Shown piece after piece: positions 1 to 64,000 of a stretch of DNA of 64,000 nucleotides (the first letter of the stretch is position 1; every line of letters begins with the position of its first letter). Source of the DNA: a virus. The position numbers and the translations under genes are program-made. The DNA is taken from the IMG/VR virus record IMGVR_UViG_3300047457_001149, positions 1-64,000 of that record; one strand, 5' to 3'. The notes below the pieces were generated by a model. That model did not search any database. It was not told the origin of the DNA and worked only from the letters and a program-made list of their open reading frames with translations.

Positions 1-1164
1 AACCTTGGCCTTCCGCACAACGCTCCTCACCGACTTGCGCCCGAGGGACTCCAGCGCGTCCTTCGCGTCGTCCTTCACCTTTTGAAGCGCGCGCCGCGTC
101 TTCATGCCCTTCGTCTGCGTCCCGGTCGCGTCGCGAATGTCCTCCCCGATTTGAACCAGCTTGCCACGAACCTTGCTCTTGCCCTTCTCGTAGATGTCTT
201 CGGCAAGATCCCGCACCGCACCAGCGGCCTTCTCCTCGTGCTCCGGCTCGTGCCCTGCCTCGTCCTCCAGCGCCTCTTGGATCGCCTCGACGAGATGCGG
301 GTCCGGACCCTCCTCGCCTCCGGCCTCCACCACTTCGTCGAGGTGGTGGTCGAGCTCCTCGGCGGTCTTGGTGTTGCCGATGAGATCGGCCATCACCTGA
401 AGACCAGTCTGCCCGCTGTCCGCCAGAACGGCAGACGCCAGCACCGTCTTGCCTGTGATGGGAGCCCCGCGGTTGGCGAGCCCGCTCATGAACATGAGCG
501 CGGTGCCGACCTTCTCCCCAGCCTCCGCCTGCATCGCTTGAAGCTGCGCGATCTCTTCCGGCGTGAGCTCCGCGTCCTCAGCCGCGAGCTCCTCGGCAGC
601 CGCCATCTTGTCGAGGTTGGTCAGGCTGTTCATGATGGCGGGGCCCTGCGGAGCCATCGGGTGCGCCATCTGCCGGCCGATCACGCCGCCCTCGGGCATG
701 TCGGTATTGCCCATGCCCACGAGGTACTGGAGCGACGAGCGGTTGGCCTGATCGAGCCGTGCGATCGCGTTGGTCGCGGCGGCGCTCTCGGGCGTGTTGA
801 TGCCGGTGCCGTTCAGCGACGCCTCTTCGGCGGCCTTGTCCATGTAGAAGAGCGCGGCGTTGAGCGCCCGGTCCGACAGCGCGATGTTCGCGGCCGCCAC
901 CTTGGAGAGGGCCCGCGTGTCGCCGTCCGGAACGATGCCGTGAGCCTGCGCCACCTTGGCGGACCCGAGCAGCGATCGGCCGATCGCAATGTAGGCGTCG
1001 TTCGGGAGGTGCTCGTCGATGATGTCCGGCAGCCCGAGGTCTGCGGCCACCTTGTCGAAGATACCCGTAGCGAAGTCGTCGTTCGCAAAGGGCGGCATGG
1101 CGCCTCCGTCTGAAAGGCCGTCGGAGATGCCCTTCAAAAGAGAGCGGGTGAACAGCGTGGTCAT
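1..1164 (-). CDS. Putative head-associated/internal virion protein rich in K-x-A motifs (partial, runs off window start)
   Basis: Not in ORF track; translated by hand. ATG at 1164 with AGGAG 8 nt upstream; reads MTTLFTRSLLKGISDG..., open to position 1; acidic, with DKVAA, AKVAQ, SKVAA, DKAAE, DKMAA, TKTAE, EKAAG. Confidence 0.75.
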   Translation of the reverse strand, partial: MTTLFTRSLLKGISDGLSDGGAMPPFANDDFATGIFDKVAADLGLPDIIDEHLPNDAYIAIGRSLLGSAKVAQAHGIVPDGDTRALSKVAAANIALSDRALNAALFYMDKAAEEASLNGTGINTPESAAATNAIARLDQANRSSLQYLVGMGNTDMPEGGVIGRQMAHPMAPQGPAIMNSLTNLDKMAAAEELAAEDAELTPEEIAQLQAMQAEAGEKVGTALMFMSGLANRGAPITGKTVLASAVLADSGQTGLQVMADLIGNTKTAEELDHHLDEVVEAGGEEGPDPHLVEAIQEALEDEAGHEPEHEEKAAGAVRDLAEDIYEKGKSKVRGKLVQIGEDIRDATGTQTKGMKTRRALQKVKDDAKDALESLGRKSVRSVVRKAKV

Positions 1165-1195
1165 TCGATTTTCTCCTGATCCTGGTGGAAGTAGT

Positions 1196-1690
1196 TTAGT
1201 CCGTCGTTGCCCGAGCTTTGACAGGCTCGCTCAATAGTTCCATCCCGACGTCTCCCAGCCGCCCCACGAAAGGCGAAGCGACAAGGCCCACCCCTCCACG
1301 AAGAAGGGCGGCGGGCCGTTCTTCCTCTGACGCCGAGAGCACATTAGCGCCCAAGAACGCGGCCGGGAGCCCGATGGAGACAACCTTTTGAAGAATTCCG
1401 GGACCGATGTACGCCCCTTTTAAGTAGTTGCCGAGTGCTTTCGGGACGCTCTTGGTCTTCTTGTACTGAGCTTGCAGAGCTTCAAAGAGCGACACGGGGC
1501 TGCCAAGGTGCATGTCTCGGAAAAAGTCACCAATCCCCAAACCAGCGCCTACAGCCTTGTTGTAGGCGCCGGGCGCCGTCGGAGTGTGCGCGCGATCTCT
1601 AAAAAGGTCTTGGAGCCCATACCTTCGAAAGGTTCGGCTCATCGCGGCGATCTTTACGCCGTCAAGTCGCTCTTCAAACCTAGAACGCAC
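1196..1690 (-). CDS. Hypothetical protein with glycine-rich hydrophobic segments
   Basis: 164-aa ORF overlapping the end of the RNAP subunit gene; VKIAA near the N-terminus; GAGLGIG and GGVGLV segments. Confidence 0.65.
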   Translation of the reverse strand: MRSRFEERLDGVKIAAMSRTFRRYGLQDLFRDRAHTPTAPGAYNKAVGAGLGIGDFFRDMHLGSPVSLFEALQAQYKKTKSVPKALGNYLKGAYIGPGILQKVVSIGLPAAFLGANVLSASEEERPAALLRGGVGLVASPFVGRLGDVGMELLSEPVKARATTD

Positions 1691-3479
1691 CGGCCGCTCC
1701 GTGGTGTAGCTCTGCGCCGTAAGCGTAGGCAGGCACCGGATGCGTACCGTGGAGGTCGCTGACCTCGCCGAACTGCGCCGCTTCCTGCAGCGTGTTCTTC
1801 AGGTAGCGGTGGGCGAGGCGCGCCATCCAGTCACTTTCCAGGAGGGGGTTCATGGTGAACGGCTTCATCACGAACTCTACCTGAGGAATGCGCTTGTTGA
1901 TAGCGACGTCGTGCACGCCTTGCTCTTTCAGGCTCTTAGCTAGCGCCGGGGTGATCGGTGTGCCTACCGTGTGGTGTAGCACCTCTTGGCCCAGGCGGTG
2001 CCCGACGGCGTTGTCGACAGACACGCGGGTGGCGTCCTTGTGGTACGCGTCTCGAAAGGCGTTGTAGTTGATGATGTCGCCCTTGAGAAGCTCGGGGTGA
2101 TCTGGGTCGGCTTCGAGCAGGCGCACGTGGTTGATCTCGGACTTCGCCAAGAGTTCGACGTGCCGCCGGTCCAGGTTGACGCCCTCGCCCTTGTAAAGGT
2201 TGTGGACCGCGTCGACGAAGTAGGCCCGCCCCGCGCCCAGACCTTTGGCGGCGACGACCTTCGCCGGGTGCGGGACGCCGTCTGTCATGGCGTCGCCGAC
2301 CTCGACCCCTTGCCCGACCGTGACCTTCACGTTGAGATCCGGCGCGGCGTAGATCTTCTTCGTGTCGACGTGAATGTAGTGGCCGCCCTGCGGAGCTTTC
2401 TCGATCTTCTTCACAACGCCGGTGTTCGGAGCCAGCACCGCTTCGTACTTGAACGCCTTGGGGATGTCGAGGAGCTGACGGACTCCCTTCAGGCCCGTGA
2501 GCTCCTTCACCTCGCCCTTGACCGTAAGCGTTCCGTGGCGAGAGGACAGCGCCATCTGCGTGAGCGGCTCCGCCATCGCTTGCGCGGAGCGCACGCCGAC
2601 GGTCATGCCCATGGCGTGGAGGTGCCCCTTCTCATTGTGCCCCTGGCACATTTGGCAGACGCCTTTGGTCGCGGTGCAAGTCATCGGCGAGCGAACGAGG
2701 ATCTGAGGGACGTTCTTGGCCTTGAGCTGCTGGACGATCTGCGGCGTGATGGCGGTATTACGAGCGAGTCCGGCCGAGTCTTGCGAGAAGCGGTCGAGGA
2801 TGTGCGCGTCGTCGACGGACATCTTTACGCCGTTGTGCGTGCCGCAGTCGTGCGTCGTCACCACGTTGGCGATCATGTTGTTGACGAGCACCTTCGCCAT
2901 CTCGCCGGGCTCGGAGACCGAGATACGCGCGCGCACTTCGTTGTAGCGCACCTCTGGTCCGGACATCCAATACTGCGCGGGCGTGAGTCCTTCTGAATAA
3001 GAGCGATCGATGAGGTGCGGCATGATCCCTCGCTTCGGGTCGTCCGTCGCGAGCGGCGTGGCCACGATCTTCATGAGCTGCGCGGCATTACCGCGCGCGC
3101 CGGAGAGCGCCATGTGCGTCATGGACCCGGGGTGATTCTTCGTGAGCGAGAGCATCTCGTCCTGCGCGTCCGTGATCACCTTGTTGCGCGCTGTCCGGTC
3201 AGTGAGCTTCTCCAGCTTCGCCAGCGCCGGCTTCACGATCGCGTCCCGCATCTTGTAGTCGGGTTCGATGTCGTCCAGCCCGACCGAGATGCCTTCGAGG
3301 GTCGCGATCTCGTCTCCCCGTCGCTTGAGAGCGAGCGCGGTGTGGACGTACTTGGTGGGGTCTTTCCGGGCTAGCTCCACCACGTGGTCGTGCAACGCCT
3401 TTTTCGTGACAGGGCCCGAGATCTTGTATCCCTCGGGCATCACGTCGTTGATCAGGAATTGGCCGACGGTGGTGGGCAT
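1680..3479 (-). CDS. rpoC: Phage DNA-directed RNA polymerase beta-prime, C-terminal half
   Basis: Motifs TTVGQ, SGARG, SYSEGLT, DCGT, RSPMTC..GVCQMC (Zn site), AQAMAEPLTQMALSSRH (trigger loop) and RRHVELL match bacterial RpoC regions E-H. Confidence 0.93.
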   Translation of the reverse strand: MPTTVGQFLINDVMPEGYKISGPVTKKALHDHVVELARKDPTKYVHTALALKRRGDEIATLEGISVGLDDIEPDYKMRDAIVKPALAKLEKLTDRTARNKVITDAQDEMLSLTKNHPGSMTHMALSGARGNAAQLMKIVATPLATDDPKRGIMPHLIDRSYSEGLTPAQYWMSGPEVRYNEVRARISVSEPGEMAKVLVNNMIANVVTTHDCGTHNGVKMSVDDAHILDRFSQDSAGLARNTAITPQIVQQLKAKNVPQILVRSPMTCTATKGVCQMCQGHNEKGHLHAMGMTVGVRSAQAMAEPLTQMALSSRHGTLTVKGEVKELTGLKGVRQLLDIPKAFKYEAVLAPNTGVVKKIEKAPQGGHYIHVDTKKIYAAPDLNVKVTVGQGVEVGDAMTDGVPHPAKVVAAKGLGAGRAYFVDAVHNLYKGEGVNLDRRHVELLAKSEINHVRLLEADPDHPELLKGDIINYNAFRDAYHKDATRVSVDNAVGHRLGQEVLHHTVGTPITPALAKSLKEQGVHDVAINKRIPQVEFVMKPFTMNPLLESDWMARLAHRYLKNTLQEAAQFGEVSDLHGTHPVPAYAYGAELHHGAAGAF

Positions 3480-3482
3480 GGG

Positions 3483-3770
3483 TTAGTACCCGTAGGGCCG
3501 CTGGTTATTCATCAGCTTGTTGCCCAAGTACATCGCGCCAGCTCCGATAGCGGCGCCTTGCCCGGCTTCGCCCAGGTTCTTCCACCCTTTTGTGAAAGCT
3601 TTCCCGACATTTCCCTTGGCCATATGTTTCCCAAAACTCTGCACGCCCGAACCGACACCAGACGCGATGTTTCCAAAGACGTTGGCCTCCTTTTCGAGCC
3701 CGTACCGAGCCAACACCCTCCTCGCGCCAACTTCTTGTGCGATCTCCAGCGCCTGCTTCGTAATCATCAC
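3483..3770 (-). CDS. Small glycine-rich protein with KQA/KEA motifs
   Basis: 95 aa, GGAGGAG RBS, stop/start coupled; LEKEAN followed by Gly-rich helices (GAAIGAGAMYLG). Confidence 0.7.
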   Translation of the reverse strand: MMITKQALEIAQEVGARRVLARYGLEKEANVFGNIASGVGSGVQSFGKHMAKGNVGKAFTKGWKNLGEAGQGAAIGAGAMYLGNKLMNNQRPYGY

Positions 3771-4303
3771 ACTCCTCCGTACGACAGTCCGCGACTCAGT
3801 CCGTTTCGATCACCGGTCTCCATGGGCATGCCCATGTCCGCCCCAAACGTAGGATCGCCAGAGCGCATGCCCTTGGTCGGATCGTCCCCGTAGCCGAAGT
3901 TGCTTTGCGCCAGCACCTTCGCCACAGCCTCAATAGGTTCACCCTGTTCGTCAAGAAGGGCGTACTTTTTGAAGACGGCGTGGATTGCGGGGTTGGGTTT
4001 GCCCGTCGCTACATTGTGGTGCGCGACCTGTAGGGCGATCGGGGCTTGATACTTTTTAGCCGTCAAGGGTTTGGGCGGCTCTTCTCCCGCTGCGTACAAC
4101 ATGGACGCCAGCAGATAGTCTTTCCAGCTCGCGTCCTTCTCTAGCGTCTCAGGGTCCAACCCGAGCGCGGCCATAGCTCTCTTCTCGCCTGCGCGCTTAG
4201 CCGCTTGGTTGAACGCTTCGTTTACGCCGTGAAAGCGGTTCTGCGGGTCGCGAAAGAACCCCCGCTGATTGACCTTTAGCCGTTCGGTGACGCCTCTGGA
4301 CAT
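3767..4303 (-). CDS. Hypothetical protein (K-x-A motifs)
   Basis: 178 aa, translationally coupled on both sides; EKRAM, EKDAS. Confidence 0.7.
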   Translation of the reverse strand: MSRGVTERLKVNQRGFFRDPQNRFHGVNEAFNQAAKRAGEKRAMAALGLDPETLEKDASWKDYLLASMLYAAGEEPPKPLTAKKYQAPIALQVAHHNVATGKPNPAIHAVFKKYALLDEQGEPIEAVAKVLAQSNFGYGDDPTKGMRSGDPTFGADMGMPMETGDRNGLSRGLSYGGV

Positions 4304-4833
4304 TATCGATGACTCCGTAGGTACCGCTTCATGTCATCCGCGTGCGCCTGATCCATCTGCGCGCCCTCTTGCGCCATGCCGTTCAGGGGGACGTCGTCGT
4401 CAGTGGCGCGGAAGAGCTTTGACCAGAGGCAGATGGTCTCTTCCTCGACCCGGAGGATGTGGTTGAACACCTCCCGCGCGTCGTCGAGGTGTACGCATGG
4501 CACGTCGCAGTGCTCCGCCGAAGCGTCGCCGCCAAGGGCCGTGATCTTCTTGTTGAGCGCGTAGATGCTCTTGCGCTCTTCCTCGATGTGCTCTTGGAAG
4601 TGCTCGTACACGCCGTCTCGGAAGAACTCACGCAGCTGATCTCCGTACGAGATGTACATCAACATCAGCGTGTACTTCTTGCACAGGATTTCCTTGAGGA
4701 GCTCCATGTGATCGCAGCCACAGTCGTCGGCGGCGTCGGCGGCGTGAGACAGCTCGGGCGACTTCATCGTCACCCGCATGACCTTTACCCCGTGCATGGG
4801 GCCGCCGAGCATGTCATCGAGAAAGGGGAACAT
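4303..4833 (-). CDS. Ferritin/bacterioferritin-like four-helix-bundle protein
   Basis: YEHFQEHIEEE...KITALGG, LRVEEE and DQAHADD pattern typical of the ferritin-like fold. Confidence 0.7.
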   Translation of the reverse strand: MFPFLDDMLGGPMHGVKVMRVTMKSPELSHAADAADDCGCDHMELLKEILCKKYTLMLMYISYGDQLREFFRDGVYEHFQEHIEEERKSIYALNKKITALGGDASAEHCDVPCVHLDDAREVFNHILRVEEETICLWSKLFRATDDDVPLNGMAQEGAQMDQAHADDMKRYLRSHR

Positions 4834-7800
4834 GGGGGTCCTCTTCGTCCTCGTCTACGCCGGTCAAGTGCTCCGGCGGGAAATAGGATAGCGCCAACTC
4901 GGGGGAGGTACTAGAGAACGCCGCCGGGAGAGACTCGCCCAGGCTGTAATTGTCCGCCTCGGTGTCTTCGGCTTGCTTGGTGTTCTTGACCTCGATGGCG
5001 TCGGTCATTTTGAGCTCGCCGCGACGCCACGCCGCCAGCACGTCCTCCCGGTTCTTGAAGGTTTTCACGGGGCCCTTTGCGGCCGTGGCCTTTGACGCGT
5101 GGGTGAAGCCGATGATCGCCTCGTGCTGCGGGAAGGCTATGAGCTTGTTCCGCTGCTGGTCCGCCAGCAGGAGGTTGGTCATGGTCATGTTCTTCGCGTC
5201 GGTCACCGCGTCGGGGGTCACCGGCACGTGGACTTGCAGCGTGTCCCCGTCGTAGTCGAGGTTCATGCCGGTCTCGATGAACGGTGACACCCGCAGGGTC
5301 TTGCCCTTAACCGGCTTGGCGTAGGCCGCGATGATGCCCCAGCGGTGCAGGGTGGGCGCCCGATTGATCCAGACCGGACGTTCGCTGGTCTCCTCCAGCA
5401 TCGCTTGGTGCGCAGCCGGGTCCTTCTTCGTCACCATCTCGCGCGCCTGCAGCGCCGGGTAGCCCTTGCGGATCAGTCGGGCGACGATCAGCTTGTCGAG
5501 CATCTGCCAGAGCATCTGCTCAGGGATGCCGACCTGGTCCATGTTCAGGTTGGCGTCCGGCACGGCCGTCCCGCGCCCGGACACGTCCTGGGTGTGGCGC
5601 ATGAGCTTCCGCTGAAAGAAGCCGCCCTTCGGAGTCCCGACGCCCGCGACCGTAGCCAAGAAACCCTTGACCTTTTGCTGCTGCAGCTTCGCGTCCGCCG
5701 GCAAGGCTACGCCGTAAAGCTCCTCGACCTTGTTGTAGACGTCGAGGCGGTGCTTGCCGCGATCGGACTCCACGGCGGTGCGCTGCAGCGTGTCGCGCGA
5801 GTCCATGAGCTGCCCGTAGAGCTTGTTGGCGTCCGCCACCATCAGCTGCGAAGGGTCCTGCACGCCGGGGAGGATCGGGCGGAACACCGGCGGAATCACG
5901 GGGACCTTGCTGATGATGTACGCGTTCTCGGGGCGAAGATTGTTCTTCTTCAGCGCCTCCAGGTACTTGACTTGCTTCACGAGGTCGTTGAGCGCCGGAC
6001 CCTTGGCCGTGCGCATCTGATCTCGGAGCGTCTGGAGCTTCGAGTCCACGTTGATCTTCGAGAGCTCGCTCTTGAACCAAGCTCCGCCGTGATCGTGAAT
6101 CGCCTGCTCGTACTGCCGCTCGGTCATGTTGAGCAGGCGCCGCACCGGCTCCTTGAACACCGGGCTCGGGATCGGCTCGTGCAGATCGATGTGCGAGTAG
6201 AGCGTCCCCTGGTTGCCGCCGGTCTTCAGCGGGTCGAAGAGACCGCCCTTCTCGGGGCGCAGGTTCTTCGCCACGATGGTCTTGTTGTTCTCGATGCTGC
6301 CGGCGCTGCGCTTCATCACGTCGGCGTCGGTGAGCGGCAGGAGGGACATCTTCGAGCCGCGCCTGTCGACGCGGATGCCGGCGCCCTCCAGCATGGCGGT
6401 GAACTTGTTAAAGGCGAAGGACGGCTTCGGGTTCGGGAGCGGCATGCCGGTCTGGACGGCCTTCCAGAACTCGTCGTTCTTCTGCCCCTTCACCGTCGAC
6501 GCCTCACGGAGAAAGTTGCGGGCGTTGTGCGCGAGGAGCGCGTCGAACTCCATCTTGCCGATGCCCTTGGCTGAGTCGTCGCCGCCGGTCTTCATCGGCT
6601 GCTCATTGAGGTCGTACGGCCCGACGCCGTGCCCGGCGAAGTTCGTGTCGGTCGACTTGAAGAGCTTGTAGATGAACTGGCGCCCGACGAGGACGCCCTT
6701 GCCGTCGGCGCCGCTGATCTTGCGGTTGAGCACCGGGTCGAAGAGGTGCTCCTTGTCCTTCACCCCGTGCGTCTGCATGAGCTCGCGCGCCCACTTTACG
6801 GCGTTGTGCCCCGCCGCGTTGTCATAGACGATGGGCTTGCCGGTCTTCTCGGCGACCTTCGACACGGAGGTCTCGATGATCTGCGCCGGGTTGATGCGGC
6901 TGACAACACCGGCGGAGGTGAGCAGGAGATCCAGCGGGCGACCTTGCTCGTCGCGGAGCATCTCGTGGTCCGGAACGATCTTCGAGACCACGCCCTTGTT
7001 GCCGTAGCGACCGGCCAGCTTGTCGCCGATCTGCATCTGCTCGTGCGTCCGCACGAGGATGGTGATCTGCGAGTTTGTCCGAACGACGTCGATCACCTCG
7101 CCAGGGGCCCCGTGGTCCCAGGACAGCGCCACCTCCTTGTACGGCTTGGAGAGCGCTTTCGAGATCCGCCCCAACATGGCGTCTGTGCCCGCGATCGTCT
7201 GCTTGGTCAGCCCGAGCACTAGCGGCTCTTTGGCTGTGACCTTGGACCCCTTCTTGATGACGCCGTCATTGTCTAGCTTGCCGTACGCCTCCGGCGTGTA
7301 CTTCGTGCCGTAGTACATCCGGTGCTTCTCTTTGTTGAGCTCGATCTGCGAGGAGAGCGGATAGACCTCGCGATACATGTGCTCGCTGGTGAGCCGCTTC
7401 GAGCACGTCTCCGAAATGACGACGGCGTCGTTCGAGTTGAAGCCGTAGTAGGGCACGTAGCCGACGAGCAGGTTCTTCCCGAGCGCGAGCGTGCCGTTCT
7501 TGGTGTAGTTCGACTCAGCCAGTCGCTGGCCTTCCTTGACGGTGTCACCCGCCTTCACCTTGATGTCGTGGTGCAGGTAGGTCTTTGAGGGGAAGGGGAA
7601 GAACTGGTGGTAGGGGACTTTGACGAGGCCCTTGTCGTCGGCGGCGGCCGTCTTCTCGTTCTTGTGATGCGTGTCGATATGCTGCTGGAGGTGATTCCAG
7701 TCCTTGAAGAACCGCCGGTTTGCGAAGCGCACAGTCGGCGAACTGAATTCCTCAGTGTTGCGGTGGAACGCTTCGGCCTCTTCAGGCGAGTGCCCAACGA

Positions 7801-9784
7801 TGAACTTGACGTCGGTCGTTTTCCAAGGGGCTTTAAGATCCAGGTCGCCTTTCGCATTGACCCGCTTCTGCTTGTCGTAGGCGTAGATGAGGCCGTCGTG
7901 GCGAGTCCCCACGAAGAAGTCGAGCGAGTCGCCGTCGGGTCCGGTGTAGCCAGGGAGGTGGCCGTAGTCGGCGGGGGTCGGGTACTTGTTGCCGGGGACC
8001 AGGTAGTCCTTCTTGATCTCAATGTTGAACGTGAAGGGGCCGAGCTTCTTCTGCTCGATGACGGGACGATCTTCTGCCTTCTTCTCCGCGTGCGGCCGGA
8101 TGTAGACGTAGTCCTTGTCGATCTTCGCCACCGTCCCGCTCACCGGCGCCTTCGGCACGATCATGTGCCCGTACACCTGTTCGAACGAGTGCCCCTCCGG
8201 AAGATGCGAGCGCACCTGAACGAGCGGCGCCTCGCGGTCCAAGAGCGGCAGTGCCTGCGTCCCCATCTTCGATCCCATGATGGCGCGGTTGCCTTGGATC
8301 GAGTGGATGAAAGGGATCAGCGTCGTCGCAGGCGAGTAGATGTGCGACAGGTGGTTGAGCTGGTGGGTGACTTTGCTCGCGTCGACCTTCGCCTGCTCGC
8401 CGTTGTGAAAGACGTCCACCTTCCCGACCATCTGTTGGTGCGGGAACGCCACGGTCATGCGGCTTAGATCGCCAGACCGGATGTACTCATCCTTCCCGGT
8501 CTTCACGTTTCGCATCACCGTGTACAGGTTCCCCTTGTCGTCTCGGTGCGCCGCGAGCGTCGCGCGGATGTCGACGCCTGAGTGCGAGCTCTCGGGCGTG
8601 CGGATAGGGTCCAACGCCCCGAACTGGGTGTTGTGGATCATGCGCGCGTCGAGCGGGATGGCGCGGTCGCTTGGAATGCCGCCCTCCCCGAGGCTCGTCA
8701 CCTTGACCGAGTGATCGAGGATCTCCATCGGGTTGATGCCCGTAGGCACCGCCGACAGCGATGACACCGTCAAAAACTTTCGGATGGAGTCAGAGAACGG
8801 CGCCGGACGGAGGGCGTCGCGGATCACGCTCTTGCCGGTGAACGCCATCTTGGCCTTGGGGGACCACGCGCGCGCCGTCAGGCGAATCCGCTCCGCGATG
8901 AAGTCGTCCATCGCGTGAAAGGTCTTGAAAGTGAGCGAGTCGGTGTCGTCGGGGGCGGCTTCGCCCTTGTGCACCTGGACGATCTTCTTTGCGGCGGCGA
9001 GCAGCGCCTCTGGCGTCACCTTCTCGTGCGCGTGCCCGAGCGTCGCTTGCGTCACCTCTGGGTCAATCGTCGCGATGTCGTACCGCTTCTTGATCGCCTG
9101 GACCTTCTCCTCTTGCGTCGCTCCGGGCTTGATGAGCGCCGGGTGCTCCAACTTCGTGTAGAGCTTCGAGATCGTCGACTCGACCTGGTGTCCGTGTTCG
9201 CGGTGGTTGGCGTCGGCGAGCCCTTGCCCGAGGTGCTTGGCGATCTGCTCGTGGCTCGTCCCGATCCCGCGCAGTACGGCGTAAAGAGGGAGGTTGGACG
9301 TGCCGTACTGGAGGTGGAAGGTGCCCTTGGCGTCGTTGAAGACGACGTCGAAGTTCTTTCCTCGACCGAGGTTGAAGACGGTTTTTAGCTCGCCGTTGTC
9401 CGCGCGCTGGGTGTAGACGCCCGGCTTGCGCCGCAGCTGGTTGGCAACTTGGTACTCGTTGCCGTCGGAGATCATCGTGTGGCGCGACGTGAGGAAGGGG
9501 ATGTGCGCGAGCGTGAAGTTCTTCGCGGTGTCGATGACCTTACCGTCGGCGCCCTTGAGAACAAGCGTCCCTTTGACCGGCTCGTTGAGCGACGTGCCCT
9601 TCATGAGCGCGTTGTATTCGTCAGACGGCGTGAAGTCCTGGGCGTGCACCTTCACGTCTTGCAGCTCCAGCGTCCGTCCCTTGAGATCGAGCGGGAACGC
9701 GGCGGTGAGCGCTCCCACCGTCTTCGTGTGGAGCTTCGCTCGGAGCGTCGCGGCGTCCGTTAGTACGGGCGTGAGGTTCTGCAT
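4814..9784 (-). CDS. rpoB: Phage RNA polymerase beta subunit fused to N-terminal half of beta-prime, with inserted PPase-like domain
   Basis: RpoB motifs QLRRKPGVY, DPIRTPES, NRAIMGSKM, GFNSNDA, GDKLAGRYGNKGVVS, GKMEFDAL; then RpoC motifs PEKGGLFD, PVIPPVFRP, NRAPTLHR and catalytic NLDYDGD (~5243-5263). Confidence 0.95.
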   Translation of the reverse strand: MQNLTPVLTDAATLRAKLHTKTVGALTAAFPLDLKGRTLELQDVKVHAQDFTPSDEYNALMKGTSLNEPVKGTLVLKGADGKVIDTAKNFTLAHIPFLTSRHTMISDGNEYQVANQLRRKPGVYTQRADNGELKTVFNLGRGKNFDVVFNDAKGTFHLQYGTSNLPLYAVLRGIGTSHEQIAKHLGQGLADANHREHGHQVESTISKLYTKLEHPALIKPGATQEEKVQAIKKRYDIATIDPEVTQATLGHAHEKVTPEALLAAAKKIVQVHKGEAAPDDTDSLTFKTFHAMDDFIAERIRLTARAWSPKAKMAFTGKSVIRDALRPAPFSDSIRKFLTVSSLSAVPTGINPMEILDHSVKVTSLGEGGIPSDRAIPLDARMIHNTQFGALDPIRTPESSHSGVDIRATLAAHRDDKGNLYTVMRNVKTGKDEYIRSGDLSRMTVAFPHQQMVGKVDVFHNGEQAKVDASKVTHQLNHLSHIYSPATTLIPFIHSIQGNRAIMGSKMGTQALPLLDREAPLVQVRSHLPEGHSFEQVYGHMIVPKAPVSGTVAKIDKDYVYIRPHAEKKAEDRPVIEQKKLGPFTFNIEIKKDYLVPGNKYPTPADYGHLPGYTGPDGDSLDFFVGTRHDGLIYAYDKQKRVNAKGDLDLKAPWKTTDVKFIVGHSPEEAEAFHRNTEEFSSPTVRFANRRFFKDWNHLQQHIDTHHKNEKTAAADDKGLVKVPYHQFFPFPSKTYLHHDIKVKAGDTVKEGQRLAESNYTKNGTLALGKNLLVGYVPYYGFNSNDAVVISETCSKRLTSEHMYREVYPLSSQIELNKEKHRMYYGTKYTPEAYGKLDNDGVIKKGSKVTAKEPLVLGLTKQTIAGTDAMLGRISKALSKPYKEVALSWDHGAPGEVIDVVRTNSQITILVRTHEQMQIGDKLAGRYGNKGVVSKIVPDHEMLRDEQGRPLDLLLTSAGVVSRINPAQIIETSVSKVAEKTGKPIVYDNAAGHNAVKWARELMQTHGVKDKEHLFDPVLNRKISGADGKGVLVGRQFIYKLFKSTDTNFAGHGVGPYDLNEQPMKTGGDDSAKGIGKMEFDALLAHNARNFLREASTVKGQKNDEFWKAVQTGMPLPNPKPSFAFNKFTAMLEGAGIRVDRRGSKMSLLPLTDADVMKRSAGSIENNKTIVAKNLRPEKGGLFDPLKTGGNQGTLYSHIDLHEPIPSPVFKEPVRRLLNMTERQYEQAIHDHGGAWFKSELSKINVDSKLQTLRDQMRTAKGPALNDLVKQVKYLEALKKNNLRPENAYIISKVPVIPPVFRPILPGVQDPSQLMVADANKLYGQLMDSRDTLQRTAVESDRGKHRLDVYNKVEELYGVALPADAKLQQQKVKGFLATVAGVGTPKGGFFQRKLMRHTQDVSGRGTAVPDANLNMDQVGIPEQMLWQMLDKLIVARLIRKGYPALQAREMVTKKDPAAHQAMLEETSERPVWINRAPTLHRWGIIAAYAKPVKGKTLRVSPFIETGMNLDYDGDTLQVHVPVTPDAVTDAKNMTMTNLLLADQQRNKLIAFPQHEAIIGFTHASKATAAKGPVKTFKNREDVLAAWRRGELKMTDAIEVKNTKQAEDTEADNYSLGESLPAAFSSTSPELALSYFPPEHLTGVDEDEEDPHVPLSR

Positions 9785-9793
9785 CGCGTGCGA

Positions 9794-9820
9794 ATTTTAG
9801 CACACGATGAGGGTACAAGG
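9794..9820. promoter_or_regulatory. Back-to-back divergent promoters: TG-C-TAAAAT (minus, RNAP gene) and GGGTACAAGG (plus)
   Basis: Extended -10 TGCTAAAAT lies 9 nt upstream of the RNAP ATG; the plus motif resembles those at 27830 and 28333. Confidence 0.5.
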
Positions 9821-9857
9821 ACTTGATCTCGCAGCATGTCGCTGCGGATCAAGGAGA

Positions 9858-10088
9858 ATGAGAGATGTTTATCACGAGCCTGCTCCGCTTCGTCATCTAC
9901 GTGGGGGTCATCCTGTGACCCCCTGGGACGTGGTGGCGAGCGAGATGGCGGCCCACGCCGCCCTCCCCAAGGCGGAGAGGAGGCGTCGAAAGAAGGCGCC
10001 TCCTCCCCAGACCCAGCCTGAGCCCGAGGTCTCGGGCTGGGCAGAAGTCGACGAGGAGGTCATGGACCTCCTCGTGGACAGGAGATAG
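9858..10088 (+). CDS. Small hypothetical protein
   Basis: AAGGAGA directly before ATG 9858; basic RRRRKK stretch and acidic tail. Confidence 0.5.
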   Translation: MRDVYHEPAPLRHLRGGHPVTPWDVVASEMAAHAALPKAERRRRKKAPPPQTQPEPEVSGWAEVDEEVMDLLVDRR

Positions 10089-10108
10089 TTCGACCCCGAG
10101 GCGTGCCG

Positions 10109-10519
10109 CTACAACCGCGGCACGCCTCGGGGTCTCGCCTCCGCTTCGTTTGGTCCGTCTTCGGGCTCTTCCCAAGTGACCGCCGCGTACCGCTCGCCGC
10201 GCTCGTTGTTGAACTCGTCGTACGCCAGTCGAAACGCCTCGCCACGAGTGGCGTTGCGAAGCTTGTTCAGCAGCGTGACGTATTCGCGATGCCGCGTGTG
10301 CCGGCACGTGATGTCCGACTCGTCAGGCAGGACGATCTCTCCGTCTTCCACCAGCTTCTTACACCGGTGGCAGCCTTGCCATGGCCGGAAGATCAAGAAG
10401 GTGTCTTGCTGCACCTTCAGCTTCTTCTTGCGCCCCTCCGCCGGATCGGCAAACCCGGGACGGGGGCCGCGCATGCCCTCGGCGTTGGCTTCCAGCTGCT
10501 TCTCGTACCAGTCACTCAC
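10109..10519 (-). CDS. Hypothetical protein (CxxC...CxH)
   Basis: 136 aa, coupled to the putative portal gene by a GTGA overlap. Confidence 0.7.
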   Translation of the reverse strand: MSDWYEKQLEANAEGMRGPRPGFADPAEGRKKKLKVQQDTFLIFRPWQGCHRCKKLVEDGEIVLPDESDITCRHTRHREYVTLLNKLRNATRGEAFRLAYDEFNNERGERYAAVTWEEPEDGPNEAEARPRGVPRL

Positions 10520-12249
10520 TGCGGACCTCCGCCCATCGCCTGCGCCTTCATCTGCGCCATCTGGTCCTGCTGCATCTGCTCAACTCGCTGCACGACCACC
10601 GAGTACATCACGAAGTCTTCGCCCTTGAGCGAGTCCATGCGCGAGCGGCGCGAGCCCGGATCCATCTGCACCATCTGCTGCGCGATCTGGTCGGCCTGCG
10701 CGACGATCTGCTGCTGGTCATAAGCCATGCCGCCCTGGCTCTGCAGCGCCTGCTGCTGGGCCTGGTTCGACAGCGACTGCTGGAACTTCTGCATCGCGAT
10801 TTCGGTTTCTTTTTGCGCCCGAGCGTCAGAGAGCGTGTCTTCCTTTCGCCGGCGGCGCTCGTGATCGAGGTCGATGTTGAGCATGTCGGCGACGGTCGTG
10901 TTGCTGACGAGCTGCTGCTGCCAGAGCTGCATCTTCAGCTGCTTGTTGTCGATGTCGTCGATCATCTTGAAGTCCGCGAGCCGCATGTTGATCGGCTCCC
11001 AGTCCATGAACGCGGCGACCTTTCGCTCGATCCATTGGACCACCGCGTTCAAGTTCTCGATGTGCGTCTGCAGCTGGTTTTCAACCATGCGCAGCGTAAT
11101 CTCGCCGCGCGTCTGCCCGAGGCCCCCGGCGAGGAACTCCATGGGGACGCCCATGGAGAGCACGATGTTCTTCTCCGCCTCTTGCAGCTCGCCGAGCGTC
11201 AAGAGCGCCCGCCCGTTGCCGCCCATCTCTTGGACGTTGATCGGCACGGGAGAGAACTGGATGCGCAGAGGATCGCGGCGGAATAGCCGGATGTTGCGCT
11301 CCATCTCCTCGCGCCATCGGTCGAGAGGGATCGTCGAGATCGGGTCGCCCTGCCCGCTGGCGGCCGCCGGGTGGATGATCCGCATCGGCGTAATGTGTTC
11401 GAGCGCGATCGCCTCGTTCGCTTTACGCAGTACAGCGGTGAAGAGAAAGTTCTTGATCGCGCTCGTGATCGGCGGGAAGCCCCACTGCGATTGCACGCCG
11501 GCGGGGCCCGGCATCTTCATGTGGTAGAGCGACTCGTCGGCAAACCGAAAGGTCTTCTTTTCCTGCATCGCACGCAGGATTTCCATAGGCATGTGGTTGA
11601 TCAGCGTGCGGTTGCCGGCGCGCACCTTGGCGATGTCATCACGCGGGATCTGGTAGTAGTAGACCGACTCGCCCGTGACGCGATTGTGCTCAATGTCGAT
11701 CAGCTTCGGGTCCCAGCGGATCAGCTTGATCTTGTTGGCCTTCTTCAGCTTGTAGTCCTCGACGCGCGAGGTCACGTCCTTCCGGCGGCATTGCCGACAG
11801 TTGTGCGTGAACGAGCACTTCGCGAGGTTGAACTTGTAGTCAGCGGCGGCGACGTCTTCCTTTGTCCCGCAGAAGGGGCATGTCAGCTCCCGCTTGATCG
11901 GCTCGTACACCGAGATGAACGCGTTGCCGTAGAGCCAGACGTCGTAGCTCACCTGAGTCAAGAAGCCCTTCAGGCGGATCGACTCCTCGAAGAGCTTCTT
12001 GTGCCTCGTCTTCTCTTCGTCCGACGTCGACTCGTAGATGAACCGAGTGATCGGGTATTCGCCGAACTTCCGCACGACGCCGTAGATGTGCGCGGAGTGG
12101 AACCCGAGATACTCGGCCCACTTGAACAGGTCCTTCAGCTTTCGCGGAACGAACCCCGTCAAGTAGTCGAACATGGGGTTGGCGTGCGATGCTCCGCGCG
12201 CTCCCATCATGTCGAGAGGGGTCATTCCGTCCGGTCCGTAAGTCGTCAT
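10516..12249 (-). CDS. Putative portal protein with Zn-ribbon insertion
   Basis: ~577 aa; portal-like pattern (VWLYGNAF, LYHMK...WGFPPI, IVLSMGVPMEFL); CPFC/CRQC insert; Gln/Met-rich tail; GGAG RBS before ATG 12249. Confidence 0.65.
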   Translation of the reverse strand: MTTYGPDGMTPLDMMGARGASHANPMFDYLTGFVPRKLKDLFKWAEYLGFHSAHIYGVVRKFGEYPITRFIYESTSDEEKTRHKKLFEESIRLKGFLTQVSYDVWLYGNAFISVYEPIKRELTCPFCGTKEDVAAADYKFNLAKCSFTHNCRQCRRKDVTSRVEDYKLKKANKIKLIRWDPKLIDIEHNRVTGESVYYYQIPRDDIAKVRAGNRTLINHMPMEILRAMQEKKTFRFADESLYHMKMPGPAGVQSQWGFPPITSAIKNFLFTAVLRKANEAIALEHITPMRIIHPAAASGQGDPISTIPLDRWREEMERNIRLFRRDPLRIQFSPVPINVQEMGGNGRALLTLGELQEAEKNIVLSMGVPMEFLAGGLGQTRGEITLRMVENQLQTHIENLNAVVQWIERKVAAFMDWEPINMRLADFKMIDDIDNKQLKMQLWQQQLVSNTTVADMLNIDLDHERRRRKEDTLSDARAQKETEIAMQKFQQSLSNQAQQQALQSQGGMAYDQQQIVAQADQIAQQMVQMDPGSRRSRMDSLKGEDFVMYSVVVQRVEQMQQDQMAQMKAQAMGGGPQ

Positions 12250-12279
12250 CGTCACTCCGAGATGAGAGAGGAGAGCCGC

Positions 12280-14328
12280 GTGCTCATCACAGGCAATCTG
12301 CTGCGCAATTCTACACCGGTGTTTCGGATTGAGGCACCGGAAGACTCGTATTTGGCCCGCGCATGGGGAGGTGTGTACGCCGACGGCGCCTGGCTGTTCC
12401 CGGCGTTCTACCCCTTCGCCCGCTGGGCGTTTGAAGACATCCGCAAGTTTTACCCAAAGGCTTCTTGGGACGCTACCGCCCTCAAGTTTCTACAAGACGT
12501 GCGGGACGCCGACGCTTCGTGGGCAAAGGCCTCCGAGCGGTGGGTTGGCGCCGCCACCGCCGAGCCCGTGGCTGACGAGGCCTTCTTCGCCAAGGGCTTT
12601 ACGCCGTATCAGCACCAGATGTACGGCATCCGGCGCCTGACGACTTGGTGGCGCTCATTTCTCCTCTGGGAGATGGGAACCGGCAAGACGCGCACGGCGA
12701 TCGACGCGCTCCGACTTTTGCGGGAGCAGGGTAAGTTCCGGAAGGCGCTGGTCATCGGCCCGCCCGTGGTCCTCGACACTTGGCGGCGAGAGGTCGCCAA
12801 GTGCTCCGGGGGCGCGTGGCGGGCGGTCGTCTGGGACGGCTCGCGCAAGGCGGCGGAGGCGGCGCAAGAGGCCGACGTCGTCCTCGCCTCTTACGCCCGG
12901 GTCCGAATCGAGCGCGAGCGCGCGCTGGCCGCGGCTAAGGAGCTGTCCGTCACGGACGAGGTCCGCGCGCGCTACCGCATGCCGCTACTCGCGCCCGAAG
13001 CGCGGGAGCAGCTAGAGTGGGAGCGGCAGCACCCGCTCTATCAACTGGATTACGACACCATCATCGCCGACGAGAGCCACTACCTCGGCAACTGGAAGAG
13101 CGGCCAGACGCAGGCAGCGATCGAGCTCTCGGCCAAGGCGGTCCGGCGGTACTGCTTGACCGGAACTCCTGGCGACGACCCGCGCAAGCTCTACGCCCAA
13201 CTCTACTTCCTGTCCCCCGCGCTAATCCCGCTGTCTTACGCGAAGTTCGAGGAGCGCCACCTCGTTCACTCAAAAAAGAACAAGCATGTCGTCGTCGGCT
13301 TCCGCTTCCTGAACGAGCTCAACGAGCGCGTCAACAGCGTGGCGAGCCGGATGAAGAAGGCCGACTGCCTCGACCTCCCGCCAGTCACGGTGTCGGACCT
13401 TTACTACGACCTCGGACCCAAGCAGCGCGCTCGCTACAACGAGCTCGTGATGGAGATGCAAACCTCCGTCGAGCCGGTCCTCAACTACATCACCCCGGCG
13501 TCCTTGAAGACCGAAGAGCTTCCTGATCGCGCCGCGCTCAAGCTTCCGCATGGAGCTGCGCGCGTCAACAAGCTGCTCCAAGTGCTGTCAGGGTTCTTGA
13601 TCCTCGGCGCGGACTACTCGATCTGCGACGCCTGCGTCCACATGGAGGCTTGCGCGGAATCGCGAATCCGACCATACACCAAGAAGTGCAAGGTTATTCA
13701 GAGCGCCCCTGAGCGACAGGTTCTCCGCGACGTCGAGAACCCGAAGCTGGACCTTTACAAGGAGCAGCTTGAAGTCATTCTCGAAGGCGACGCGACGAAC
13801 AAGGTCATCGTCTGGGCCAACTTCACGGAAGAGCTCGACGACCTGGAGCGCGCCACCAAAGAGATGGGCTATGGGTACGTCCGCGTCGACGGCTCTAACA
13901 CCAACAAGATCGGAGAGATCTCAGACAAGTTTCAGACAGACGAGAACTGCCGCGTCTACATCGGTCAGGTGCGCACCGGCATCGGCGTGACCTTGACCGC
14001 CGCCAACTACACCATCTTCTACTCCTTGCCGTGGGACCCGCTGCAGTATCGGCAAGCGATGGACCGCAACAACCGCCCGGGGCAGAAGCGGGACATGACC
14101 GTCTACCGGCTGTTGTCGTCGGACGCCACCTGGGCTCTCGACCGGTATGTCGCCCAAGTCCTCACCTTCAAGGAGACCATCGCGCTCACTCTGACGGAGC
14201 TCATCGCGTGCGCCTCGTGCGACCGGCAGCAGCACTGCGCCGCGAAGGAGATCCTCCCCTTTCGAGAGAACTGTAAGTATGCTGCCAACGTCGCTCGTCC
14301 CGTCGCGGACGTGGAGGTAATCGAATGA
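12280..14328 (+). CDS. SNF2-family (SF2) helicase
   Basis: EMGTGKT, DESH, LTGTP, GIGVTLTAA, QAMDRNNRPGQ; probable GTG start 12280 after GAGGAG (the track's 11371 start is an antisense extension over the portal). Confidence 0.9.
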   Translation: MLITGNLLRNSTPVFRIEAPEDSYLARAWGGVYADGAWLFPAFYPFARWAFEDIRKFYPKASWDATALKFLQDVRDADASWAKASERWVGAATAEPVADEAFFAKGFTPYQHQMYGIRRLTTWWRSFLLWEMGTGKTRTAIDALRLLREQGKFRKALVIGPPVVLDTWRREVAKCSGGAWRAVVWDGSRKAAEAAQEADVVLASYARVRIERERALAAAKELSVTDEVRARYRMPLLAPEAREQLEWERQHPLYQLDYDTIIADESHYLGNWKSGQTQAAIELSAKAVRRYCLTGTPGDDPRKLYAQLYFLSPALIPLSYAKFEERHLVHSKKNKHVVVGFRFLNELNERVNSVASRMKKADCLDLPPVTVSDLYYDLGPKQRARYNELVMEMQTSVEPVLNYITPASLKTEELPDRAALKLPHGAARVNKLLQVLSGFLILGADYSICDACVHMEACAESRIRPYTKKCKVIQSAPERQVLRDVENPKLDLYKEQLEVILEGDATNKVIVWANFTEELDDLERATKEMGYGYVRVDGSNTNKIGEISDKFQTDENCRVYIGQVRTGIGVTLTAANYTIFYSLPWDPLQYRQAMDRNNRPGQKRDMTVYRLLSSDATWALDRYVAQVLTFKETIALTLTELIACASCDRQQHCAAKEILPFRENCKYAANVARPVADVEVIE

Positions 14329-15011
14329 AGATCGAACTGGAACACTCGGACATCTGCAAGGCCCTCGCCCACTACCTGCGCACCAAGAACTTCGCGGTCG
14401 ACGCTGACCCGCGTAACTTCGTGTTCAAGGAAGAGGAGGCAGGCGAGCTCTTGGTCGTCGTGAAGAACGGCGACATGATCACCAACGCCCCGCCCCTTAC
14501 GCCGGAGTCTCTCCGCGCCGCCGTCGTGCCGCCGGTCAACCCGGCGCGGCCCCCGGTTCCGCCCGCCAAGCCGCACCCGGCCGCGCGCGTTTCTCCCAAG
14601 GCGCGCATCTTCGCGAAGAACGATCCTTTCGAGCCCGTGCCGCCGCCTCGGGAGCAGGTTCCGGCGCCGCGCCTGAAGGTTCTCGACCCGCAGGCCGCGC
14701 GCTCGCCCGCGCTGCACTCCGCGCCCGCGCATCCGGGGATGCCGGCGCCGCGCGAGGTCATTCAGAACTTCGGGGCCGAAAAAAAGGGCGAAGAGCTGGT
14801 AGAAGAGCCCGCTCAGCCCGTTGTGGCTCCTACGACGCCGTCGGGGCTCATCATTGACCCCGCAGCCATGTCCGAGGACGACCAGCGGCTGTTCCAAGAC
14901 ATTCTCTCGCGGTCGGCGGCCGCGACAGAAGCCGCTGTAGCTGTTCCCGCCGAGGTCCCTGCTAGAGGCGCCGACATCGACATGATGGGCGCCGAGGAGT
15001 TTGTGGAGTGA
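14325..15011 (+). CDS. Hypothetical proline-rich protein
   Basis: ATGA overlap with the helicase, GGAGG RBS. Confidence 0.7.
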   Translation: MKIELEHSDICKALAHYLRTKNFAVDADPRNFVFKEEEAGELLVVVKNGDMITNAPPLTPESLRAAVVPPVNPARPPVPPAKPHPAARVSPKARIFAKNDPFEPVPPPREQVPAPRLKVLDPQAARSPALHSAPAHPGMPAPREVIQNFGAEKKGEELVEEPAQPVVAPTTPSGLIIDPAAMSEDDQRLFQDILSRSAAATEAAVAVPAEVPARGADIDMMGAEEFVE

Positions 15012-15814
15012 CAGAAAAGAGACGAATCGAAATCCCTGACAGCATGCGCGACCCCGTCCTCCCGGGCGGGGCCTTCTCGCACTCCCAGTACGAAGCCTTC
15101 AAGGCTTGCGGCCGGGCGTACGAGTTCAAGTACGTGAAGCAAGTCTCGTCGCCCCCGTCTCCCGCGATGGCGCGGGGGACGGCCATCCACGCGGGCGTCG
15201 AGACGGCGCTCCTCGCCAAGAAGGGCGGACAGCCTGTGTCCCCCGAGGCGATGCTGGCCGTGGTCAGCGACGCCTTCGACAAGGCGAAGGAGCAGATCAG
15301 TGAGTGGGGCGACGAGGAGCCGGGAAAGCTGAAAGACACTTCGCTTTCTCTTTACCGGGTATACCACGCCGCCGTCCTGCCCAAGATCACTCCGCTGGAG
15401 ATCGAGGAGCCCTTCGTAGTGAAGGTCGGCTCGGTCACGGTGCGGGGGATCATCGACCTCGTCGACCACGAGAAGGAGGGGCCGGGGGACCCCGGCAAGA
15501 TCGTGGTCGCAGACCTGAAGACGAGCGCGGCCAAGTGGTCTCAGAGCGACGTCGACAGGGACGCGCAGCTGTCCCTCTACACGGCCGTCAAGGGCCAGAT
15601 CAACGCGCGGATCGACAACCTGGTGTCGACCAAGACCCCGGCCTACCACCGGCTTTCGACTACGCGCGGGGCCGCCGACCATCGTAACCTCACCGAGGAC
15701 TACGAGGAGACGGCAGACTTCATCAAGCGGGGCGTCTTTCCGATGGCTCCGATGGACTCGTGGAAGTGCACGCCCAAGTGGTGCCCGTACTGGGGGAGCT
15801 GCCGTGGCCGCTAA
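15008..15814 (+). CDS. PD-(D/E)XK RecB/Cas4-like exonuclease
   Basis: GTAIH, GIIDLV, ADLKT, QLSLY; one N-terminal plus three C-terminal Cys (Fe-S staple). Confidence 0.88.
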   Translation: MTEKRRIEIPDSMRDPVLPGGAFSHSQYEAFKACGRAYEFKYVKQVSSPPSPAMARGTAIHAGVETALLAKKGGQPVSPEAMLAVVSDAFDKAKEQISEWGDEEPGKLKDTSLSLYRVYHAAVLPKITPLEIEEPFVVKVGSVTVRGIIDLVDHEKEGPGDPGKIVVADLKTSAAKWSQSDVDRDAQLSLYTAVKGQINARIDNLVSTKTPAYHRLSTTRGAADHRNLTEDYEETADFIKRGVFPMAPMDSWKCTPKWCPYWGSCRGR

Positions 15815-15983
15815 ATACGGAGTCGACACCGACCCTGAATCCGAACAGGCTCAAGAGACTTTACGGCGTACGACAACCGTGGCAAACCCTCCCACGTGCC
15901 CAAAGTGCCACGCCCAAGTCCTCGTGACGCCGACGCTGGTTCGGCTGTGTCCAAACTGCGGCAGCGCGCCCTTCGAGCGCTAG
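15804..15983 (+). CDS. 59-aa zinc-ribbon microprotein
   Basis: Hand-translated, below the track cutoff: MAAKYGVDTD...CPKC...CPNCGSAPFER; GGGGGAG RBS before GTG 15804. Confidence 0.7.
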   Translation: MAAKYGVDTDPESEQAQETLRRTTTVANPPTCPKCHAQVLVTPTLVRLCPNCGSAPFER

Positions 15984-16360
15984 AGGACGAGAGCCACGTC
16001 TTCTACGAGGACCGCTTTCACAAGCGGATCGTGCACTTTCTTTTCACGTCCTACTTCGCCGCTCCTCACGATCTACGAGAAGTTGCGGCGGAGTTTTGGG
16101 CGTGTTATCAGCATCTTCTAGAAGGTGGCACGGTGACAGAGTTGCCGATCCACCTCATCAACAGGCGTCTCGCCGTGAGCGTGATCAAGAGGATCCTTCG
16201 CGGCGAGCTGGTGCAATTCGACGACGAAAGAGAGAAAGACCATGACGACGGAGAACACGGAGAACAAGGTGGAGAAGAAGGCCAAGAAGGCGGAGCCCAA
16301 GCCCGCCAAGGAGCCCAAGGCGCCGGCGGCGGCCGCGCCGTCCGGCCAGTTCGAGTATGA
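15947..16360 (+). CDS. Hypothetical protein (start uncertain; 3' end overlaps ParB gene)
   Basis: Protein-like composition fills the 15984-16241 gap. Confidence 0.5.
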   Translation: MSKLRQRALRALEDESHVFYEDRFHKRIVHFLFTSYFAAPHDLREVAAEFWACYQHLLEGGTVTELPIHLINRRLAVSVIKRILRGELVQFDDEREKDHDDGEHGEQGGEEGQEGGAQARQGAQGAGGGRAVRPVRV

Positions 16361-17300
16361 GTTCCTGCCTCTCCCCGAGGCGGTGGCCACGGTCGGCCAC
16401 ATCCGCATCGACCCCAAGAAGATCATGGTGTCGAAGTTCGACGCGCGGGCGCAGCCGGCCCCGGTGACGGACGACCTCATCGCCTCGATCAAGGAGAACG
16501 GGCTGATCCAGGATCCGCTCGTCACCTACGCGCGGTCCAAGAGCGGCGAGGAGGGCTGGCTGATCGTCGCCGGCCGTCGCCGTCGCGAGGCCTGCCAGAA
16601 GGCCGGGCTCAAGGAGATCTCGGCCAAGGCCGTCGAGATCACCAGCTTCAAGCAGTACCTCATCCTCGCGGGCGAGGAGAACCTCAAGCGGCAGAACATG
16701 TCGCCCTGGGACATCTACAACTACTTCACCCAGCTGCTCGGGGCGGGGCTGAAGCAGTCGGAGATCAAGGAGGTCTTCCACGTCACCGACGGTTACGTCA
16801 GCCAGTACCTCGCGATCGGCAAGCTCGACGAGCGCGTGCAGAAGCACGTTCGGGCGGCGGCGGACGAGCCCTTCAAGTCGCACGCCGCGTCGGTCGTGCG
16901 CGAGCTCAAGCGGGTCGGAGATCCGGAGGAGCAGGTGGCCTTCGCCCAGAAGGCGATCGACGAGGAGCTCAGCCCGGCGGCGCTGAAGTTCATCATCGAG
17001 AAGTGGCTCAACAAGCAGGCGCAGGCGGCCGAGGAGGGCGAGAAGAAGCCGAAGGCGGGCAGCCGCGCCGTGCGTCTCCCCGAGGAGGTGGACACCTCCC
17101 ACATCAAGCCGCTGCCGAAGGGCGATTTCGCCACGCTCATCAACTACGCCTGCGCGAAGCACGCGAAGGCGAAGGCGTCGGAGAAGGCCACGCCCGAGAG
17201 CGTCGCCTACGCCAAGGGCGTGATGGACGGTCTCCTTCAGGCCGCCGGCCTGAAGGAGACCCCTGCGGCCGCCGCCAAGTCCTCTCCCAAGAAGGACTGA
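16242..17300 (+). CDS. ParB/Spo0J-like DNA-binding protein
   Basis: LIASIKENGLIQDP, IVAGRRRREA, ENLKRQNMSP, followed by an HTH. Confidence 0.88.
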   Translation: MTTENTENKVEKKAKKAEPKPAKEPKAPAAAAPSGQFEYEFLPLPEAVATVGHIRIDPKKIMVSKFDARAQPAPVTDDLIASIKENGLIQDPLVTYARSKSGEEGWLIVAGRRRREACQKAGLKEISAKAVEITSFKQYLILAGEENLKRQNMSPWDIYNYFTQLLGAGLKQSEIKEVFHVTDGYVSQYLAIGKLDERVQKHVRAAADEPFKSHAASVVRELKRVGDPEEQVAFAQKAIDEELSPAALKFIIEKWLNKQAQAAEEGEKKPKAGSRAVRLPEEVDTSHIKPLPKGDFATLINYACAKHAKAKASEKATPESVAYAKGVMDGLLQAAGLKETPAAAAKSSPKKD

Positions 17301-18125
17301 TCAGCTGAAGATGTCTGCGAGGCCGTCGATCTCTTCTTGAGATAGATGGTCTCGCAGACGCTTCAGTCCCCGGTCGCGCACGTCCCCGACGCGCGCCGGC
17401 GTCATCTGGGAGCCGTCGATCTCGTAGAGGAGCTGGCCCACCTCTTCGACGCTCTTCGGCTCTCCTCCTCGCAGCCCGAACAAGTAGATCAGCACCAAGC
17501 GCTCGACGCGGCTCAGGTTCGCCTGGGCCAGCAGGCTGAGCCCGTCGATCGATTTGGTGATGGTCTCTCGTTCAATATCGATGGCGTCGTCAGGGATGAC
17601 GAGGCCGTCGATCGAAGATATGACCGGCTCCTCAAAGCCCTGAATAGCTTCGCCGGCTGCTTGCCGCCGCTCGTTCTCGACCCGACTCTTCCGCATCTCT
17701 TTGCGGGTGTGACTAGGGACGTGAACTACGCGAACTTTGTAGAGGCACTCTTGCATCCTGACGTTGATCCAGTTGCTGGCGTAAGTCAGAAAGCGGTTGC
17801 CGCGCTCAGGCTCAAAGAGCGTGATCGCGTGCATCAGCCCTTCGTAGCCGGCGGAGATCAAGTCAGAGAAGAGCCAGTCGCCGTGCGACTTTCTCCGCGC
17901 TTGTCGAATGACGAACCGGAGGTAACCGCACGCGATGCGTTGAGCAAGAACTTTGTACTCTTCCTTAGCGGCTTCGCGCGTCACGACGTTTGTCGATAGC
18001 TCGGACCGCGTGCGCGCAGCGCGGTACGCCGTAAACATCGACAGCTCTTCCGCTGACGAGGGGAGCGAATACTCTCCAACCTCGCGAAAGTGAACATCTA
18101 GTAGTTCGTTGCCGCTTTTGGTCAT
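17301..18125 (-). CDS. Sigma-70 family RNA polymerase sigma factor
   Basis: Region 2 DLISAGYEGLMHAITLFEPERGNRFLTYASNWI; region 4 LFGL...SVEEVG...RGLKRLR; likely start MTKSGNEL at 18125. Confidence 0.88.
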   Translation of the reverse strand: MTKSGNELLDVHFREVGEYSLPSSAEELSMFTAYRAARTRSELSTNVVTREAAKEEYKVLAQRIACGYLRFVIRQARRKSHGDWLFSDLISAGYEGLMHAITLFEPERGNRFLTYASNWINVRMQECLYKVRVVHVPSHTRKEMRKSRVENERRQAAGEAIQGFEEPVISSIDGLVIPDDAIDIERETITKSIDGLSLLAQANLSRVERLVLIYLFGLRGGEPKSVEEVGQLLYEIDGSQMTPARVGDVRDRGLKRLRDHLSQEEIDGLADIFS

Positions 18126-18136
18126 CTTGTAGAACC

Positions 18137-18166
18137 TTGACCCTGTTTGCCGCAGCATGGTACAAC
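18137..18166 (+). promoter_or_regulatory. Sigma-70-like promoter TTGACC-18-TACAAC with extended TG
   Basis: In the divergent intergenic gap, upstream of the 18193 gene. Confidence 0.55.
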
Positions 18167-18192
18167 TGTTCGTCCGAAGGCAAGGAAGACAC

Positions 18193-19305
18193 ATGAGCAA
18201 AAAGCAGAACAAGCAGACCGAGCAGGCCACCACCAACACCCCCACCACGACCGAGGCAGAACCCATGACGACCGAGATCGTTTCTCCCGCCACTGACGCG
18301 CTCGACGTTCCCGTCAGCGCGCTCACCAAGAAGTACTCCGAGGCGCTGCCGGAGTGGCAGCAGTATCTGGAACAGGTCGCTCCGCCCTCGGTGGGCGAGG
18401 TAGACCGCGCCATCAGCGGGCTCGCTGAGCCGAAGCGCAAGGCGTTCCTCAGCGCGCTCGCGCGCATGAACCCCGTGAAGCTCGGCCAGCACACCAGCCG
18501 GCGCGAGTTCTCGCTGCCGGACATCCGCATCTATCACGGCACCGGCAACGACGAGATGCGCCCGGCTGACTGCCCCACCGGCGGCATCTACGGCACGGAC
18601 GGCCGCCTCCTCGCGGCGCCGAAGGCGGCGCTGGCGAATCTGAAGCACAACCCGAAGCACGCCGGGCTCGGGACTGCCATCTCCGGCTTCGTCATCGGCA
18701 TGCACGAGGCGGGCACCTTCTGGCCGCCGCGCACGGGCACGCTGCCGGCGGGCGTCGAGGTTCGTACGAACGTCCCCATCTGCCGCACGCTCGACCGCAA
18801 GCGCGGCGACTACTTCGGCAGCTGCGAGGCCTGCGTCTACCGTCCCTTCAAGGACGGCAAGTCCAACAAGGACGCCTGCCGGAACGAGGACCACGCCTAC
18901 TTCGTCCTCGCAGACTTCTCTGGCGTCTACCGCATCGTCTTCTCCGGCACGTCCATCAAGCCCGGCTCGGCGGCCATCAAGAAGAAGAGCCGCCCGTGGG
19001 AGGCCTACTTCTCGCACGCCTTCGACCTCGACGCGCGCGAGCGTACGGAGAACTCGAACCGCTGGTTCGAGCTCACCGCTGACGTCTCGACCGACGCGCC
19101 CGAGCCGAGCGAGGCCGAGCTCGTGCTCCTCAACGCGCTCACGCGGCAGATCGACTACGAGATCTTCTTCCCCCGCGTCTACTCGATCTACACCTCGCCC
19201 CCCAAGGCGACGGTGTCGCAGGGATCCGTGTCCGACATGGACAGCCTCCTCAGCGCCGTCGGCGGGGCGGACGTGAAGAAGGACGTCAGCAACAAGAACC
19301 TGTAG
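18193..19305 (+). CDS. Hypothetical replication protein, possibly Zn-binding ssDNA-binding protein
   Basis: AAGGAAG RBS, strong codon bias; CRTLD..CEAC..C cluster; sits among replication genes and is followed by a strong hairpin. Function is inferred only. Confidence 0.5.
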   Translation: MSKKQNKQTEQATTNTPTTTEAEPMTTEIVSPATDALDVPVSALTKKYSEALPEWQQYLEQVAPPSVGEVDRAISGLAEPKRKAFLSALARMNPVKLGQHTSRREFSLPDIRIYHGTGNDEMRPADCPTGGIYGTDGRLLAAPKAALANLKHNPKHAGLGTAISGFVIGMHEAGTFWPPRTGTLPAGVEVRTNVPICRTLDRKRGDYFGSCEACVYRPFKDGKSNKDACRNEDHAYFVLADFSGVYRIVFSGTSIKPGSAAIKKKSRPWEAYFSHAFDLDARERTENSNRWFELTADVSTDAPEPSEAELVLLNALTRQIDYEIFFPRVYSIYTSPPKATVSQGSVSDMDSLLSAVGGADVKKDVSNKNL

Positions 19306-19311
19306 CCTCCG

Positions 19312-19360
19312 CAGAAGAAGCCGGTCTGAGCCTTTACGGGGTTCAGGCCGGCTTCTTCTG
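19312..19360 (+). terminator. Long hairpin / intrinsic terminator
   Basis: CAGAAGAAGCCGGTCTGAGCC...GGTTCAGGCCGGCTTCTTCTG, ~21-bp stem just after stop 19305. Confidence 0.75.
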
Positions 19361-19395
19361 TCCCCCCCCTACTGTTCTTTTGCCTCCGGAGTCCG

Positions 19396-20274
19396 ATGAG
19401 CACCTACAGCGAACACGTCCTGCGGCAAGCCCCTTGGTCGATCTCAAAGGTGGGCGTTCTCGATCTGTGCATGAAGCAGTTCTTGCACAAGTACATCGAG
19501 AAGCTCAAGGAGGGTAAGAAGAGCGGCGCGTCGCGCGTGGGGGTGGTTGCGCACGCCATCCTTGAGGACGGGCTGCGCACGCCTAACGCTGACTTGCAGA
19601 GCGTGCTGCGGACACAAGCTGAAGAGCAGCAGCTTTCGCGGGAAGAGCTTATTGAAGTCAGCGCGAAGATGTCTCCCATCGCAGACTTCATCAAGCGCAT
19701 CGAAACCTTCAAGACGAACAACGGCGTCGTTGAAGAGTTCATCGAGCACAAGCTGGCGCTAAACGAGCGCCACGAGTCCTGCTCTTTTTTTGAGACCAAG
19801 GACGAGGCCGGCAACATCACGAGCAAGCCTCTGCTGCGCGGTGTCATCGACCACGCGATGCGCACGTCCGATGACTTTCTGATCGTGCTCGATCATAAGT
19901 CCGGCCGGAAGAAGGACATTGGGGAGCACAGCACGCAGTTCTACGCTTACATGGCGCTGGCTACGGCAGCCTTTCCGTGGCTCAAGGGCGTGCAGGCGGG
20001 GATCAACTACATCGGAGAGCCAAAGGTTGATTGGTTCCCGCGCTTTGACAATCGCCCCGGGGCCTGGACTCGGGAAGAGATTGTTCGGATCGTTTTCCCT
20101 TGGCTTCAGCAATATCTCAACCGCACTGCGGTGAAGCTCTCGCAGATTGAAGCCGGCAACGTCCGGCCCGAGACGGGGTGGCAGTGCCTGTACTGCGGCT
20201 TCTCCTCGGTCTGCGAGAAGGGACAAGAAGAGCTTGACCGTCGCGCTCGACGAAAGTCGGCGCCCAATCTCTGA
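19396..20274 (+). CDS. Second PD-(D/E)XK RecB/Cas4-like nuclease
   Basis: WSISK, GVVAH, GVID, LDHKSG, QFYAY, CLYCGF..VC. Confidence 0.85.
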   Translation: MSTYSEHVLRQAPWSISKVGVLDLCMKQFLHKYIEKLKEGKKSGASRVGVVAHAILEDGLRTPNADLQSVLRTQAEEQQLSREELIEVSAKMSPIADFIKRIETFKTNNGVVEEFIEHKLALNERHESCSFFETKDEAGNITSKPLLRGVIDHAMRTSDDFLIVLDHKSGRKKDIGEHSTQFYAYMALATAAFPWLKGVQAGINYIGEPKVDWFPRFDNRPGAWTREEIVRIVFPWLQQYLNRTAVKLSQIEAGNVRPETGWQCLYCGFSSVCEKGQEELDRRARRKSAPNL

Positions 20275-20292
20275 CCAGGGCTGAGGGGCTCC

Positions 20293-23200
20293 ATGGCGAG
20301 GAAAGCTGCCGCTGCCGTCGGCGCGGCAAAGTTCACATACAACGACAGTCACAAACTCATGAGCCGGCTCGACCTGGGCCAGTTCAAGACGCTGCTGGAG
20401 CACACGTTCCCAGAGAATCGAATCATTCAAGTCGGCGCGTCGGCCATCAAGACAAACTGCCTCGCATCGTCCGTGACGGGGCACGTCGACAAGAACCCGT
20501 CGATGTACCTCGACGTCGCGCGGGGCACCGTCAGGTGCAAGGCCTGTGGTTATTTCACGCGCGACGTGCTCCAGCTCTTTCAAGACGCGCGGGGCTGGTC
20601 CTATCGGGAGACGCTTAGCCAGATCCTCACGTACACAGGACAGCGGCTCGTCTCTGACAAACTTGAGGCCGAGGTTGAGGCCTACGACATTCACAACCTC
20701 GCGCACGTCATTCTCCTGTGGGTCTGTTCGACCTACACGCAGAGACTCCTGGCGCCGCCCGTCGACCCGGAGGACCGTAAGAACTACGACGACATCGCGC
20801 TGCACGCCGCCGCAGCGGTTCTCGACTGGCTCTTCAAGCAGCGCGGGCACCGCCCCGAGCTGCTCCCGCAGCTTCCTTACGGCGTATGGCCGCCCGCACA
20901 CATCCTGACCTCGTACGCCGCTCAGCGCTTGGAAGACGTCGCTAACGCGCAGTACGCGCGCTACCAGAACACGTTCCTTACGCCCGAGCGGCGAGAGAAG
21001 GTGCTCGACCGCATCAAGCACCTGACCGCCAACGTCGGCATGGAGTGGACTAACTCCGTCGCGTTCTTCAACGGCCACGGCCTCCGTACGCCCGGCAAGA
21101 TCCGCCTTCGCCGGCCGGCTCACGATGACCAGAAAGACGGGAACTATCTCGTCCTCCCGGGCTTCGCGGACAACGACCCCATCGGCTACTTCGGTCTTTG
21201 GGCGAATCATCTCGGCGGCCTCGATCCCTCCGAGGCCAAGGCGCTCCGGTTCTATCTCGTCGAGGGCGAGAACGACGCCATCAGCGCACAGGAGCAGCTG
21301 TTGTCCCGAGGCGAGACGGGCTACGTCTTTCTCGCTTCCAACGGTTCGCACAACGACATCGACGCGCTCGCTGGAGCGGGCATCGACGCCGTTCACCTTT
21401 TGCCAGACCACCCCACGCGGGGCAACGGAGAGGTCTGGATGCGGGGCCGGCTGGTCACCGCTAGCGAAGTCCCGGTGCGCGTCTTTCGCGGCTGGTCTGA
21501 GCTAGACACGATCCCAGGGATGCCGAAGGACCCAGACGATGCTATCGCCCTGGGCGGCTTCGACGTCGTAAAGCGCGTCGTCATCGACGAGGTCGATAAG
21601 TGGTTCGTGCCAGTGGACGTCTGGGCGCTCGACCGCACCCTTGAGGACGCCACGCTGCTCGGGCCTGACGACATCCGAGAGAAGACTGCCGTCGCCGTCA
21701 GCTACGGCGAGTGCGTTCGTAACGCCACGCAGCTGGCCCAGTACATCGACCGCGTGTGTCAGCGCCTCGGCCTGACTCCCGCGATCGTTCGCGGAATGAT
21801 CATTCGCAGCAAGGACGACGAGGCGGGCCTGATCGCTCGCATCGTCGACGTGCTCAATCGGTCGTTCCATCCGCTCTACAAAGAAGACACGCCGCGAGGC
21901 GCGATCATCTACCTGCACCACCGAGCGACCGACCGGACCATCCGTTTCGGCACGGACGACGGGCAAGGCGCGCTCTCCTCTATCGCCAACGTCGTCGGCG
22001 ACGTCTACACCTTCTTCGTCGAAAACGTCGGCATTCCTGCTTGGATCATCCCGCAGCAGGGTCCGGGCGCGACCATGCCTATCCGAGAGCTTCAGCGGAT
22101 CCTCGCGGACTACGTGAAGATCGCCATGCAGTCGCTCTTTCAAGACCTACCCGCCCGGGAGGAGTGCGAACAGTACGGGCAAGGCCCTCACGCTGTCGAA
22201 GACTTGAACGCGCCGTTTAACGTCGCGCTTTACGTCGTCAACGGCATGTCGGTCTACGAAGGCACGTTCGCGCCAGACGGCACGCCGCGCCTTGACTGGA
22301 AGCGCCTCGAAGGCCCGTCGAAGGGGAAGATGATTTTCCTCCTCGACGCCGTCCCGGTGTTCCCAGAGCTTCGAACGGTCGCCGACTTGGAGGCCGGTAA
22401 CAGCTACACGCTAGAGGACGTGCAGCAGTACATTGGCAAGCTGGCTAAGGTCTACAGCACCGGCTGGAGAACGCTCAACACCGACATTGATGCGCTCCTC
22501 CTCGCGTACTACCAAGCCGCCTTCTCCTGTCCGGTGCTCTGCCCGTCAAAGGTCCACGTCGAGCTCGTGGGCCAGCACTCTTCGGGCAAGTCCACCATGC
22601 TCTCGACCTTCTGCGGGATTCAGTTTCCGCATCTTCAGGTCTGCGTCTGGGCTAAGGGAATGTCGAGCTATACGGCGGCGTCCCTCTACCAAGGCTTCAA
22701 CCGCTGCGCGACCATGATGGGTCTCGAAGAGTTCACGCGCGACCTCTCGACGAATACGGCCAAGAACGGGCAGATTCAGTCGTGTAACGAGATCCTTCGC
22801 CAGTGCACCTTTCCCGGCGGCGCGGTCATCACTCGCGCCATTCCAACGGGCGGGGTCAAGAAGATGATCATCGCCACCAACGTCGTTACGGCGTCAATCA
22901 ATCCGGCTCACGACCCGCAGGACGCGAGCCGCCGCATGACCATTGAGACGGTCAAAGTGGAGGGCCTCAAAGACCCGTCCATTCAGTTTGCCGAGGTCTT
23001 TCCGCCGGACGAGATGACGCGCATGCGCCGAGTCTTCGGCCTGGGCCTCTTCAAGTTCTTCCGCGTCTTCCGAGAACACTTCTCCGTGATCGAACGCGAG
23101 CTTGCGACGGGAAAGGTCGTGACTTCGTTTGCGGTCGACACGCGCTTCCTTCGTAACTTCTATCCCGTGGCGCCGCTTATGACCATGCTCGGGCAGGACT

Positions 23201-23787
23201 GGAAGTCGTTCGTGATTCGAGTGACTGAGTCGCGTCGCGGGCGCCTCACCGCCAACGCGCGAAACAACATCTCCACCCAGCTCTTCGACACGCTCCTGCG
23301 CACGAACAACTTGCGGATCGGGAGCACGGGGGCCGTTACCTCAGCGGCCGTCATGCTCGCGTCCAGTGACCCTACGCGTTGGATGGCCCTCAACCACGCG
23401 CAGTCGGGCGTCTACTACTTCGACGACATGGGGCTCATGGTCATCGACTGGATCTCGGTCGTCTCCCCCGGCGGCCTTTTGCACCGCGTCGAGCCTTACT
23501 GCCGCACGCAGTACAACTTGCTCAAGCATCAGCTGGACCAGCATCCTTTCGCACTCCGCGAGCATCAGTACGACACTGGCCGAGTTCTCTCTGCGCTCCG
23601 CACTCTGGGCGGATTCATGCGAACGGACGAGATCACGGTCCTCAACGTCAAGAAGCCCATCGAAGAGCTCCGCGCCGCGTACGTCGATCGTCCGGTCGAA
23701 TCACGCGACGTCGGAGTGCCTCGGCCTGACCTCGCTGACGACGGCCCGCCGGGGCTGCCCCGCAAGCGTCAGGTCTTCAACAACTAG
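20293..23787 (+). CDS. DNA primase (Zn finger + TOPRIM) fused to P-loop NTPase/helicase
   Basis: C..H.DKNPS..CKAC Zn-binding domain; VEGENDA and KDPDD TOPRIM; GQHSSGKST Walker A, LEEF Walker B-like. Confidence 0.82.
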   Translation: MARKAAAAVGAAKFTYNDSHKLMSRLDLGQFKTLLEHTFPENRIIQVGASAIKTNCLASSVTGHVDKNPSMYLDVARGTVRCKACGYFTRDVLQLFQDARGWSYRETLSQILTYTGQRLVSDKLEAEVEAYDIHNLAHVILLWVCSTYTQRLLAPPVDPEDRKNYDDIALHAAAAVLDWLFKQRGHRPELLPQLPYGVWPPAHILTSYAAQRLEDVANAQYARYQNTFLTPERREKVLDRIKHLTANVGMEWTNSVAFFNGHGLRTPGKIRLRRPAHDDQKDGNYLVLPGFADNDPIGYFGLWANHLGGLDPSEAKALRFYLVEGENDAISAQEQLLSRGETGYVFLASNGSHNDIDALAGAGIDAVHLLPDHPTRGNGEVWMRGRLVTASEVPVRVFRGWSELDTIPGMPKDPDDAIALGGFDVVKRVVIDEVDKWFVPVDVWALDRTLEDATLLGPDDIREKTAVAVSYGECVRNATQLAQYIDRVCQRLGLTPAIVRGMIIRSKDDEAGLIARIVDVLNRSFHPLYKEDTPRGAIIYLHHRATDRTIRFGTDDGQGALSSIANVVGDVYTFFVENVGIPAWIIPQQGPGATMPIRELQRILADYVKIAMQSLFQDLPAREECEQYGQGPHAVEDLNAPFNVALYVVNGMSVYEGTFAPDGTPRLDWKRLEGPSKGKMIFLLDAVPVFPELRTVADLEAGNSYTLEDVQQYIGKLAKVYSTGWRTLNTDIDALLLAYYQAAFSCPVLCPSKVHVELVGQHSSGKSTMLSTFCGIQFPHLQVCVWAKGMSSYTAASLYQGFNRCATMMGLEEFTRDLSTNTAKNGQIQSCNEILRQCTFPGGAVITRAIPTGGVKKMIIATNVVTASINPAHDPQDASRRMTIETVKVEGLKDPSIQFAEVFPPDEMTRMRRVFGLGLFKFFRVFREHFSVIERELATGKVVTSFAVDTRFLRNFYPVAPLMTMLGQDWKSFVIRVTESRRGRLTANARNNISTQLFDTLLRTNNLRIGSTGAVTSAAVMLASSDPTRWMALNHAQSGVYYFDDMGLMVIDWISVVSPGGLLHRVEPYCRTQYNLLKHQLDQHPFALREHQYDTGRVLSALRTLGGFMRTDEITVLNVKKPIEELRAAYVDRPVESRDVGVPRPDLADDGPPGLPRKRQVFNN

Positions 23788-23831
23788 GAGTCACATGATC
23801 ACCGAGAGCCGTCAGGCGCTCAGGAGCGGCG

Positions 23832-26800
23832 ATGCCTACCGTCACGCTCGCTGAGCCGCCTCCGCCATTCCATTGTTCGGTGTGCGCCAAGCCCGAGCTC
23901 GTCAACAAGGCGGGACCTGGCTGCGTCGCTTGCCCTGCGTTTAAGGGCGCGCACTACTACCCCCAGAGCGAGGGCTCTGACATTGCCGACGTCGTTATCG
24001 TCGGTGACGTCCCAAGCCCTCCGCGTCTTGTGGTCCTCGACGGCAAGCAAGTCGAGGCGCCCGAGATCTTTCACCAATCGTTCAAGGACGACGGCGCCCG
24101 CGTCCTCAAGAACGCGATTCGCGAAGTCCAGCGAAAGTCCCCCGACCAGTTCGGCAACCTCAACTTCCGGTACGTGTACGCGGTAAAGTGCGCGGTCGAC
24201 AGTCCGAGCAAGGCGGCGATTACGGCGTGCCGCACGCCGCTCAAAGCTGAGCTCAACCGCGTCGCCTCTTTCCGAAACCCTGACGGGCTCGACAAGCACC
24301 TGACGGTTCTCGCGTGCGGCGTACCCGCGCTGCACGCGCTCGGCGTTCCCGTTCGCTCCGAAAAGGAAGCTAGCGGGCGCGTCTTCGACAACGTCCCGTT
24401 CGGCGACGTCCGCCTAACCGTCATCTTCACGCGCTCGCTCAAGGCGTTGGCGGTGGCGGTCGGCAAGTACAGCTCTCTCCTCGCTGATGTCGAGCGCGCC
24501 ATGCGCATCGCCACTAAGGCTGAGGTTCGCACGCTGCCGCAAGAAGAGGTCGAGAAGGACTACGTCTACCCGAAGACTCTCGACGAGGTGAAGGCGCTTG
24601 TGCAGCACGTCTTCCACTACACCGGGGACGCCAACGTGTCCTCGATGGACTGGAAGATCTCTTTCGACACCGAGACCAACACGCTCCACCCGCACTGGTC
24701 GGGCACGAAGCTGGTCGCGGTCTCCTTCGCGTGGGACACGGGCAAGGCGGCTACCGTCGCGCTCTGGCACCACGAGACGCCCTACGACCCGCAGGCCGCT
24801 TACGAGGAGGTCTGCTGGCTGCTGCGATCCGGCAAGCCCGTCGTCTGGTTCAACGCTAAGTACGACTTCAAGGTCTTCTGGCGCCTGGGCTGGCCACAAG
24901 GGCCGGTCGGCAACATCTCCTGGGACGTCTTCCTGGGCGAACACGTTCTCGAAGAAGACAAGAAGGGGCAGTACAATCTCAAGTACCTGACCAAGCAGGA
25001 CTTGCCCTTCCTCGCCGGCTACGAGGACAAGCTGCACGATGTCTTGGAGAAAAACGACAGCGCGCCGCTGTCGACCGTGAAGGTGAGCGAGACAAAGACG
25101 GTCAAGCTGCCGCAGGCGGTCGCGGACGCGCTGCAACGCTGCATCGACGCGAAGTTCATCAAGTCGGCCAATTTCCGGGCGACGACCATGACCAAGCTCT
25201 TGAGCAGCGCTGAGACAACGGCGGAGCAGAAGGCTGACGTTCAGATCCTCGTGAACGCAAAGGCCAACGGCGAGTTTACGGAGAAGGCTGAGAAGGCGGC
25301 GAAGAAGGAGAAGAAACAGCAGGGCGGATTCGAGAACGTCCCGCTGAAAGAGATGTACTTCTACGCCGCCGTCGACGCTGACGCCACGCGCCGACTCTAC
25401 GTCAAGCAGCGCCATCGCATGGCGGACGAGGATGACAAGTTCGCGCGTTGGCGCGAGCAGGTTGACACTGAAATTCGTTTCGGGCCACCCAACAGCGAGC
25501 TCTCAGCCTACCGGGTCGAGGTGCTGTGCTCGAACGACTCTCCGCTGGAGCGGCTGGTGCGGGAGGACTACCTGCCGCGCCAAACGCAGCTGGCGAAGAT
25601 CGAGTTCAACGGCATCAACATCGATCAGAGCTATCGAGAGTGGGGCGAGCGCGCGCTCGACAACACGATCAACGCCACCACCGAGAAGATCTACGAGCTC
25701 TGCGGAGAGTCGTTCAAGCTCGGCAGCGCAAAGAAGCTCGCGACATTCCTCTTCGAGGGCGGCGCAGGCTACATCCATCCGGACCCCGAGCTCGCCCGAC
25801 AGATCGCAGAGGAGAACCCTCAAACGGTCCGTTACGTCGGCGGGCGGATGATGTTCCGTTCGCAGCACTACACCCTGAAGGGCCAGATGCAGACGAGCGA
25901 GGCGGTGCTGAAGCACCTCGTCGCGCGCTACCGCTGCCCGCTAGCCAACCTGCTGATGACTTTGAAGAAGGCCGACAAGGCGCGCAACAGCTTCTTCAAG
26001 AACATCGGCGTCCTGTCGAACATGTTCGGCGACGGGCACATCCACCCGGGCTACAACCTGACGGGCACGAGCACGGGCCGCCTTTCGTCCTCTTCGGGCG
26101 TCGACGGCGTCGGCTTCAACAATCAGAACATCCCCAAGGGGATGCTCGGCGCGCTCAAAGACGCGCGCGGCGCCCTCGTCCTCAACGGCGAAGGCAAGCC
26201 GGTCTTTGACGGCGTAAAGTGCAAGCGCCTCTTTCTCCCGGACGACGACAGCTACTGCTTCGGCAACGCTGACGCCAAGGGCGCAGAGGTCTCGATCTTC
26301 GCCGGCTACTCGAAGGACAACGCGCTCACCGCCGCTCTCATCGACGGCATGGACGCGCACTGCTTCTTCGCCAGCCAGTGCTTGAACCCGGACCTCGTGG
26401 CGGCCGGCCTGAGCGGGGAAGATCGTCGGCTGGCGCTCGCCAAGGCGTCGATCGACGATGACCACGCTTGGTCCTACGAGGACTTCCTCAAGGGCAAGGA
26501 CGACCTCCTCGAAGACAAGGCTTACGGCAAGCGGCTCAAGGCCTTGCGCGACAACATCAAGCGCCTCGTCTTCGGCATGCTCTACGGCGCCGGCGTCAAG
26601 AAGGTTGCGGACATCGCGGGCATCAACCTGGAGCTTGCCAAAAAGATCCAGGAGTTGCTCTTCTCGAAGTTTCCGACTATCAAGAGCTTCATCGACCAGA
26701 CGATCTGGGAGATGCGGATGTTCGGAATCGTCGAGACGTACCACGGGCGGCGCCGCCGCTTCTCCCTCGGAAAGAGCGCGCCGTCGTCGCTTCGATCCAA

Positions 26801-27230
26801 GGCGGAGCGGCAGGCGGTCAATTTCAAGATCCAGGCGACCAACAGCGACATCGTCATGATGGTGCTCTGCTGGGTGTCTGAGGTCATTGAACGCGATCTG
26901 AAAGGCCGCCTCTTGCTGACCGTGCACGACTCAATCGGATTTCAGGTGCCGAAGAAGTACGCGCATCAAGTCCCTGAGATCTTCAAGAAGTACGGCACGG
27001 ACCGCGTCGCTGAGGCTTGCCCCTGGCTGCCCGTTCCCTATCGGTGGGACGTTGAGCTCGGTCCGAACTACGGCGACGTCATCGGCGCAGACAAGTACAT
27101 CGCCAAGCTTCCGGCGGCCCTCCCTGAGCCGGAGCTTGACGGGTACACCGACGAGGAGATCTTCGACGATCTCCGCGACCCAGAGGCGCACGACCTCGCG
27201 CCTCTCACCAAGCCGCGAGAAGCGGCGTAG
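23832..27230 (+). CDS. polA: Family A DNA polymerase with N-terminal UDG-like domain and 3'-5' exonuclease
   Basis: DTET, NAKYD, YAAVDA exonuclease motifs; TGRLSS, NNQNIP, KRLVFGMLYG, NFKIQ, TVHDS; N-terminal VVIVGD, YAVKC. Confidence 0.93.
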   Translation: MPTVTLAEPPPPFHCSVCAKPELVNKAGPGCVACPAFKGAHYYPQSEGSDIADVVIVGDVPSPPRLVVLDGKQVEAPEIFHQSFKDDGARVLKNAIREVQRKSPDQFGNLNFRYVYAVKCAVDSPSKAAITACRTPLKAELNRVASFRNPDGLDKHLTVLACGVPALHALGVPVRSEKEASGRVFDNVPFGDVRLTVIFTRSLKALAVAVGKYSSLLADVERAMRIATKAEVRTLPQEEVEKDYVYPKTLDEVKALVQHVFHYTGDANVSSMDWKISFDTETNTLHPHWSGTKLVAVSFAWDTGKAATVALWHHETPYDPQAAYEEVCWLLRSGKPVVWFNAKYDFKVFWRLGWPQGPVGNISWDVFLGEHVLEEDKKGQYNLKYLTKQDLPFLAGYEDKLHDVLEKNDSAPLSTVKVSETKTVKLPQAVADALQRCIDAKFIKSANFRATTMTKLLSSAETTAEQKADVQILVNAKANGEFTEKAEKAAKKEKKQQGGFENVPLKEMYFYAAVDADATRRLYVKQRHRMADEDDKFARWREQVDTEIRFGPPNSELSAYRVEVLCSNDSPLERLVREDYLPRQTQLAKIEFNGINIDQSYREWGERALDNTINATTEKIYELCGESFKLGSAKKLATFLFEGGAGYIHPDPELARQIAEENPQTVRYVGGRMMFRSQHYTLKGQMQTSEAVLKHLVARYRCPLANLLMTLKKADKARNSFFKNIGVLSNMFGDGHIHPGYNLTGTSTGRLSSSSGVDGVGFNNQNIPKGMLGALKDARGALVLNGEGKPVFDGVKCKRLFLPDDDSYCFGNADAKGAEVSIFAGYSKDNALTAALIDGMDAHCFFASQCLNPDLVAAGLSGEDRRLALAKASIDDDHAWSYEDFLKGKDDLLEDKAYGKRLKALRDNIKRLVFGMLYGAGVKKVADIAGINLELAKKIQELLFSKFPTIKSFIDQTIWEMRMFGIVETYHGRRRRFSLGKSAPSSLRSKAERQAVNFKIQATNSDIVMMVLCWVSEVIERDLKGRLLLTVHDSIGFQVPKKYAHQVPEIFKKYGTDRVAEACPWLPVPYRWDVELGPNYGDVIGADKYIAKLPAALPEPELDGYTDEEIFDDLRDPEAHDLAPLTKPREAA

Positions 27231-27237
27231 GAGCCCC

Positions 27238-27825
27238 ATGTACAAGAAGTCTTCTGGCCTGCCTGACCTTGCCTTCGTCGATGTCGAGACGCTGGGGCTG
27301 AACCCGGAGAAGCACCGCGTCATTGAGATCGCGGTGTCGAGGGTTCCGTTCGACGTCAAGAAGTGGCCGGCCTCGCCAGAGATTCTGGTGAGGCGGTTCA
27401 CGCCATCGGCTGAAGACTTGGCGCAGGCAGAGCCAGGAGCGCTTCGCGTCAACGGGTATCACGCGGGACACCCAGAGTGGTCCGACGCCGTGCCCGACCA
27501 GAAGGGCGCTTGGCAGATGCTCAACTCGCTCGTCCTCCGAGACGCCGTGCTCGTCAGCCAGAACGTCCCCTTCGACCGGGGCTTCATGGAGGCCGAGCTC
27601 CGACGGGCCGGCGTGACAAACCCTTTCTGGGCTCGCCGCTTCATCGACATCCAGAGCTACTCCGCGCTCATCGCGATGGAGAAGGGTCTCAGCAAGTGGG
27701 GTCTGCACGACGTCTACTCGGCGCTCGGACTGCCTGCTTTGCAGGAACACCGCGCGGCGGCGGACGTTCAGCGCGGCATGGCGGTGTTCGAGTACGTCTA
27801 CGACCGGGTCATGAAAACGGCGTAA
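27238..27825 (+). CDS. DEDDh 3'-5' exonuclease (DnaQ-like)
   Basis: DVETLG, QNVPFD, HRAAAD; AGGAG RBS before ATG 27238. Confidence 0.9.
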   Translation: MYKKSSGLPDLAFVDVETLGLNPEKHRVIEIAVSRVPFDVKKWPASPEILVRRFTPSAEDLAQAEPGALRVNGYHAGHPEWSDAVPDQKGAWQMLNSLVLRDAVLVSQNVPFDRGFMEAELRRAGVTNPFWARRFIDIQSYSALIAMEKGLSKWGLHDVYSALGLPALQEHRAAADVQRGMAVFEYVYDRVMKTA

Positions 27826-27858
27826 ACGCGGGTATAAGGCAGTATGGACAACCATCTG
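27697..27858 (+). repeat. Repeat A copy 1 (exonuclease 3' end + GGGTATAAGG + MDNHL start)
   Basis: Diverged copy at 28239-28361. Confidence 0.85.
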
Positions 27859-28167
27859 TCTGAAGCGCGTCGAATCGTTCTCAAAACCCTGTCTATCTGG
27901 GCCTCCGGACTTAACGGTCCGGAGGCAAAGGCTCTGGCGGCGGCGGCATCGCCGGAAGAGCTGTCGTCCGCGTACGCGAAGGTTATCGCCTTCGCGGACG
28001 AGCACTACAGGCGCGGGCGCGGGTGGGCCTACCGCCGCGACGCAGAGCGGAGCTACTTCGCCGCAAAAAAAGCGGTCGAGTGGCTCGACCGCGCACCTTC
28101 GTACCGCGAGCTGGATGACTGGGGGTCTCGCGTGTACCGCGAGACCTGCATCGCTCGCTGCTCGTAA
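27844..28167 (+). CDS. Cassette cargo gene 1, hypothetical
   Basis: 107 aa between the repeated promoter and repeated terminator. Confidence 0.7.
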   Translation: MDNHLSEARRIVLKTLSIWASGLNGPEAKALAAAASPEELSSAYAKVIAFADEHYRRGRGWAYRRDAERSYFAAKKAVEWLDRAPSYRELDDWGSRVYRETCIARCS

Positions 28168-28238
28168 GACCTCCGTCCTGGAGGCACCGCCCCGCGCCGT
28201 TCGGCGCGGCCAAAGGGGCGGTTTCTTTGGCCGTCAAT
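28164..28238 (+). terminator. Repeat B copy 1: structured terminator-like element
   Basis: CCTCC/GGAGG hairpin, ACCGCCCC...GGGGCGGT stem plus T tract; near-identical to 29209-29284. Confidence 0.8.
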
Positions 28239-28361
28239 TGGGGCCTGCACGACGTCTACGCTGCGCTCGGACTGCCGTGTTCAAGTACGTCTACGACCGC
28301 GTCATGAAAACGCCGTAAAAAAGGTGTTTTGCGGGTAAAAGGCAGTATGGGAAACCATCTG
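28239..28361 (+). repeat. Repeat A copy 2 (internally deleted exonuclease 3' remnant + GGGTAAAAGG + MGNHL start)
   Basis: Aligns to 27697-27858 with a ~49-nt deletion and several substitutions. Confidence 0.85.
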
Positions 28362-28880
28362 CCTTCCTGGGCGGCGTCGGAGCTCGTGCTCCGCGCCATC
28401 GACAACACCATCGCCGCGCCCAAGCAGGGCGCGGCGTACTTCCGGCGCCCCGCCGGAAGTTACATCCCCCACCTCGCGGCGCTCCCCGCCGACGAGGAGG
28501 GCCCGCGCGCGGCGGGAGTCCTCCGCGAACTGGCCAGAGATGGCCAGTACGTGGAAGTGACCGAACAAGTGAGGAAGTCAGGCGCGTCCTTCGGGGCGTG
28601 CCGGTACTTCAGGGTCGAGGGCGTGGCCGGGGTGGAGGCAGCGTGCCTCCTCTCCGACCTCTCCGAAGACGAGCTCGGGCTGGTGCGCGCCCGCAAGGGC
28701 CACCACCAGCCCGAGCTGGTGGCCCCGGGCGTGCCCGCCCGGAACGTCAACTTCCTCCACGTCTGCGTGGGGGACCCGGGCAACCCGGGCAGCGAGATCG
28801 ACCCCGCTACGGCGGTGGTCTACTTCTGGGCCCCCGGGCGGGTCCTCCCGCCCGGGCTCACGGTCAAGCTCGACCGATGA
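28347..28880 (+). CDS. Cassette cargo gene 2, hypothetical
   Basis: ATG 28347 in the repeated start context; very high GC. Confidence 0.7.
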   Translation: MGNHLPSWAASELVLRAIDNTIAAPKQGAAYFRRPAGSYIPHLAALPADEEGPRAAGVLRELARDGQYVEVTEQVRKSGASFGACRYFRVEGVAGVEAACLLSDLSEDELGLVRARKGHHQPELVAPGVPARNVNFLHVCVGDPGNPGSEIDPATAVVYFWAPGRVLPPGLTVKLDR

Positions 28881-29212
28881 CGCCCCCGGACGGTGTCCAG
28901 GGGTGGCTCGACTCCTTCGGGAGGCAAGCCCAAAAATGCGCGGCCAGCCGGGAGTGGACCCGGCTGGCCTGTAGCCTGACCATGCTGGGCGTCCCCGAGC
29001 CCGGTAATTGGATTGAAGACGTCAGCAATGACGTCGACCTCGCCTGGGTGGACGCGCACCCGGGCGAGTACGCGGCCCTCGTGGCCGATCTCATCCCGCG
29101 AGAGGCTCTCAAGCCCCTTGCGGCGGTGTTCGCGAGGGACGTGAAGACGTCCCGCATCTGCTCGCGGCCAGAGTATGCCGCGTTTCTCAGGGACTGGTTG
29201 AGGTCTCTGTAA
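28877..29212 (+). CDS. Cassette cargo gene 3, hypothetical
   Basis: ATGA-coupled start (MTPPDGVQGW); ends at repeat B copy 2. Confidence 0.65.
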   Translation: MTPPDGVQGWLDSFGRQAQKCAASREWTRLACSLTMLGVPEPGNWIEDVSNDVDLAWVDAHPGEYAALVADLIPREALKPLAAVFARDVKTSRICSRPEYAAFLRDWLRSL

Positions 29213-29284
29213 GCCCTCCGTCCTGGAGGCACCGCCCCGCGCCGTTCGGCGCGTCCAAAGGGGCGGTTTTCTTTGGCCGTCAAT
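29209..29284 (+). terminator. Repeat B copy 2
   Basis: As 28164-28238; abuts the stop of the convergent terminase gene. Confidence 0.8.
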
Positions 29285-31007
29285 CGTCGTCGATCGACGA
29301 CGTCAGGTTGATCTCGTTGTTCGCGATCTGCAGCGCCATCCTTGCGAAGTTGAGCGAGTGCAAGAAGTCATCAGGCTGGTTAGGCGCGTGCCGCCAGACC
29401 TTCCTCGTCGCTCCCGACTGACCGATGACCTCTTCGTACTCAGCCATGATGTCCTTGAACGGCTGGTCCATGACGTTCGAGGGTTCGCTGGGGAACTGAA
29501 ACTCCTTACGGATGAAGCTAGTCATCAGCGAGTCGATCGAGATCGTTCGGTTCACCGTCACGAACTTCCCCTTCCGGTTCCAGCTCATGTAAGCGGCGGC
29601 GTTGCCGGAGTACCGAAACTTGATCACGCGCTGCGGGTTCTGGATCTTGTTGCGGAGCATGTCCATCGACATATTGCCCTCGCCCGCGTCGCCGCCGATG
29701 AACATCTTGTAGTGCGTCGTTCGGTCATAGAGCGCCAGCGTCTCGAAGATCTCTTCAAACTCGCTGAGCGGGGACGTGCCAGGGAAGATCTTGAAGTAGA
29801 GGAGGCGCGTCCGTCCAAGCCCCATCTTCCCGATGATGGTCATCACCGTGCGGGACTTGATCTGCACGCCCCCGTCGCCCGTGGTGATCGCCGTTCCGCC
29901 GCCGGACCAGTCAAGGCCGACTGCGATCTTCGTCACTTGGCTGAGGTTCTCTCTTGTCGGCGTGCGGCTGATGAGCGGCCCGTCGCAAGCGACTTGAAGC
30001 ATCTCCTTGCTGACCAGCCGGCGCCCCTGCGAGTCGCTGATACCGAGAACCTCATTTCGAAAGACCGAGATTGGGTACGCCGAGGCGCCCTCAAGGTTCT
30101 GTAGGACGTCCTTCTTCCATTTTGACAGAGCCGCGTCCCTCTGCGGCCCCTCTGGCCACGCCGCCGGCACGTACTGCGGCATGATGAGGCGCGAGATGTG
30201 ATACCCCTTCGTCTGATACACCTGTCCATCCTCATCAGGAGGCAGGCGGTGCATGTCTACCCAGACGCCTTCGCGCGGGTTCAGGTACTTGTCGCAGCTC
30301 TTACAGACCGGGCCGCGCCGCCCTACCTGAGTCTCGCTGACGAGGATCGAGTGCTTGCCGCATCCGGGACACTTGACCGCCCACTCGGTCTGGCTCGACG
30401 CTTCCCAGAGGTGTTCGATCCCGTTCTCCATCGACTTCGGCGTGCCGCAGTAAGTCTCGTAGGAGCCCCGCTTCGACGCCGCCAGGCACTCTTTGATCAC
30501 CGGCAGGATTACGTCGAGTGACATGTCCTGCACCTCGTCGAGCATCAGCCGGTCGCAAGAGCGGCCACGGCATCGGTCGGCGTCGTCCGAGGCGTAGCTG
30601 AACTCGATCTGCGACCCGTGCGAGAAGTAGCGCGCGAGCACGCGATTGGTGGTGTCGGTGTCGACGAAGATGTCCCGGACCAGCGGGGAGAAGAGGATGA
30701 ACTTCCCGACGCGCGAGACCGAGAAGGTCTGCGTCTGCTCTTTGGTCGGCGCGATGAAGAAGGTCTTGAAGTGCGGGATCGCCAGACACTCGCCGATGGC
30801 GAAGGTCGAGAGCGTCATGCTCTTGCCGACCTGCCGGCAAGTCTTCAGGAGCATCTTCTGCGGAGAGGCGTCGTAGACCGCCCGAAACATCGGGTAGTCT
30901 GTCAGGCTGAACTGCTTGCCCTCCCAGACGAGGAGCTTCTCCGCGAACTGCGACCGCGTCCCGGCCAGAATCTTCTTGATGTTAGATGGAGTGCTGGAGG
31001 TCTGCAT
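29280..31007 (-). CDS. Terminase large subunit (GpA-like)
   Basis: RQVGKS Walker A, LMLDE Walker B, GTP coupling motif, CPGC/CKSC, GLDW and PDDFLH nuclease motifs. Confidence 0.9.
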   Translation of the reverse strand: MQTSSTPSNIKKILAGTRSQFAEKLLVWEGKQFSLTDYPMFRAVYDASPQKMLLKTCRQVGKSMTLSTFAIGECLAIPHFKTFFIAPTKEQTQTFSVSRVGKFILFSPLVRDIFVDTDTTNRVLARYFSHGSQIEFSYASDDADRCRGRSCDRLMLDEVQDMSLDVILPVIKECLAASKRGSYETYCGTPKSMENGIEHLWEASSQTEWAVKCPGCGKHSILVSETQVGRRGPVCKSCDKYLNPREGVWVDMHRLPPDEDGQVYQTKGYHISRLIMPQYVPAAWPEGPQRDAALSKWKKDVLQNLEGASAYPISVFRNEVLGISDSQGRRLVSKEMLQVACDGPLISRTPTRENLSQVTKIAVGLDWSGGGTAITTGDGGVQIKSRTVMTIIGKMGLGRTRLLYFKIFPGTSPLSEFEEIFETLALYDRTTHYKMFIGGDAGEGNMSMDMLRNKIQNPQRVIKFRYSGNAAAYMSWNRKGKFVTVNRTISIDSLMTSFIRKEFQFPSEPSNVMDQPFKDIMAEYEEVIGQSGATRKVWRHAPNQPDDFLHSLNFARMALQIANNEINLTSSIDDD

Positions 31008-31665
31008 TCTGTCGTGATCGGCGGTCCATCCGCTCCGTCACGTACAGGAGGCACTCGATCAGACGATGCACCTGGGCGTCGACGGCGGACTTTGGCTCGC
31101 CCTGCAGCATACGCCGTAAAGCGTCCAAAGGCATCTTCTCGACCGTCTGCCACTCTTTGCGGGCGCGCGCCGGGAGATCTTTCTCCCCGACGAGCAGGGT
31201 GTCGAGCACGTCCTGGCAAAAGGCGAGCTCCTTCGGCGCCAGCGCGAGACCTTCGTCGTGCAGCACTACGGCGATGGCCGGGTCGATCGTGTCGGGGTCG
31301 AAGCCGTCGTCCTCGGTGAAGGTGTGGTCGGTGAGCGCGGTGAGCTCGCGGACCACCCAGCAAAGCTGCTCGGGCGTCGGGTGGTGGATCGCCTCGCCAG
31401 AAGCGGAGACGCCGTCGCAGGCCAAGGCCAGGGCGAAGAGCACGTCGTGGTCGTAGGTCCAAACCGGGCCAGTGACGACCGTCTGCGCGCCGAGCAGCTT
31501 GGCCATGAGCTCGTCAGTCGGCGGAATCTTCGCCCGCTCCAGCTCGATACGAATCGTGTCCGGCTCCCACGCAGGAAGGGTCAGTCCCAGAACCTTTTGC
31601 GCCGCGACCCAAGCGACGGACATCTCGACGTGCGGGTCGCGCAGGATTTCGGACGCGGCAGACAT
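30982..31665 (-). CDS. Hypothetical protein
   Basis: 227 aa in an operon upstream of the terminase. Confidence 0.75.
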   Translation of the reverse strand: MSAASEILRDPHVEMSVAWVAAQKVLGLTLPAWEPDTIRIELERAKIPPTDELMAKLLGAQTVVTGPVWTYDHDVLFALALACDGVSASGEAIHHPTPEQLCWVVRELTALTDHTFTEDDGFDPDTIDPAIAVVLHDEGLALAPKELAFCQDVLDTLLVGEKDLPARARKEWQTVEKMPLDALRRMLQGEPKSAVDAQVHRLIECLLYVTERMDRRSRQNADLQHSI

Positions 31666-32717
31666 CAGCCCGCGACCACCGGGACGCCAGCGGCCTTGAG
31701 GTGCCGGGCGAGGTCCTGCTTCATGTCCGCCGGGAGGGTGTTGATCACTTCAGCAACCTTCTGCGCGTCGACCCGACCGCCGGAGGCGATCTCGGAGACG
31801 ACATCAGGCCCGAGCGCGTCAGAGAAGAACGACGTCGGCAGCGACGCGAGCTTCGCGGTGTCGACGAGCTGCCCGCCGAGATCGAGCATGTTGGCAGCCA
31901 GCTTCACGGTCGAGTTGAAGACCGCCGCCACGGGATCCGGCACTCGACGGTCGTAGTGCTTGTCGAAGCCGGCCATGGCGTCGAGGTCTCCGATCGCTTC
32001 GGCGAGCTTCACGCGCGTCACCTGGTCGCGAAGGCCGGCGCGGTCTTCGATCACCGCTCGGGCCATCTTGTTGAAGGCCTCCTTCACTTCCGCCTGCTTT
32101 GCCATCGTCGCGCGCGACGCCAGCGTCTCCGCGAGCTTCTGGCGATCCGTCACGGCCAGCCCCGACCACTTGAGCGACTCGGGCTTGAGCGAGACGTCGT
32201 GGCGCTCCGCCGCCTCCGCGAGCTTCGCGAAGGCGTTGGCGCGCGTCTCCGGCCGCATCCGGCGGTACTGCTCAAGCAGGCGCTCTTCGGCGACCTTGAC
32301 CTCTTCGGCGTCGCGGACCGGGTAGAGGCGCTCCTCCGGGAAGATGCACTCGTCGGGATCGAACTCCGCGACCTTCTCTTCGACCGGCGCGAGGTAGTCG
32401 ACTGGGATGCCGTACGCGTCGAGGGCCTCCTCGATCTCAGCGACGACCTCCTTCGGCACCAGCGGCACGCGCCGCCCCTCAGAGGCGATCTTGGTCTGCT
32501 CCGCCCCGTGCTTGGCGTAGAGGTACGAAACGACCGCGTGCTCCGGCGTGTGCACCGGGAAGCTCGATCGATCCGGCCACGCGAAGGCGGACGCGGGGAT
32601 CTGGTCTCGCCGATCCTCGAACGAGGCGTGCTTGACGAGGTCATACGCGCCGGGATGGCGGTGGAAGAGCATCTGAAGGGTCGAGTGGCCCGGGTCGTTG
32701 TAGAGGTCCATCGTCAC
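31665..32717 (-). CDS. Putative head-assembly protein, very rich in K-x-A motifs
   Basis: VKHAS, TKIAS, EKVAE, VKVAE, AKLAE, QKLAE, AKQAE, NKMAR, VKLAE, VKLAA, AKLAS, QKVAE; duplicated FPV/YPV module. Confidence 0.7.
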   Translation of the reverse strand: MTMDLYNDPGHSTLQMLFHRHPGAYDLVKHASFEDRRDQIPASAFAWPDRSSFPVHTPEHAVVSYLYAKHGAEQTKIASEGRRVPLVPKEVVAEIEEALDAYGIPVDYLAPVEEKVAEFDPDECIFPEERLYPVRDAEEVKVAEERLLEQYRRMRPETRANAFAKLAEAAERHDVSLKPESLKWSGLAVTDRQKLAETLASRATMAKQAEVKEAFNKMARAVIEDRAGLRDQVTRVKLAEAIGDLDAMAGFDKHYDRRVPDPVAAVFNSTVKLAANMLDLGGQLVDTAKLASLPTSFFSDALGPDVVSEIASGGRVDAQKVAEVINTLPADMKQDLARHLKAAGVPVVAG

Positions 32718-33721
32718 ACCGTGTTGGGGTTAAAGGTAGGGCAGACGGCGTAAACGGAGGCGAGCGCCGCTCGCTCTGCCGCTTGGGCCGCGTTGACGTT
32801 ATTCTGCGCCGTCAGCGCGTCGTTGGCCAGCGTCTGGCATCGGGCCTGACAGGCGGTCACTCGCCGCGCGTAGTCGTCTCGTTGCGACGTCTTGGTGGTG
32901 AGGAGCGCCTGATAGGAGCGCGCGTCGCCGACGTAGCTTCCCTGTTGGAGGACGAAGTTCTTGGCGTTCGTCGAAGCGACGCCGGTCCCGCCCGTGACCG
33001 TCTCGGTGATGCCACTGACTACGCCGCGCGCTGTCTCCAGAAAGGCAACGTCCGTGACGAGAAAGTTGTAGATCTCGCGCGTCGCCAGACAGTTTTGATC
33101 GCACTCGTTCGCGGCCGTGACGGCGGCGTCGCGAGTGGCTTCGGCCGCCACTCGCGCGTCGCGCGCCGCGACGTACGCCGCCGTGCGCTCTGCCTCGACC
33201 GAGGCGCTCGCCTGCGGCAGCGCATACTGCTGCGAGGGATTGGTCGCGAACGCCGTAAATGAGGTTCGCCACTCAGTAACCAGCGACGAGAGCCTCGCGA
33301 TGATCTGCCGGTAGGCAGCGTCTGCGGTCGTCAGGTTGTCGTAGATGAGCGTGCAGGAGCGTGAGAGGTAGACGGTGCGTCCGGTCTGTACGGCGTGCAC
33401 CCGGTCGCGGGGCAGCTCGGTGATGTCGTTGATGTTGGCGATACGAACGAAGGTGTCCGGCGGCACGATCAGCACGTCGCTGGAGACAACCCGGATGTAC
33501 CTTGGCGCGGACGGGTCGGTCTGGCGGATGTCGAAGGGCGTAGCGATCCGCGCGAGCACGTCGGATCGAGGATCGGCCGTGTTCACGATCGTCAGGACAA
33601 AGAGGTCGGGGAAAGGGAGGTCGCCGCGATCTGTGATCGTAGACGTCACCTCAAGCTTCACCGACCCGTCGCCGAGCGTGATGGCTCGGCGAACCTGCGT
33701 GACGTAGGGGATCGTGCTCAC
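32714..33721 (-). CDS. Putative virion structural protein with C-terminal coiled coil
   Basis: Thr/Ala-rich; shares a motif with the next two genes. Confidence 0.6.
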   Translation of the reverse strand: MSTIPYVTQVRRAITLGDGSVKLEVTSTITDRGDLPFPDLFVLTIVNTADPRSDVLARIATPFDIRQTDPSAPRYIRVVSSDVLIVPPDTFVRIANINDITELPRDRVHAVQTGRTVYLSRSCTLIYDNLTTADAAYRQIIARLSSLVTEWRTSFTAFATNPSQQYALPQASASVEAERTAAYVAARDARVAAEATRDAAVTAANECDQNCLATREIYNFLVTDVAFLETARGVVSGITETVTGGTGVASTNAKNFVLQQGSYVGDARSYQALLTTKTSQRDDYARRVTACQARCQTLANDALTAQNNVNAAQAAERAALASVYAVCPTFNPNTV

Positions 33722-34110
33722 GGCGACTCCGAGTTGTACACGTAAGCGGTCTCGCCGCCAAAGGTCGTGTTGGTGCTCGTCGCCCAGAGGCGCGTGAGGA
33801 TGTCTACCCGCGCGCGGGTTACAGCGGCGAAGGCTGACGCCTGCCCCTTGTTGTCAAAGCTTCTCGTGAACTCCGCCGCGCGGTAGTACGGCTTGTAGGC
33901 GTCGAGCGCCTCGCTGCGCGACGGAGGCCAAGAGAGCATGTCAGCCACCAGCGCGACGTGCTGGTAGGTGTCCGTCGCCACGTCGAGCACGAAGATCTCG
34001 GGCGCGATGTCGCCGGTCGCGACGACCCGAAAGGTCACGTCGTACAGGCTCGCGTCGGGCGGGTCCCGAGGAATGACTTCCTCTTTTTGGCTAAGACTGA
34101 TCCACGCCAT
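33718..34110 (-). CDS. Putative virion structural protein
   Basis: 130 aa, coupled; shared motif. Confidence 0.6.
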   Translation of the reverse strand: MAWISLSQKEEVIPRDPPDASLYDVTFRVVATGDIAPEIFVLDVATDTYQHVALVADMLSWPPSRSEALDAYKPYYRAAEFTRSFDNKGQASAFAAVTRARVDILTRLWATSTNTTFGGETAYVYNSESP

Positions 34111-34111
34111 G

Positions 34112-35032
34112 TCAGGGTCCGATCGTGTGCGTGATGGTGTTCAGGAACGCGGTCTGATTCTGCGTCGCCGCGCGCTGCAGCGCGTCTACTTGTTGCCGCG
34201 ACACGAGAAAGAGGTCTTCAACAGCCTGGGCGGTGGGGAGGATCTGCGTGAATCGAGTCGTCAGGCTGAGCGGCGTAGGGCTCGGCTCGCGGAAGGTCAC
34301 GCCGCTGTTGCCCGTCGCGAGCATCGTCGCGCCCTGCATGAGCTTCCATGTCAGGTTCGCCGCCGCGGTCGGAAAGTACTTCGGTTCGACGCCGGCCGGG
34401 ACCGCGCTCGGGTCGATCTTCACGAAGTAAAAAGCCCAGTTGCCGCTCACGCCCGGAGAGGTGAATGTCCGGTCAACTTGTGCAACATTACCCAAGTAGG
34501 ATACAATCCGAGCCCAGCCGTTGTTCCCAGGGTCGGTGAAGTTAGACAGGTACACCCAGCGCCCGATGTCGTCGGGGGAGAAGTTGTAGCTCGGAATGAC
34601 CAAGCCCACAGGTCCGCAAGAAGCGTCGCCGCCGGAGGCGCGGGTTTGTCGAGCTAGGACGGCGAATTCAGTGTCGGTGTAAGGAGCCTCGGAAGTGAGC
34701 CAGGTTGACGGAGGGTTAGTGAAGCCGACCGTCTGCCCCGGAACGACGGAGGCCAGCGCGACGTCTCCACCAACGCCACGAAGGTCGAGGCAGACGATAT
34801 TGCAGGGAGGCAGGTTTGTGACGTCGAGCAGCGTCGCGACGCGCTCAAAGGTCTCGAAGCCGCCAACCTGGCGGACGACGAACATGTAGGCGAAGTAAGA
34901 GGGGTCCGTCGCGATCGGCGGTGACCCTGGCGGTACGCTGATCGGAACAGTTACCGCCCACTGGATGGCTTGATAGCCTTCAGGGCGGATGTACCCCTTC
35001 TGCTGAATACGAAGGGTGACCGGAGTAGTCAT
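34112..35032 (-). CDS. Putative virion structural protein
   Basis: 306 aa; GAGGA RBS; shared motif. Confidence 0.6.
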   Translation of the reverse strand: MTTPVTLRIQQKGYIRPEGYQAIQWAVTVPISVPPGSPPIATDPSYFAYMFVVRQVGGFETFERVATLLDVTNLPPCNIVCLDLRGVGGDVALASVVPGQTVGFTNPPSTWLTSEAPYTDTEFAVLARQTRASGGDASCGPVGLVIPSYNFSPDDIGRWVYLSNFTDPGNNGWARIVSYLGNVAQVDRTFTSPGVSGNWAFYFVKIDPSAVPAGVEPKYFPTAAANLTWKLMQGATMLATGNSGVTFREPSPTPLSLTTRFTQILPTAQAVEDLFLVSRQQVDALQRAATQNQTAFLNTITHTIGP

Positions 35033-35588
35033 GAAGTTCCTCGGAGTCGATCAGTCGCTTCGCGAACCAGGGGCCGCCATCGTGGATGAGCGAGGACAGA
35101 TCCTCGCAGCTACGCACCTAAAGATAAGAGGGGAGGTGCGCGGCGGCCAGCGTTTGGCCGAGATTCTCGGCTTTATTCGAGAGGTCTGCGCCCCTCACGA
35201 CATCGTCGCAGCCGCGATGGAAGGCCCCAGCCTCAACAGCACGCACCGAGAGTTTGACCTCGGAGAGGTGAGCGGCTTGGTGCGCGCGGAGATCTACGCC
35301 GAGCACCGCGTCGAGCCCTGGGTGGTGGCGCCGACGCAGCTCAAGCTCTTTGCGACGGGGCGCGGCGCAGCGGACAAAGACGAAGTCATGAACGCCGTAA
35401 ACAAGCTCTGGGGCCTCGACGTCGGCAACGACAACGTCGCTGACGCAATCGTCCTCGCGCAGATCGCGAGGTACGCCTACACGCAGGCGCGCCCGATGAC
35501 GCGCGCGCAGGCGGACGTCATTGTCTCCTTGACCAAGCCAAAAGCGGCCAAGCGCCGCGCCCCGCGCAAGAAGGTTACGAACATCTGA
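35031..35588 (+). CDS. ruvC: RuvC-like Holliday junction resolvase
   Basis: MKFLGVDQS, AMEG, PTQLKLFATGRGAADK, DNVADA. Confidence 0.9.
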   Translation: MKFLGVDQSLREPGAAIVDERGQILAATHLKIRGEVRGGQRLAEILGFIREVCAPHDIVAAAMEGPSLNSTHREFDLGEVSGLVRAEIYAEHRVEPWVVAPTQLKLFATGRGAADKDEVMNAVNKLWGLDVGNDNVADAIVLAQIARYAYTQARPMTRAQADVIVSLTKPKAAKRRAPRKKVTNI

Positions 35589-35590
35589 TT

Positions 35591-36253
35591 ATGTCAAAGA
35601 CGTACGAACTCAAAGCGGATCTCAGCCAGCGAGAGAAGATTTTGATCGCGGCAGCGGAGCTTGGGGCAGACACCCCCGAGGAGCCCATAGCGGCACACGA
35701 CATCGTTCGGCGAGTGCACGCACGATTTCCAGAAGACTTCTCGCTCGGCGGGGAAGGTCCGCCGATGGCCGACAGCAACAAGGTGTTTGCTAAGCTGGCG
35801 GGCCCTGAGGGCCTGCGCGGAAAGGGGTACCTGGAGGCCGCGGGCACTCGACAATTTCGTTTGACCAAAAAGGGCTGGCGAGAGATCGCGCGGCTGACGG
35901 TGCCCGAACCGAAGCCTCTGAAAAAGAGGGTGCGAAAGCCAAAGCGCCTGGCCAACCTGAGCGCTGCCGACAAGCACTACGCCCGACACTACGCGAGCCT
36001 CCCGACGTTCCTGAAATCAACGCGGGGCGCGCCCCTCACCTACGCGGACGCGTGCAGCTTCTGGGGCGTCTCGCCTACTCGCCCGGACTTGACCAAGATT
36101 GAAGAGGCGGGAACTTTGTTCGAGCGGCTGGTGGCCGAACTCCGCGCGTACGACGTAAAGGATGCAAGCGTGCCCAGCTACGCGACGTGCGCTGGGCTAC
36201 TGAACTTGCACTTGATGATGCGGAGAAGGTTTGCCGGGCAGCTGGGCGGCTAG
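35591..36253 (+). CDS. Hypothetical protein, possible winged-helix N-terminal domain
   Basis: 220 aa; KGYLE...FRLTKKG wing-like motif. Confidence 0.6.
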   Translation: MSKTYELKADLSQREKILIAAAELGADTPEEPIAAHDIVRRVHARFPEDFSLGGEGPPMADSNKVFAKLAGPEGLRGKGYLEAAGTRQFRLTKKGWREIARLTVPEPKPLKKRVRKPKRLANLSAADKHYARHYASLPTFLKSTRGAPLTYADACSFWGVSPTRPDLTKIEEAGTLFERLVAELRAYDVKDASVPSYATCAGLLNLHLMMRRRFAGQLGG

Positions 36254-39200
36254 GTGCGGACGCAGAGCAGGGCGGCGGGACGGAAGACGACGCTGGTGAC
36301 AGCGAGATCGAAGACAGAAGGGGCGCCTGAAGCAAGTTGTACGTGCGCCTTCCCGTCGTTTCCAAGGAAAATTGGCGCGTGCGCAGCAAATCTTACGTCT
36401 TCGCTCTGCCCGCGACGCCGGACTTTGTACCCCGTCGCGCGCCAGATGCTTCGCGTGTTATTGACGTCGTAATTTGCGCCCGGGCTCGTTTGTAGAAGCA
36501 GATTCCATTCGGTCTCAAAGACGCCCAAACCCCCGGTCATGTTGGTCAAAATAAACCCAGCGTTAGTCACAGTTTCCGAACTGGTCGTGTTACCGACGGC
36601 GCCGGGGTATTCGTTTTGAAGGGCGATGACGTTACCCACTGGCGTTGCGGCTGTGATGTAAAGGGAATTTCCGACGCCGTTAATAGCGGTCTGACAGGCG
36701 ACAGCTACCTGAGCGTCAGTCCAGCCTAGCGTCAGATTTACTGCGACGGTGCCGGGGGGCGCCGCAGGAGACCCTGCAATTTGAAAGAAGAACGTTGTAG
36801 CGGGGTTTACTCCGTCGTTGATCGTGAACGTCTGCCCCGCGCCGATGCTTGCGGTGTCGACTGTCGTCAGAGACCCCGTCGCGGCAACGCCGCCGACGGC
36901 GTCCAGGGTGCCCGGGTAATTTGCCGCAAGGCGAAGCTGAACGCTCAGGTCGACCATATACCCGACCACTGTGTAGCCCGCGGGCAGGAATGGGGAAAGA
37001 GCTGTTTGGTTGACGAACGGCGCGATTGCGGCAGTGGTGTCTGATAGGGTCAAAAAGCTCGGGTTAATTGAGCTGCCGAGCACCAAGTCGTTAGCGCCCG
37101 AGGCCGGCAGCGGGATCGGTACGACGCGCGTATACATACTGCCGTGGTGGTGCGACAGCGACGCGTCCTTCGGCGTTCCGGATTCAATCCCGTTCAGCAG
37201 CCGGAAGTCGTCTAGGGCGAGAATGCGATTGGTGGTTCTGACGAGAGGGTAAAGCTCAGACCACGATACCGATTGGGTCCCCGTGACTGTGAGCGGGCTC
37301 AGAATGTAAACCGTCGTTGCGTTTATGACCGTAAGGATTTCCCATTTTCCGTTGTACACCGCCAGGGGTCCTGTGGTCGACAAGAGGAGCAGATGTCCTG
37401 CCGACCCAGCAGGGCCGCTGACCATGTTTGCCAGCCCAGAAATCTGGATGATGTTTGTAGAGGGGTTAGTGAAAGTGAGGGCCGCAGTGCCGGCGTTCCC
37501 TGTGCCTGCGGTATCTTGCTCGCTCCACGACGCTTCGAGCACCGTTTCAGAAAATTGTTGACCGAGGTTGTTGTGCCCGCGCCGGATCACGCCGTTGCCG
37601 TAGATCTGCTCGTCGGCGTAAACGCCGGGCACAGATGGAATGGTCTTTCGCCCCCGCACCCCGGTCTGGGAATTCCCTTCGATGTGCGCCTTGTAGAATG
37701 TAAGGGTTGCGCCCGAAAGAGGCGTGAGCGGCAGGCTTGACAGCCCGTCAAGTGAACAAAGAACGCAAGTAGGAACAGGGACAGTAAAGTTAATTGACTC
37801 AAGAAAGTAAAACCCGGCATTAAGCGGGTCGTTCTTGATTTCGACGACGACGTGTCGATGGTTAGGCGACGTGTACGGCGCTTGAATTACCAATTCTTGC
37901 GACAGAAAGGTCGCTGAAGCTTGTGACAACGTGCTGAAAGTGATCGTCCCGCCGAGCACTCCAGTAACGGGATTGTTGAGGGGAATGTCGACTGTGCTGC
38001 TGTTGTTATATGCGAACGGCAAAAGGGTAAGGTTCGCCAAGTCTTCTTTTTGGGAAGAAAGGGAGAAGAGGTTGCCTGGCGAATTTAGCGTGGACTGAAT
38101 AAACCGTCCGCCCCCGGTAGACGTCGCCAAATCTTCAAAACGCTTTTGAAGGGGCGCCAGACCAGTCATTCGGTGCCCAGTTTCTAGCACTCGACGATTG
38201 ATGCCGGCTGAGCTGTTGTTGAGGAGGTCCGCCAACGCCGCGCGGAGCGATCCTGAGATAGCGTTCAGCGCCGTGTTCCCTACGCTGGCGACCCCACTGA
38301 CACCTTCAAAGCCAACGCGACGGGCGCCGCTGGTGTTGGTAGAAAGGTCTCCCAGTTGCGCCACCACGGCGTCGAGCGCGTTTTCAACGGTTCCGGCGGG
38401 GAGAGCGGTGGGCGGCGTAGCTGCGTCTGCGTTCCAGTTCCCCGACCCGTCGTAGCCCACCAGGCTCGCCCCAGAGCTTCCCGGCGTAATCGCCGCCAGG
38501 AGCCGTCGAAGAGGGCCCGCTGCGCCGATCGGCGCAGGGGCGTCGCCGAGGCGGATGCGCGAGCCGTCAATGAAGACGAACTCAGTGATGCCGTCCTGTA
38601 CCAGCAGCTTCCCGATCGGAACCGAGCCCGGAATCTTCTCGGGCTCCCGCCCCGTGTTGAAGAGCGAGTAGCCCGTCGGCGGCGTCGTGTTGGTCGTTTT
38701 GAACCCTGCCCGGTCCGTCGGGAGGTCGAAGATCGCCTGCCGCCGCCCGCCGCGCGGGTAGCCCGGGCCGACATACTCTTGCACCGGACCCGGCGGAAAG
38801 GCGATGGCGAGGCCTTCTCCGTCGCGCAGGCGGTTGTGGTTTACGCCGCTCACAACGGCCGCGAAGAAGGCCGCGAGCTGCGCCTGAGTTACGAGGTGCG
38901 CTTCGGCGTCGTAAGCCCCTTGCACCGCGCCGTTGCCGATAGTGACGGCGACGCTGCCGGGAGTCACGGCGGTGGAGGCGACGCGAAGGAGGTTCGCGAC
39001 GCCAAAGGTGCCTTGCGACGTGACGTCAGCGTTGAACGCGGCGATGAACTGCGCGTGATTGGGCACGCCGGACTGCGTGCCGCACGTGACGAGGATCTGA
39101 GTTCGAGGCGTCCCGGTTACGGCGAAGGTGAATGTGCCGGTAGCTGCCGAGGCGTTGAACTGGATCTGAAGGGCGATCCGATTCGCGCCGGTCGTCAGCG

Positions 39201-39675
39201 CCGTCGGATCAGAAAGGCTGTCGCCGTCAAAGTACCCGCGCTGGCCGGTCGACGCCGATGACGCCGTAAACACCAGGGCGTCCACCGCGCTCGGGCCGAG
39301 GTAAGGGTTGTCGCCGAAGAACACGCGACCGCCCAAGTGGCGCCCGCCGCTGAACCGCCCCGGTGTGAGCGCGGGGTAGACGTAAAGGTCGGAGGTAGCG
39401 ACGAGCTCAAATTCGCCGCTCGCCGGCACGGGCTCGGTGACGGAGAAGAGGGCTTCGGAGCGGAGGAGGAGGCTTCGGTCGTAGTCTGCGTAGTAGAGGA
39501 GGTCTTGCACCGCGCGGCGCAGGACTTCTGTCCGAGAACGAAGGTTCTCGACCGGCCGGTTTGTCGTACCAGACCAGATCACCTCGGCGTCTGCGACCGG
39601 GACGATCGAAGCGGCGTCGGCGTCGTTGTTGTCCGACCCCTGCTTGAACGAAATGTTCTCGTCGTAGTTAGGCAT
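36250..39675 (-). CDS. Putative tail fibre / receptor-binding protein
   Basis: 1141 aa Gly/Thr/Ser/Ala-rich; NRPVENLRSRTEVL N-terminal anchor; GASLVG and VENAL fibre motifs; follows baseplate genes; lower-GC distal half. Confidence 0.65.
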   Translation of the reverse strand: MPNYDENISFKQGSDNNDADAASIVPVADAEVIWSGTTNRPVENLRSRTEVLRRAVQDLLYYADYDRSLLLRSEALFSVTEPVPASGEFELVATSDLYVYPALTPGRFSGGRHLGGRVFFGDNPYLGPSAVDALVFTASSASTGQRGYFDGDSLSDPTALTTGANRIALQIQFNASAATGTFTFAVTGTPRTQILVTCGTQSGVPNHAQFIAAFNADVTSQGTFGVANLLRVASTAVTPGSVAVTIGNGAVQGAYDAEAHLVTQAQLAAFFAAVVSGVNHNRLRDGEGLAIAFPPGPVQEYVGPGYPRGGRRQAIFDLPTDRAGFKTTNTTPPTGYSLFNTGREPEKIPGSVPIGKLLVQDGITEFVFIDGSRIRLGDAPAPIGAAGPLRRLLAAITPGSSGASLVGYDGSGNWNADAATPPTALPAGTVENALDAVVAQLGDLSTNTSGARRVGFEGVSGVASVGNTALNAISGSLRAALADLLNNSSAGINRRVLETGHRMTGLAPLQKRFEDLATSTGGGRFIQSTLNSPGNLFSLSSQKEDLANLTLLPFAYNNSSTVDIPLNNPVTGVLGGTITFSTLSQASATFLSQELVIQAPYTSPNHRHVVVEIKNDPLNAGFYFLESINFTVPVPTCVLCSLDGLSSLPLTPLSGATLTFYKAHIEGNSQTGVRGRKTIPSVPGVYADEQIYGNGVIRRGHNNLGQQFSETVLEASWSEQDTAGTGNAGTAALTFTNPSTNIIQISGLANMVSGPAGSAGHLLLLSTTGPLAVYNGKWEILTVINATTVYILSPLTVTGTQSVSWSELYPLVRTTNRILALDDFRLLNGIESGTPKDASLSHHHGSMYTRVVPIPLPASGANDLVLGSSINPSFLTLSDTTAAIAPFVNQTALSPFLPAGYTVVGYMVDLSVQLRLAANYPGTLDAVGGVAATGSLTTVDTASIGAGQTFTINDGVNPATTFFFQIAGSPAAPPGTVAVNLTLGWTDAQVAVACQTAINGVGNSLYITAATPVGNVIALQNEYPGAVGNTTSSETVTNAGFILTNMTGGLGVFETEWNLLLQTSPGANYDVNNTRSIWRATGYKVRRRGQSEDVRFAAHAPIFLGNDGKAHVQLASGAPSVFDLAVTSVVFRPAALLCVRT

Positions 39676-39681
39676 GACTCC

Positions 39682-40167
39682 TCAGGAAGTGACGGCGATG
39701 CGCCAGGTGTAGGTGACCGTGATCGCGCTGGTCTTGACGATGTCGGGGTGAACTTGGCGCGCGAACATCTGCCCGTTGCCCATGAAGAGCCCAACTTCGC
39801 GAAGGGTCTGCCCGACAGCTTGAGAGGTCGTAAGAGACCCGGTGACGATGAGCTCCCCCGTGGCGGGTAGAACCGTGCGCGACCCGGCGCTCAGCGTGAT
39901 CGCGTCGCCCGGGAGGCCGCCTCCGAGCGCGATGTCGCCAGTGGTCGGAGGCGTCCCTACGGTCCCGGGGACCAGTTGAACGAAACGCCAGTCAGTCGGC
40001 GAGCCGGTGTCCTGCGACCAGAGGTAGAGCGGCGAGTTCAGCCCAGCGAGCACGATCGTGTTACGGATCGCGTAACGCCGTAAAGGGCGGATTTCCCCCA
40101 GGTGGAAGATCTCTACCTGCAGGTCTCCCCGGAGGCGGACCGCTTCAAGTCTGGTATTGTCGCTCAC
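39682..40167 (-). CDS. Baseplate / tail-fibre attachment protein
   Basis: NTIV...LREVGLF...MFAR...KTS..TYTWRI pattern common in myovirus baseplate proteins. Confidence 0.7.
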   Translation of the reverse strand: MSDNTRLEAVRLRGDLQVEIFHLGEIRPLRRYAIRNTIVLAGLNSPLYLWSQDTGSPTDWRFVQLVPGTVGTPPTTGDIALGGGLPGDAITLSAGSRTVLPATGELIVTGSLTTSQAVGQTLREVGLFMGNGQMFARQVHPDIVKTSAITVTYTWRIAVTS

Positions 40168-43100
40168 GGCCCAAGGGTAATCTGAACCGCTCGATCCACC
40201 AAGCCCATCTGCTGCGGAGTTTGAGTGGGCGCGCGGACAACTCGCGGGTTGGTCGCGCCGTAGGCCAGGCGAGTCTCGCCAGGGTCGAGCGGGTCGCCAG
40301 AGGCGCGAATGCGCCGGATACAGTGTACGTACCGGACGAGGTTCGACAGCAAGTTGTCGAAGGACGCAGACGGCAGAATCGTCAACGTGCTCGTGGCGTA
40401 GTCCACGGTGTAGTCGACGCCCTCAGCAGGGCGCCGCGCGCCGCCGTTGACGGTCACCGCCGAGTCGAAGCGCACCTTCACGAGCGAGGTCTGCACGTCG
40501 CCGACAGGCAGCGGCGCGGTCGCGGGCAAGGGGTAGGTCCCGGCGGCGCCGGCGATCGTCGTCGAGTCGTCGCGGTAGCGGAACGCGTCTCCGTAGCGCA
40601 CGCCGTCGGTCGGTGCGTAGCGCAGCACGTTGTCGACGCTGAAGAGCGCCTCGGTGTAGAAAGGCCCGTAGCCGACGACGAAGTCTTCGAGCACGCGGAG
40701 ACGGTCACTGAAGTCCGTGAGCGCGTCCAGGTAGATGTACGTGTGCGAAGGCTTCGCCTCGCGAATCAGGCGCGTGATGTCTTCAACAAACTCCGCCGGC
40801 AGGACGACGTTGCGGTCGATGCGGATCGTGATCGCGTGGTACTTCAAGAAGCGGTCCATCATCACGAAGGCCACAGTGCGTCGGTAGAGGAGCGGCGGGA
40901 GCTCGACGTCCAGCTGCACGGGCGGGACGAAGGTCGAGGCGCTCGGCGGCGGGAAGCGGTCGAGGACGACCACTTGATGCTCGATGCTCGACGGCGAAAG
41001 CGGCGTCGCGATACTGCGGATCGGGTAGGAGCCCGCGAAGCCCGGCGTGCGAATCACCAGGGCTTGGCCTACGTCTCGCATTCTGGCCAGCGGAGTTCCA
41101 GGTGGGAATGCGAACTGGACGGAGTCTGCGCCGAACCAGAACGCCGTGCCTTGTCGCCGCTGCCCCGGCATCGCCTCGTCGTTGACGCCGTAAGCCACGC
41201 CAAAGTCGCCGAAGTTCGCTCGGTCGAGAGGGTTGTAGACGTGCTCGATGTACTCGGGCGACACGCGCCGCCGCTCCGGCGTATCGACGTCCAGCTGCAG
41301 CACCTGATCGGGGATGACGACGTGATGCCACCACGTCGGATCGCGGACGTAGTCGATGACCTGGAACGCGGTAGTCAGCGCCTCGAACGCGCGGAGGGTC
41401 AGGTAGCCCGCGTTGGCGGGGTCGGCGATGTCGCTGCGGACGGGGGTGGTGAGCGGCAGCGCGTAGGTGCTCTGCGAGGTCACCACAGTCTGCTGGTTAA
41501 CTCGGGAGATGAACCAGCTGAGCGCCGTGGCGTCGTCGAGTCCGTAAGGTGCCTCAAGCACAACGGTGGAGGCGTCGTCGACCGCGAGGATCTTAAACGT
41601 GCCGTTGTTCCTTGACGCGTTGGCGTTTCGAATCGTGATCGTCCCGTTGACGTCTTCTTGCGCGAACGCGAAGCTGCCCGCGCGGAATCGCGTAGTCAGT
41701 TGCGCGTGCTGAAACTCCCAGTAGTCGACCGTCTGATTCGGAGGAGGCGGCGCCACTTGAACTACGGTCGAGCTGATTACCGCTGTGACGACGTACTCCT
41801 CCTGCACGTCGACCGTTCGCACCAAGAGGCGCGCGCCGATGTCGGTCGAGAAGAAGGCGGCCGACGGCACTGTCAAGCTGCTGTTCGCGGCCGAGAAGAC
41901 GCCGTTCCTGCCGCTGGCGTAGTCGATCGTCTGCCCGTCGGTGCCGGTGAAGATGACGCCGCTGTCGTACGAGAGGAGTAGCTCGTTGTCGTCGTTGATG
42001 ACCGGCAGCTCCGCCATGACGTTCAGGGCGCTCTCAAAGCGTTCGAGCGTCGGTCCGAGGAGAAAGAGCTGCGCGACGCCGCGAAGGAATGTTCGGTACT
42101 GCTCGCTCGTCGGGCGGCGGTAATCGAGCATGTACCCAAAGTTGTTGTAGAGTGCGTTCTCGTCAATCTCGACGTCCGTGCCCCAAAGGGCGAGCGTGCG
42201 GACAGTCCGACTCTTGGCGAACGCGAAGGGCGTCGGAGTCGGGTTGACGTGGGTGTACGTCACGACCTCCCGCCGCCACGTGTAGTTGACGCGCGGTGCG
42301 GCGATCGGACTCCACGGCGTCAGGATGACCAGCTGCCCCGCGTCGTAGTTTACGACGTAGTCGAGGCCTTCTTGTACCGCCTCGCCCGCGCGCAAGAGGC
42401 GGAAGGTGCCGTCGGGGGCCATGGCGCGGACAGTAAAGGCGCGGGTGCCGGCGACGGAGAAGGTGCCGGGCACGAGATAGGTCTGTGGCAGCGTGATGAC
42501 CGGGCGCGGGCCTGCTGTGTAGGTTCCTGACATCCCGACGATCACGAGGTCGACCCGGTTTGACAGCGTCGCTTCGAAGTTGATCGAGCGGTCGAGCGTC
42601 AGCACTCCGCCAAGGGAGGAGGCGCACCGCGCCAGCCCGCAATTGAGCGGGCTCTCCCCGGAGGACACGTACACATAAGCGCCAGTGAGCGGCAGCCAAC
42701 GAGCAGGGTCGAACGCCGCGCCGGAGATGTGCGCGGACCGGGCCCATTGTGCGACGCCAAGGTACTCCACGACGTCGCCCGCCGCGTAGCTAGTGAGCGG
42801 CGCCCACGTACCTTGGTAGAAGGGCTCTCCAGCGACGGTGACGGTCTTTGTTCCTGGCACCGAGGCTCCGTCCGTCGTCGTCGGCGCGAAGCGAAGAGCG
42901 ATGCTCGGGCGCGCGGGCGGCAGCACTCCAACACGTACAGCGTCGAAGGGCGTTCGGACGACGCTGACTGCGATGGTCTTCGACGAGAAGTCTTGGACGT
43001 AGTCGGGCTGCTTCACGGCCAAGTAGAGGACGTTGCCGTCAATCCCTGTGATGCGGGTGTACGTCGGGTCTCCGCCGCCGAGGATCTTCAAGCGAAAGAA

Positions 43101-43634
43101 ATCACCAACGCGAGCGCCTGCAGCGGCCCAGTTGTTTCCCGAAGGGTCTGTGAACATCGCGGGCGCGACCTCCTCGACGTATCTCACGGGGAACAGCGGC
43201 AGGCTCGCGCCTGCGCCGTCTACGTCGAAGAGGTTTGACTTGAAGCTGACGCCGCCGGCCTCGACGAGATAATCTCTAAGCGCCAGGAGAGTCGCGGTGG
43301 GCGCCAGCACCTTGTTTGTGAAAGTGCGTGCGCCAGCGATCGTCAGCCCCTCTTGCGTGTACGCGTAAGTGTCGTCCGCGGGAGAGTGGCCTTCTTGATA
43401 GAAGAGCTGGCTTTCCCGAATCTCCAAGTACTTGTAGTAGTGCTTACTGAAGAGGGGGACGTGCCTGAGACTCGTGCCGAGAACAGTCTGCAAGAGCTCC
43501 AGGTAAAGCTGTCCGAGGTTGATCTGCGCGCCGTCAAAGTACGCGCGAAGGTCCCTGGCGTCCGTAAAGAAGGCGTTCCAAAAGGCTGACAGCGCGTTGA
43601 TGAAGTTCTTCGACGGATCGTTGAGAAGCGGCAT
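40164..43634 (-). CDS. Large baseplate wedge protein
   Basis: LYNNFGY...YRTFLRG...GPT and EAKPSHT motifs; start MPLLND after GAGGAG. Confidence 0.7.
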   Translation of the reverse strand: MPLLNDPSKNFINALSAFWNAFFTDARDLRAYFDGAQINLGQLYLELLQTVLGTSLRHVPLFSKHYYKYLEIRESQLFYQEGHSPADDTYAYTQEGLTIAGARTFTNKVLAPTATLLALRDYLVEAGGVSFKSNLFDVDGAGASLPLFPVRYVEEVAPAMFTDPSGNNWAAAGARVGDFFRLKILGGGDPTYTRITGIDGNVLYLAVKQPDYVQDFSSKTIAVSVVRTPFDAVRVGVLPPARPSIALRFAPTTTDGASVPGTKTVTVAGEPFYQGTWAPLTSYAAGDVVEYLGVAQWARSAHISGAAFDPARWLPLTGAYVYVSSGESPLNCGLARCASSLGGVLTLDRSINFEATLSNRVDLVIVGMSGTYTAGPRPVITLPQTYLVPGTFSVAGTRAFTVRAMAPDGTFRLLRAGEAVQEGLDYVVNYDAGQLVILTPWSPIAAPRVNYTWRREVVTYTHVNPTPTPFAFAKSRTVRTLALWGTDVEIDENALYNNFGYMLDYRRPTSEQYRTFLRGVAQLFLLGPTLERFESALNVMAELPVINDDNELLLSYDSGVIFTGTDGQTIDYASGRNGVFSAANSSLTVPSAAFFSTDIGARLLVRTVDVQEEYVVTAVISSTVVQVAPPPPNQTVDYWEFQHAQLTTRFRAGSFAFAQEDVNGTITIRNANASRNNGTFKILAVDDASTVVLEAPYGLDDATALSWFISRVNQQTVVTSQSTYALPLTTPVRSDIADPANAGYLTLRAFEALTTAFQVIDYVRDPTWWHHVVIPDQVLQLDVDTPERRRVSPEYIEHVYNPLDRANFGDFGVAYGVNDEAMPGQRRQGTAFWFGADSVQFAFPPGTPLARMRDVGQALVIRTPGFAGSYPIRSIATPLSPSSIEHQVVVLDRFPPPSASTFVPPVQLDVELPPLLYRRTVAFVMMDRFLKYHAITIRIDRNVVLPAEFVEDITRLIREAKPSHTYIYLDALTDFSDRLRVLEDFVVGYGPFYTEALFSVDNVLRYAPTDGVRYGDAFRYRDDSTTIAGAAGTYPLPATAPLPVGDVQTSLVKVRFDSAVTVNGGARRPAEGVDYTVDYATSTLTILPSASFDNLLSNLVRYVHCIRRIRASGDPLDPGETRLAYGATNPRVVRAPTQTPQQMGLVDRAVQITLGP

Positions 43635-43635
43635 T

Positions 43636-45693
43636 TCAGACTCCTCGCTGCTGAAGTGCCAGCTCGTCTGCGTCCGCAAGATACCGCACGGTGCGGTCGC
43701 TCACCCCGAGGTTCAGGAGCTGCCGACGCAGTTGCGCCTCGTATCCTGCCGCAGGCAGGCCGAAGTCGAGGGGGTTGGTCAGCCGCGCCGAGCTTGTCAC
43801 GCCGTTGTCCGGAAACAGTGTGACGATGTCCTCCGTCTCGTAGCGGTACACCTTGCCGTCGGGCGACAGGAGCTCGTAGCTGATCGTGAACGGGTACGTC
43901 GCGGCGATGTTGACGTCAGCCTCCTTCGCGACAAGAGACAGCGCGCCAGTGTCTGGGCGAGTTCCGAACGGGGTTGCGCCGATGAAGGTCACGAGCGCCG
44001 ACACGACGGTCTCCTCGCTCACCGGGAATGACGCAACAGGGTTGAACACGTCGAGCGTGTTGCGCGGGAGGATTCGCGGACGATACGGGATCGAGAAGGA
44101 GAGGTAAACGGGATGGTGGGACCGGACAAGCGGGTTGGCGCCGACCGGACGATTGAAGTCGTCGGTCACGTACGCGGAGATGGCGTCGAAGTTAACCACA
44201 GACGTGTAGGTGACTTCGAGGATCAGTCCCGTGAGGTCCGCCGCCGGCCAGCCCACTTCGACCATGGTCACCGCTTTGGTCGATTGCGCCTCCTGAGGGT
44301 TCTTGCACGTGACGTAGTAACCGAGCTCCGTGCCGGGCGCGGGAGTCGTGGCCACGGGGCTGTTTCGCCGGTCAGTGAAGCGGACGGTGCCGGTGACGAG
44401 GTCGCGGTAGGGGTCGTACTGCGCGGGGGCGCTCAGGAGCACCGCTTGCTTTACGCGGTACACCGGACGCCCGGAGAGCATGACGCGGTTGTATTCGCGG
44501 AAGCTCCGAGACGTCGTCGCGGAGGTCGTCGGGCCCCGCGTCAGCTTGTTGTTGAAGAGCGGATAGTTGTTGCCGACGCGGTAAGCGAGGGCGGGAATGG
44601 GGCTCTCTTCGTCTGTCGCGATATCAAACGGGACGCGGGCCGACACTTCAATCTCGTCTGGTCGCACCGCTGTGATGACGTATTGGAACGGAGAGTTAGG
44701 TGTACCGCTCTCGATCACCAGAGTGTCACCGACCACGACTCCGTACGCCGAGAAGGTGCCAAGCGGCAGGGCTCCGTCTCGCAGGACCGTGATCAGATTG
44801 TCCGGGCGTGGCGCGAGCGCGTTGATCTCGATGCGCTCAACAATCTCCTGCGGCTCCAGCTTGGCGTAGAGATCGACGTGCCCGCCGACGTGCAGGCGGT
44901 ACCCCGACGCGGGGTCGGAGGCGATGTCGCGCTGCATCTCGGGGTCGCCGTAGCCCACGGTGAGCAGCTGCTGGATCTCGGGGAATTGCTCGCCCCGAAG
45001 AATCGCGTCGTTGGATCGTGCGTTGATGAGCGCGCGAAGCGAGAAGGCGTTTGACGACGTCGAGATGAACTCTGACGTCGACTGCATGTCGTCGCCGAAA
45101 GCGAAAGCCTGGGTGTTTTCGGCGTAAGAAAGGAACGGAGAGAAAGGGTCGACTCCTACAAAGCGGCCGGCCGGCTGGTTATAGACCGCGCCTACTCGGG
45201 CTGCCGTGAGGTTGACCTGAACGACGTAATCAATCACTCGCCCCGAAGAGTCGAGATTTGGGCGAAGCTCGCTAGAGCTGATGAAAAGGTCCGTCGTCCC
45301 GGAGATGTAGAACACCAGCTGCGGCGTCTTGAAGAACCGCGTCCGGCGCGGGATCAGTAGATCCACCTTCTGCGTAAAATGCAGCGTCACTTGGCCTTTG
45401 GCGAAGCGACCTTGATCCCGCGTCAGGTAGAAGTTGGCGAGAATCGCGTCCGCCGCGTCGCGCACGCTCTCGGCGTCACCGAGCTGCGAGATGTCACGCA
45501 GCGACAGGCGGTTCCTGAGCTCAATGAGCTGCTGACGGAGGAGCGCGTAGACCGTAGCGTGCCCGTCGACGATCGTGTTGCCGAGGACTGACCCTTGGCT
45601 GTAGTCGTGATCCGGGTTTCGTGACGTCAGGACGTCGCGTAGGAGCTGGGCGGCTTCTTCGACGTCTTCTTGGTTGATGTCGTACTCTGCCAT
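43636..45693 (-). CDS. Baseplate J-like wedge protein
   Basis: RDQGRFAKGQVTLHF, GAVYN, VGYGDPEMQRD, GGHVDLY; adjacent to the gp25-like gene. Confidence 0.78.
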   Translation of the reverse strand: MAEYDINQEDVEEAAQLLRDVLTSRNPDHDYSQGSVLGNTIVDGHATVYALLRQQLIELRNRLSLRDISQLGDAESVRDAADAILANFYLTRDQGRFAKGQVTLHFTQKVDLLIPRRTRFFKTPQLVFYISGTTDLFISSSELRPNLDSSGRVIDYVVQVNLTAARVGAVYNQPAGRFVGVDPFSPFLSYAENTQAFAFGDDMQSTSEFISTSSNAFSLRALINARSNDAILRGEQFPEIQQLLTVGYGDPEMQRDIASDPASGYRLHVGGHVDLYAKLEPQEIVERIEINALAPRPDNLITVLRDGALPLGTFSAYGVVVGDTLVIESGTPNSPFQYVITAVRPDEIEVSARVPFDIATDEESPIPALAYRVGNNYPLFNNKLTRGPTTSATTSRSFREYNRVMLSGRPVYRVKQAVLLSAPAQYDPYRDLVTGTVRFTDRRNSPVATTPAPGTELGYYVTCKNPQEAQSTKAVTMVEVGWPAADLTGLILEVTYTSVVNFDAISAYVTDDFNRPVGANPLVRSHHPVYLSFSIPYRPRILPRNTLDVFNPVASFPVSEETVVSALVTFIGATPFGTRPDTGALSLVAKEADVNIAATYPFTISYELLSPDGKVYRYETEDIVTLFPDNGVTSSARLTNPLDFGLPAAGYEAQLRRQLLNLGVSDRTVRYLADADELALQQRGV

Positions 45694-45696
45694 GGC

Positions 45697-46140
45697 CTAG
45701 CCAATCCTCGCGTACGGAATGAGAACAGGGAGGGTGCTCTGCGCGCTGTTTGTCAGGCGCACCCAAATGTCGAACGCGTTGTCGCTGAGCTGTGTGAACC
45801 TCGTAAGGCTCACGGTCTGCAGCGTTTCGGTGTCCGGCAAGTTCCGCCGGAACCGCTGCATTTGTTTCAGCTGTGTCGTAGCGTCATCGATGTACTCCAG
45901 CACGGCGGTCTGCACGGTGCCAAGATCGACGACGTTGTTAGACAGAAGGTACGGGAAGTTGGTGCCCTCTGTTTGGCGCCACGGATGAGAGCCCTTAGGG
46001 GTCAAGAACAACATCAGCCACTGGTCGGCGAGCTTCTGTATCCCCTCCACCCGGATCGGGTTGCCGAAGCCGAGCGTGAAGTTTCCGAGCGCACGCTGTT
46101 GCGCTGGGTCGATGAGCTGGATGTGAAGATCTTTCGACAT
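45697..46140 (-). CDS. gp25/GpW-like baseplate protein
   Basis: GIQKLADQW..LTPKGSHP...GT motif; position in baseplate cluster. Confidence 0.75.
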   Translation of the reverse strand: MSKDLHIQLIDPAQQRALGNFTLGFGNPIRVEGIQKLADQWLMLFLTPKGSHPWRQTEGTNFPYLLSNNVVDLGTVQTAVLEYIDDATTQLKQMQRFRRNLPDTETLQTVSLTRFTQLSDNAFDIWVRLTNSAQSTLPVLIPYARIG

Positions 46141-47402
46141 CAGTACGGAGTCCCGTCGCCCCAAACGCCTCGCGAATAGTCGTAGACGTGCGGCTCAAAG
46201 TTAGAGACTTGCGGGAAGATAGGCGTAACTGTCTGCGCGCCTCGGTTGGTCGTAGCAGCGCGAACGCCAGTCTGCGCGGCTTCCGAGTGGGCCATTCTTT
46301 CGCGGCTGACGAACAGTTCTCGGCGTGACTGCCCCTGCATGTCCGAGGACCTCTCGGGCGCAGCGAGCCTCAGATACGCCCCCATGGCAATCGCCGTTTG
46401 CCCCGCTGTGTCCAGCTGTCCGATTGCTACCCGTGCTTCATCTCGCGCGGCGAGCGCCCGAGGAGCTTCGGCGGTTCGGAATATCTCCGTTGCCAGGTCG
46501 TAGCTGCCCTCGGTGTCGATCTGCACCAGCATGGGTTCGTCGTCCGTCCGGTAGTACTGGAACGGGCTCTTGGTTTGATTGCGCCACGCGCCGTTTGAAA
46601 AGTTGAGCAACTTATCTACCGCAAGCGTCTGCCCGGCGGTGTAAACCGTAGCCAGCACCCCAGGGGTGGCGGTGTTGTCGAAGTTTCTCCGGATTTCTGG
46701 AAAGGCCACGTAAAGTTTGGCCAGTAGAACGACTAGTGTGTCGATTTGAGGATCGGTGTACGGCAGCTCGAAGTACTCGCGCACAAGGCCGCGCAGGTAG
46801 TCCGCGCGAAGGATTCCCAAGGCGCCTTCCAGCCCAACGAAGATTGCGTCGTCGTGCCTTGCGGGGATGGTCGTCGTTTTGTAGTCGAGCGCGGGTCCTA
46901 CAGAAATGTTTCCCAGCCGATCGATCAGAAAGTGATACGCCGGCCCTGCCCCTCGCGTCGTCATGTTCTGCGGCGTCACTGCCTGCTTCTCTGCTGAATT
47001 CGTAAAGTCATCGAGTTCGGCAGAGACGAGCACGTTCGCGTCGTCGGGGTGGGGAGCGACGCCGTGCGGGGCCTGCCTCTGCGTGCGAATTGTCCGGTTT
47101 TGACGCGAGGTGAAGCGGCGGCGATCCAGCTCCAGCCCGTAGGCGCAGACGACGATCTGTCGGATGGTTCGCGGCTCTTCGTCGTCCGGCGGGATTACGT
47201 GCGCCGGGTGCGCGTTCAGGTAAGAAAATTGAATCGTCTCTTGAAAACCGATGTCGCTGAGCAGGCGCGGTGGGGTGCCAGTGTTGCCAACGCGCGGCTC
47301 CAGATTGGCGTACTGCGTGACGGTCCGCCTCTGATCGTTCGACCGGCGACTGAGCGCCGCGACGATCGAGTCTATGCCGGCGGCGGGCGAGGGATCAGGC
47401 AT
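46140..47402 (-). CDS. Protein with N-acetylmuramoyl-L-alanine amidase-like (Amidase_2/PGRP) domain, possibly inactive
   Basis: AYHFLIDRLGNI, IFVGLEG, TDPQIDTLVVLLAKL. Confidence 0.65.
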   Translation of the reverse strand: MPDPSPAAGIDSIVAALSRRSNDQRRTVTQYANLEPRVGNTGTPPRLLSDIGFQETIQFSYLNAHPAHVIPPDDEEPRTIRQIVVCAYGLELDRRRFTSRQNRTIRTQRQAPHGVAPHPDDANVLVSAELDDFTNSAEKQAVTPQNMTTRGAGPAYHFLIDRLGNISVGPALDYKTTTIPARHDDAIFVGLEGALGILRADYLRGLVREYFELPYTDPQIDTLVVLLAKLYVAFPEIRRNFDNTATPGVLATVYTAGQTLAVDKLLNFSNGAWRNQTKSPFQYYRTDDEPMLVQIDTEGSYDLATEIFRTAEAPRALAARDEARVAIGQLDTAGQTAIAMGAYLRLAAPERSSDMQGQSRRELFVSRERMAHSEAAQTGVRAATTNRGAQTVTPIFPQVSNFEPHVYDYSRGVWGDGTPY

Positions 47403-47406
47403 GCAG

Positions 47407-48105
47407 CTATCGTAGCCGCTGCGCCTTTTCGAGCAAGGCTTTGATCTGATTGAGCTGGTAGGACAGTTGTCCCTGCGTCAGCCCGGTCTCGTGCATGATG
47501 CCGGCGGCGTTCTTTACGGCGTTACCGTTGTAGCCCGTTCGCATCTCAAAGATCTTCTTCTGCACCGGCGTCATGTCGTGGTAGGCGAGGTGCACGACCT
47601 CCGGGTCGTCCATGTACATCATGAAGGCGGGCCCGTCCCCTGACTCCATGTACTCGCGCTTCCCGACGAGCTCGACGACGCTCTGCAGCCGTTTCGGAGG
47701 CAGCCGCATGTGGTCGGCGATCTCGTCAATCGACGGTGGTCTGCCGTGCATGTCTTCCAGCTGGCTTTTTGCCTTGACGTAGTTGTTGAAGAGGAGCCGC
47801 TTCTGCTCTGGCACGGACACCGACGACTGCCGCGCGTAAGCGGTGCGCGAGAGCTTTTGGAGCTGGTTGGTGACGTGCGTCGAGAGCGCGGTCCCGGCGT
47901 TCGGGTTGTAGGTCTCGAACGCCTTGATCGCCAGCAGTTTGGCCTCGTTCTCCAGCATCGTCTGCGGAAGGATGTTGCTCCAGCGCGAGCTCTCGCGTCT
48001 GATGACTGGCGCCATCTGCTTGAGCAGCGCTTCCAGGTCCTGCTGGGACCGCGTCTGCTTCCACTTCTTCCAGAGCTCTAGGTCTTTGCTCTTCGTGTCG
48101 TCCAT
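47407..48105 (-). CDS. Second sigma-70 family factor (FliA/SigF-like)
   Basis: AIKAFETYNP..GTALSTHV (region 2), GRPPSIDEIADHM (region 3), MTPVQKKIFEMRTG (region 4). Confidence 0.82.
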   Translation of the reverse strand: MDDTKSKDLELWKKWKQTRSQQDLEALLKQMAPVIRRESSRWSNILPQTMLENEAKLLAIKAFETYNPNAGTALSTHVTNQLQKLSRTAYARQSSVSVPEQKRLLFNNYVKAKSQLEDMHGRPPSIDEIADHMRLPPKRLQSVVELVGKREYMESGDGPAFMMYMDDPEVVHLAYHDMTPVQKKIFEMRTGYNGNAVKNAAGIMHETGLTQGQLSYQLNQIKALLEKAQRLR

Positions 48106-48113
48106 GGCCGGCC

Positions 48114-51100
48114 TCAGGTCGTGGGACTGAGAAGGTTGCGCACCCGATCTCGGTAGAGCTCCAAGAGCGTGTCCCAGTTTGCGCGAGTTTCAGGATATTC
48201 GCCTGCGACGCCTTTGTTTTCCGCCGTCGGCAGAATCTCGGGTCCAGTCGTGTATCCTCGTTCAGCCTCAGCCGGGGGCTGCCCTGGTCCGAGTCGCAGC
48301 CTAAAGATTCGTCCGTAGTAAGTGGCGGAGGCGCGGCTCACGTTGCCTCGCGTCTGCGTCCCGTCGGCGTTCTGCCGGGTGACATCCTGCAAGCGCAAGC
48401 GCCCGTACGCGAGCTCAGTTTGAGGGTCGGCTACGAGGCCCGCGCGCAGCAACTCATTGATCGTGCGGCCGCCGTGCCAGAATCGAATGTAGTCTTCCAG
48501 GCTGCACGCGGGGCGTGACGCCAGTTGCATGGCGATGTGGTAGTTATCAAAGGCCTCCGCGTACGCCGTTCCCGGGCGAGGGCTGATCGGCCCCAGGTCT
48601 TCAAGGTTGTTCTCTGCTGGAGTGGCCTCGGCAGTGTCCGCGGCCGCGGCGGCAGCTTGCGGCTGAGCTTGCGTCCCGTCCCCCGAAAGAATCTCTCGAA
48701 CTTCCTGCGGCGTTACGGCGTTCGTCAAGCGGACGGGAATGTTAGGCAAACCCGCAATGTCGCTGTGGCGCGCTTGCGCATTCCTGTCTCCCTGCGTAGC
48801 CGGTCCAGCTTCCGGCATTGAGGTGGCTGTGCGCGCCTGTTCCTGTCGCGCGGCCCGCGCGGCAGCTTGGTTATCGATGATCGTCGAGTACGTGTCGCCC
48901 GTAATGACGATGTCTTCGCCACGGATGCCCTTGGAGAAAGTCAGCACGGCGTCCCAGCGAAAGCAGGCGAGCGTGCGCCGGGGAGGTTGTCCCCCGTAGA
49001 GAAGTTTTTGGTAGAACTCTTCCGCTTTTGAGTCATCTTGGATGACTGCGCGGATCTCATCGATGATTTCAGCCGGGGCGGAGGTGACGCGCCCGTTGAA
49101 GCGCGCGGCGTCGAGCCTTACGTCGTAAATGAACTCTTGGATCGTGCGGCAGAACTGCATTCGAACGACGGTCGACATCGAGGCCCCGCCCGTACCCGCG
49201 TTGGCCGAGTGACTGACGCCGACGACGTAGCCTACCGAGTGCATGCCCGTGCGCTGGCTGTCAAACAGCATCGCCGGGAAGCCGACGACGAGATACGGGT
49301 TGAACCGCAAGTTTGCCCCGGCGGAGCGCTGCGCGTAGCGCTGCTTCAGGTACTCATACTGCGCGTACAGCTTGAAGAGTTCGGAGAATTCTTCTCCTTG
49401 TTGGACCGCTTCTGTTGAAGACAGCGCGCCTACGCCTTCCCCGGTCGGAGCTGTCGCCCCCGTCGCGGTGGCATCCGTAATGTTTATCGAGAGCAGCTGC
49501 GCGTTCTCTGGCGGAAACAAGGGCTTCTGGTAAGCCGTCGCAATCGGCGCGCGAAATTCAGTCAGAGCTGGGAGCTGGTTAGCGTCAATGAGGCGCTTCA
49601 CGCGCGTGAAGTAGGTGCTCAAACTGCGCGTGCGCGCGATACCGGCAGAGAGCCCCCCAGCGTAGTAATTGATGTAGCCGAGGTGCATGTAGAAGAGGTC
49701 AGGCCGAATCCCGCCCAAGCGATCCCAGTAGCTCGACGCATACACGCCGCCATCAATCAAGATCTGAGCGAGTGCCGGAGGGGCGCGCCCCGTAAGCATC
49801 GTTTGCAGCGCGGCCATGTATGAAGAGTTAGAGCTGAACATCGCCCACATGTTCGTGAGCGCGTCGTCGAAGCTAGTACCGGCGACAAAAGCTCTAGGCG
49901 GCGTAGCCCAGGGATTGACCGTCCACGCCCGGGCGGGATACGTGCGGTATTGACGCTGATTCGCAATCGCCCACGAAACGAAAGTTTTGCAGCCGGTCTC
50001 CGTGAATACGATCCACGTAAAACCGAACGCGGCAGCAGTCATCTGATCCTGCGTCAAACCGTTGAAAGGCGCTTCGCGAGACAAGCGGTCTCGAATCGCC
50101 ACGGTCAGCATAGCGAGCCGGGTGTCGAGGTTGTGCACCGGAAGCCAGCGTGGCGGGAACCCGTCGCGGTTAGGCCGCCCCCGCCTTGGCGGGCTCCCTG
50201 AGGGACGGCTTGGCGGGAAGTCAGGGTTTTCGCGCATGGGCCACGGCGCTGTCGCTTCCGGCGGCACGAAGCGCGCCGGGTCAAGCCCCGAACCGCGCTG
50301 AAGGCAGTCGCGGACAACGTTCGACCCGCCGACTGTCAGCCGCGTGACCGTTCGTCCGCGCTCGGCGCCGCCAATCAGGACTTGAGCGGGCACGGCATAG
50401 GCCGGCATCGACGAGGCGTCTCCAACGCCCCCTGCGCGCCGCGTCTCGGGGGTAGTAGTGGCCGCCTGAGACCCGGGCAAAGGGGCTCCGGTCGGCGGTG
50501 TGGCGGCTCCGCCGGCGGCGACGGCGGCTCCGGCCGCGCCCTGAGGTGTCGACGGCGTTCCTGCTCGAAGGACGCCCTGCCCGGGGGTAGTCACAATGAA
50601 GGGTTGCTGCGCGGCCGCCACAGACGCGGTCAAAGGCGTCGGGGCGGGGGCTTGATAGGGGGCTTGGGTATTCGCGGGAGTGGCTCCTGTTGATCGCCCC
50701 TGGTTGGCAAACTGCTGGAGCATCTGAAACCACGACGGAAGCTCTGCGCGGGATGTGACGGGGCCTTTGAAAAACTCTTCCGGCCAGATCAGCAGGTTAC
50801 GCCCCGACTCTCCACCGTGCTCAGAGGGGCTGATCTGCGCTTCCTGCAGCTGCCCGACCTTATGGTGCAAGATTGCGTTTGCTTCTTCCGGCCAACCCAC
50901 TGTGAGCGCGTGCAGCATGAACTCCGCGTTCGGGCCCTGCGCGCGAAGCGATCGCGCCATCACGCTGTCATTGATGTAAACGCGCGTCGGTTGGTTGATG
51001 TACGACTCATCGAAGGTCCAGGAGTCGATCATCGACGGCATGATGACGTTGCACGCAGGAGTTTCGCCGAAGAAGAAATTTGGCTTCACGAAGTACTGAG

Positions 51101-52547
51101 CCAAGCGGATTGGCTCAGTGGTCTCCGCTACTGCGATGTCCGCCACGTTGTTTGCGGCGCGAGCGAGCATGTCGTCTCGCACGCGGTTGACGTACTCGGT
51201 GGTGATTTCGGCGTCTGTTTGTTGTTGCGCACGCTCAGTAGCTGCTCGTATCTCGTCTTCGCTGCGAAAAGAGTTGATGACTTCGCTCTGCCCAACGCTG
51301 TTCGACAGCAAGCGCTGCGCGGCGGCCGGCAGCGATGGAAGCCCTGCGATGGGCCGTGCTGCTTGCTCTCGCAGGGCGGCGTCTCGCTGAGCCGCCGCAG
51401 CGGCGGCCGTTTCTTGACGAGCTTGCACCGCGCCGATCGCTTGTCGGAGAAATGGGTCAGTCGCCTCGTCGTTAGTTCGCGCTTGCCCTCGCCTGTACGT
51501 CGTAAGGGGATCGAGGGGCGACAAGGGGCGTAGGATTTTACCTTCTTCAGGCTGGTTGGGAGCCAAGGGAGACAGCTTGACACGAACGCACACGGGGTTC
51601 GTGATCATCGCGATCTCCATGTAGACGAGCGAGAGGACTTGTTGGAGCGTGTTCCAGACCGGGCCGGAAGACCCCGTCTGCGCCGAAATCTGCCGTTGCA
51701 TAGCGACCAGCGCCTGGTCGTTTCTCGCGGCGTTAAAGATCGGGAAGACGCCCTTACGGTCGTTGAGCTTGTCCGCGTCTTCCAAAAGAGGCAGGCGCAC
51801 CCAGCGGTTTTGAAAGCGGGTCTTACGAATGTGCCGCGCGAAGAAGTTCATCATCGGCACGGCACGGCGCTCAATCGGCACTTGCGTAGAGATGACGCCC
51901 TTGATCACGTTGGTCACAAGTTCGTAGGCGCACAGGATCTCTGCGGTTCCCTCCGGCGTGTTTGGGTCCGGCGTGGCCTGAATTGTCGTGGTCGCCCCGA
52001 TGGCTCGACCGCTGGCGTCGTAGCGTACGGACGCTGTTTGCGCTTGGGCGCTCGTCGTAAGAAGGCCTTGGTGAAAGAGGGCGTAAGGGTAAAGCAAGCC
52101 GGGGACAGAGAGCGCTTGAGTCATCATCGTCGGGTCCCGCGACGCGACGATGTCGTCGACATTCGTCATGAAGAAGAAGTAAAGCTGCTGGAAGATATGG
52201 ATGTGCGCGAGGCAGCTGAACGCTACTGTCCGCGAACCGGTAGACGACGAGAAGTGCCAGCCGACGATTTCGCCGTCCACCAACAGGCGGAACTTAGGCT
52301 TGTCCTCGGCCCAGTAATCTAGGTAGAAGATCTGCACGGGAATGCGGTCTTCCGTGCCGAGGCGTTGAATCGCGGGATCGGGCAGGCAGTAGATTGTGAA
52401 GCTCGGGACTTGCCAAACCTGCGAGTCCACTTGCCACCCCATGACGGGGACCTCTACGCCGTTGATGTAGCAGACCCAGGCCCCCGCGTAGTGCGGGACG
52501 TCTGAGAAAACTGCTCCGGATCGCGTCGCGGTGGGGTCAAAGGACAT
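48114..52547 (-). CDS. Baseplate hub-like tail protein with inserted putative peptidoglycan hydrolase domain
   Basis: 1477 aa downstream of the tape measure; YINGVEVP, PACNV, FNPYLVVGFP; internal ETG...F...S...Y segment. Confidence 0.6.
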   Translation of the reverse strand: MSFDPTATRSGAVFSDVPHYAGAWVCYINGVEVPVMGWQVDSQVWQVPSFTIYCLPDPAIQRLGTEDRIPVQIFYLDYWAEDKPKFRLLVDGEIVGWHFSSSTGSRTVAFSCLAHIHIFQQLYFFFMTNVDDIVASRDPTMMTQALSVPGLLYPYALFHQGLLTTSAQAQTASVRYDASGRAIGATTTIQATPDPNTPEGTAEILCAYELVTNVIKGVISTQVPIERRAVPMMNFFARHIRKTRFQNRWVRLPLLEDADKLNDRKGVFPIFNAARNDQALVAMQRQISAQTGSSGPVWNTLQQVLSLVYMEIAMITNPVCVRVKLSPLAPNQPEEGKILRPLSPLDPLTTYRRGQARTNDEATDPFLRQAIGAVQARQETAAAAAAQRDAALREQAARPIAGLPSLPAAAQRLLSNSVGQSEVINSFRSEDEIRAATERAQQQTDAEITTEYVNRVRDDMLARAANNVADIAVAETTEPIRLAQYFVKPNFFFGETPACNVIMPSMIDSWTFDESYINQPTRVYINDSVMARSLRAQGPNAEFMLHALTVGWPEEANAILHHKVGQLQEAQISPSEHGGESGRNLLIWPEEFFKGPVTSRAELPSWFQMLQQFANQGRSTGATPANTQAPYQAPAPTPLTASVAAAQQPFIVTTPGQGVLRAGTPSTPQGAAGAAVAAGGAATPPTGAPLPGSQAATTTPETRRAGGVGDASSMPAYAVPAQVLIGGAERGRTVTRLTVGGSNVVRDCLQRGSGLDPARFVPPEATAPWPMRENPDFPPSRPSGSPPRRGRPNRDGFPPRWLPVHNLDTRLAMLTVAIRDRLSREAPFNGLTQDQMTAAAFGFTWIVFTETGCKTFVSWAIANQRQYRTYPARAWTVNPWATPPRAFVAGTSFDDALTNMWAMFSSNSSYMAALQTMLTGRAPPALAQILIDGGVYASSYWDRLGGIRPDLFYMHLGYINYYAGGLSAGIARTRSLSTYFTRVKRLIDANQLPALTEFRAPIATAYQKPLFPPENAQLLSINITDATATGATAPTGEGVGALSSTEAVQQGEEFSELFKLYAQYEYLKQRYAQRSAGANLRFNPYLVVGFPAMLFDSQRTGMHSVGYVVGVSHSANAGTGGASMSTVVRMQFCRTIQEFIYDVRLDAARFNGRVTSAPAEIIDEIRAVIQDDSKAEEFYQKLLYGGQPPRRTLACFRWDAVLTFSKGIRGEDIVITGDTYSTIIDNQAAARAARQEQARTATSMPEAGPATQGDRNAQARHSDIAGLPNIPVRLTNAVTPQEVREILSGDGTQAQPQAAAAAADTAEATPAENNLEDLGPISPRPGTAYAEAFDNYHIAMQLASRPACSLEDYIRFWHGGRTINELLRAGLVADPQTELAYGRLRLQDVTRQNADGTQTRGNVSRASATYYGRIFRLRLGPGQPPAEAERGYTTGPEILPTAENKGVAGEYPETRANWDTLLELYRDRVRNLLSPTT

Positions 52548-52559
52548 GACCCTCTGATG

Positions 52560-53684
52560 TTACTCTGCGAGCGGGATTGCGTATAGGAGCGCGGCGGCGA
52601 CGGCGCCCAGCCGGTTGCTGGCGCCTTGAGATTCCCAAGCGCGCAGGAGGAGCTCCGCTTCTTCTGGGAGTGCTTGTCCGATAGCGACGAGCTCCCGAAG
52701 GAAAAGCTCAAACAGCGGCGCGACGGGGGCCACGCTTTCGTAGGCTGTCTCAGGGCTCACCAGGTCCTTTGCTTGTAGGCGAGAGACCTCCGCGCGCAGG
52801 CGCGCAGCGTCCGGCAGATACCCGGCGATAGAGGCGAGACTAGACACTTGAACGGCGTAAAAGAGCAATACGGCGAACGAGGCGGTCGACTGCGGAGGGC
52901 GCAGCGCGTTGAGGGCGGCTTGCCGGAACGTCTCGGTGAGGGCGCGCGCATTTGAGTAGTCGAGGTTCGTCAGCTGAAGGGCGGCGTCGCGGGTAGTGGT
53001 CTGGTCGAAGACTGGGTTAAACGACCAGGCGTACGTTCTAGTGGCGATGAGCGCGCTAGAGCTCTTAAAGCCGACTTCTACAGACACGTCTACGGGCTCG
53101 TCTTCTGGAAAATGGCGACGCGAGCTGACGTTTAGTGAAAGAAGAGAAGAGATCAGAAAGGACGAGCCGGAAAAGTCAGGGCGAACGAAGCCGGTGAAGC
53201 TGTCATAAGCCACGCTACCGTCTATGACGACTTGCGCGCTCTCAATGCTGAGCGGACTGCTGGTGCTGACTGTCAGCAGGACCGGCGAAGTAGGAGAAAC
53301 TTGCGTCGCTCCCGGCGTTGGACTTCTCGCAAGTAGGAGCGCGTCGCCAGCGAGGTGTGACCGCGCGACGGTCAGGGTGGAGGTGGCGCTGTCTGCGTAG
53401 GTTGTCGTAAAAATGAACGCCTCGCCTTGGACGGCGGGCGAGGTGAGCTGCAGCTGCACGTCCAAGACCGTTCCTGAGTAGGCGACGGCGACAGAGAAGG
53501 TGGGGTGCAGAAAGGTCGTTACGCCGTTAACGGCGGTGTAGATCACTCCAGTCCCGGCGCGACTTACAGACAGTGTCCGACTGCCTGGAGTAGAAAGCGG
53601 CGAGATCCCCTCAACTCGTATTGACCAAGTGGGGGAGCGATCGACGAGGAGCTTGTCGGGCGGGGTTTGAGTGAGGGTGGTCAT
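52560..53684 (-). CDS. Putative tail structural protein (Ig-like N-terminal part)
   Basis: Ser/Thr/Val-rich beta composition, SPTPGATQV motif; tail module context. Confidence 0.55.
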   Translation of the reverse strand: MTTLTQTPPDKLLVDRSPTWSIRVEGISPLSTPGSRTLSVSRAGTGVIYTAVNGVTTFLHPTFSVAVAYSGTVLDVQLQLTSPAVQGEAFIFTTTYADSATSTLTVARSHLAGDALLLARSPTPGATQVSPTSPVLLTVSTSSPLSIESAQVVIDGSVAYDSFTGFVRPDFSGSSFLISSLLSLNVSSRRHFPEDEPVDVSVEVGFKSSSALIATRTYAWSFNPVFDQTTTRDAALQLTNLDYSNARALTETFRQAALNALRPPQSTASFAVLLFYAVQVSSLASIAGYLPDAARLRAEVSRLQAKDLVSPETAYESVAPVAPLFELFLRELVAIGQALPEEAELLLRAWESQGASNRLGAVAAALLYAIPLAE

Positions 53685-54973
53685 CGCAACAAGTCCCTCA
53701 CGTCTTGTTGAGAGACGTAACCGCTGGCAAAGGGCGAGGGCGCGGAGAACGTCGCCGTCTCCGGGCGCCCGCTAGTCTGAGCGGATACTTGAGATGTCTG
53801 CGCCTGCGTCGCCCTTGTCGCCGCGTTGTTCTGCCCGTTGGCGGGCGTATACAGGAGGCCTTGATTCGCTGGCGTACTGACGGGGCCTACGGACCTGGTG
53901 CCCGTCACGCTACCGCTCGGATTCGAAGGCCCGCTCTGCGCCGCGCGCTGCTGTGCCGCTTGCTGCGCCTGTCGCCGCTCAGCCGCGTTTGGCCCTTGAG
54001 GAGTCGGCTGCGTTTGCGCCGACGCTTGCTCAGTCACGGCGTCTGTAGGCGCCGGGGGTTGCGCGGTTCGCGGGTCCGCCGAGCGCTCCGGTACGGGCCC
54101 GCCCTGGCCTTCCGAAAGGCGCGTAAGAACGCTTGCGATCGCGGCGCGCGAGCCGCGCGGCATGCGCCGGCCGTCGTACGGGATGGCATTCGGGTCGGCC
54201 GCGAAGGGAGTGTCCGCGCGCGTAGGAACCCAGCCGCTGGTGTAGTTAACGATCGCGACGCGCTTAACCAGAAGTTGAAACTGAAAGGGAACGGCTGTTT
54301 CGGAGGTCGCCTGCAACGTGAAGTTCGTAGTGACGATGGCGCCTGTAATGATGTACGAGTCAATCTTCAGGCTGACTACTTTCTGCCGCCTTGCGAGCTG
54401 CGTGCCGCGAAGCACTTCAAGGTAGAGGCGCAGGAAGTTGGTGGCTTGATCGTCTTGGACAGAGTTGAGGAGCCATCCGTTAAACGTCCACATCGGCGGC
54501 GACTGGCCGAAGAAATACGCGACGTAGTTGTCCGCGAGCGTTTCCTTGATGTCGACCTTTTCTTGCAGCGGCATGGACGCATGCAGGATGAAAAAGTCGA
54601 GGTAGCCGTTCGTCGCGACGGTCTGGTTGGCGCGTGTGTGCGTGTCGGCGCTGCCAGAGCCGCCCGTTGTTCGATCGGGCTGACGGGGCGTCGGATTACC
54701 TACGAGGCGCGGTATCAGCTGTTCTTTCGTATGGTCGTCGCTGACCGACGCCAGAAACAAGTTCATCTCGGACGGGTCAACTCGAACGTAAAGTCGCGAC
54801 AGCGTGTTTCGGTAGAAGTCGGTACGGTAGCCTCGCGTGTTGTCGGAATACTTCGCGGTCATGCCCTGCATGAAGTTGGCGAACACGCCGCCGGCTCCGC
54901 GAGCAGGGTTGTACTCGACGGTTTCGTTTGCTGAGGGGACTGAGTCCCTGCCGGGGGCGAAGACGAAGGTCAC
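53681..54973 (-). CDS. Putative tail tube-initiator/baseplate protein
   Basis: QEKVDIKETL..YFFGQSP..F.G.LLN motif; downstream of the tape measure; low-complexity C-terminus. Confidence 0.55.
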   Translation of the reverse strand: MTFVFAPGRDSVPSANETVEYNPARGAGGVFANFMQGMTAKYSDNTRGYRTDFYRNTLSRLYVRVDPSEMNLFLASVSDDHTKEQLIPRLVGNPTPRQPDRTTGGSGSADTHTRANQTVATNGYLDFFILHASMPLQEKVDIKETLADNYVAYFFGQSPPMWTFNGWLLNSVQDDQATNFLRLYLEVLRGTQLARRQKVVSLKIDSYIITGAIVTTNFTLQATSETAVPFQFQLLVKRVAIVNYTSGWVPTRADTPFAADPNAIPYDGRRMPRGSRAAIASVLTRLSEGQGGPVPERSADPRTAQPPAPTDAVTEQASAQTQPTPQGPNAAERRQAQQAAQQRAAQSGPSNPSGSVTGTRSVGPVSTPANQGLLYTPANGQNNAATRATQAQTSQVSAQTSGRPETATFSAPSPFASGYVSQQDVRDLLR

Positions 54974-54976
54974 GCG

Positions 54977-55225
54977 CTACTCCTGCTCTGTGTAACGGTA
55001 GATCGTGATGGGCCCCTGTTCGTAGACTACCGCCTTGGCCAATCGCCACATCGACGGAAAGTTCAGCGCCGGCGCCAACGCTTGCCGAAAGTTTTCGACA
55101 GTGGCCTCGTGCATAGCGTTGAGCACGTCGTAGGCCGTTGCCGGAATCTGCTCCGGTCGCAGTGGCGGGAGCGGGTCTGTCGGCGGCTCGATCGGGTTGT
55201 AATCTTGAGTCGGTTCTTGGGCCAC
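54977..55225 (-). CDS. Small hypothetical protein
   Basis: 82 aa; AGGTG RBS; fills the operon gap. Confidence 0.65.
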   Translation of the reverse strand: MAQEPTQDYNPIEPPTDPLPPLRPEQIPATAYDVLNAMHEATVENFRQALAPALNFPSMWRLAKAVVYEQGPITIYRYTEQE

Positions 55226-55232
55226 GGGTCAC

Positions 55233-58200
55233 CTACGGGAGGCTGTCAAGGAGCCCGCGCATTCCTGCGCTGGAAATTGTGTCTCGGAAAAGCTGAGCGG
55301 CCTCACGCAGCTCGCGCGCGCTACTAAGGAGGGGGTCTCCTGCTCCCCCAATGCCTTCGTTGCGCATCTCGATTTCTGCCGCCGCGGAGTCCAGTAGCTG
55401 CGAAGCGGCACCCCGCTCGCCTGAGCTCGTGGGGTTCATCGCGCTGGCGACCTCTCTGTTGACAAAGCCTTCTGCGTTTTCCCTGCCCAAGATCGCTGAA
55501 CGGACTCGGTATCCGAAAGTGTCTCGGACTTTTTCTCTTTCCGCACCGGCTTGCTGTCCAGCCAGTTGTAGCAGCTCGTTGATCTGCCCCCGCGCGTTTG
55601 GGTCGCCCCGACGATGGCGGCGAAGTGCGTCCGCGAGCACGCGGCCGTAGCGACCCTGCTGCTGAAGCTGCGCCATGCGCGACGGGTCCGCTGCAAGCTC
55701 ATCGATGTTCGCGCTGAGCCTCGCTTCGCTAAAGCCCCCGCGCGTGCCCATCATGCCGCCGATGGCGTCCCTGTCGCGGGCCAGGTCGGCCAGCGGGCCC
55801 CCCATGTTCCCCAAGACGTCGAGGCTGCTGACGACGTCTTCACCCGCTTGGCCACTTCGCATGAGGGTCTCGCCCTCGCGGAACGCGCTGAGCATTCCTT
55901 CAGCGGTCCGTTGAGAGCCAATGGCTTGCGAGAAATTGCGAGCCGCCAAGGTGCCTTCCTCGGTGGTAAGGAAGCGTTCAGATACTCCCTCCGCGCGGGA
56001 CATGATGTTGGCGTACTCTTCGCGAGACACCGTCCGCCGAAGCTCTCCAGACATACTCTGAATGATTCTGCGCGCGCTCTCTTGCTGCGCGGGGCTGCCA
56101 CGACGGATCGCCGCGTTCGCCATACCCAGCGAAGCGAGAATGTGCCGCGTCCGCTCCGCTTTCGCCGACCCCTCTGGGCCTACCCCCTCGATGTTTCCCA
56201 TGATCGACATGAGCGCACGCGCCGATGCACGGGACCCGCTGTGCCCGAGCAGCGACTCAGCGCCGCGACGGCGGTCCTCTTCAAAGTTGTGCAGCGCTCT
56301 ACTGCGGCTCGGCACCATGCTCTGCCCTAGCTCAATTCCCTGCTCCAGCCCTTCTCGTTGGACGTCGGTCATCATCAGCCGGGCTTCTGGCGCTACCTGT
56401 TGGATCGCCAGGTTCGGGTTTCGATCAAAGATCCTAGCGGCCTCCTGCTCGCTTCTTCCGGCCGCGCGCATCGAAGCGATGAACGCCTGGCGGTACTCGC
56501 CCGAGGTTCGTAGCTCGCCGCCAAACAAGTTGCCAGGGGAGATGAAGTTGGTGGCGGCGGTCGGCAGCATGTTGAACGCCGTCTGGAACGCTGCGTTGCC
56601 GACCATCGTCTCTAGCCGCTCTCCGCGCCCCATTGTGGCTACGCGCCGAGCGAACTCGCTGCGCGCCCGCTCGCCGGCGGCGCCTCCGCCAAAGGTGGCT
56701 TCCATCTGTCCCATCGCCGAGATCTCGTCTCGCATCGTCCCATGCAAGAGCTGCTGAGACATTCGGCCGCCTTCAGCGAAGACGCGAGCTCCTTGGCGCA
56801 ATGTCTCCAAGGGAAGTTCTTTGTCCGTCCCGAGGATGCCTCCTGTAGCGGTCTCCATCGCGCCAGACAGCAGAAAGCCTTCTCCCATAGCGAGCAGCCC
56901 GCGACGTCCCGTGCCTTGCGAGAGCCCGTAACCGATTCGCATGCGGTCGTACAAAGACATCTCGCTGATCTCACCCTCGGGCCGGTTTCCCCGCTGCTGG
57001 AGGTACCTCGCGAAATCTCCAGAACGAACCAGTCGCGACTGCCGGCGACGGTCGAGGTCTGAGCTTGGCGCAAAGTAGTAGTTCTGGGCTTCGATGCCGC
57101 CCGTGAGCCGCGAGAGCCCCGTCTCGATTCCGTGGATGTCGTGCTCTACCTCAGAAATGAAGCCGCCGACACGCCGGCTTTGCCGAAGCACGTCCATGAC
57201 GCCCGGCATATTTTGTTCCCGCACGCGCTCCGCGTCGGCCTTTGCCTCGCGCATGCGGGTGGCCGCCTCTTGCCTTTGTGCGGCGTAAAAAGTCGGTGAG
57301 GTTACCTCCATCGCGCGCGCCATAGCGGCGTTCTCGTCAAGACCGGCGATACGGGCCGCCGTAATAAACCCTTGCGTGCCGCGCATGCCCATTCCGCGCG
57401 CGAGCCCTAGAATCTGAGAGTCCTCGACGTTGCGCTGGGCAAACGGGCCCTGGGACTGCAGGATCCGAGAGATTTGATCCCGCAGCATCGGCTGCATGCT
57501 GACGGCCATTCCGAGCCCACCAACCCCGAGATTGCTCGCCATGGCGGACAGGTTGTTCGCCCCTATCCCTGTCATAGAGAAGAGGTTGCCTCCGCCCGCG
57601 GCCAAGCTTTGGAGAGCAGATACGTTGAGCCCGCCGCCCGCGGTCATCATCGCGGGAGCGAGCATCGGCATCCCCATCATGTTGGCGCTGAACTGGTTGT
57701 ACATTGCCGCGAGACCTTGAGGGCCTCGCAGCGCGGACATAAGTGCCGGGTTGATGTAGCCCGCATTCTGTCCCATGGTCGCCATGCCGAGATTGGCCAT
57801 GCCGGCGCGAGTTCCCGCTCCCGCGCTCATGCCGAAGTTTTGGAACATTCCCGCGCCCGCGCTGCCGCCCACCTCCAGCATCTCTTGAAAGGATGTCCCG
57901 GCCATGCGGGCAAAGGCTCTACCGCTCTGCACGGCCCCGAGGGTCTCGCTCAGGTTGAGGCCGCTCGTGCGGAGGTTGCCCATCGTCTGGAGTGCGCGCT
58001 GAATGTCCGGCTCTTGCGCGAGCTCCATGAAGGCGCTCAAGCTCTTGGCGACGTCGCGAACCCGAGAAGTCATCTGCTCGACGTTGCCAACGCCGCTCAT
58101 AAGGCCGGCGTGGGCTGCGCCCTGTGTGATGCCCGCTACGTCTGAAGCGTTAAACCGATCGAAAGTCTCTCGACGAAAAGTCGAAGAGTTCCCGAGATTT

Positions 58201-58967
58201 TGCAGGCTCTCAGCTGCCCGCTCAGCCATGCTGGCGCTGAATCCGACTCCGAGGGGCCCCGAGCCGACGGGCATGAAATGCGCTGACAGGTGCTCAATGC
58301 CGCGCGCGAAGCCCGCTTGCTGCATCCTTGGAGCCATGACTTGCTCCATGAATGTGTTCTGCGCAAAGGCGCCGGCTCCGAAGTGCTCCATGCCGAACAT
58401 GGCGCCGAGCCCGCCGATAGCGGCGCCAATTCCTCCGCCAAACTTTCCGCCCGCGTAAGCTCCGGCGAGGCCCGCCAGACCGACCGCGCCTACGCGGGCG
58501 CCGAGACCCGCGTAGGATGCTCGGTTGGCGTAGTTTTGTGCGCTCTCCGCTATCTCTTGTTCAACCGCCCCGGCGTACGGGGTGTTGAAGAGGCTCGGGG
58601 CGAAAGATCCGCCGAAGATGCCGGGGGACATCTGCGGTCCCGCGTACATAGGCGGCGGCGGGGGCATCGCGGGCGAGAAGGCCGAGCGCGGGTTGCCCAT
58701 CATCCCCATGTAGGGATTCGGCGTTTGCGGGCCCATCATGGCCGCGGGGGACGGATATCCCGCCATGCCTCCGAAGCCGGGCATGCCTGCCATAATGTTG
58801 TTGGCCGGCAGGATAGACATCGCCGCCCCGGGCCCGCCCATAGACAGGGCGGCGGCGATTTGTCCGGGAAAGACGACCGGCGGAGGAACGGCGATCGCAG
58901 CAGGCAAGAGGCCCGCCTGTTGCTGCATGGAGTTATAGCCGGGGTCCTGGCCATCTTCGAACGGCAT
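55233..58967 (-). CDS. Tail tape measure protein
   Basis: 1244 aa Ala/Gly/Met-rich helical protein directly downstream of the frameshifted chaperone pair. Confidence 0.8.
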   Translation of the reverse strand: MPFEDGQDPGYNSMQQQAGLLPAAIAVPPPVVFPGQIAAALSMGGPGAAMSILPANNIMAGMPGFGGMAGYPSPAAMMGPQTPNPYMGMMGNPRSAFSPAMPPPPPMYAGPQMSPGIFGGSFAPSLFNTPYAGAVEQEIAESAQNYANRASYAGLGARVGAVGLAGLAGAYAGGKFGGGIGAAIGGLGAMFGMEHFGAGAFAQNTFMEQVMAPRMQQAGFARGIEHLSAHFMPVGSGPLGVGFSASMAERAAESLQNLGNSSTFRRETFDRFNASDVAGITQGAAHAGLMSGVGNVEQMTSRVRDVAKSLSAFMELAQEPDIQRALQTMGNLRTSGLNLSETLGAVQSGRAFARMAGTSFQEMLEVGGSAGAGMFQNFGMSAGAGTRAGMANLGMATMGQNAGYINPALMSALRGPQGLAAMYNQFSANMMGMPMLAPAMMTAGGGLNVSALQSLAAGGGNLFSMTGIGANNLSAMASNLGVGGLGMAVSMQPMLRDQISRILQSQGPFAQRNVEDSQILGLARGMGMRGTQGFITAARIAGLDENAAMARAMEVTSPTFYAAQRQEAATRMREAKADAERVREQNMPGVMDVLRQSRRVGGFISEVEHDIHGIETGLSRLTGGIEAQNYYFAPSSDLDRRRQSRLVRSGDFARYLQQRGNRPEGEISEMSLYDRMRIGYGLSQGTGRRGLLAMGEGFLLSGAMETATGGILGTDKELPLETLRQGARVFAEGGRMSQQLLHGTMRDEISAMGQMEATFGGGAAGERARSEFARRVATMGRGERLETMVGNAAFQTAFNMLPTAATNFISPGNLFGGELRTSGEYRQAFIASMRAAGRSEQEAARIFDRNPNLAIQQVAPEARLMMTDVQREGLEQGIELGQSMVPSRSRALHNFEEDRRRGAESLLGHSGSRASARALMSIMGNIEGVGPEGSAKAERTRHILASLGMANAAIRRGSPAQQESARRIIQSMSGELRRTVSREEYANIMSRAEGVSERFLTTEEGTLAARNFSQAIGSQRTAEGMLSAFREGETLMRSGQAGEDVVSSLDVLGNMGGPLADLARDRDAIGGMMGTRGGFSEARLSANIDELAADPSRMAQLQQQGRYGRVLADALRRHRRGDPNARGQINELLQLAGQQAGAEREKVRDTFGYRVRSAILGRENAEGFVNREVASAMNPTSSGERGAASQLLDSAAAEIEMRNEGIGGAGDPLLSSARELREAAQLFRDTISSAGMRGLLDSLP

Positions 58968-58976
58968 GCCCCAAGT

Positions 58977-59393
58977 CTACTTGTCTTCGCTGAAGGACGC
59001 GACGCGCTTGAGCGCCTCGGCCTCGCGAATCTTCTGCTCAGCCTGCTTCTGACTCTCGATCCTCAACCGCTCGCGCTCCTCGCGCTGATACTCAGGCATG
59101 TAACGGTCTTGGTAGAGCTCGGCTTCGTAGAGCTTCAGCCAGAGGTTGATGTCCTCGTGGATGGCCTTTTTACGCCGTATTATCTGCTCCGCGTCTGTTC
59201 CCATCTCGACGAGCAAAAAGATCATCCGCTCGAAAAGACGGGTCGTCAGAGACACTTCCGCGTACTTCAAGTTCTGCTCGCGGAAGATCATCTCCTGCAA
59301 AACCGCGTCTTGAAACGAGCCCGCCTTGGGCAGCTTTACGCCGTCCGCCGAGGCCTTGGCGCGAACCACCCCAGACGGGCGAATCAAAAACCC
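58977..59393 (-). CDS. Tail assembly chaperone, frameshift extension (gpGT-like)
   Basis: Open -1 frame beginning at the slippery site G GGT TTT. Confidence 0.75.
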   Translation of the reverse strand, partial: GFLIRPSGVVRAKASADGVKLPKAGSFQDAVLQEMIFREQNLKYAEVSLTTRLFERMIFLLVEMGTDAEQIIRRKKAIHEDINLWLKLYEAELYQDRYMPEYQREERERLRIESQKQAEQKIREAEALKRVASFSEDK

Positions 59394-60088
59394 GAAGACG
59401 CCCCCTCGCTGAGGGCGGCGTAGGTCTTGTTGTCGAAGTCGACGAGCGCGCGGTAGAGGGCCTCGACCATCGGCCCCGCGATGAACCGATCGCAAAAAGC
59501 CAGGCGCTCTCGGAAGGCGCGGTCGTGGTCGCTCATCGGCTCGTCAGGAGCCGCCGTGGCGAGCGCCTTGTCGCGGTAGCGAACCAGTGAGCAGGCGAGC
59601 TGCACGCGGAGTCGCGCTTGATTGATGACTGCTTGATCAAAAGTCCGAACGTCGTCGAGGGCGTTAGCGACGCGCTGGTTGGAGGCGGCGTCGCGCGAGC
59701 GGAGAACCACCTTCAGACGCCCATGGTAGAGCGCGTACTCCTTCTCCCAGTAGCCCTGCTCAAGCACCTTGTCGAGGATCTCGTTGGCCTCATCCTCTTC
59801 CATGCCCGCGTTCTTGATGTTCCGCAGCCACCGCTCGGCCGGGGTCAGGCTGACGTACTCCTTGGCCTTGCTCTTGACCTCTTCGATCTGCTTCGCGCGC
59901 GCCTCTGGCTCGGCCTCAACCGGCATTTCGTTGAGCATCTGCTGCGCGAGCTGGTCTGCGGGATCGTTGGGATTGAAGACCGGGGTCTTGGGCGCGACCG
60001 CCTTGCCGGGAGCGGGAGTGGGAGCGGGAACCGGTGCCGGAGTCTTTTCGCCGTAAACGCCAGGGCGCCGAATGTCCTTGTTGGTCAT
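59384..60088 (-). CDS. Tail assembly chaperone (gpG-like)
   Basis: 234 aa ending TCG GGT TTT TGA; AAGGA RBS. Confidence 0.78.
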   Translation of the reverse strand: MTNKDIRRPGVYGEKTPAPVPAPTPAPGKAVAPKTPVFNPNDPADQLAQQMLNEMPVEAEPEARAKQIEEVKSKAKEYVSLTPAERWLRNIKNAGMEEDEANEILDKVLEQGYWEKEYALYHGRLKVVLRSRDAASNQRVANALDDVRTFDQAVINQARLRVQLACSLVRYRDKALATAAPDEPMSDHDRAFRERLAFCDRFIAGPMVEALYRALVDFDNKTYAALSEGASSGF

Positions 60089-60175
60089 GCTCGTACTTCC
60101 TTACCTGTTTGTGGTATAGGTGATTTGGGAAGCCTACTCGCTTTCCGCGCAGGGGAGAAGCCCCGAGGAGAAATC

Positions 60176-62251
60176 ATGAGTGCAGCAGAGTGGTTGAACG
60201 ATTCAAGTCGTGGCATCGCGCGAGTTGTCCGACCTGGACAAGTTGCGATGGCCAAGCTGGTCGAGGAAGTCCTCACCAGCGAAAAGGGCGGGGTGGCGTT
60301 TCTGGAGGCAGGAACTGGCACAGGTAAGAGCTTCGCGTACTCAGTGCCGGCGATTCTCAGCGGCAAGCGCGTCGTTATCTCGACGGCGAAGAAGGCGCTA
60401 CAGAATCAGCTCGTCGAGAAGGATCTCCCCTTCTTGACGGGGAAGATCAAGCAGACTTCTTTTTCGCTCTTGAAGGGCAAGAACAACTACGCATGCGGGC
60501 TCCGCTTCAACGAGCTCCGGGAGAACGACGCGTTTACGCGGTTGCCCATCTTTGAGCAGAACGCCTTCGCGAACTGGATGGAGGCTGGCGGCTACCACGA
60601 CCTCTCGGACTTCACGCCGCCTTTCACGCTCGAAAGCATGGTGCGGGTCACCGAGTGCGTGCGGAAGAACTGCCCCTACGCCGAGTCGACGTGCGGGTAC
60701 GTCAAGGCGCGCGACGCGGCCATGGCCGCGCAGATCGTCGTCGTGAACCACGCGCTCCTCGCCTATGACCTCTCGGTCGGCGGCGGGAAGATCCTGGGGC
60801 CTTACGACGCGCTCATCATCGACGAGGGCCATCAGGCCCCGAAGTACTTCCGCGAGGCCTTCTCGCTGAAGCTGCATCACAAGCATCCGGAAGCGATCAA
60901 GCGGCTCTTCGACGGCACTGAGTTCGAGCCGCACGCGCTGCTGGAGCACATCTACAACTCGATCTTCACAACCGTGGCGCCCAAGAGCGAGCGCCTGAGT
61001 CTGACGGACAAGCTTCGCCAGTCGTTTGAAGACCTCTACACCGAGCTCGACAAGACTTACCGCAAGCTCAAGGCCCGCGGTCTTCTCGACGAGGACGACG
61101 GGGCGCAAGAGGCCGCCACAGCCGTAGCGGTCGCGCGGGCAAAGCTCAAGTCCGGCGCCACACTGGTGGACAAGAGCCGCAAGCTCGCGCAGATCGTGCT
61201 GGGCACGCACGTCGTCCGTGACGAAGAGGGTCAGATCATCGAGGGCGACGACACAGACTACCTCTGCTACGTCGAGAAGCGTGGGCGCGGCGAGGTCCCT
61301 GAGATCGTTGTCACTCCCGTTGAGGTTGGCCCGCTGATCGCTCCGGGGCTGCTTGGTCTCGGGCGCGTGGTGGTGACGAGCGCGACGCTAGCGACGCCAA
61401 ACGGCATGGACTACATGGCGCGCGAGTACGGGCTGACGCCCGGACAGGTCGCGATCAAGCAGGTCCTGGCCTCGCCGTTCGACTACAAGGCGCGGTCCAC
61501 CGCGTACGTGTCGTCGACGTCGCCGGACCCTTCGGGGCGCGGCGACGACTACTACTCGATGATGAGCGAGGAGATTCACGAGCTCCTCGTCGCGTCGAAG
61601 GGCGGCGCCTTCGTTCTCTGCGCCAGCTACGACGACATGAACAAGCTCGCGGACGGCTGCCGTGAGCTCCTGCGCGGGTCGCTCAAGGGAGCTGGCGCTC
61701 CGTACCTCGTCTCTACCCAGGTGGGCTCCCCGGAGCCTCTCCTTGACTGGTTCAAGAACACGCCGCGCGCCGTGCTCTTCGCCGTCAAGACTTTCTGGGA
61801 GGGCGTTGACGTACCTGGCCTCGGGCTTCGGCTCGTGGTCATTCCTCGTCTGCCGTTCCCTAACGCGGGCGACGTCGTTCTGCAGGCTCGAAAGAAGTTG
61901 GTGATGGACCGCCTCATCGAGAACGCAGGCTATGAAGAGAAGCGGGCCTCGCTGTCGGCCTGGGACTCTTTCGACTTCCAAGAGGCCATCATGGACCTCA
62001 AGCAAGGTGCTGGGCGGCTGATCCGCTCCGAGACGGACATGGGCGTGGTCGCGCTCCTTGACCGTCGGGCCTTTGGTACAACCAAGGGATATTCCAACAA
62101 GGTGCGAGCGGCGCTGCCGATGCCGACGACCAGTGACAAGGCCAAGGTGCTGCAGTTCCTGACGGCGCTCGCCGGCAAGGCGGCAGTACCGGAGCTTCCG
62201 CCTGTGCGCGGAGGCTCTACTCCGAAGCTCGACCGCTCGGGCGAGCTTTAA
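60176..62251 (+). CDS. dinG: DinG/YoaA-family Fe-S DNA helicase
   Basis: RPGQ, EAGTGTGKS, 4 Cys, VVVNH, DEGH, FWEGVDVPG, QGAGRLIR; GAGGAG RBS before ATG 60176. Confidence 0.93.
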   Translation: MSAAEWLNDSSRGIARVVRPGQVAMAKLVEEVLTSEKGGVAFLEAGTGTGKSFAYSVPAILSGKRVVISTAKKALQNQLVEKDLPFLTGKIKQTSFSLLKGKNNYACGLRFNELRENDAFTRLPIFEQNAFANWMEAGGYHDLSDFTPPFTLESMVRVTECVRKNCPYAESTCGYVKARDAAMAAQIVVVNHALLAYDLSVGGGKILGPYDALIIDEGHQAPKYFREAFSLKLHHKHPEAIKRLFDGTEFEPHALLEHIYNSIFTTVAPKSERLSLTDKLRQSFEDLYTELDKTYRKLKARGLLDEDDGAQEAATAVAVARAKLKSGATLVDKSRKLAQIVLGTHVVRDEEGQIIEGDDTDYLCYVEKRGRGEVPEIVVTPVEVGPLIAPGLLGLGRVVVTSATLATPNGMDYMAREYGLTPGQVAIKQVLASPFDYKARSTAYVSSTSPDPSGRGDDYYSMMSEEIHELLVASKGGAFVLCASYDDMNKLADGCRELLRGSLKGAGAPYLVSTQVGSPEPLLDWFKNTPRAVLFAVKTFWEGVDVPGLGLRLVVIPRLPFPNAGDVVLQARKKLVMDRLIENAGYEEKRASLSAWDSFDFQEAIMDLKQGAGRLIRSETDMGVVALLDRRAFGTTKGYSNKVRAALPMPTTSDKAKVLQFLTALAGKAAVPELPPVRGGSTPKLDRSGEL

Positions 62252-62296
62252 CCCGGTAAAGTAGCGCGCGCCGGAGAGTACCTGTAGACTCCGGGC

Positions 62297-62767
62297 GTGT
62301 TCCCCGACGTCCCTGATCGCCTCCCGACGTGCGTCTGCGTCAAGTGCCGGCTGCCGATCAAAGACAAGCACGCGGTCGTGCAAGTCTTGTCGGCAGCCGG
62401 CATCGGGCCAGGGCCGGGCACCGGGCGTACCGTACACATCAATGAGATCGCCGAAGCGGCCCACTTGGACTGCGCGCGACCGGCGCTCACGTTGAGTGCG
62501 GACGCGATTCCGCGAACCAAGCTCAAGCCAGGAGACCCACCGCACGTGCCCCAGATGTCCCCCGACTACCAGTGCGTCCGCTGCGGCAAGGTCTACGGGC
62601 GCGCGGACCGATTCATCCAGGTCTACCGAGCAGAGGGGATCGCAGTTGATCCGGAAACAAAGGCGCCCGCGCTTCGCTGCTCTGACGGCTACGAGACCTC
62701 CCACCTTGACTGCTCTGACCCGCAGCTGAAAGGCGAGGGGAGCCTGGTACTTGTGGGGACGGCATGA
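62297..62767 (+). CDS. Protein with two CxxC...HLDC zinc-binding repeats
   Basis: CVKC...AHLDC and CVRC...SHLDC. Confidence 0.72.
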   Translation: MFPDVPDRLPTCVCVKCRLPIKDKHAVVQVLSAAGIGPGPGTGRTVHINEIAEAAHLDCARPALTLSADAIPRTKLKPGDPPHVPQMSPDYQCVRCGKVYGRADRFIQVYRAEGIAVDPETKAPALRCSDGYETSHLDCSDPQLKGEGSLVLVGTA

Positions 62768-63243
62768 GCCAGAAAGGCGTCGTTAACCCTTGGGCGAACC
62801 AAAAAAAGAAGGGCGCGGCTGATAGCGTTCAAGAGCGTCTCGCCGGAAAGGCCCGCGAAGGAAAGACGCCAGTATCGCTTCAAGGGCGGCTCTACTCGAT
62901 CTTAGTGACGCTGCCGGTGCGCTTTCAAGAAAGCAAAGACGCTGACGTAGCTGCGCGGCATGTGATGGGCGAGTTCCTGCAGAAGAGCCAAAACACCCCG
63001 CTCGCGCAGCTCCTACTCCAGCAAAAGGTGAGCGTCAAAGAGTCGGATCTGATTGGGCCGAAGGTGACTTTTGAGTTTGGTCCTGTTCAGCTGCACGCTG
63101 CCGCCAGCTCTTCCGACTTGAATCTGGCCTTAGCCTTCGGCATTGATCGGCTCGCCCTCGCGCTCACGGAAGGGCGTGTGCGCAATAAGTCCCTTGAGAA
63201 CTTGATGAAGGAGCACTTCCTTGAAGTGCTGCGGAACGTCTAG
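62764..63243 (+). CDS. Hypothetical protein
   Basis: ATGA-coupled, 159 aa. Confidence 0.7.
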   Translation: MSQKGVVNPWANQKKKGAADSVQERLAGKAREGKTPVSLQGRLYSILVTLPVRFQESKDADVAARHVMGEFLQKSQNTPLAQLLLQQKVSVKESDLIGPKVTFEFGPVQLHAAASSSDLNLALAFGIDRLALALTEGRVRNKSLENLMKEHFLEVLRNV

Positions 63244-63250
63244 GAGAAGC

Positions 63251-63496
63251 ATGAACACGATCAAGTGCGGCGACTGTGTCTTCTTTGACCAGCGCGAGAA
63301 GTTCACTCCTCGCGGGCCAAAGCCCGCGTGGTACGGGTGGTGTGCGAAGAAGTCGATCTATCCCCACCGCGCTCCGGACGGCATGGTCATTCCTGAGGGA
63401 GCTACAAGGGCGGCCGAGGATGCGACCATGAGCTCGCCTGTGATCGTGGACCCGAAGAAAGCCGTGGGGACCTGTACGGAGGTGGTGAGGAAGTGA
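63251..63496 (+). CDS. Small Cys-rich protein
   Basis: AGGAG RBS; CGDCVFF...GWC...C. Confidence 0.7.
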   Translation: MNTIKCGDCVFFDQREKFTPRGPKPAWYGWCAKKSIYPHRAPDGMVIPEGATRAAEDATMSSPVIVDPKKAVGTCTEVVRK

Positions 63497-63894
63497 TGGA
63501 ACCGAAGGTTTACGTTCCAGGGCAGGATCGCAAGGCGGACGACCTGATCAAGCTCTATGACAAGATCAACACGTCTCCCGCCGCTGAGCGCACGATCGGC
63601 GAAGAGCGGTCGGTCAAAGATCCCTTCGGCATTGAGAAACGAGGCGAGCCGAAGGACGACTACGAGGCGGGCAAGAGCGCCGCTGAGCGCTTCACGAAGT
63701 TTTTCGGACTGCTGGTCCAGGACTTCGAGCTCGCCCCGCGCGCCGCGCTCTTCGCCGCTGAGCTGACGTTCCTCAACATCTTCAACGCCGACGATCTCCC
63801 GCTTCCTGAGGAGGAGGTCGAGGCGGCGCGCAAGGCGGCGTTCGACTACTACACGAAGAGCCGCGCGCTGATTCCTTCTACGGCCAAGCGGTGA
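63493..63894 (+). CDS. Hypothetical protein
   Basis: Coupled, 133 aa. Confidence 0.7.
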   Translation: MMEPKVYVPGQDRKADDLIKLYDKINTSPAAERTIGEERSVKDPFGIEKRGEPKDDYEAGKSAAERFTKFFGLLVQDFELAPRAALFAAELTFLNIFNADDLPLPEEEVEAARKAAFDYYTKSRALIPSTAKR

Positions 63895-64000
63895 TCGAGC
63901 ACTTCGAGTACTGCTACCTCGTGCATCGAGCCCACGAGGTTCGGCGCATGGCCGAACGGGCCAAGGCCGAGGGAGAAGAGTTTCACGTCTCGAACGCCTT
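63891..64000 (+). CDS. Hypothetical protein (partial)
   Basis: GTGA overlap; open to the window end (MIEHFEYCYL...). Confidence 0.5.
   Translation, partial: MIEHFEYCYLVHRAHEVRRMAERAKAEGEEFHVSNA

Follow-up and report, generated by a model that had tools for sequence, protein, structure and literature searches.

A bacterial-type phage RNA polymerase encoded as two chains: beta fused to the front half of beta', with the back half of beta' separate

Bacterial RNA polymerase (RNAP) assembles, as it is taught, along the pathway alpha2, then alpha2-beta, then alpha2-beta-beta'. Helicobacter and Wolbachia have natural RpoB-RpoC fusions, in which the C-terminus of beta is joined head-to-tail to the N-terminus of beta', while in cyanobacteria and plastids beta' itself is divided into gamma (RpoC1) and beta' (RpoC2). 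E. coli reportedly tolerates a split of its beta' at the cyanobacterial-type site, as Severinov et al. are said to have described in J Biol Chem in 1996.

Among phages, multisubunit RNAPs of the phiKZ/AR9 type exist in more than one version, one of which is packed in the virion (PMC7598289, PMC7824862). Uncultured tailed phages known as mReC (Weinheimer & Aylward 2020, PMC7481178) have recognisable beta and beta' homologues; among the Supplementary Data 2 rows examined, these are different ORFs of 900-1560 aa. To pass the mReC filter, a beta' had to contain NADxDGD and be at least 800 aa long, and the text uses 'fused' or 'fusion' for crAssphage only and does not use 'split' (PMC7481178). Closest to the present case is Salmonella phage Arash, whose RNAP genes encode gp206 (1525 aa) and gp216 (606 aa) (OQ632216; PMC10585845); its authors name the proteins simply beta and beta', with no mention of their layout (PMC10585845).

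In this report, we analyzed a window of 64,000 nucleotides, positions 1 to 64,000 of IMG/VR record IMGVR_UViG_3300047457_001149. The sequence comes from an uncultured freshwater phage, and the contig that was searched is 90 kb long and ~52% complete. Our main finding is that a bacterial-type RNAP is encoded here as two chains, one holding the whole of beta and the front half of beta', the other the back half of beta'. Its sequence assigns it to the multisubunit beta/beta' superfamily, with the catalytic core encoded across the two chains. All features located below lie on the minus strand. The gene for chain 1 (4814..9784, 1656 aa; Pfam, phmmer against the PDB, alignments) comprises a complete RpoB followed by the stretch of RpoC that begins near E. 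coli residue 18 and reaches the site of the cyanobacterial gamma/beta' split. The gene for chain 2 (1680..3479, 599 aa; Pfam, alignments), three genes downstream, encodes the remainder of RpoC, that is, the funnel, bridge helix, trigger loop, second Zn site and C-terminal part of the clamp.

Residues ~62-1166 of chain 1 matched bacterial beta in the PDB (E about 1e-68 to 6e-68), and residues ~1213-1614 matched beta' ~151-571 (E about 1e-37 to 1e-36), with the Pfam domains Rpb2_2, Rpb2_3 and Rpb2_6 occurring together with Rpb1_1 and Rpb1_2 in the one protein. The RpoB part, delimited by the beta matches and the three Rpb2 domains, covers residues 1 to ~1142 (6359..9784) and contains the beta double-psi barrel, with GNKGV at residue 928. 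In the rifampicin pocket of beta we observed the equivalents of Q513A, F514V and D516T. A sequence-only reading of this DNA had claimed that RpoB motifs run into RpoC motifs without a stop at ~6340-6380, and this agrees with the junction found at residues ~1143-1150 (~6337..6358), where the end of beta meets beta' at about residue 18 of the latter: the final beta motif, PSFAFNKF...GIRVDRRG, directly abuts the N-terminal beta' motif DVMKRSAGSIENNKT...RPEKGGLFDP, with no added linker. Measured on HSP coordinates, the junction linker is constant in length, with 11-15 residues between HSP ends and the same number in query and subject, for Arash, Vibrio phage D69, locus L026 and the one-chain forms described below.

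The N-half of beta' (residues ~1150-1600, 4985..6336, from alignments to beta' 151-571) contains the clamp helices, predicted to be the sigma-docking part, and the catalytic double-psi barrel; both double-psi barrels (Rpb2_6 and Rpb1_2) are found in chain 1. The N-terminal zinc finger of beta', with its four Cys, is deleted (~31 residues are missing between GLF and SHIDL), and the 1656 residues of the chain include a single Cys, at position 794. The Mg-binding catalytic motif reads NLDYDGD, for NADFDGD in bacteria, and keeps all three Asp (residues 1508-1514, 5243..5263). Among the 120 best homologues, this motif is NLDYDGD in 90, NLDFDGD in 11, NADYDGD in 10 and another single variant in 2, and no intact N.D.DGD was found in the other 7. 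As the sequence-only reading had it, the chain ends soon after this motif and PQHEAIIG (residue 1552). Its C-terminal tail is acidic, with ~56 aa and a net charge of about -11 (4817..4984), and has no counterpart in one-chain relatives, Arash or D69.

A pyrophosphatase-like insert of ~140 aa interrupts beta at residues ~570-711 (7652..8077; Pfam, Foldseek). Its Pfam match to InPase is weak, and the copies in homologues match PF18823 or PF00719; its AF2 model has a pLDDT of 87.6, and all the Foldseek PDB matches shown were family I pyrophosphatases. The insert has no counterpart in Arash, D69 and many homologues, and a 98-99% identical contig from another run is devoid of the region 7647-8069.

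Chain 2 starts with MPTTVGQ, corresponds to the part of beta' that begins at S. aureus residue 598 (E 7e-37) and contains Rpb1_4 and Rpb1_5. The bridge helix and trigger loop both align in it, which upholds the earlier claim that they reside in a different chain from the double-psi barrels. The trigger loop retains its catalytic His, and the bridge helix, although there, has strongly diverged, to an unusual degree, so that altered catalysis is possible. The beta' break lies within ~10 residues of the gamma/beta' break of cyanobacteria and plastids, residue ~10 of chain 2 aligning with residue 1 of the cyanobacterial beta' chain, and residue 1605 of chain 1 with residue 563 of the 624 of gamma. 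At the position of the window's stop and start, one-chain relatives read ...TD.I.VKN directly into.TT.G...

Exactly three ORFs separate the genes of the two chains, as had been stated from the letters alone. The first (4303..4833, 176 aa) is ferritin-like (Pfam Ferritin, E 1.4e-11), overlaps the end of the chain 1 gene by 20 nt and occupies the same place in 16 of 20 related loci; the second (3767..4303, 178 aa) is without a family match and partly conserved in related loci, and the third (3483..3770, 95 aa) is Gly-rich, again with no family match. It is conceivable that the chains are re-joined after expression into a one-chain enzyme, either through a split intein or through splicing of an RNA that spans the three genes in between, as this gene family is rich in inteins and homing endonucleases and one-chain relatives exist. 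We regard this as very improbable. Chain 2 begins Met-Pro, and its homology to beta' sets in at residue 2, which leaves no room for a C-intein, chain 1 of Arash stops right at the break without an N-intein, and the intervening genes of Arash are mostly on the opposite strand. The split intein or intron was rejected on the first two of these grounds.

A metagenomic contig of an uncultured virus, the sole source of the window, could in principle carry a fusion or a split that is an artefact of assembly or sequencing, or a decaying pseudogene, and the sequence-only reading had itself allowed for a sequencing artefact. In contigs from independent runs of three metagenome studies the junction is spanned with 0 gaps, and the indels listed for this region all come in multiples of 3 or are compensated, which preserves the frame. 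Both boundaries are kept in homologues down to 56% identity, all 120 of the best homologues having the same chain 1 ends and consisting of beta plus the beta' N-half. The layout is also shared by isolated phages, namely Arash (gp206, gp216) and Vibrio phages D69, D148 and D181, and peptides covered 100% of gp206 in Arash (PMC10585845). An artefact is therefore given next to no weight, and was rejected on the bridging contigs and the shared ends.

The order portal, small gene, fusion, beta' C-half is kept in 19 of 20 IMG/VR loci, and likewise in Arash and D69; a stand-alone beta' C-half gene of ~600 aa is present in 19 of the 20. Among the 150 cluster representatives (50% identity) most similar to the beta' C-half, 128 have the split layout, while 22, some of them fragments, have beta, beta' N-half and beta' C-half in one protein, as in the single 2043-aa ORF of locus L026. 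Many homologues of chain 1 contain intein Pfam domains, and the D181 copy is cut once more by a homing endonuclease gene. The RNAP genes of this clade are hot spots for such elements. By its predicted ORF layout and gene order, the window phage belongs to the Arash-like clade of two-chain RNAPs. The combination had been called unusual; in this phage clade, however, the layout is the norm rather than rare, although no searchable text describes it. Equally, the caveat that it might already be described applies in part: phages with the layout have been isolated and published, yet our literature searches turned up no paper describing a beta plus beta' N-half / beta' C-half arrangement. The layout is thus common to a very large group of Arash-related phages and hardly described in print.

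A phylogeny had been proposed as a check, and was obtained for the beta' C-half, by a 'quick' search rooted with three bacterial RpoC sequences; cyanobacterial sequences were left out and 18 complete one-chain cluster representatives (~2000-2090 aa) taken in. The phage sequences formed a clade (support 100) in which the one-chain forms were a basal grade and the split forms were nested in a clade of 41 rows (support 99), several backbone forks being under 95. As one-chain relatives of ~2000 aa branch first on this RpoC-rooted tree, fusion would have come first and the split later. The layout is best regarded as derived, by a secondary split, from an older fusion of beta and beta' in one chain, and that ancestor would have been cut later, probably through insertion of foreign genes. 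The description of the enzyme as 're-partitioned' consequently stands for its structure, but not as a fresh re-partition of separate subunits. A different origin, in which the split was inherited from a donor with rpoC1/rpoC2 of the cyanobacterial or plastid type instead of arising within phages, would account for a break within ~10 residues of the cyanobacterial one and for the high rank of cyanobacterial chains in the PDB search. Chains from Thermus, actinobacteria and firmicutes resemble the window's proteins just as closely, however, chain 2 with its 599 aa has no visible trigger-loop insert like that of the long cyanobacterial beta' (a 1323-aa chain), and unsplit forms branch first among the phages, in a tree that contains no cyanobacterial sequences. 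Such a donor appears highly unlikely to us, and the nesting of split among unsplit phage forms in that same tree argues against common descent with rpoC1/rpoC2.

A conserved 164-aa gene (1196..1690) overlaps the end of the chain 2 gene by 11 nt and has a relative after the beta' C-half in 14 of 20 loci. The RNAP genes share their strand with an upstream 579-aa homologue (10516..12255) of the Arash gp204 'portal protein', with 31.5% identity over residues 12-561 and no Pfam or PHROG match, which is separated from them by a small conserved gene of 136 aa (10109..10519) that is present in 16 of 20 loci. A phage sigma factor is encoded at 17301..18530, with a sigma-70 region 2 match at 17754-17924; its true start is probably downstream of 18530, and it is homologous to sigma ORFs of Arash and D69. 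Scans of positions 1-12600 gave 0 promoters, with nothing above chance, and 13 terminator-like sites against 11.8 expected. RNA run X19 yielded just two 151-nt contigs near the junction, too little to claim transcription.

That no alpha or omega gene is visible was confirmed, as no alpha or omega Pfam match was found in the 90-kb contig. Searches at Pfam level, whose sensitivity may not extend to a very divergent alpha or omega, found nothing at E<=1 for PF01000 or PF01192, either in the contig or in any of the four related genomes that are complete, nor for PF01193 in Arash and D69, the two genomes to which that search was limited; for these three families all 14 control genomes gave matches. 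The search for rpoA beyond the window, which had been suggested, therefore found no alpha match in the contig or in complete related genomes. PHROG and Pfam scans of P0004, P0005, P0006, the 136-aa gene and a 388-aa downstream gene were empty, hence none of these small neighbours emerged as an alpha- or omega-like candidate. Each of the four complete genomes has one RNAP, together with sigma factors; a search for T7-type RNAP (PF00940) gave no match, and none in the control genomes either.

Taken jointly, the data are probably best explained by a clade-wide two-chain core that was fused and then cut, depends on sigma, does without phage alpha and omega and is delivered by the virion. Chains 1 and 2 would assemble into the core, with the phage's own sigma factor serving initiation, and phage alpha and omega would be dispensable, the covalent beta-beta' link standing in for the alpha dimer as the platform for assembly. 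Expressed late, alongside the head proteins, the enzyme would become part of the virion and enter the cell with the DNA to transcribe the early genes, a course suggested by the Arash virion proteome; we infer that a core of this kind, sigma-dependent, late and virion-borne, is the most likely form. In Arash virions, gp206 (3516 spectra) and gp216 (1210 spectra) are both among the most abundant proteins, gp206 ranking first, above the capsid protein, and the sigma factor gp10 was likewise detected, although the authors caution that virion preparations may be contaminated by proteins abundant during infection (PMC10585845). These detections come from a relative of the window phage. A minimal, self-sufficient enzyme free of alpha and omega is possible, though less likely than not: the beta-beta' link would serve as platform, two chains plus sigma would be packed in the capsid and ejected, and the RNAP would act independently of the host and probably be insensitive to rifampicin, with a pyrophosphatase-like domain in some members including this one.

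Alternatively, the core might still need the host alpha dimer, and perhaps omega, and act inside the cell as a middle or late polymerase that is not part of the virion, the fusion and the split being neutral changes of gene structure that mean nothing for the mechanism. Fusions of beta and beta' in Helicobacter, in Wolbachia and in engineered E. coli work with alpha, and the phage sequence is clearly bacterial in type and retains the C-terminal regions of beta and beta'. Carry-over of abundant proteins, conceded as possible for Arash (PMC10585845), would fit as well. Nevertheless, in all relatives the RNAP genes are on one strand, tightly packed and directly behind the portal gene, as is typical of virion proteins; gp206 outranks even the capsid protein in Arash virions, where sigma is found too (PMC10585845), and the enzyme is the sole RNAP in four complete genomes. 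We consider dependence on host alpha unlikely, if well short of negligible.

This large natural group of enzymes, plainly bacterial in sequence and without an alpha or omega gene, in which beta and beta' are welded together and the latter is cut at a permissive position, offers a ready-made test of which assembly steps are dispensable. If virion carriage is true, it would be a third solution, beside those of N4 and phiKZ, for starting transcription without the host polymerase. A compact RNAP of two genes is useful for structural work and synthetic biology, and the enzyme type is accessible in culturable Salmonella and Vibrio phages. Its history of fusion then split would illustrate how selfish elements reshape the gene architecture of an essential enzyme.

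Compared with known systems, the window shares the head-to-tail beta-beta' join with Helicobacter and Wolbachia, in which, however, the whole of beta' is fused, alpha and omega are present and the enzyme is cellular; in the window beta' is cut and no alpha or omega gene was found. With cyanobacteria and plastids it shares the site of the beta' break, but cyanobacteria have a separate beta, with alpha and omega present, whereas here beta is fused and the split would have arisen inside the phage clade. RNAPs of the phiKZ/AR9 type are likewise multisubunit phage enzymes without alpha that co-occur with an SNF2 helicase, but they consist of 4-5 pieces with beta split, have diverged much further, lack a sigma factor and occur as two paralogous sets per genome (PMC7598289, PMC7824862). 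The sequence-only reading was right that these are split differently: the group of the window has an intact beta, a sigma factor and one set per genome, and falls outside the phiKZ-like class. The mReC phages resemble it in being uncultured and tailed and in having homologues of beta and beta' that can be recognised (PMC7481178); the window differs from that class in that NLDYDGD, the prevailing motif of its clade, sits in an ORF containing beta, and that its beta' C-half is 599 aa long. For six related IMG/VR contigs, no metagenome id was found among the mReC RNAP rows consulted, at least one id being in the MCP reference list, and the two clades are probably not the same, beta and beta' being separate ORFs of other lengths in those rows.

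The nearest systems are other phages. One-chain phage RNAPs (for example, IMGVR_UViG_3300037634_006620, 2043 aa) have the same junction and linker length, belong to the same tree clade and have the portal upstream, but their beta' is unsplit and their identity to the window is 30-37%. Arash and Vibrio phages D69, D148 and D181, at 29-36% identity, have neither the pyrophosphatase-like insert nor the acidic tail, and the intervening genes differ in number and orientation (9 in Arash and 2 in D69, against 3 in the window). In common with the window they have the layout in two chains, with the same junction and break point, as well as an RNAP directly after the portal, a sigma factor and a nearby SNF2-type helicase.

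This phage RNA polymerase (RNAP) does have a fused-and-split layout, which is well conserved and of mechanistic interest; the copy in the window is typical of its large clade. The first of its two chains, encoded by the fusion gene (4814-9784, minus strand), is 1656 aa long. Bacterial beta aligns with its residues ~62-1166 (best E 6e-68) and beta' positions ~151-570 with its residues ~1213-1614 (E ~1e-36), and Pfam recognizes Rpb2 domains 2, 3 and 6 together with Rpb1 domains 1 and 2. The sequence-only reading had RpoB running into RpoC near ~6340-6380; alignment puts the junction at ~6337-6358, where PSFAFNKF...GIRVDRRG, the final conserved motif of beta (aligned to E. coli and Salmonella), leads directly into LLPLTDADVMKRSAGSIENNKT...RPEKGGLF, the N-terminal motif of beta', which corresponds to beta' D18-F57. 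Since the two motifs abut, beta is joined at about beta' residue 18 without an added linker. The zinc finger of beta' is missing (~31 residues with its four Cys are deleted, and the entire chain holds one Cys), the Mg-binding motif is NLDYDGD (residues 1508-1514), and the clamp-helix region, which docks sigma region 2, aligns well.

As had also been read from the sequence, the remainder of beta' restarts at MPTTVGQ after three small genes. This second chain (1680-3479, minus strand; 599 aa) corresponds, from its residue 2, to S. aureus beta' beginning at residue 598 (E 7e-37); it includes the bridge helix, a trigger loop that retains its His, and the second Zn site with all four Cys. The domain content of the two proteins therefore assigns both double-psi barrels to chain 1 and leaves the bridge helix and trigger loop to chain 2, in agreement with the earlier proposal. 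The bridge helix (~2870-2990, minus strand; beta'C residues ~165-205), an element normally among the most conserved of RNAPs, has few residues in common with Salmonella (phage ...SGPEVRYNEVRARISVSEPGEMAKVLVNNM), and the trigger loop is better kept.

Both genes belong to a dense co-directional row on the minus strand, with several overlapping stop and start codons, in a 90,357-bp IMG/VR viral contig (GC ~63%, CheckV completeness ~52%) whose first 64 kb make up the window. A 579-aa portal homologue (10516-12255) comes first, followed by a 136-aa gene (10109-10519), the fusion gene, the three small genes (4303-4833, 3767-4303 and 3483-3770), the beta'C gene and a 164-aa gene (1196-1690) that overlaps the beta'C end by 11 nt. 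Of 20 IMG/VR loci collected with the beta'C protein as query, 19 have the same succession of genes: portal homologue, small gene, fusion, variable genes, beta'C. The gene at 4303-4833, which overlaps the fusion gene end by 20 nt, is ferritin-like (Pfam E 1.4e-11); a relative lies between the RNAP halves in 16 of the 20 loci, and is absent from the isolated phages Arash (Salmonella) and D69 (Vibrio). The products of 1196-1690 and 3483-3770 are small, Gly- and Ala-rich and without family match, and may be virion or RNAP-associated proteins; a relative of the former follows beta'C in 14 of the 20 loci. Divergent from the block lies an SNF2-family helicase gene (12256-14328, plus strand; PHROG 62, E 2e-96; Pfam SNF2-rel_dom and Helicase_C), with homologues at the equivalent position in Arash (gp198c) and D69. 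Co-variation of an SNF2 helicase with RNAP genes is known from phiKZ-type phages, where a RapA-like action has been proposed (PMC7824862).

That the fusion might be a sequencing artefact, a possibility raised with the initial reading, is ruled out: contigs from three runs of three studies cross the junction without gaps (X3, 5853-6825; X4, 5871-6409; X7, 5787-7646), and the indels listed over 1500-10000 all preserve the frame, by a length divisible by three or by compensation. Each of 16 public runs contains at least half of the sampled junction 31-mers (share 0.70 to 1.00), two of these runs being possibly the window's own source, and 20 runs from 16 studies of freshwater, lake, estuary and soil contain some. 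In a freshwater metatranscriptome (X19), two 151-nt contigs with 0-2 mismatches flank the junction (6191-6341 and 6430-6580), a weak hint that the fusion gene is transcribed in nature, with DNA carry-over possible. With fusion residues 1000-1656 as query, 980 proteins were retrieved at E <= 1e-10; in each of the best 120 (56-99% identity; 1457 to 2682 aa), Pfam domains of beta and beta' occur in the same protein, and its C-terminal end falls at positions equivalent to residues ~1599-1656.

Inserts account for the size differences among these homologues. They lie at four hot spots (near residues 399, 570-711, 924 and 1514), and many of them have intein or homing-endonuclease domains (PF14528, PF05204), some pyrophosphatase domains (PF18823, PF00719). 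The fusion gene is a hot spot for selfish elements: intein/LAGLIDADG inserts of ~350-470 aa, present in many homologues, sit near residues 399, 924 (GNKGV motif) and 1514 (catalytic NLDYDGD). The window copy is free of inteins, and carries at residues ~570-711 (7652-8077, minus strand) a pyrophosphatase-like insert in beta. Its AF2 model is confident (pLDDT 87.6), the Foldseek matches listed from the PDB are all family I inorganic pyrophosphatases (probability 0.96-1.0, TM 0.36-0.50), and the DGDxxD and DxK motifs are retained; homologues have PF18823 or PF00719 at the same site. Neither Arash nor D69 has this insert, nor do many homologues, and because a contig from another lake (X7), ~98-99% identical to the window, lacks exactly 7647-8069, it is gained or lost between near-identical strains. 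In Vibrio phage D181 (locus L031, 3983-9497), a free-standing homing endonuclease gene divides the fusion gene into two ORFs, which suggests how cuts in such RNAP genes arise.

Two further stretches of chain 1 are distinctive. Cluster I of the rifampicin pocket (~8695-8760, minus strand; fusion residues 342-365) is diverged in pairwise alignment to Salmonella RpoB: E. coli Q513, F514, D516, R529 and S531 are replaced by A, V, T, K and T, with H526 and L533 retained, which predicts poor rifampicin binding. The last ~56 residues (4817-4984, minus strand) form an acidic tail, with 12 D/E and one K/R in the final 50. Its motif, ALSYFPPE..TG, is found in the loose form [AVLI]L.[LFYW][FYW]P[PAT][EGAS] in 41 of 121 family members; the tail, which may be a docking or packaging peptide, is absent from Arash, D69 and the one-chain relatives.

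These one-chain relatives bear on the history of the layout. The beta'C protein served as query in an exhaustive search without profiles. Of its best 150 cluster representatives (50% identity clusters), 128 are beta'C-only proteins and 22 combine beta, beta'N and beta'C in a single protein, usually of 2000-2090 aa, with some fragments; three representatives with beta'N and beta'C without beta are probably fragments. At one related locus (L026), the one-chain gene (2043 aa) follows a portal homologue. The distance from the end of the beta match to the start of the beta'N match is equal in query and subject in every form, which argues for a single ancestral fusion. One-chain forms are continuous from ...TD.I.VKN into.TT.G..L; at this site the window's chain 1 passes into its acidic tail and chain 2 begins with MPTTVGQ, and chain 1 of Arash and D69 terminates. 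A phylogenetic comparison with bacteria, as envisaged earlier, was made for beta'C, with three bacterial RpoC (Salmonella, Acinetobacter and Staphylococcus) as root: in this maximum-likelihood tree (65 rows, 616 columns, LG+C20+F+G4, quick search), the phages form one clade (support 100) with one-chain forms as a basal grade, and split forms nest within it as one clade of 41 rows (99) and one of three. As the bacterial outgroup is likewise unsplit, the split is the derived state, and the order of events is fusion first, with beta' cut later, once or twice.

These phages encode a bacterial-type catalytic core in two chains, accompanied by a phage sigma factor, with no detectable phage alpha or omega. 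The sequence-only reading saw neither subunit in the window, and searches with alpha PF01000 and omega PF01192 found neither in the whole contig. Four complete relatives (Arash, D69 and two IMG/VR genomes of 172 and 187 kb with terminal repeats), each with a single RNAP set, gave no match to alpha PF01000 or omega PF01192 at E <= 1, with 14 of 14 control genomes positive; the second alpha family, PF01193, gave none at E <= 1 in the Arash and D69 records searched, controls again being positive. Sigma-70-type factors are present in Arash and D69, the two genomes searched, and in the window's contig (17301-18530, minus strand; Pfam recognizes sigma-70 region 2 only). The longest sigma ORF overlaps a plus-strand ORF (18157-19305) by 374 nt, and since the latter has a third-position GC of 0.92, the sigma gene probably starts near 18150 and encodes ~280 aa.

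The same layout exists in isolated phages, at 29-36% identity to the window proteins: in Arash as gp206 (1525 aa) and gp216 (606 aa), and in Vibrio phages D69, D148 and D181 directly after the portal gene. As to the concern that it was already described, the layout is present in published genomes, but literature searches found no paper describing it, and the Arash paper labels the proteins beta and beta', with fusion and split unmentioned (PMC10585845). In purified Arash virions, gp206 ranks first in spectra among all proteins (3516), gp216 has 1210, and the sigma factor gp10 is also detected (PMC10585845). We propose that the two chains would self-assemble, the covalent beta-beta' link taking the role that the alpha dimer has in cells, and that phage sigma would direct initiation. 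The position of both genes in the late head-gene block, together with the dominance of the two chains in the Arash virion proteome, makes it likely that the RNAP is packaged in the capsid and, once delivered, carries out early transcription. The Arash authors suggested an early-transcription role and cautioned about carry-over (PMC10585845). The main rival, that host alpha is still in use and the enzyme is not virion-borne, we consider improbable though far from negligible.

The layout differs from those of other known systems. In Helicobacter and Wolbachia, beta and beta' are fused over their full length. For the mReC phage clade, beta and beta' are listed as separate ORFs, and the filter used (NADxDGD, at least 800 aa) would miss the window's RNAP family (PMC7481178). 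RNAPs of the phiKZ/AR9 type consist of four or five far more divergent pieces, have no sigma factor and occur as two sets (PMC7598289, PMC7824862). In cyanobacteria and plastids, beta' is split at the same place as in the phage, whose break point lies ~10 residues from the cyanobacterial beta' chain start and near the cyanobacterial gamma end; their beta is separate, whereas that of the phage is fused.

Follow-up and report, generated by a model that had tools for sequence, protein, structure and literature searches.

The window analysed here is a 64,000-nucleotide stretch of DNA (positions 1 to 64,000 of IMG/VR record IMGVR_UViG_3300047457_001149) from an uncultured freshwater phage. Its open reading frame at 4814-9784 on the minus strand translates free of stops into the large chain of a multisubunit RNA polymerase (RNAP), with the catalytic motif NLDYDGD in the beta' part. 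This chain matches the Pfam families Rpb2_6 (E 3e-43) and Rpb1_2 (E 2e-19) and is 35% identical to gp206 of Salmonella phage Arash across 87% of its length, while megablast of the gene against a phage collection returned no matches. Arash (Gp206 and Gp216) and the Vibrio phage D69 homologues share the division of the polymerase into beta plus the N-terminal half of beta' and a separate C-terminal half, and they share the adjoining portal gene; the window is syntenic with the Arash region holding Gp206. Within the beta part, an in-frame insert splits the two halves of the hybrid-barrel hairpin. The main features are as follows.

4814-9784, minus strand: RNAP large chain, 1656 aa, beta plus the N-terminal half of beta' (Pfam matches and orthology to Arash Gp206)
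1680-3479, minus strand: C-terminal half of beta', 599 aa, the second RNAP chain (phrog_25354, E 1.5e-39; BLASTP E 8e-41 to Arash gp216)
10516-12255, minus strand: portal protein, the upstream neighbour as in Arash (BLASTP E 2e-102 at 31% identity to Arash gp204, which is equally long)
8093-8152, minus strand: upstream strand or strands of the beta hybrid-barrel hairpin, residues 545-564 (aligned to Thermus beta through residue 613; kept in Arash and D69)
7646-8077, minus strand: InPase-type cassette with a family I pyrophosphatase fold, residues 570-713 (homology, AF2 fold and dN/dS)
7511-7627, minus strand: downstream half of the hybrid-barrel motif, residues 720-758 (aligned to Thermus beta from residue 615)

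The first-pass annotation had placed an inorganic pyrophosphatase (PPase)-like domain at 7640-8090, between the two hybrid-barrel halves. Both the position and the nesting are borne out, with only a small adjustment to the exact cassette limits. The upstream strand that it quoted (KAPVSG..YIRP) lies at 8093-8152 and the downstream string (LVKVPY..VKAGDTVKEGQRLAES) at 7511-7627, and the insert between them holds the strings DYGHLPGYTGPDGDSLDFFVG and TDVKF. The downstream half also has weak Pfam matches to the RnfC_N barrel-sandwich-hybrid and to Peptidase_M23. In an alignment with Thermus beta the cassette flanks map to residues 613 and 615, i.e. they abut, and the orthologues in Arash (gp206) and D69 lack the ~145 residues and have flanks 4 residues apart. 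We take the loop to be that at about residue 614 of Thermus beta, presumably equivalent to about 736-748 in E. coli. A homologous insert, with the reading frame kept, occupies this site in roughly 40 orthologues from metagenomes. Misassembly, which the first-pass annotation had named as one way its reading could fail, is ruled out, since both junctions are bridged by contigs assembled independently from other studies' metagenomes. One of these (X4 record 11) spans 7148-8204 with 13 differences and no gaps, and another (X3 record 5) spans 7601-8251 with 2 differences. Joints in a further metagenome (X6) skip 478 and 268 bases, with sides of 28-30; these fit other alleles and are too weak to stand alone.

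A phmmer search of 1.8 billion proteins with the insert found InPase proteins (PF18823) at E 1e-16 to 1e-3, and proteins matched at E 1e-16 to 1e-6 themselves exceed the PF18823 cut-off. When the clade of window-type sequences was compared with canonical InPases in hhalign, the match reached 99.7% (E 5.3e-26, 134 columns). A mixed profile matched both the C-terminal InPase of a portal protein (9b41_L, 4e-12) and a family I PPase (4ecp, 6e-5). Against PDB sequences, a profile of 7 window-type sequences had no significant match (portal 0.067; best PPase, 1qez, 0.6), and the sequence link to canonical PPases thus runs via the canonical InPases. The window copy itself scores 18.3-18.8 bits against PF18823 (E 1.5e-3), below the 26.8-bit gathering cut-off, and 12.1-16.0 bits against PF00719, below the 23.5-bit cut-off. 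Cassettes in the same loop of related polymerases pass the PF18823 cut-off (L008, 29.2; L026, 36.9; first copy of P0002, 45.7; L030, 107.3; G003, 113.2 bits). A PHROGs scan of the insert returned no families.

The fold was predicted with an MSA-based AF2 model of the insert (pLDDT 87.6), used in place of a single-sequence model that was discarded (pLDDT 38.7). In VIA-align the model aligned with eight family I PPases over 115-124 residues (Z 6.0-8.0, rmsd 3.5-4.8), and the next fold scored Z 3.2. The best 50 matches in Foldseek, one of the checks proposed in the first-pass annotation, were all PPases (E 2e-3 to 2.5e-2, TM 0.36-0.47). By both comparisons the model has the OB-like barrel and two helices of family I PPases. 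Homology and predicted structure together confirm the insert as a divergent member of the InPase superfamily with a family I PPase fold.

The InPase family was described by Iyer, Burroughs, Anand, de Souza and Aravind (2017, PMC5512222), and a solved example is the C-terminus of portal gp19 (PDB 9b41). The insert belongs to the same superfamily, with the same conserved acidic residues and the same reduced core lacking the hairpin of strands 1 and 2. The two share a phage and virion context, and the same roles have been proposed, namely early-infection clearing of pyrophosphate (PPi) or nucleotide processing. Known InPases are found at the ends of polyvalent proteins and portals, whereas this one is nested in a loop of a multisubunit RNAP beta subunit. 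The window-type clade also diverges in its motifs (GPDGDSLD for GEDGExLD, TDxK for DETK), and it alone conserves a C-terminal helix, FKDW..L..HID.H. Compared with family I PPases (PF00719; e.g. E. coli Ppa and M. tuberculosis Rv3628), the insert has the same fold (Z up to 8.0) at 15-20% identity over 115-124 residues. It is, however, about 30 residues shorter and a monomeric nested domain, while those enzymes are hexamers or dimers.

The active-site features of the cassette are listed below.

8018-8020, minus strand: Glu589 in the strand-1 motif IEI, equivalent to E. coli E20 of IE(I)PKG (aligned to IEIPKG of 4ecp)
7964-7966, minus strand: Tyr607 of the DYG motif, equivalent to E. coli PPase Y55 (invariant; aligned)
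7919-7936, minus strand: metal-binding signature DGDSLD, with Asp617, Asp619 and Asp622 equivalent to E. coli PPase D65, D67 and D70 (aligned to DGDPLD/DGDPVD of solved PPases)
7805-7813, minus strand: Asp658-Val-Lys660, with counterparts D102 and K104 in E. coli PPase (alignment with EDVK of 3lo0)

The full E. coli PPase set is E20, K29, E31, R43, Y51, Y55, D65, D67, D70, D97, D102, K104, Y141 and K142. Seven of these positions (E20, Y55, D65, D67, D70, D102 and K104) have retained equivalents, the K29/E31/R43 hairpin segment is absent, D97 is replaced by Pro653, and Y51 is not conserved. The equivalent of K142 is uncertain, being K694 of FKDW or none, depending on the register. The PROSITE signature of family I PPases is D-[SGDN]-D-[PE]-[LIVMF]-D-[LIVMGAC], from which DGDSLDF departs at two positions (Ser at 4 and Phe at 7). 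The spacing from the IEIKKD motif to DYG is 12 residues, whereas the InPase consensus has about 19 and the M. leprae PPase 4ecp has 28, and in the AF2 model strands 19-25 and 41-49 are joined by a loop only. The insert is a reduced phage version of the family I PPase fold, without the beta-hairpin between strands 1 and 2. Because the K29/E31/R43 segment is missing and the D97 position is a proline, PPi may not be the substrate.

The retained residues are strongly conserved. The YG...DGDPLD-like motif and downstream DxK that the first-pass annotation recognized are present as DYG, DGDSLD and DVK and are invariant. At the Glu589 position, E or D is invariant in all RNAP-embedded copies and InPases; Asp617, Asp619 and Asp622 are invariant in the window-type clade, as are D or E at position 658 and Lys660. 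The InPase metal site consists of four conserved acidic residues (Iyer et al. 2017, PMC5512222), which correspond here to the invariant E589, D617, D622 and D658, with D619 in addition. Strong purifying selection acts on the insert, whose dN/dS is 0.09; elsewhere in the gene the value is 0.24. P0009 has two copies in tandem, one of them intact and the other without the Tyr and one of the Asp residues, and loss of exactly these residues from a redundant copy suggests that the acidic cluster, Tyr and Lys are retained for catalysis where the copy is single. On its sequence and predicted fold, the insert is probably a complete and catalytically active InPase-type domain. Our literature searches found no reported assays of any InPase.

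The cassette varies among close relatives. The P0044 polymerase has flanks 100% identical to those in the window and no insert, and that of P0006, again with 100% identical flanks, has an insert only 63% identical. Conversely, the inserts of P0002 and P0003 are 94% identical between flanks that are about 72% identical. Across relatives the site measures 4-534 aa and contains nothing, one or two InPases, a P-loop kinase-like (AAA_18-like) domain or unknown modules. An InPase occupies the loop in 8 of the 18 IMG/VR relatives, and the tree requires at least three InPase lineages there. All five complete genomes of relatives (5/5) encode an InPase, either within RNAP or as a separate ORF. The Arash and D69 genomes contain none, and the InPase function is thus dispensable. 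Arash gp23, a ‘pyrophosphatase’ considered as a separate InPase, was rejected (no Pfam hits and no InPase match). A P0044-based scan of viral contigs found only relatives of 78% identity or less. Judged from these comparisons, the insert is an optional, exchangeable cassette and not a fixed part of the enzyme. Since related phages leave the loop empty or hold other enzymes in it, the polymerase seems to carry swappable helper enzymes.

A short motif, Lys-x-Ala (K-x-A), marks both borders of the cassette and recurs elsewhere in the window.

8075-8083, minus strand: Lys568-Lys-Ala570, K-x-A at the upstream cassette border (border census, loose contig ends)
7646-7654, minus strand: Lys711-Thr-Ala713, K-x-A at the downstream cassette border (border census, loose contig ends)
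4817-4978, minus strand: acidic C-terminal tail of the RNAP chain, starting at K1603-Q-A (absent from Arash and D69)
29280-31007: terminase
31665-32717, minus strand: 350-aa protein separated by two genes' distance from the terminase, a candidate scaffold or substrate of the protease that would define the motif (K-x-A enrichment)

K-x-A lies directly upstream of 49/52 RNAP-embedded InPase domains and directly downstream of 48/52, counts that are not fully independent, as the motif at homologous borders is partly inherited along with the cassette. Inside the same domains it occurs 0.23 times per 100 aa. Loose ends of metagenome contigs fall near both borders, at 8078-8088 (upstream) and 7630-7648 (downstream), and among the window's proteins the string EK[TSK]A[AE] is found only at the two cassette borders. 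In the 350-aa protein, 14 of the 20 lysines are in K-x-A (expected 2.9, z 7.2, 0/1000 shuffles). In 10 of 12 homologues examined, a K-x-A likewise precedes an acidic tail bearing a YFPPEH/FYPAEH-like motif. K-x-A is also present at residue 976, within the conserved core of RNAP. The K-x-A counts in the window's proteins are from GC3-based gene calls, the DNA being high in GC. Given the motifs at its borders, the cassette may be cut free, and these borders may be sites of a head protease. The head protease families PF03420 and PF04586 had no members in this 52%-complete record, four complete relatives or Arash, despite which a divergent head protease is possible.

Arash is the one phage for which packaging of this polymerase is known: with 3516 spectra, Gp206 had the most of any protein in virion mass spectrometry (PMC10585845). 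By analogy with this abundant orthologue, the polymerase of the present phage is most likely packaged too, and would take its InPase first into the capsid and from there into the host. The InPases of packaged polyvalent proteins have been suggested to clear PPi for early transcription (Iyer et al. 2017, PMC5512222). We think it narrowly probable that the insert is a swappable InPase-type cargo of a virion RNAP, perhaps released at K-x-A, that hydrolyses a pyrophosphate bond. Under such a mechanism, the surface hairpin loop of beta in Arash-like phage RNAPs would serve as a cargo slot for modules bordered by K-x-A, and the virion polymerase would bring the InPase into the capsid and on into the host. 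There the domain would either stay tethered or have been released at its borders by the head protease. E589, D617, D619, D622 and D658 would hold Mg2+ for hydrolysis of a pyrophosphate bond, and the most economical substrate would be the PPi from early phage transcription.

The first-pass annotation had inferred that the polymerase has its own PPi hydrolase pulling transcription forward. Its identification of the domain holds; this functional proposal now looks too simple. In its strict form, the domain would remain covalently in RNAP beside the NTP-entry/PPi-exit (secondary) channel and hydrolyse each PPi as it leaves; nucleotide addition would then become irreversible and pyrophosphorolysis would be suppressed. 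The conserved fold and active-site residues fit this proposal, as does the position of the insert between stretches that reach the active site (on the upstream side the RAxMGxxM motif, at a distance of 65 residues, and on the downstream side the stretch preceding the Rpb2_6 catalytic region). So do the gain of InPases at this one loop at least three times and the kinase-like nucleotide enzyme in the same slot of relatives. We nevertheless regard it as unlikely, as the cassette is missing from a polymerase whose flanks are identical, the InPase is a separate protein in some relatives and missing from the cultured ones, the K-x-A borders suggest release, and host PPase normally holds PPi low.

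A second possibility is that RNAP is only the vehicle for an injected counter-defence or host-takeover effector that hydrolyses, in place of free PPi, a nucleotide containing a pyrophosphate (such as an alarmone, a signalling nucleotide or an NTP pool). Phage polyvalent proteins and portal fusions are the typical setting of InPases, for which nucleotide-like substrates have been proposed (Iyer et al., PMC5512222). The domain has no counterpart of the hairpin closing the canonical PPi site, and presence/absence polymorphism, allele swapping and tandem copies are all typical of conflict genes. However, no defence-related partner domain was recognized in the slot and the conserved residues are those of PPi hydrolysis, which leaves this explanation distinctly doubtful in our judgement.

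We find it very improbable that the domain is without catalytic activity and serves in structure or ligand binding, e.g. as a docking surface or as a PPi or nucleotide sensor regulating RNAP. Its sub-threshold Pfam scores and the loss of about half of the canonical catalytic set would fit, as would the non-enzymatic nature of the lineage-specific RNAP inserts known so far (PMC2939025), but copies of 40-90% identity all keep the acidic cluster, Tyr and Lys, dN/dS is low, and it is a redundant tandem copy that has lost exactly these residues. Last, although inteins do occur elsewhere in this gene in relatives (P0030, with LAGLIDADG_3, Hom_end and Intein_splicing), there is next to no chance that the insert is a chimeric-assembly artefact, an intein or another self-splicing element, as independent contigs cross both junctions, the frame is kept in the ~40 orthologues, the Pfam scan of the insert gave no intein or homing-endonuclease domain, and its borders (AEDRP... 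and ...EKTA, then AADD) lack a Cys/Ser start and a His-Asn plus Cys/Ser/Thr end.

To our knowledge, no multisubunit RNAP has been described in which a core subunit harbours a nested enzyme domain, and the lineage-specific inserts known are structural. The first-pass annotation was aware of no described RNAP-PPase fusion, and our literature searches likewise found no published nesting of the two. Bacterial lineage-specific inserts (beta i4/SI1 and i9/SI2, beta' i6/SI3, in the nomenclature of Lane and Darst, PMC2939025) resemble the phage insert in being large, in frame and located in surface loops of the conserved large subunits, with the core fold undisturbed. They consist of repeated structural motifs (SBHM, BBM2) and are fixed in their lineages, whereas the phage insert has an enzyme fold, can differ from one near-identical genome to the next and sits in a slot that other cassettes also use. 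The idea of a phosphoesterase beside a polymerase removing inhibitory PPi was also raised for the PHP domains of bacterial DNA polymerases (Aravind and Koonin 1998) and the PPase subunit of Drosophila NURF (both cited in PMC5512222). Those cases involve other folds or separate subunits and other polymerases, and none is nested in a multisubunit RNAP.

A natural RNAP bearing a PPase fold offers a direct test of whether local PPi removal matters for transcription in vivo, aided by natural near-isogenic partners that have the same polymerase without the cassette or with another allele. As it tolerates from 4 to more than 500 inserted residues, the loop is also a permissive site for engineered RNAP fusions. 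In vitro transcription already depends on added PPase. The InPase family, defined in 2017 by computation only, would gain a member tractable for biochemistry. If the Lys-x-Ala borders are protease sites, they would represent a new phage route for delivering helper enzymes and a new protease specificity. Beyond the reading of this insert as swappable virion cargo, a broader one is that the loop is a general slot, in which small enzymes (pyrophosphatase, kinase-like and others) swapped by recombination ride into the capsid in the virion RNAP and are freed by an undescribed Lys-x-Ala-specific head protease; we put this forward tentatively, at clearly less than an even chance. If true, the injected polymerase would arrive with its own nucleotide and PPi housekeeping enzymes, and the strategy of polyvalent proteins would be built into a multisubunit RNA polymerase.

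The RNA polymerase (RNAP) chain that carries the insert matches the Pfam families RNA_pol_Rpb2_6 (E 3e-43), Rpb2_2, Rpb2_3, Rpb1_1 and Rpb1_2 (E 2e-19), and these Rpb2 and Rpb1 matches indicate a single chain of 1656 residues that joins beta to the N-terminal half of beta', the half with the catalytic loop. Among cultured phages, the closest relatives are Salmonella phage Arash, whose gp206 shares 35% identity across 87% of the protein, and the Vibrio phages D69, D181 and D148; the window and Arash share the gene order portal, small ORF, RNAP. The window covers the first 64 kb of its parent IMG/VR record, which is 90 kb long with 63% G+C and is estimated to be about half complete. Genes relevant here are:

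1680-3479: C-terminal half of beta'
4814-9784 (-): RNAP chain
10516-12255 (-): portal gene (E 2e-102 to the Arash portal)
11371-14328 (+): long ORF with helicase homology, overlapping the portal gene
15008-15814 (+): exonuclease, between helicase and DNA polymerase
16242-17300 (+): ParB-like nuclease/partition protein, likewise between helicase and DNA polymerase
23832-27230: DNA polymerase
31665-32717 (-): 350-residue protein, two genes from the large terminase

Because homology in the long plus-strand ORF begins only at residue ~364, the helicase start is probably near 12300; longest-ORF gene calls mislead in the high-GC DNA of the window. Other parts of the RNAP gene are interrupted by inteins or homing-endonuclease domains (LAGLIDADG_3, Hom_end, Intein_splicing) in relatives P0023, P0026, P0030, P0031, P0036, P0038-P0040 and P0042, which points to heavy mobile-element traffic in this gene.

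Aligning the chain with homologous phage polymerases, as the first-pass annotation had suggested, showed a block of ~145 residues that is absent from Arash and D69, where the flanks lie 4 residues apart. The exact cassette spans residues 570-713 (window 7646-8077). Upstream is a strand ending in YVYIRP; the downstream stretch, starting LVKVPY..VKAGDTVKEGQ, has weak matches to barrel-sandwich-hybrid families. On Thermus beta the upstream flank aligns to residue 613 and the downstream flank from 615, bearing out the claim that the insert separates the two halves of the RpoB hybrid motif. Logan contigs from other studies' metagenomes bridge both junctions (7148-8204 with 13 differences in metagenome X4; 7601-8251 with 2 differences in X3), and a homologous in-frame block occupies the same place in ~40 metagenomic orthologues. 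The insert is thus no product of misassembly, and we exclude both an artefact and an intein with near certainty. Contig depth rises about tenfold at 6964-7027 in all four metagenomes examined; this is itself an artefact, since rpoB contigs of unrelated organisms pile up on the universal beta motif around GNKGVVS.

Searched alone, the insert falls below threshold for both the family-I-pyrophosphatase-like domain InPase (PF18823; 18.8 bits, cut-off 26.8) and Pyrophosphatase (PF00719; 16.0 bits, cut-off 23.5), and phmmer gives weak matches to solved family I pyrophosphatases (PPases; E 0.1-0.3). Against 1.8 billion representatives, phmmer found non-RNAP proteins at E 1e-16 to 1e-3 that are above the PF18823 cut-off. 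In hhalign, the window-type RNAP inserts (the clade of the window copy) and canonical InPases aligned over 134 columns with a probability of 99.7% (E 5e-26). The combined profile of inserts and InPases matches the solved portal C-terminal domain 9b41_L (E 4e-12) and the family I PPases 4ecp (6e-5) and 1wcf (3e-4). The AF2 model built from that alignment without templates has pLDDT 87.6 and pTM 0.82. In an all-against-representatives structural search, only eight family I PPases scored above Z 3.2 (Z 6.0-8.0, 115-124 residues aligned), and the Foldseek comparison proposed earlier returned family I PPases as all of its best 50 matches. Together these searches settle the insert as an InPase with a family I PPase fold, the identity first suspected from its motifs. 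The seven window-type sequences alone, used as a profile, did not reach the solved PPases; the window-type clade is therefore a divergent branch, tied to canonical PPases through the InPases.

Both the InPase family (Iyer et al. 2017) and the idea of polymerase-associated pyrophosphate (PPi) removal were already known. In the InPase paper, a jumbo-phage survey and full-text queries we found no description of a multisubunit RNAP with an InPase or other PPase inside it, in agreement with the first-pass annotation.

Alignments show that several active-site residues are invariant in RNAP-embedded copies: E589 of the IEI motif (the IEIPKG glutamate, E20 in E. coli PPase), Y607 of DYG (Y55), D617, D619 and D622 of DGDSLD (D65, D67 and D70), and D658 and K660 of TDVK (D102 and K104). 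The insert is without the segment bearing K29, E31 and R43 in E. coli PPase, which matches the loss of the strand 1-2 hairpin described for InPases (Iyer et al. 2017, PMC5512222). Pro653 replaces D97, so the metal-binding core is kept while the PPi-gripping shell is partly lost. Selection on the insert is strong, with a dN/dS against the closest available relative (L003) of 0.09, compared with 0.24 across the remainder of the gene. In P0009, which has tandem copies, the first is without the Tyr and one Asp and the second is intact, as would be expected were these residues retained for catalysis.

Comparing flank and insert identity to the window protein separately for each relative showed the two to be uncoupled: the insert is a cassette and no fixed part of the enzyme. 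P0044 has flanks 100% identical to the window protein and no insert (empty site HAEKKGEEKNASDDKGL), P0006 has equally identical flanks around an insert of 63% identity, and P0002 and P0003 combine flanks of ~72% with an insert of 94%. Flank-to-flank distance ranges from 4 to 534 residues across relatives. Among 18 resolvable Arash-like IMG/VR RNAP genes, retrieved with a cassette-less query, the loop holds an InPase in eight (6 distinct sequences) and none in ten. A maximum-likelihood tree (quick search, SH-aLRT) places RNAP-embedded copies in at least three lineages with well-supported branches between them; the lineage of L030, L064 and L065 is unambiguous Pfam InPase (107-113 bits). Each of the family's five complete genomes has an InPase, within RNAP only in three, as a separate 417-residue ORF beside an empty RNAP loop in one, and in both forms in one; none was found in the Arash and D69 genomes. 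Stand-alone proteins of 417-449 residues in complete or near-complete relatives join an N-terminal InPase to an uncharacterised C-terminal half, besides or instead of the embedded copy (G002:C1:177209-177646, G016:C1:98148-98549, G015:C1:118324-118755). Contigs from other metagenomes follow a flank as far as 7630-7648 or 8078-8088, beyond which their sequence is unlike, consistent with co-occurring alleles.

The slot can also hold a second InPase, a P-loop kinase-like domain, a glycine-zipper-like stretch (P0043, P0016, P0018) and modules of unknown kind, one of ~190 residues in P0007. The kinase-like domain (AAA_18/AAA_33/RapZ_N, E 1e-5 to 7e-4, below cut-off; P0004, P0015, P0016, P0030) adjoins the InPase, preceding or following it depending on the protein.

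Lys-x-Ala stands at both cassette ends (KKA 568-570, KTA 711-713), and among the window's proteins the longer string EK[TSK]A[AE] is confined to these two places. The motif lies just upstream of 49/52 non-redundant RNAP-embedded InPase domains and just downstream of 48/52, with a density inside them of 0.23 per 100 residues; it also marks junctions to other cassettes, such as KTAA directly before the P-loop. We hypothesize from these patterns that the borders are head-protease sites, at which cleavage would occur. The 350-residue protein near the terminase also favours this, K-x-A accounting for 14 of the 20 lysines (GC3-based gene calls; 2.9 expected, z 7.2, equalled in 0/1000 shuffles), the pattern of a scaffold cut to pieces. 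Its sites are mostly K-[VLQ]-A-[ES] and PHROG assigns it no function; it may be a scaffold or an internal head protein that is cleaved in numerous places. Against the hypothesis, PF03420 and PF04586 recognised no protease gene in the 52%-complete record, four complete relatives or Arash, the border motifs are partly inherited along with the cassette, and the buried, conserved RNAP core contains a K-x-A too (residue 976). The RNAP chain ends in an acidic tail (residues 1603-1656, window 4817-4978, minus strand) that starts K1603-Q-A and possibly serves as a targeting or docking peptide that can be cleaved off. Arash and D69 lack this tail, but 10 of the 12 homologues examined have a similar one following K-x-A, with a conserved YFPPEH/FYPAEH-like motif.

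On balance we lean towards the loop being the cargo slot of a virion-associated polymerase, with the InPase a putative Mg2+-dependent pyrophosphate hydrolase delivered along with it. In mass spectrometry of purified Arash particles, Gp206, the orthologue of the window chain, gave the most spectra (3516), and the particles further yielded Gp216 (C-terminal half of beta'), a sigma factor and other enzymes; the authors raised carry-over of abundant proteins as an alternative (PMC10585845). The stricter model of the first-pass annotation, a permanently attached PPase coupled to PPi exit, appears unlikely: it is weakened by the cassette-less twin P0044, the separate-ORF InPases and the K-x-A borders, and it depends on a presumed geometry of the loop relative to the PPi exit. 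Somewhat less probable again is an injected nucleotide hydrolase that counters host defence, and a structural domain without catalytic activity is improbable. In the cargo-slot reading, the polymerase would bring the InPase into the cell, tethered or released, where it would hydrolyse a pyrophosphate bond with Mg2+. A PPi-removal or nucleotide role has been proposed for the InPases of packaged polyvalent proteins (Iyer et al., PMC5512222), and here the likeliest job would be removal of PPi, or hydrolysis of a PPi-containing nucleotide, at the place where early phage transcription begins.
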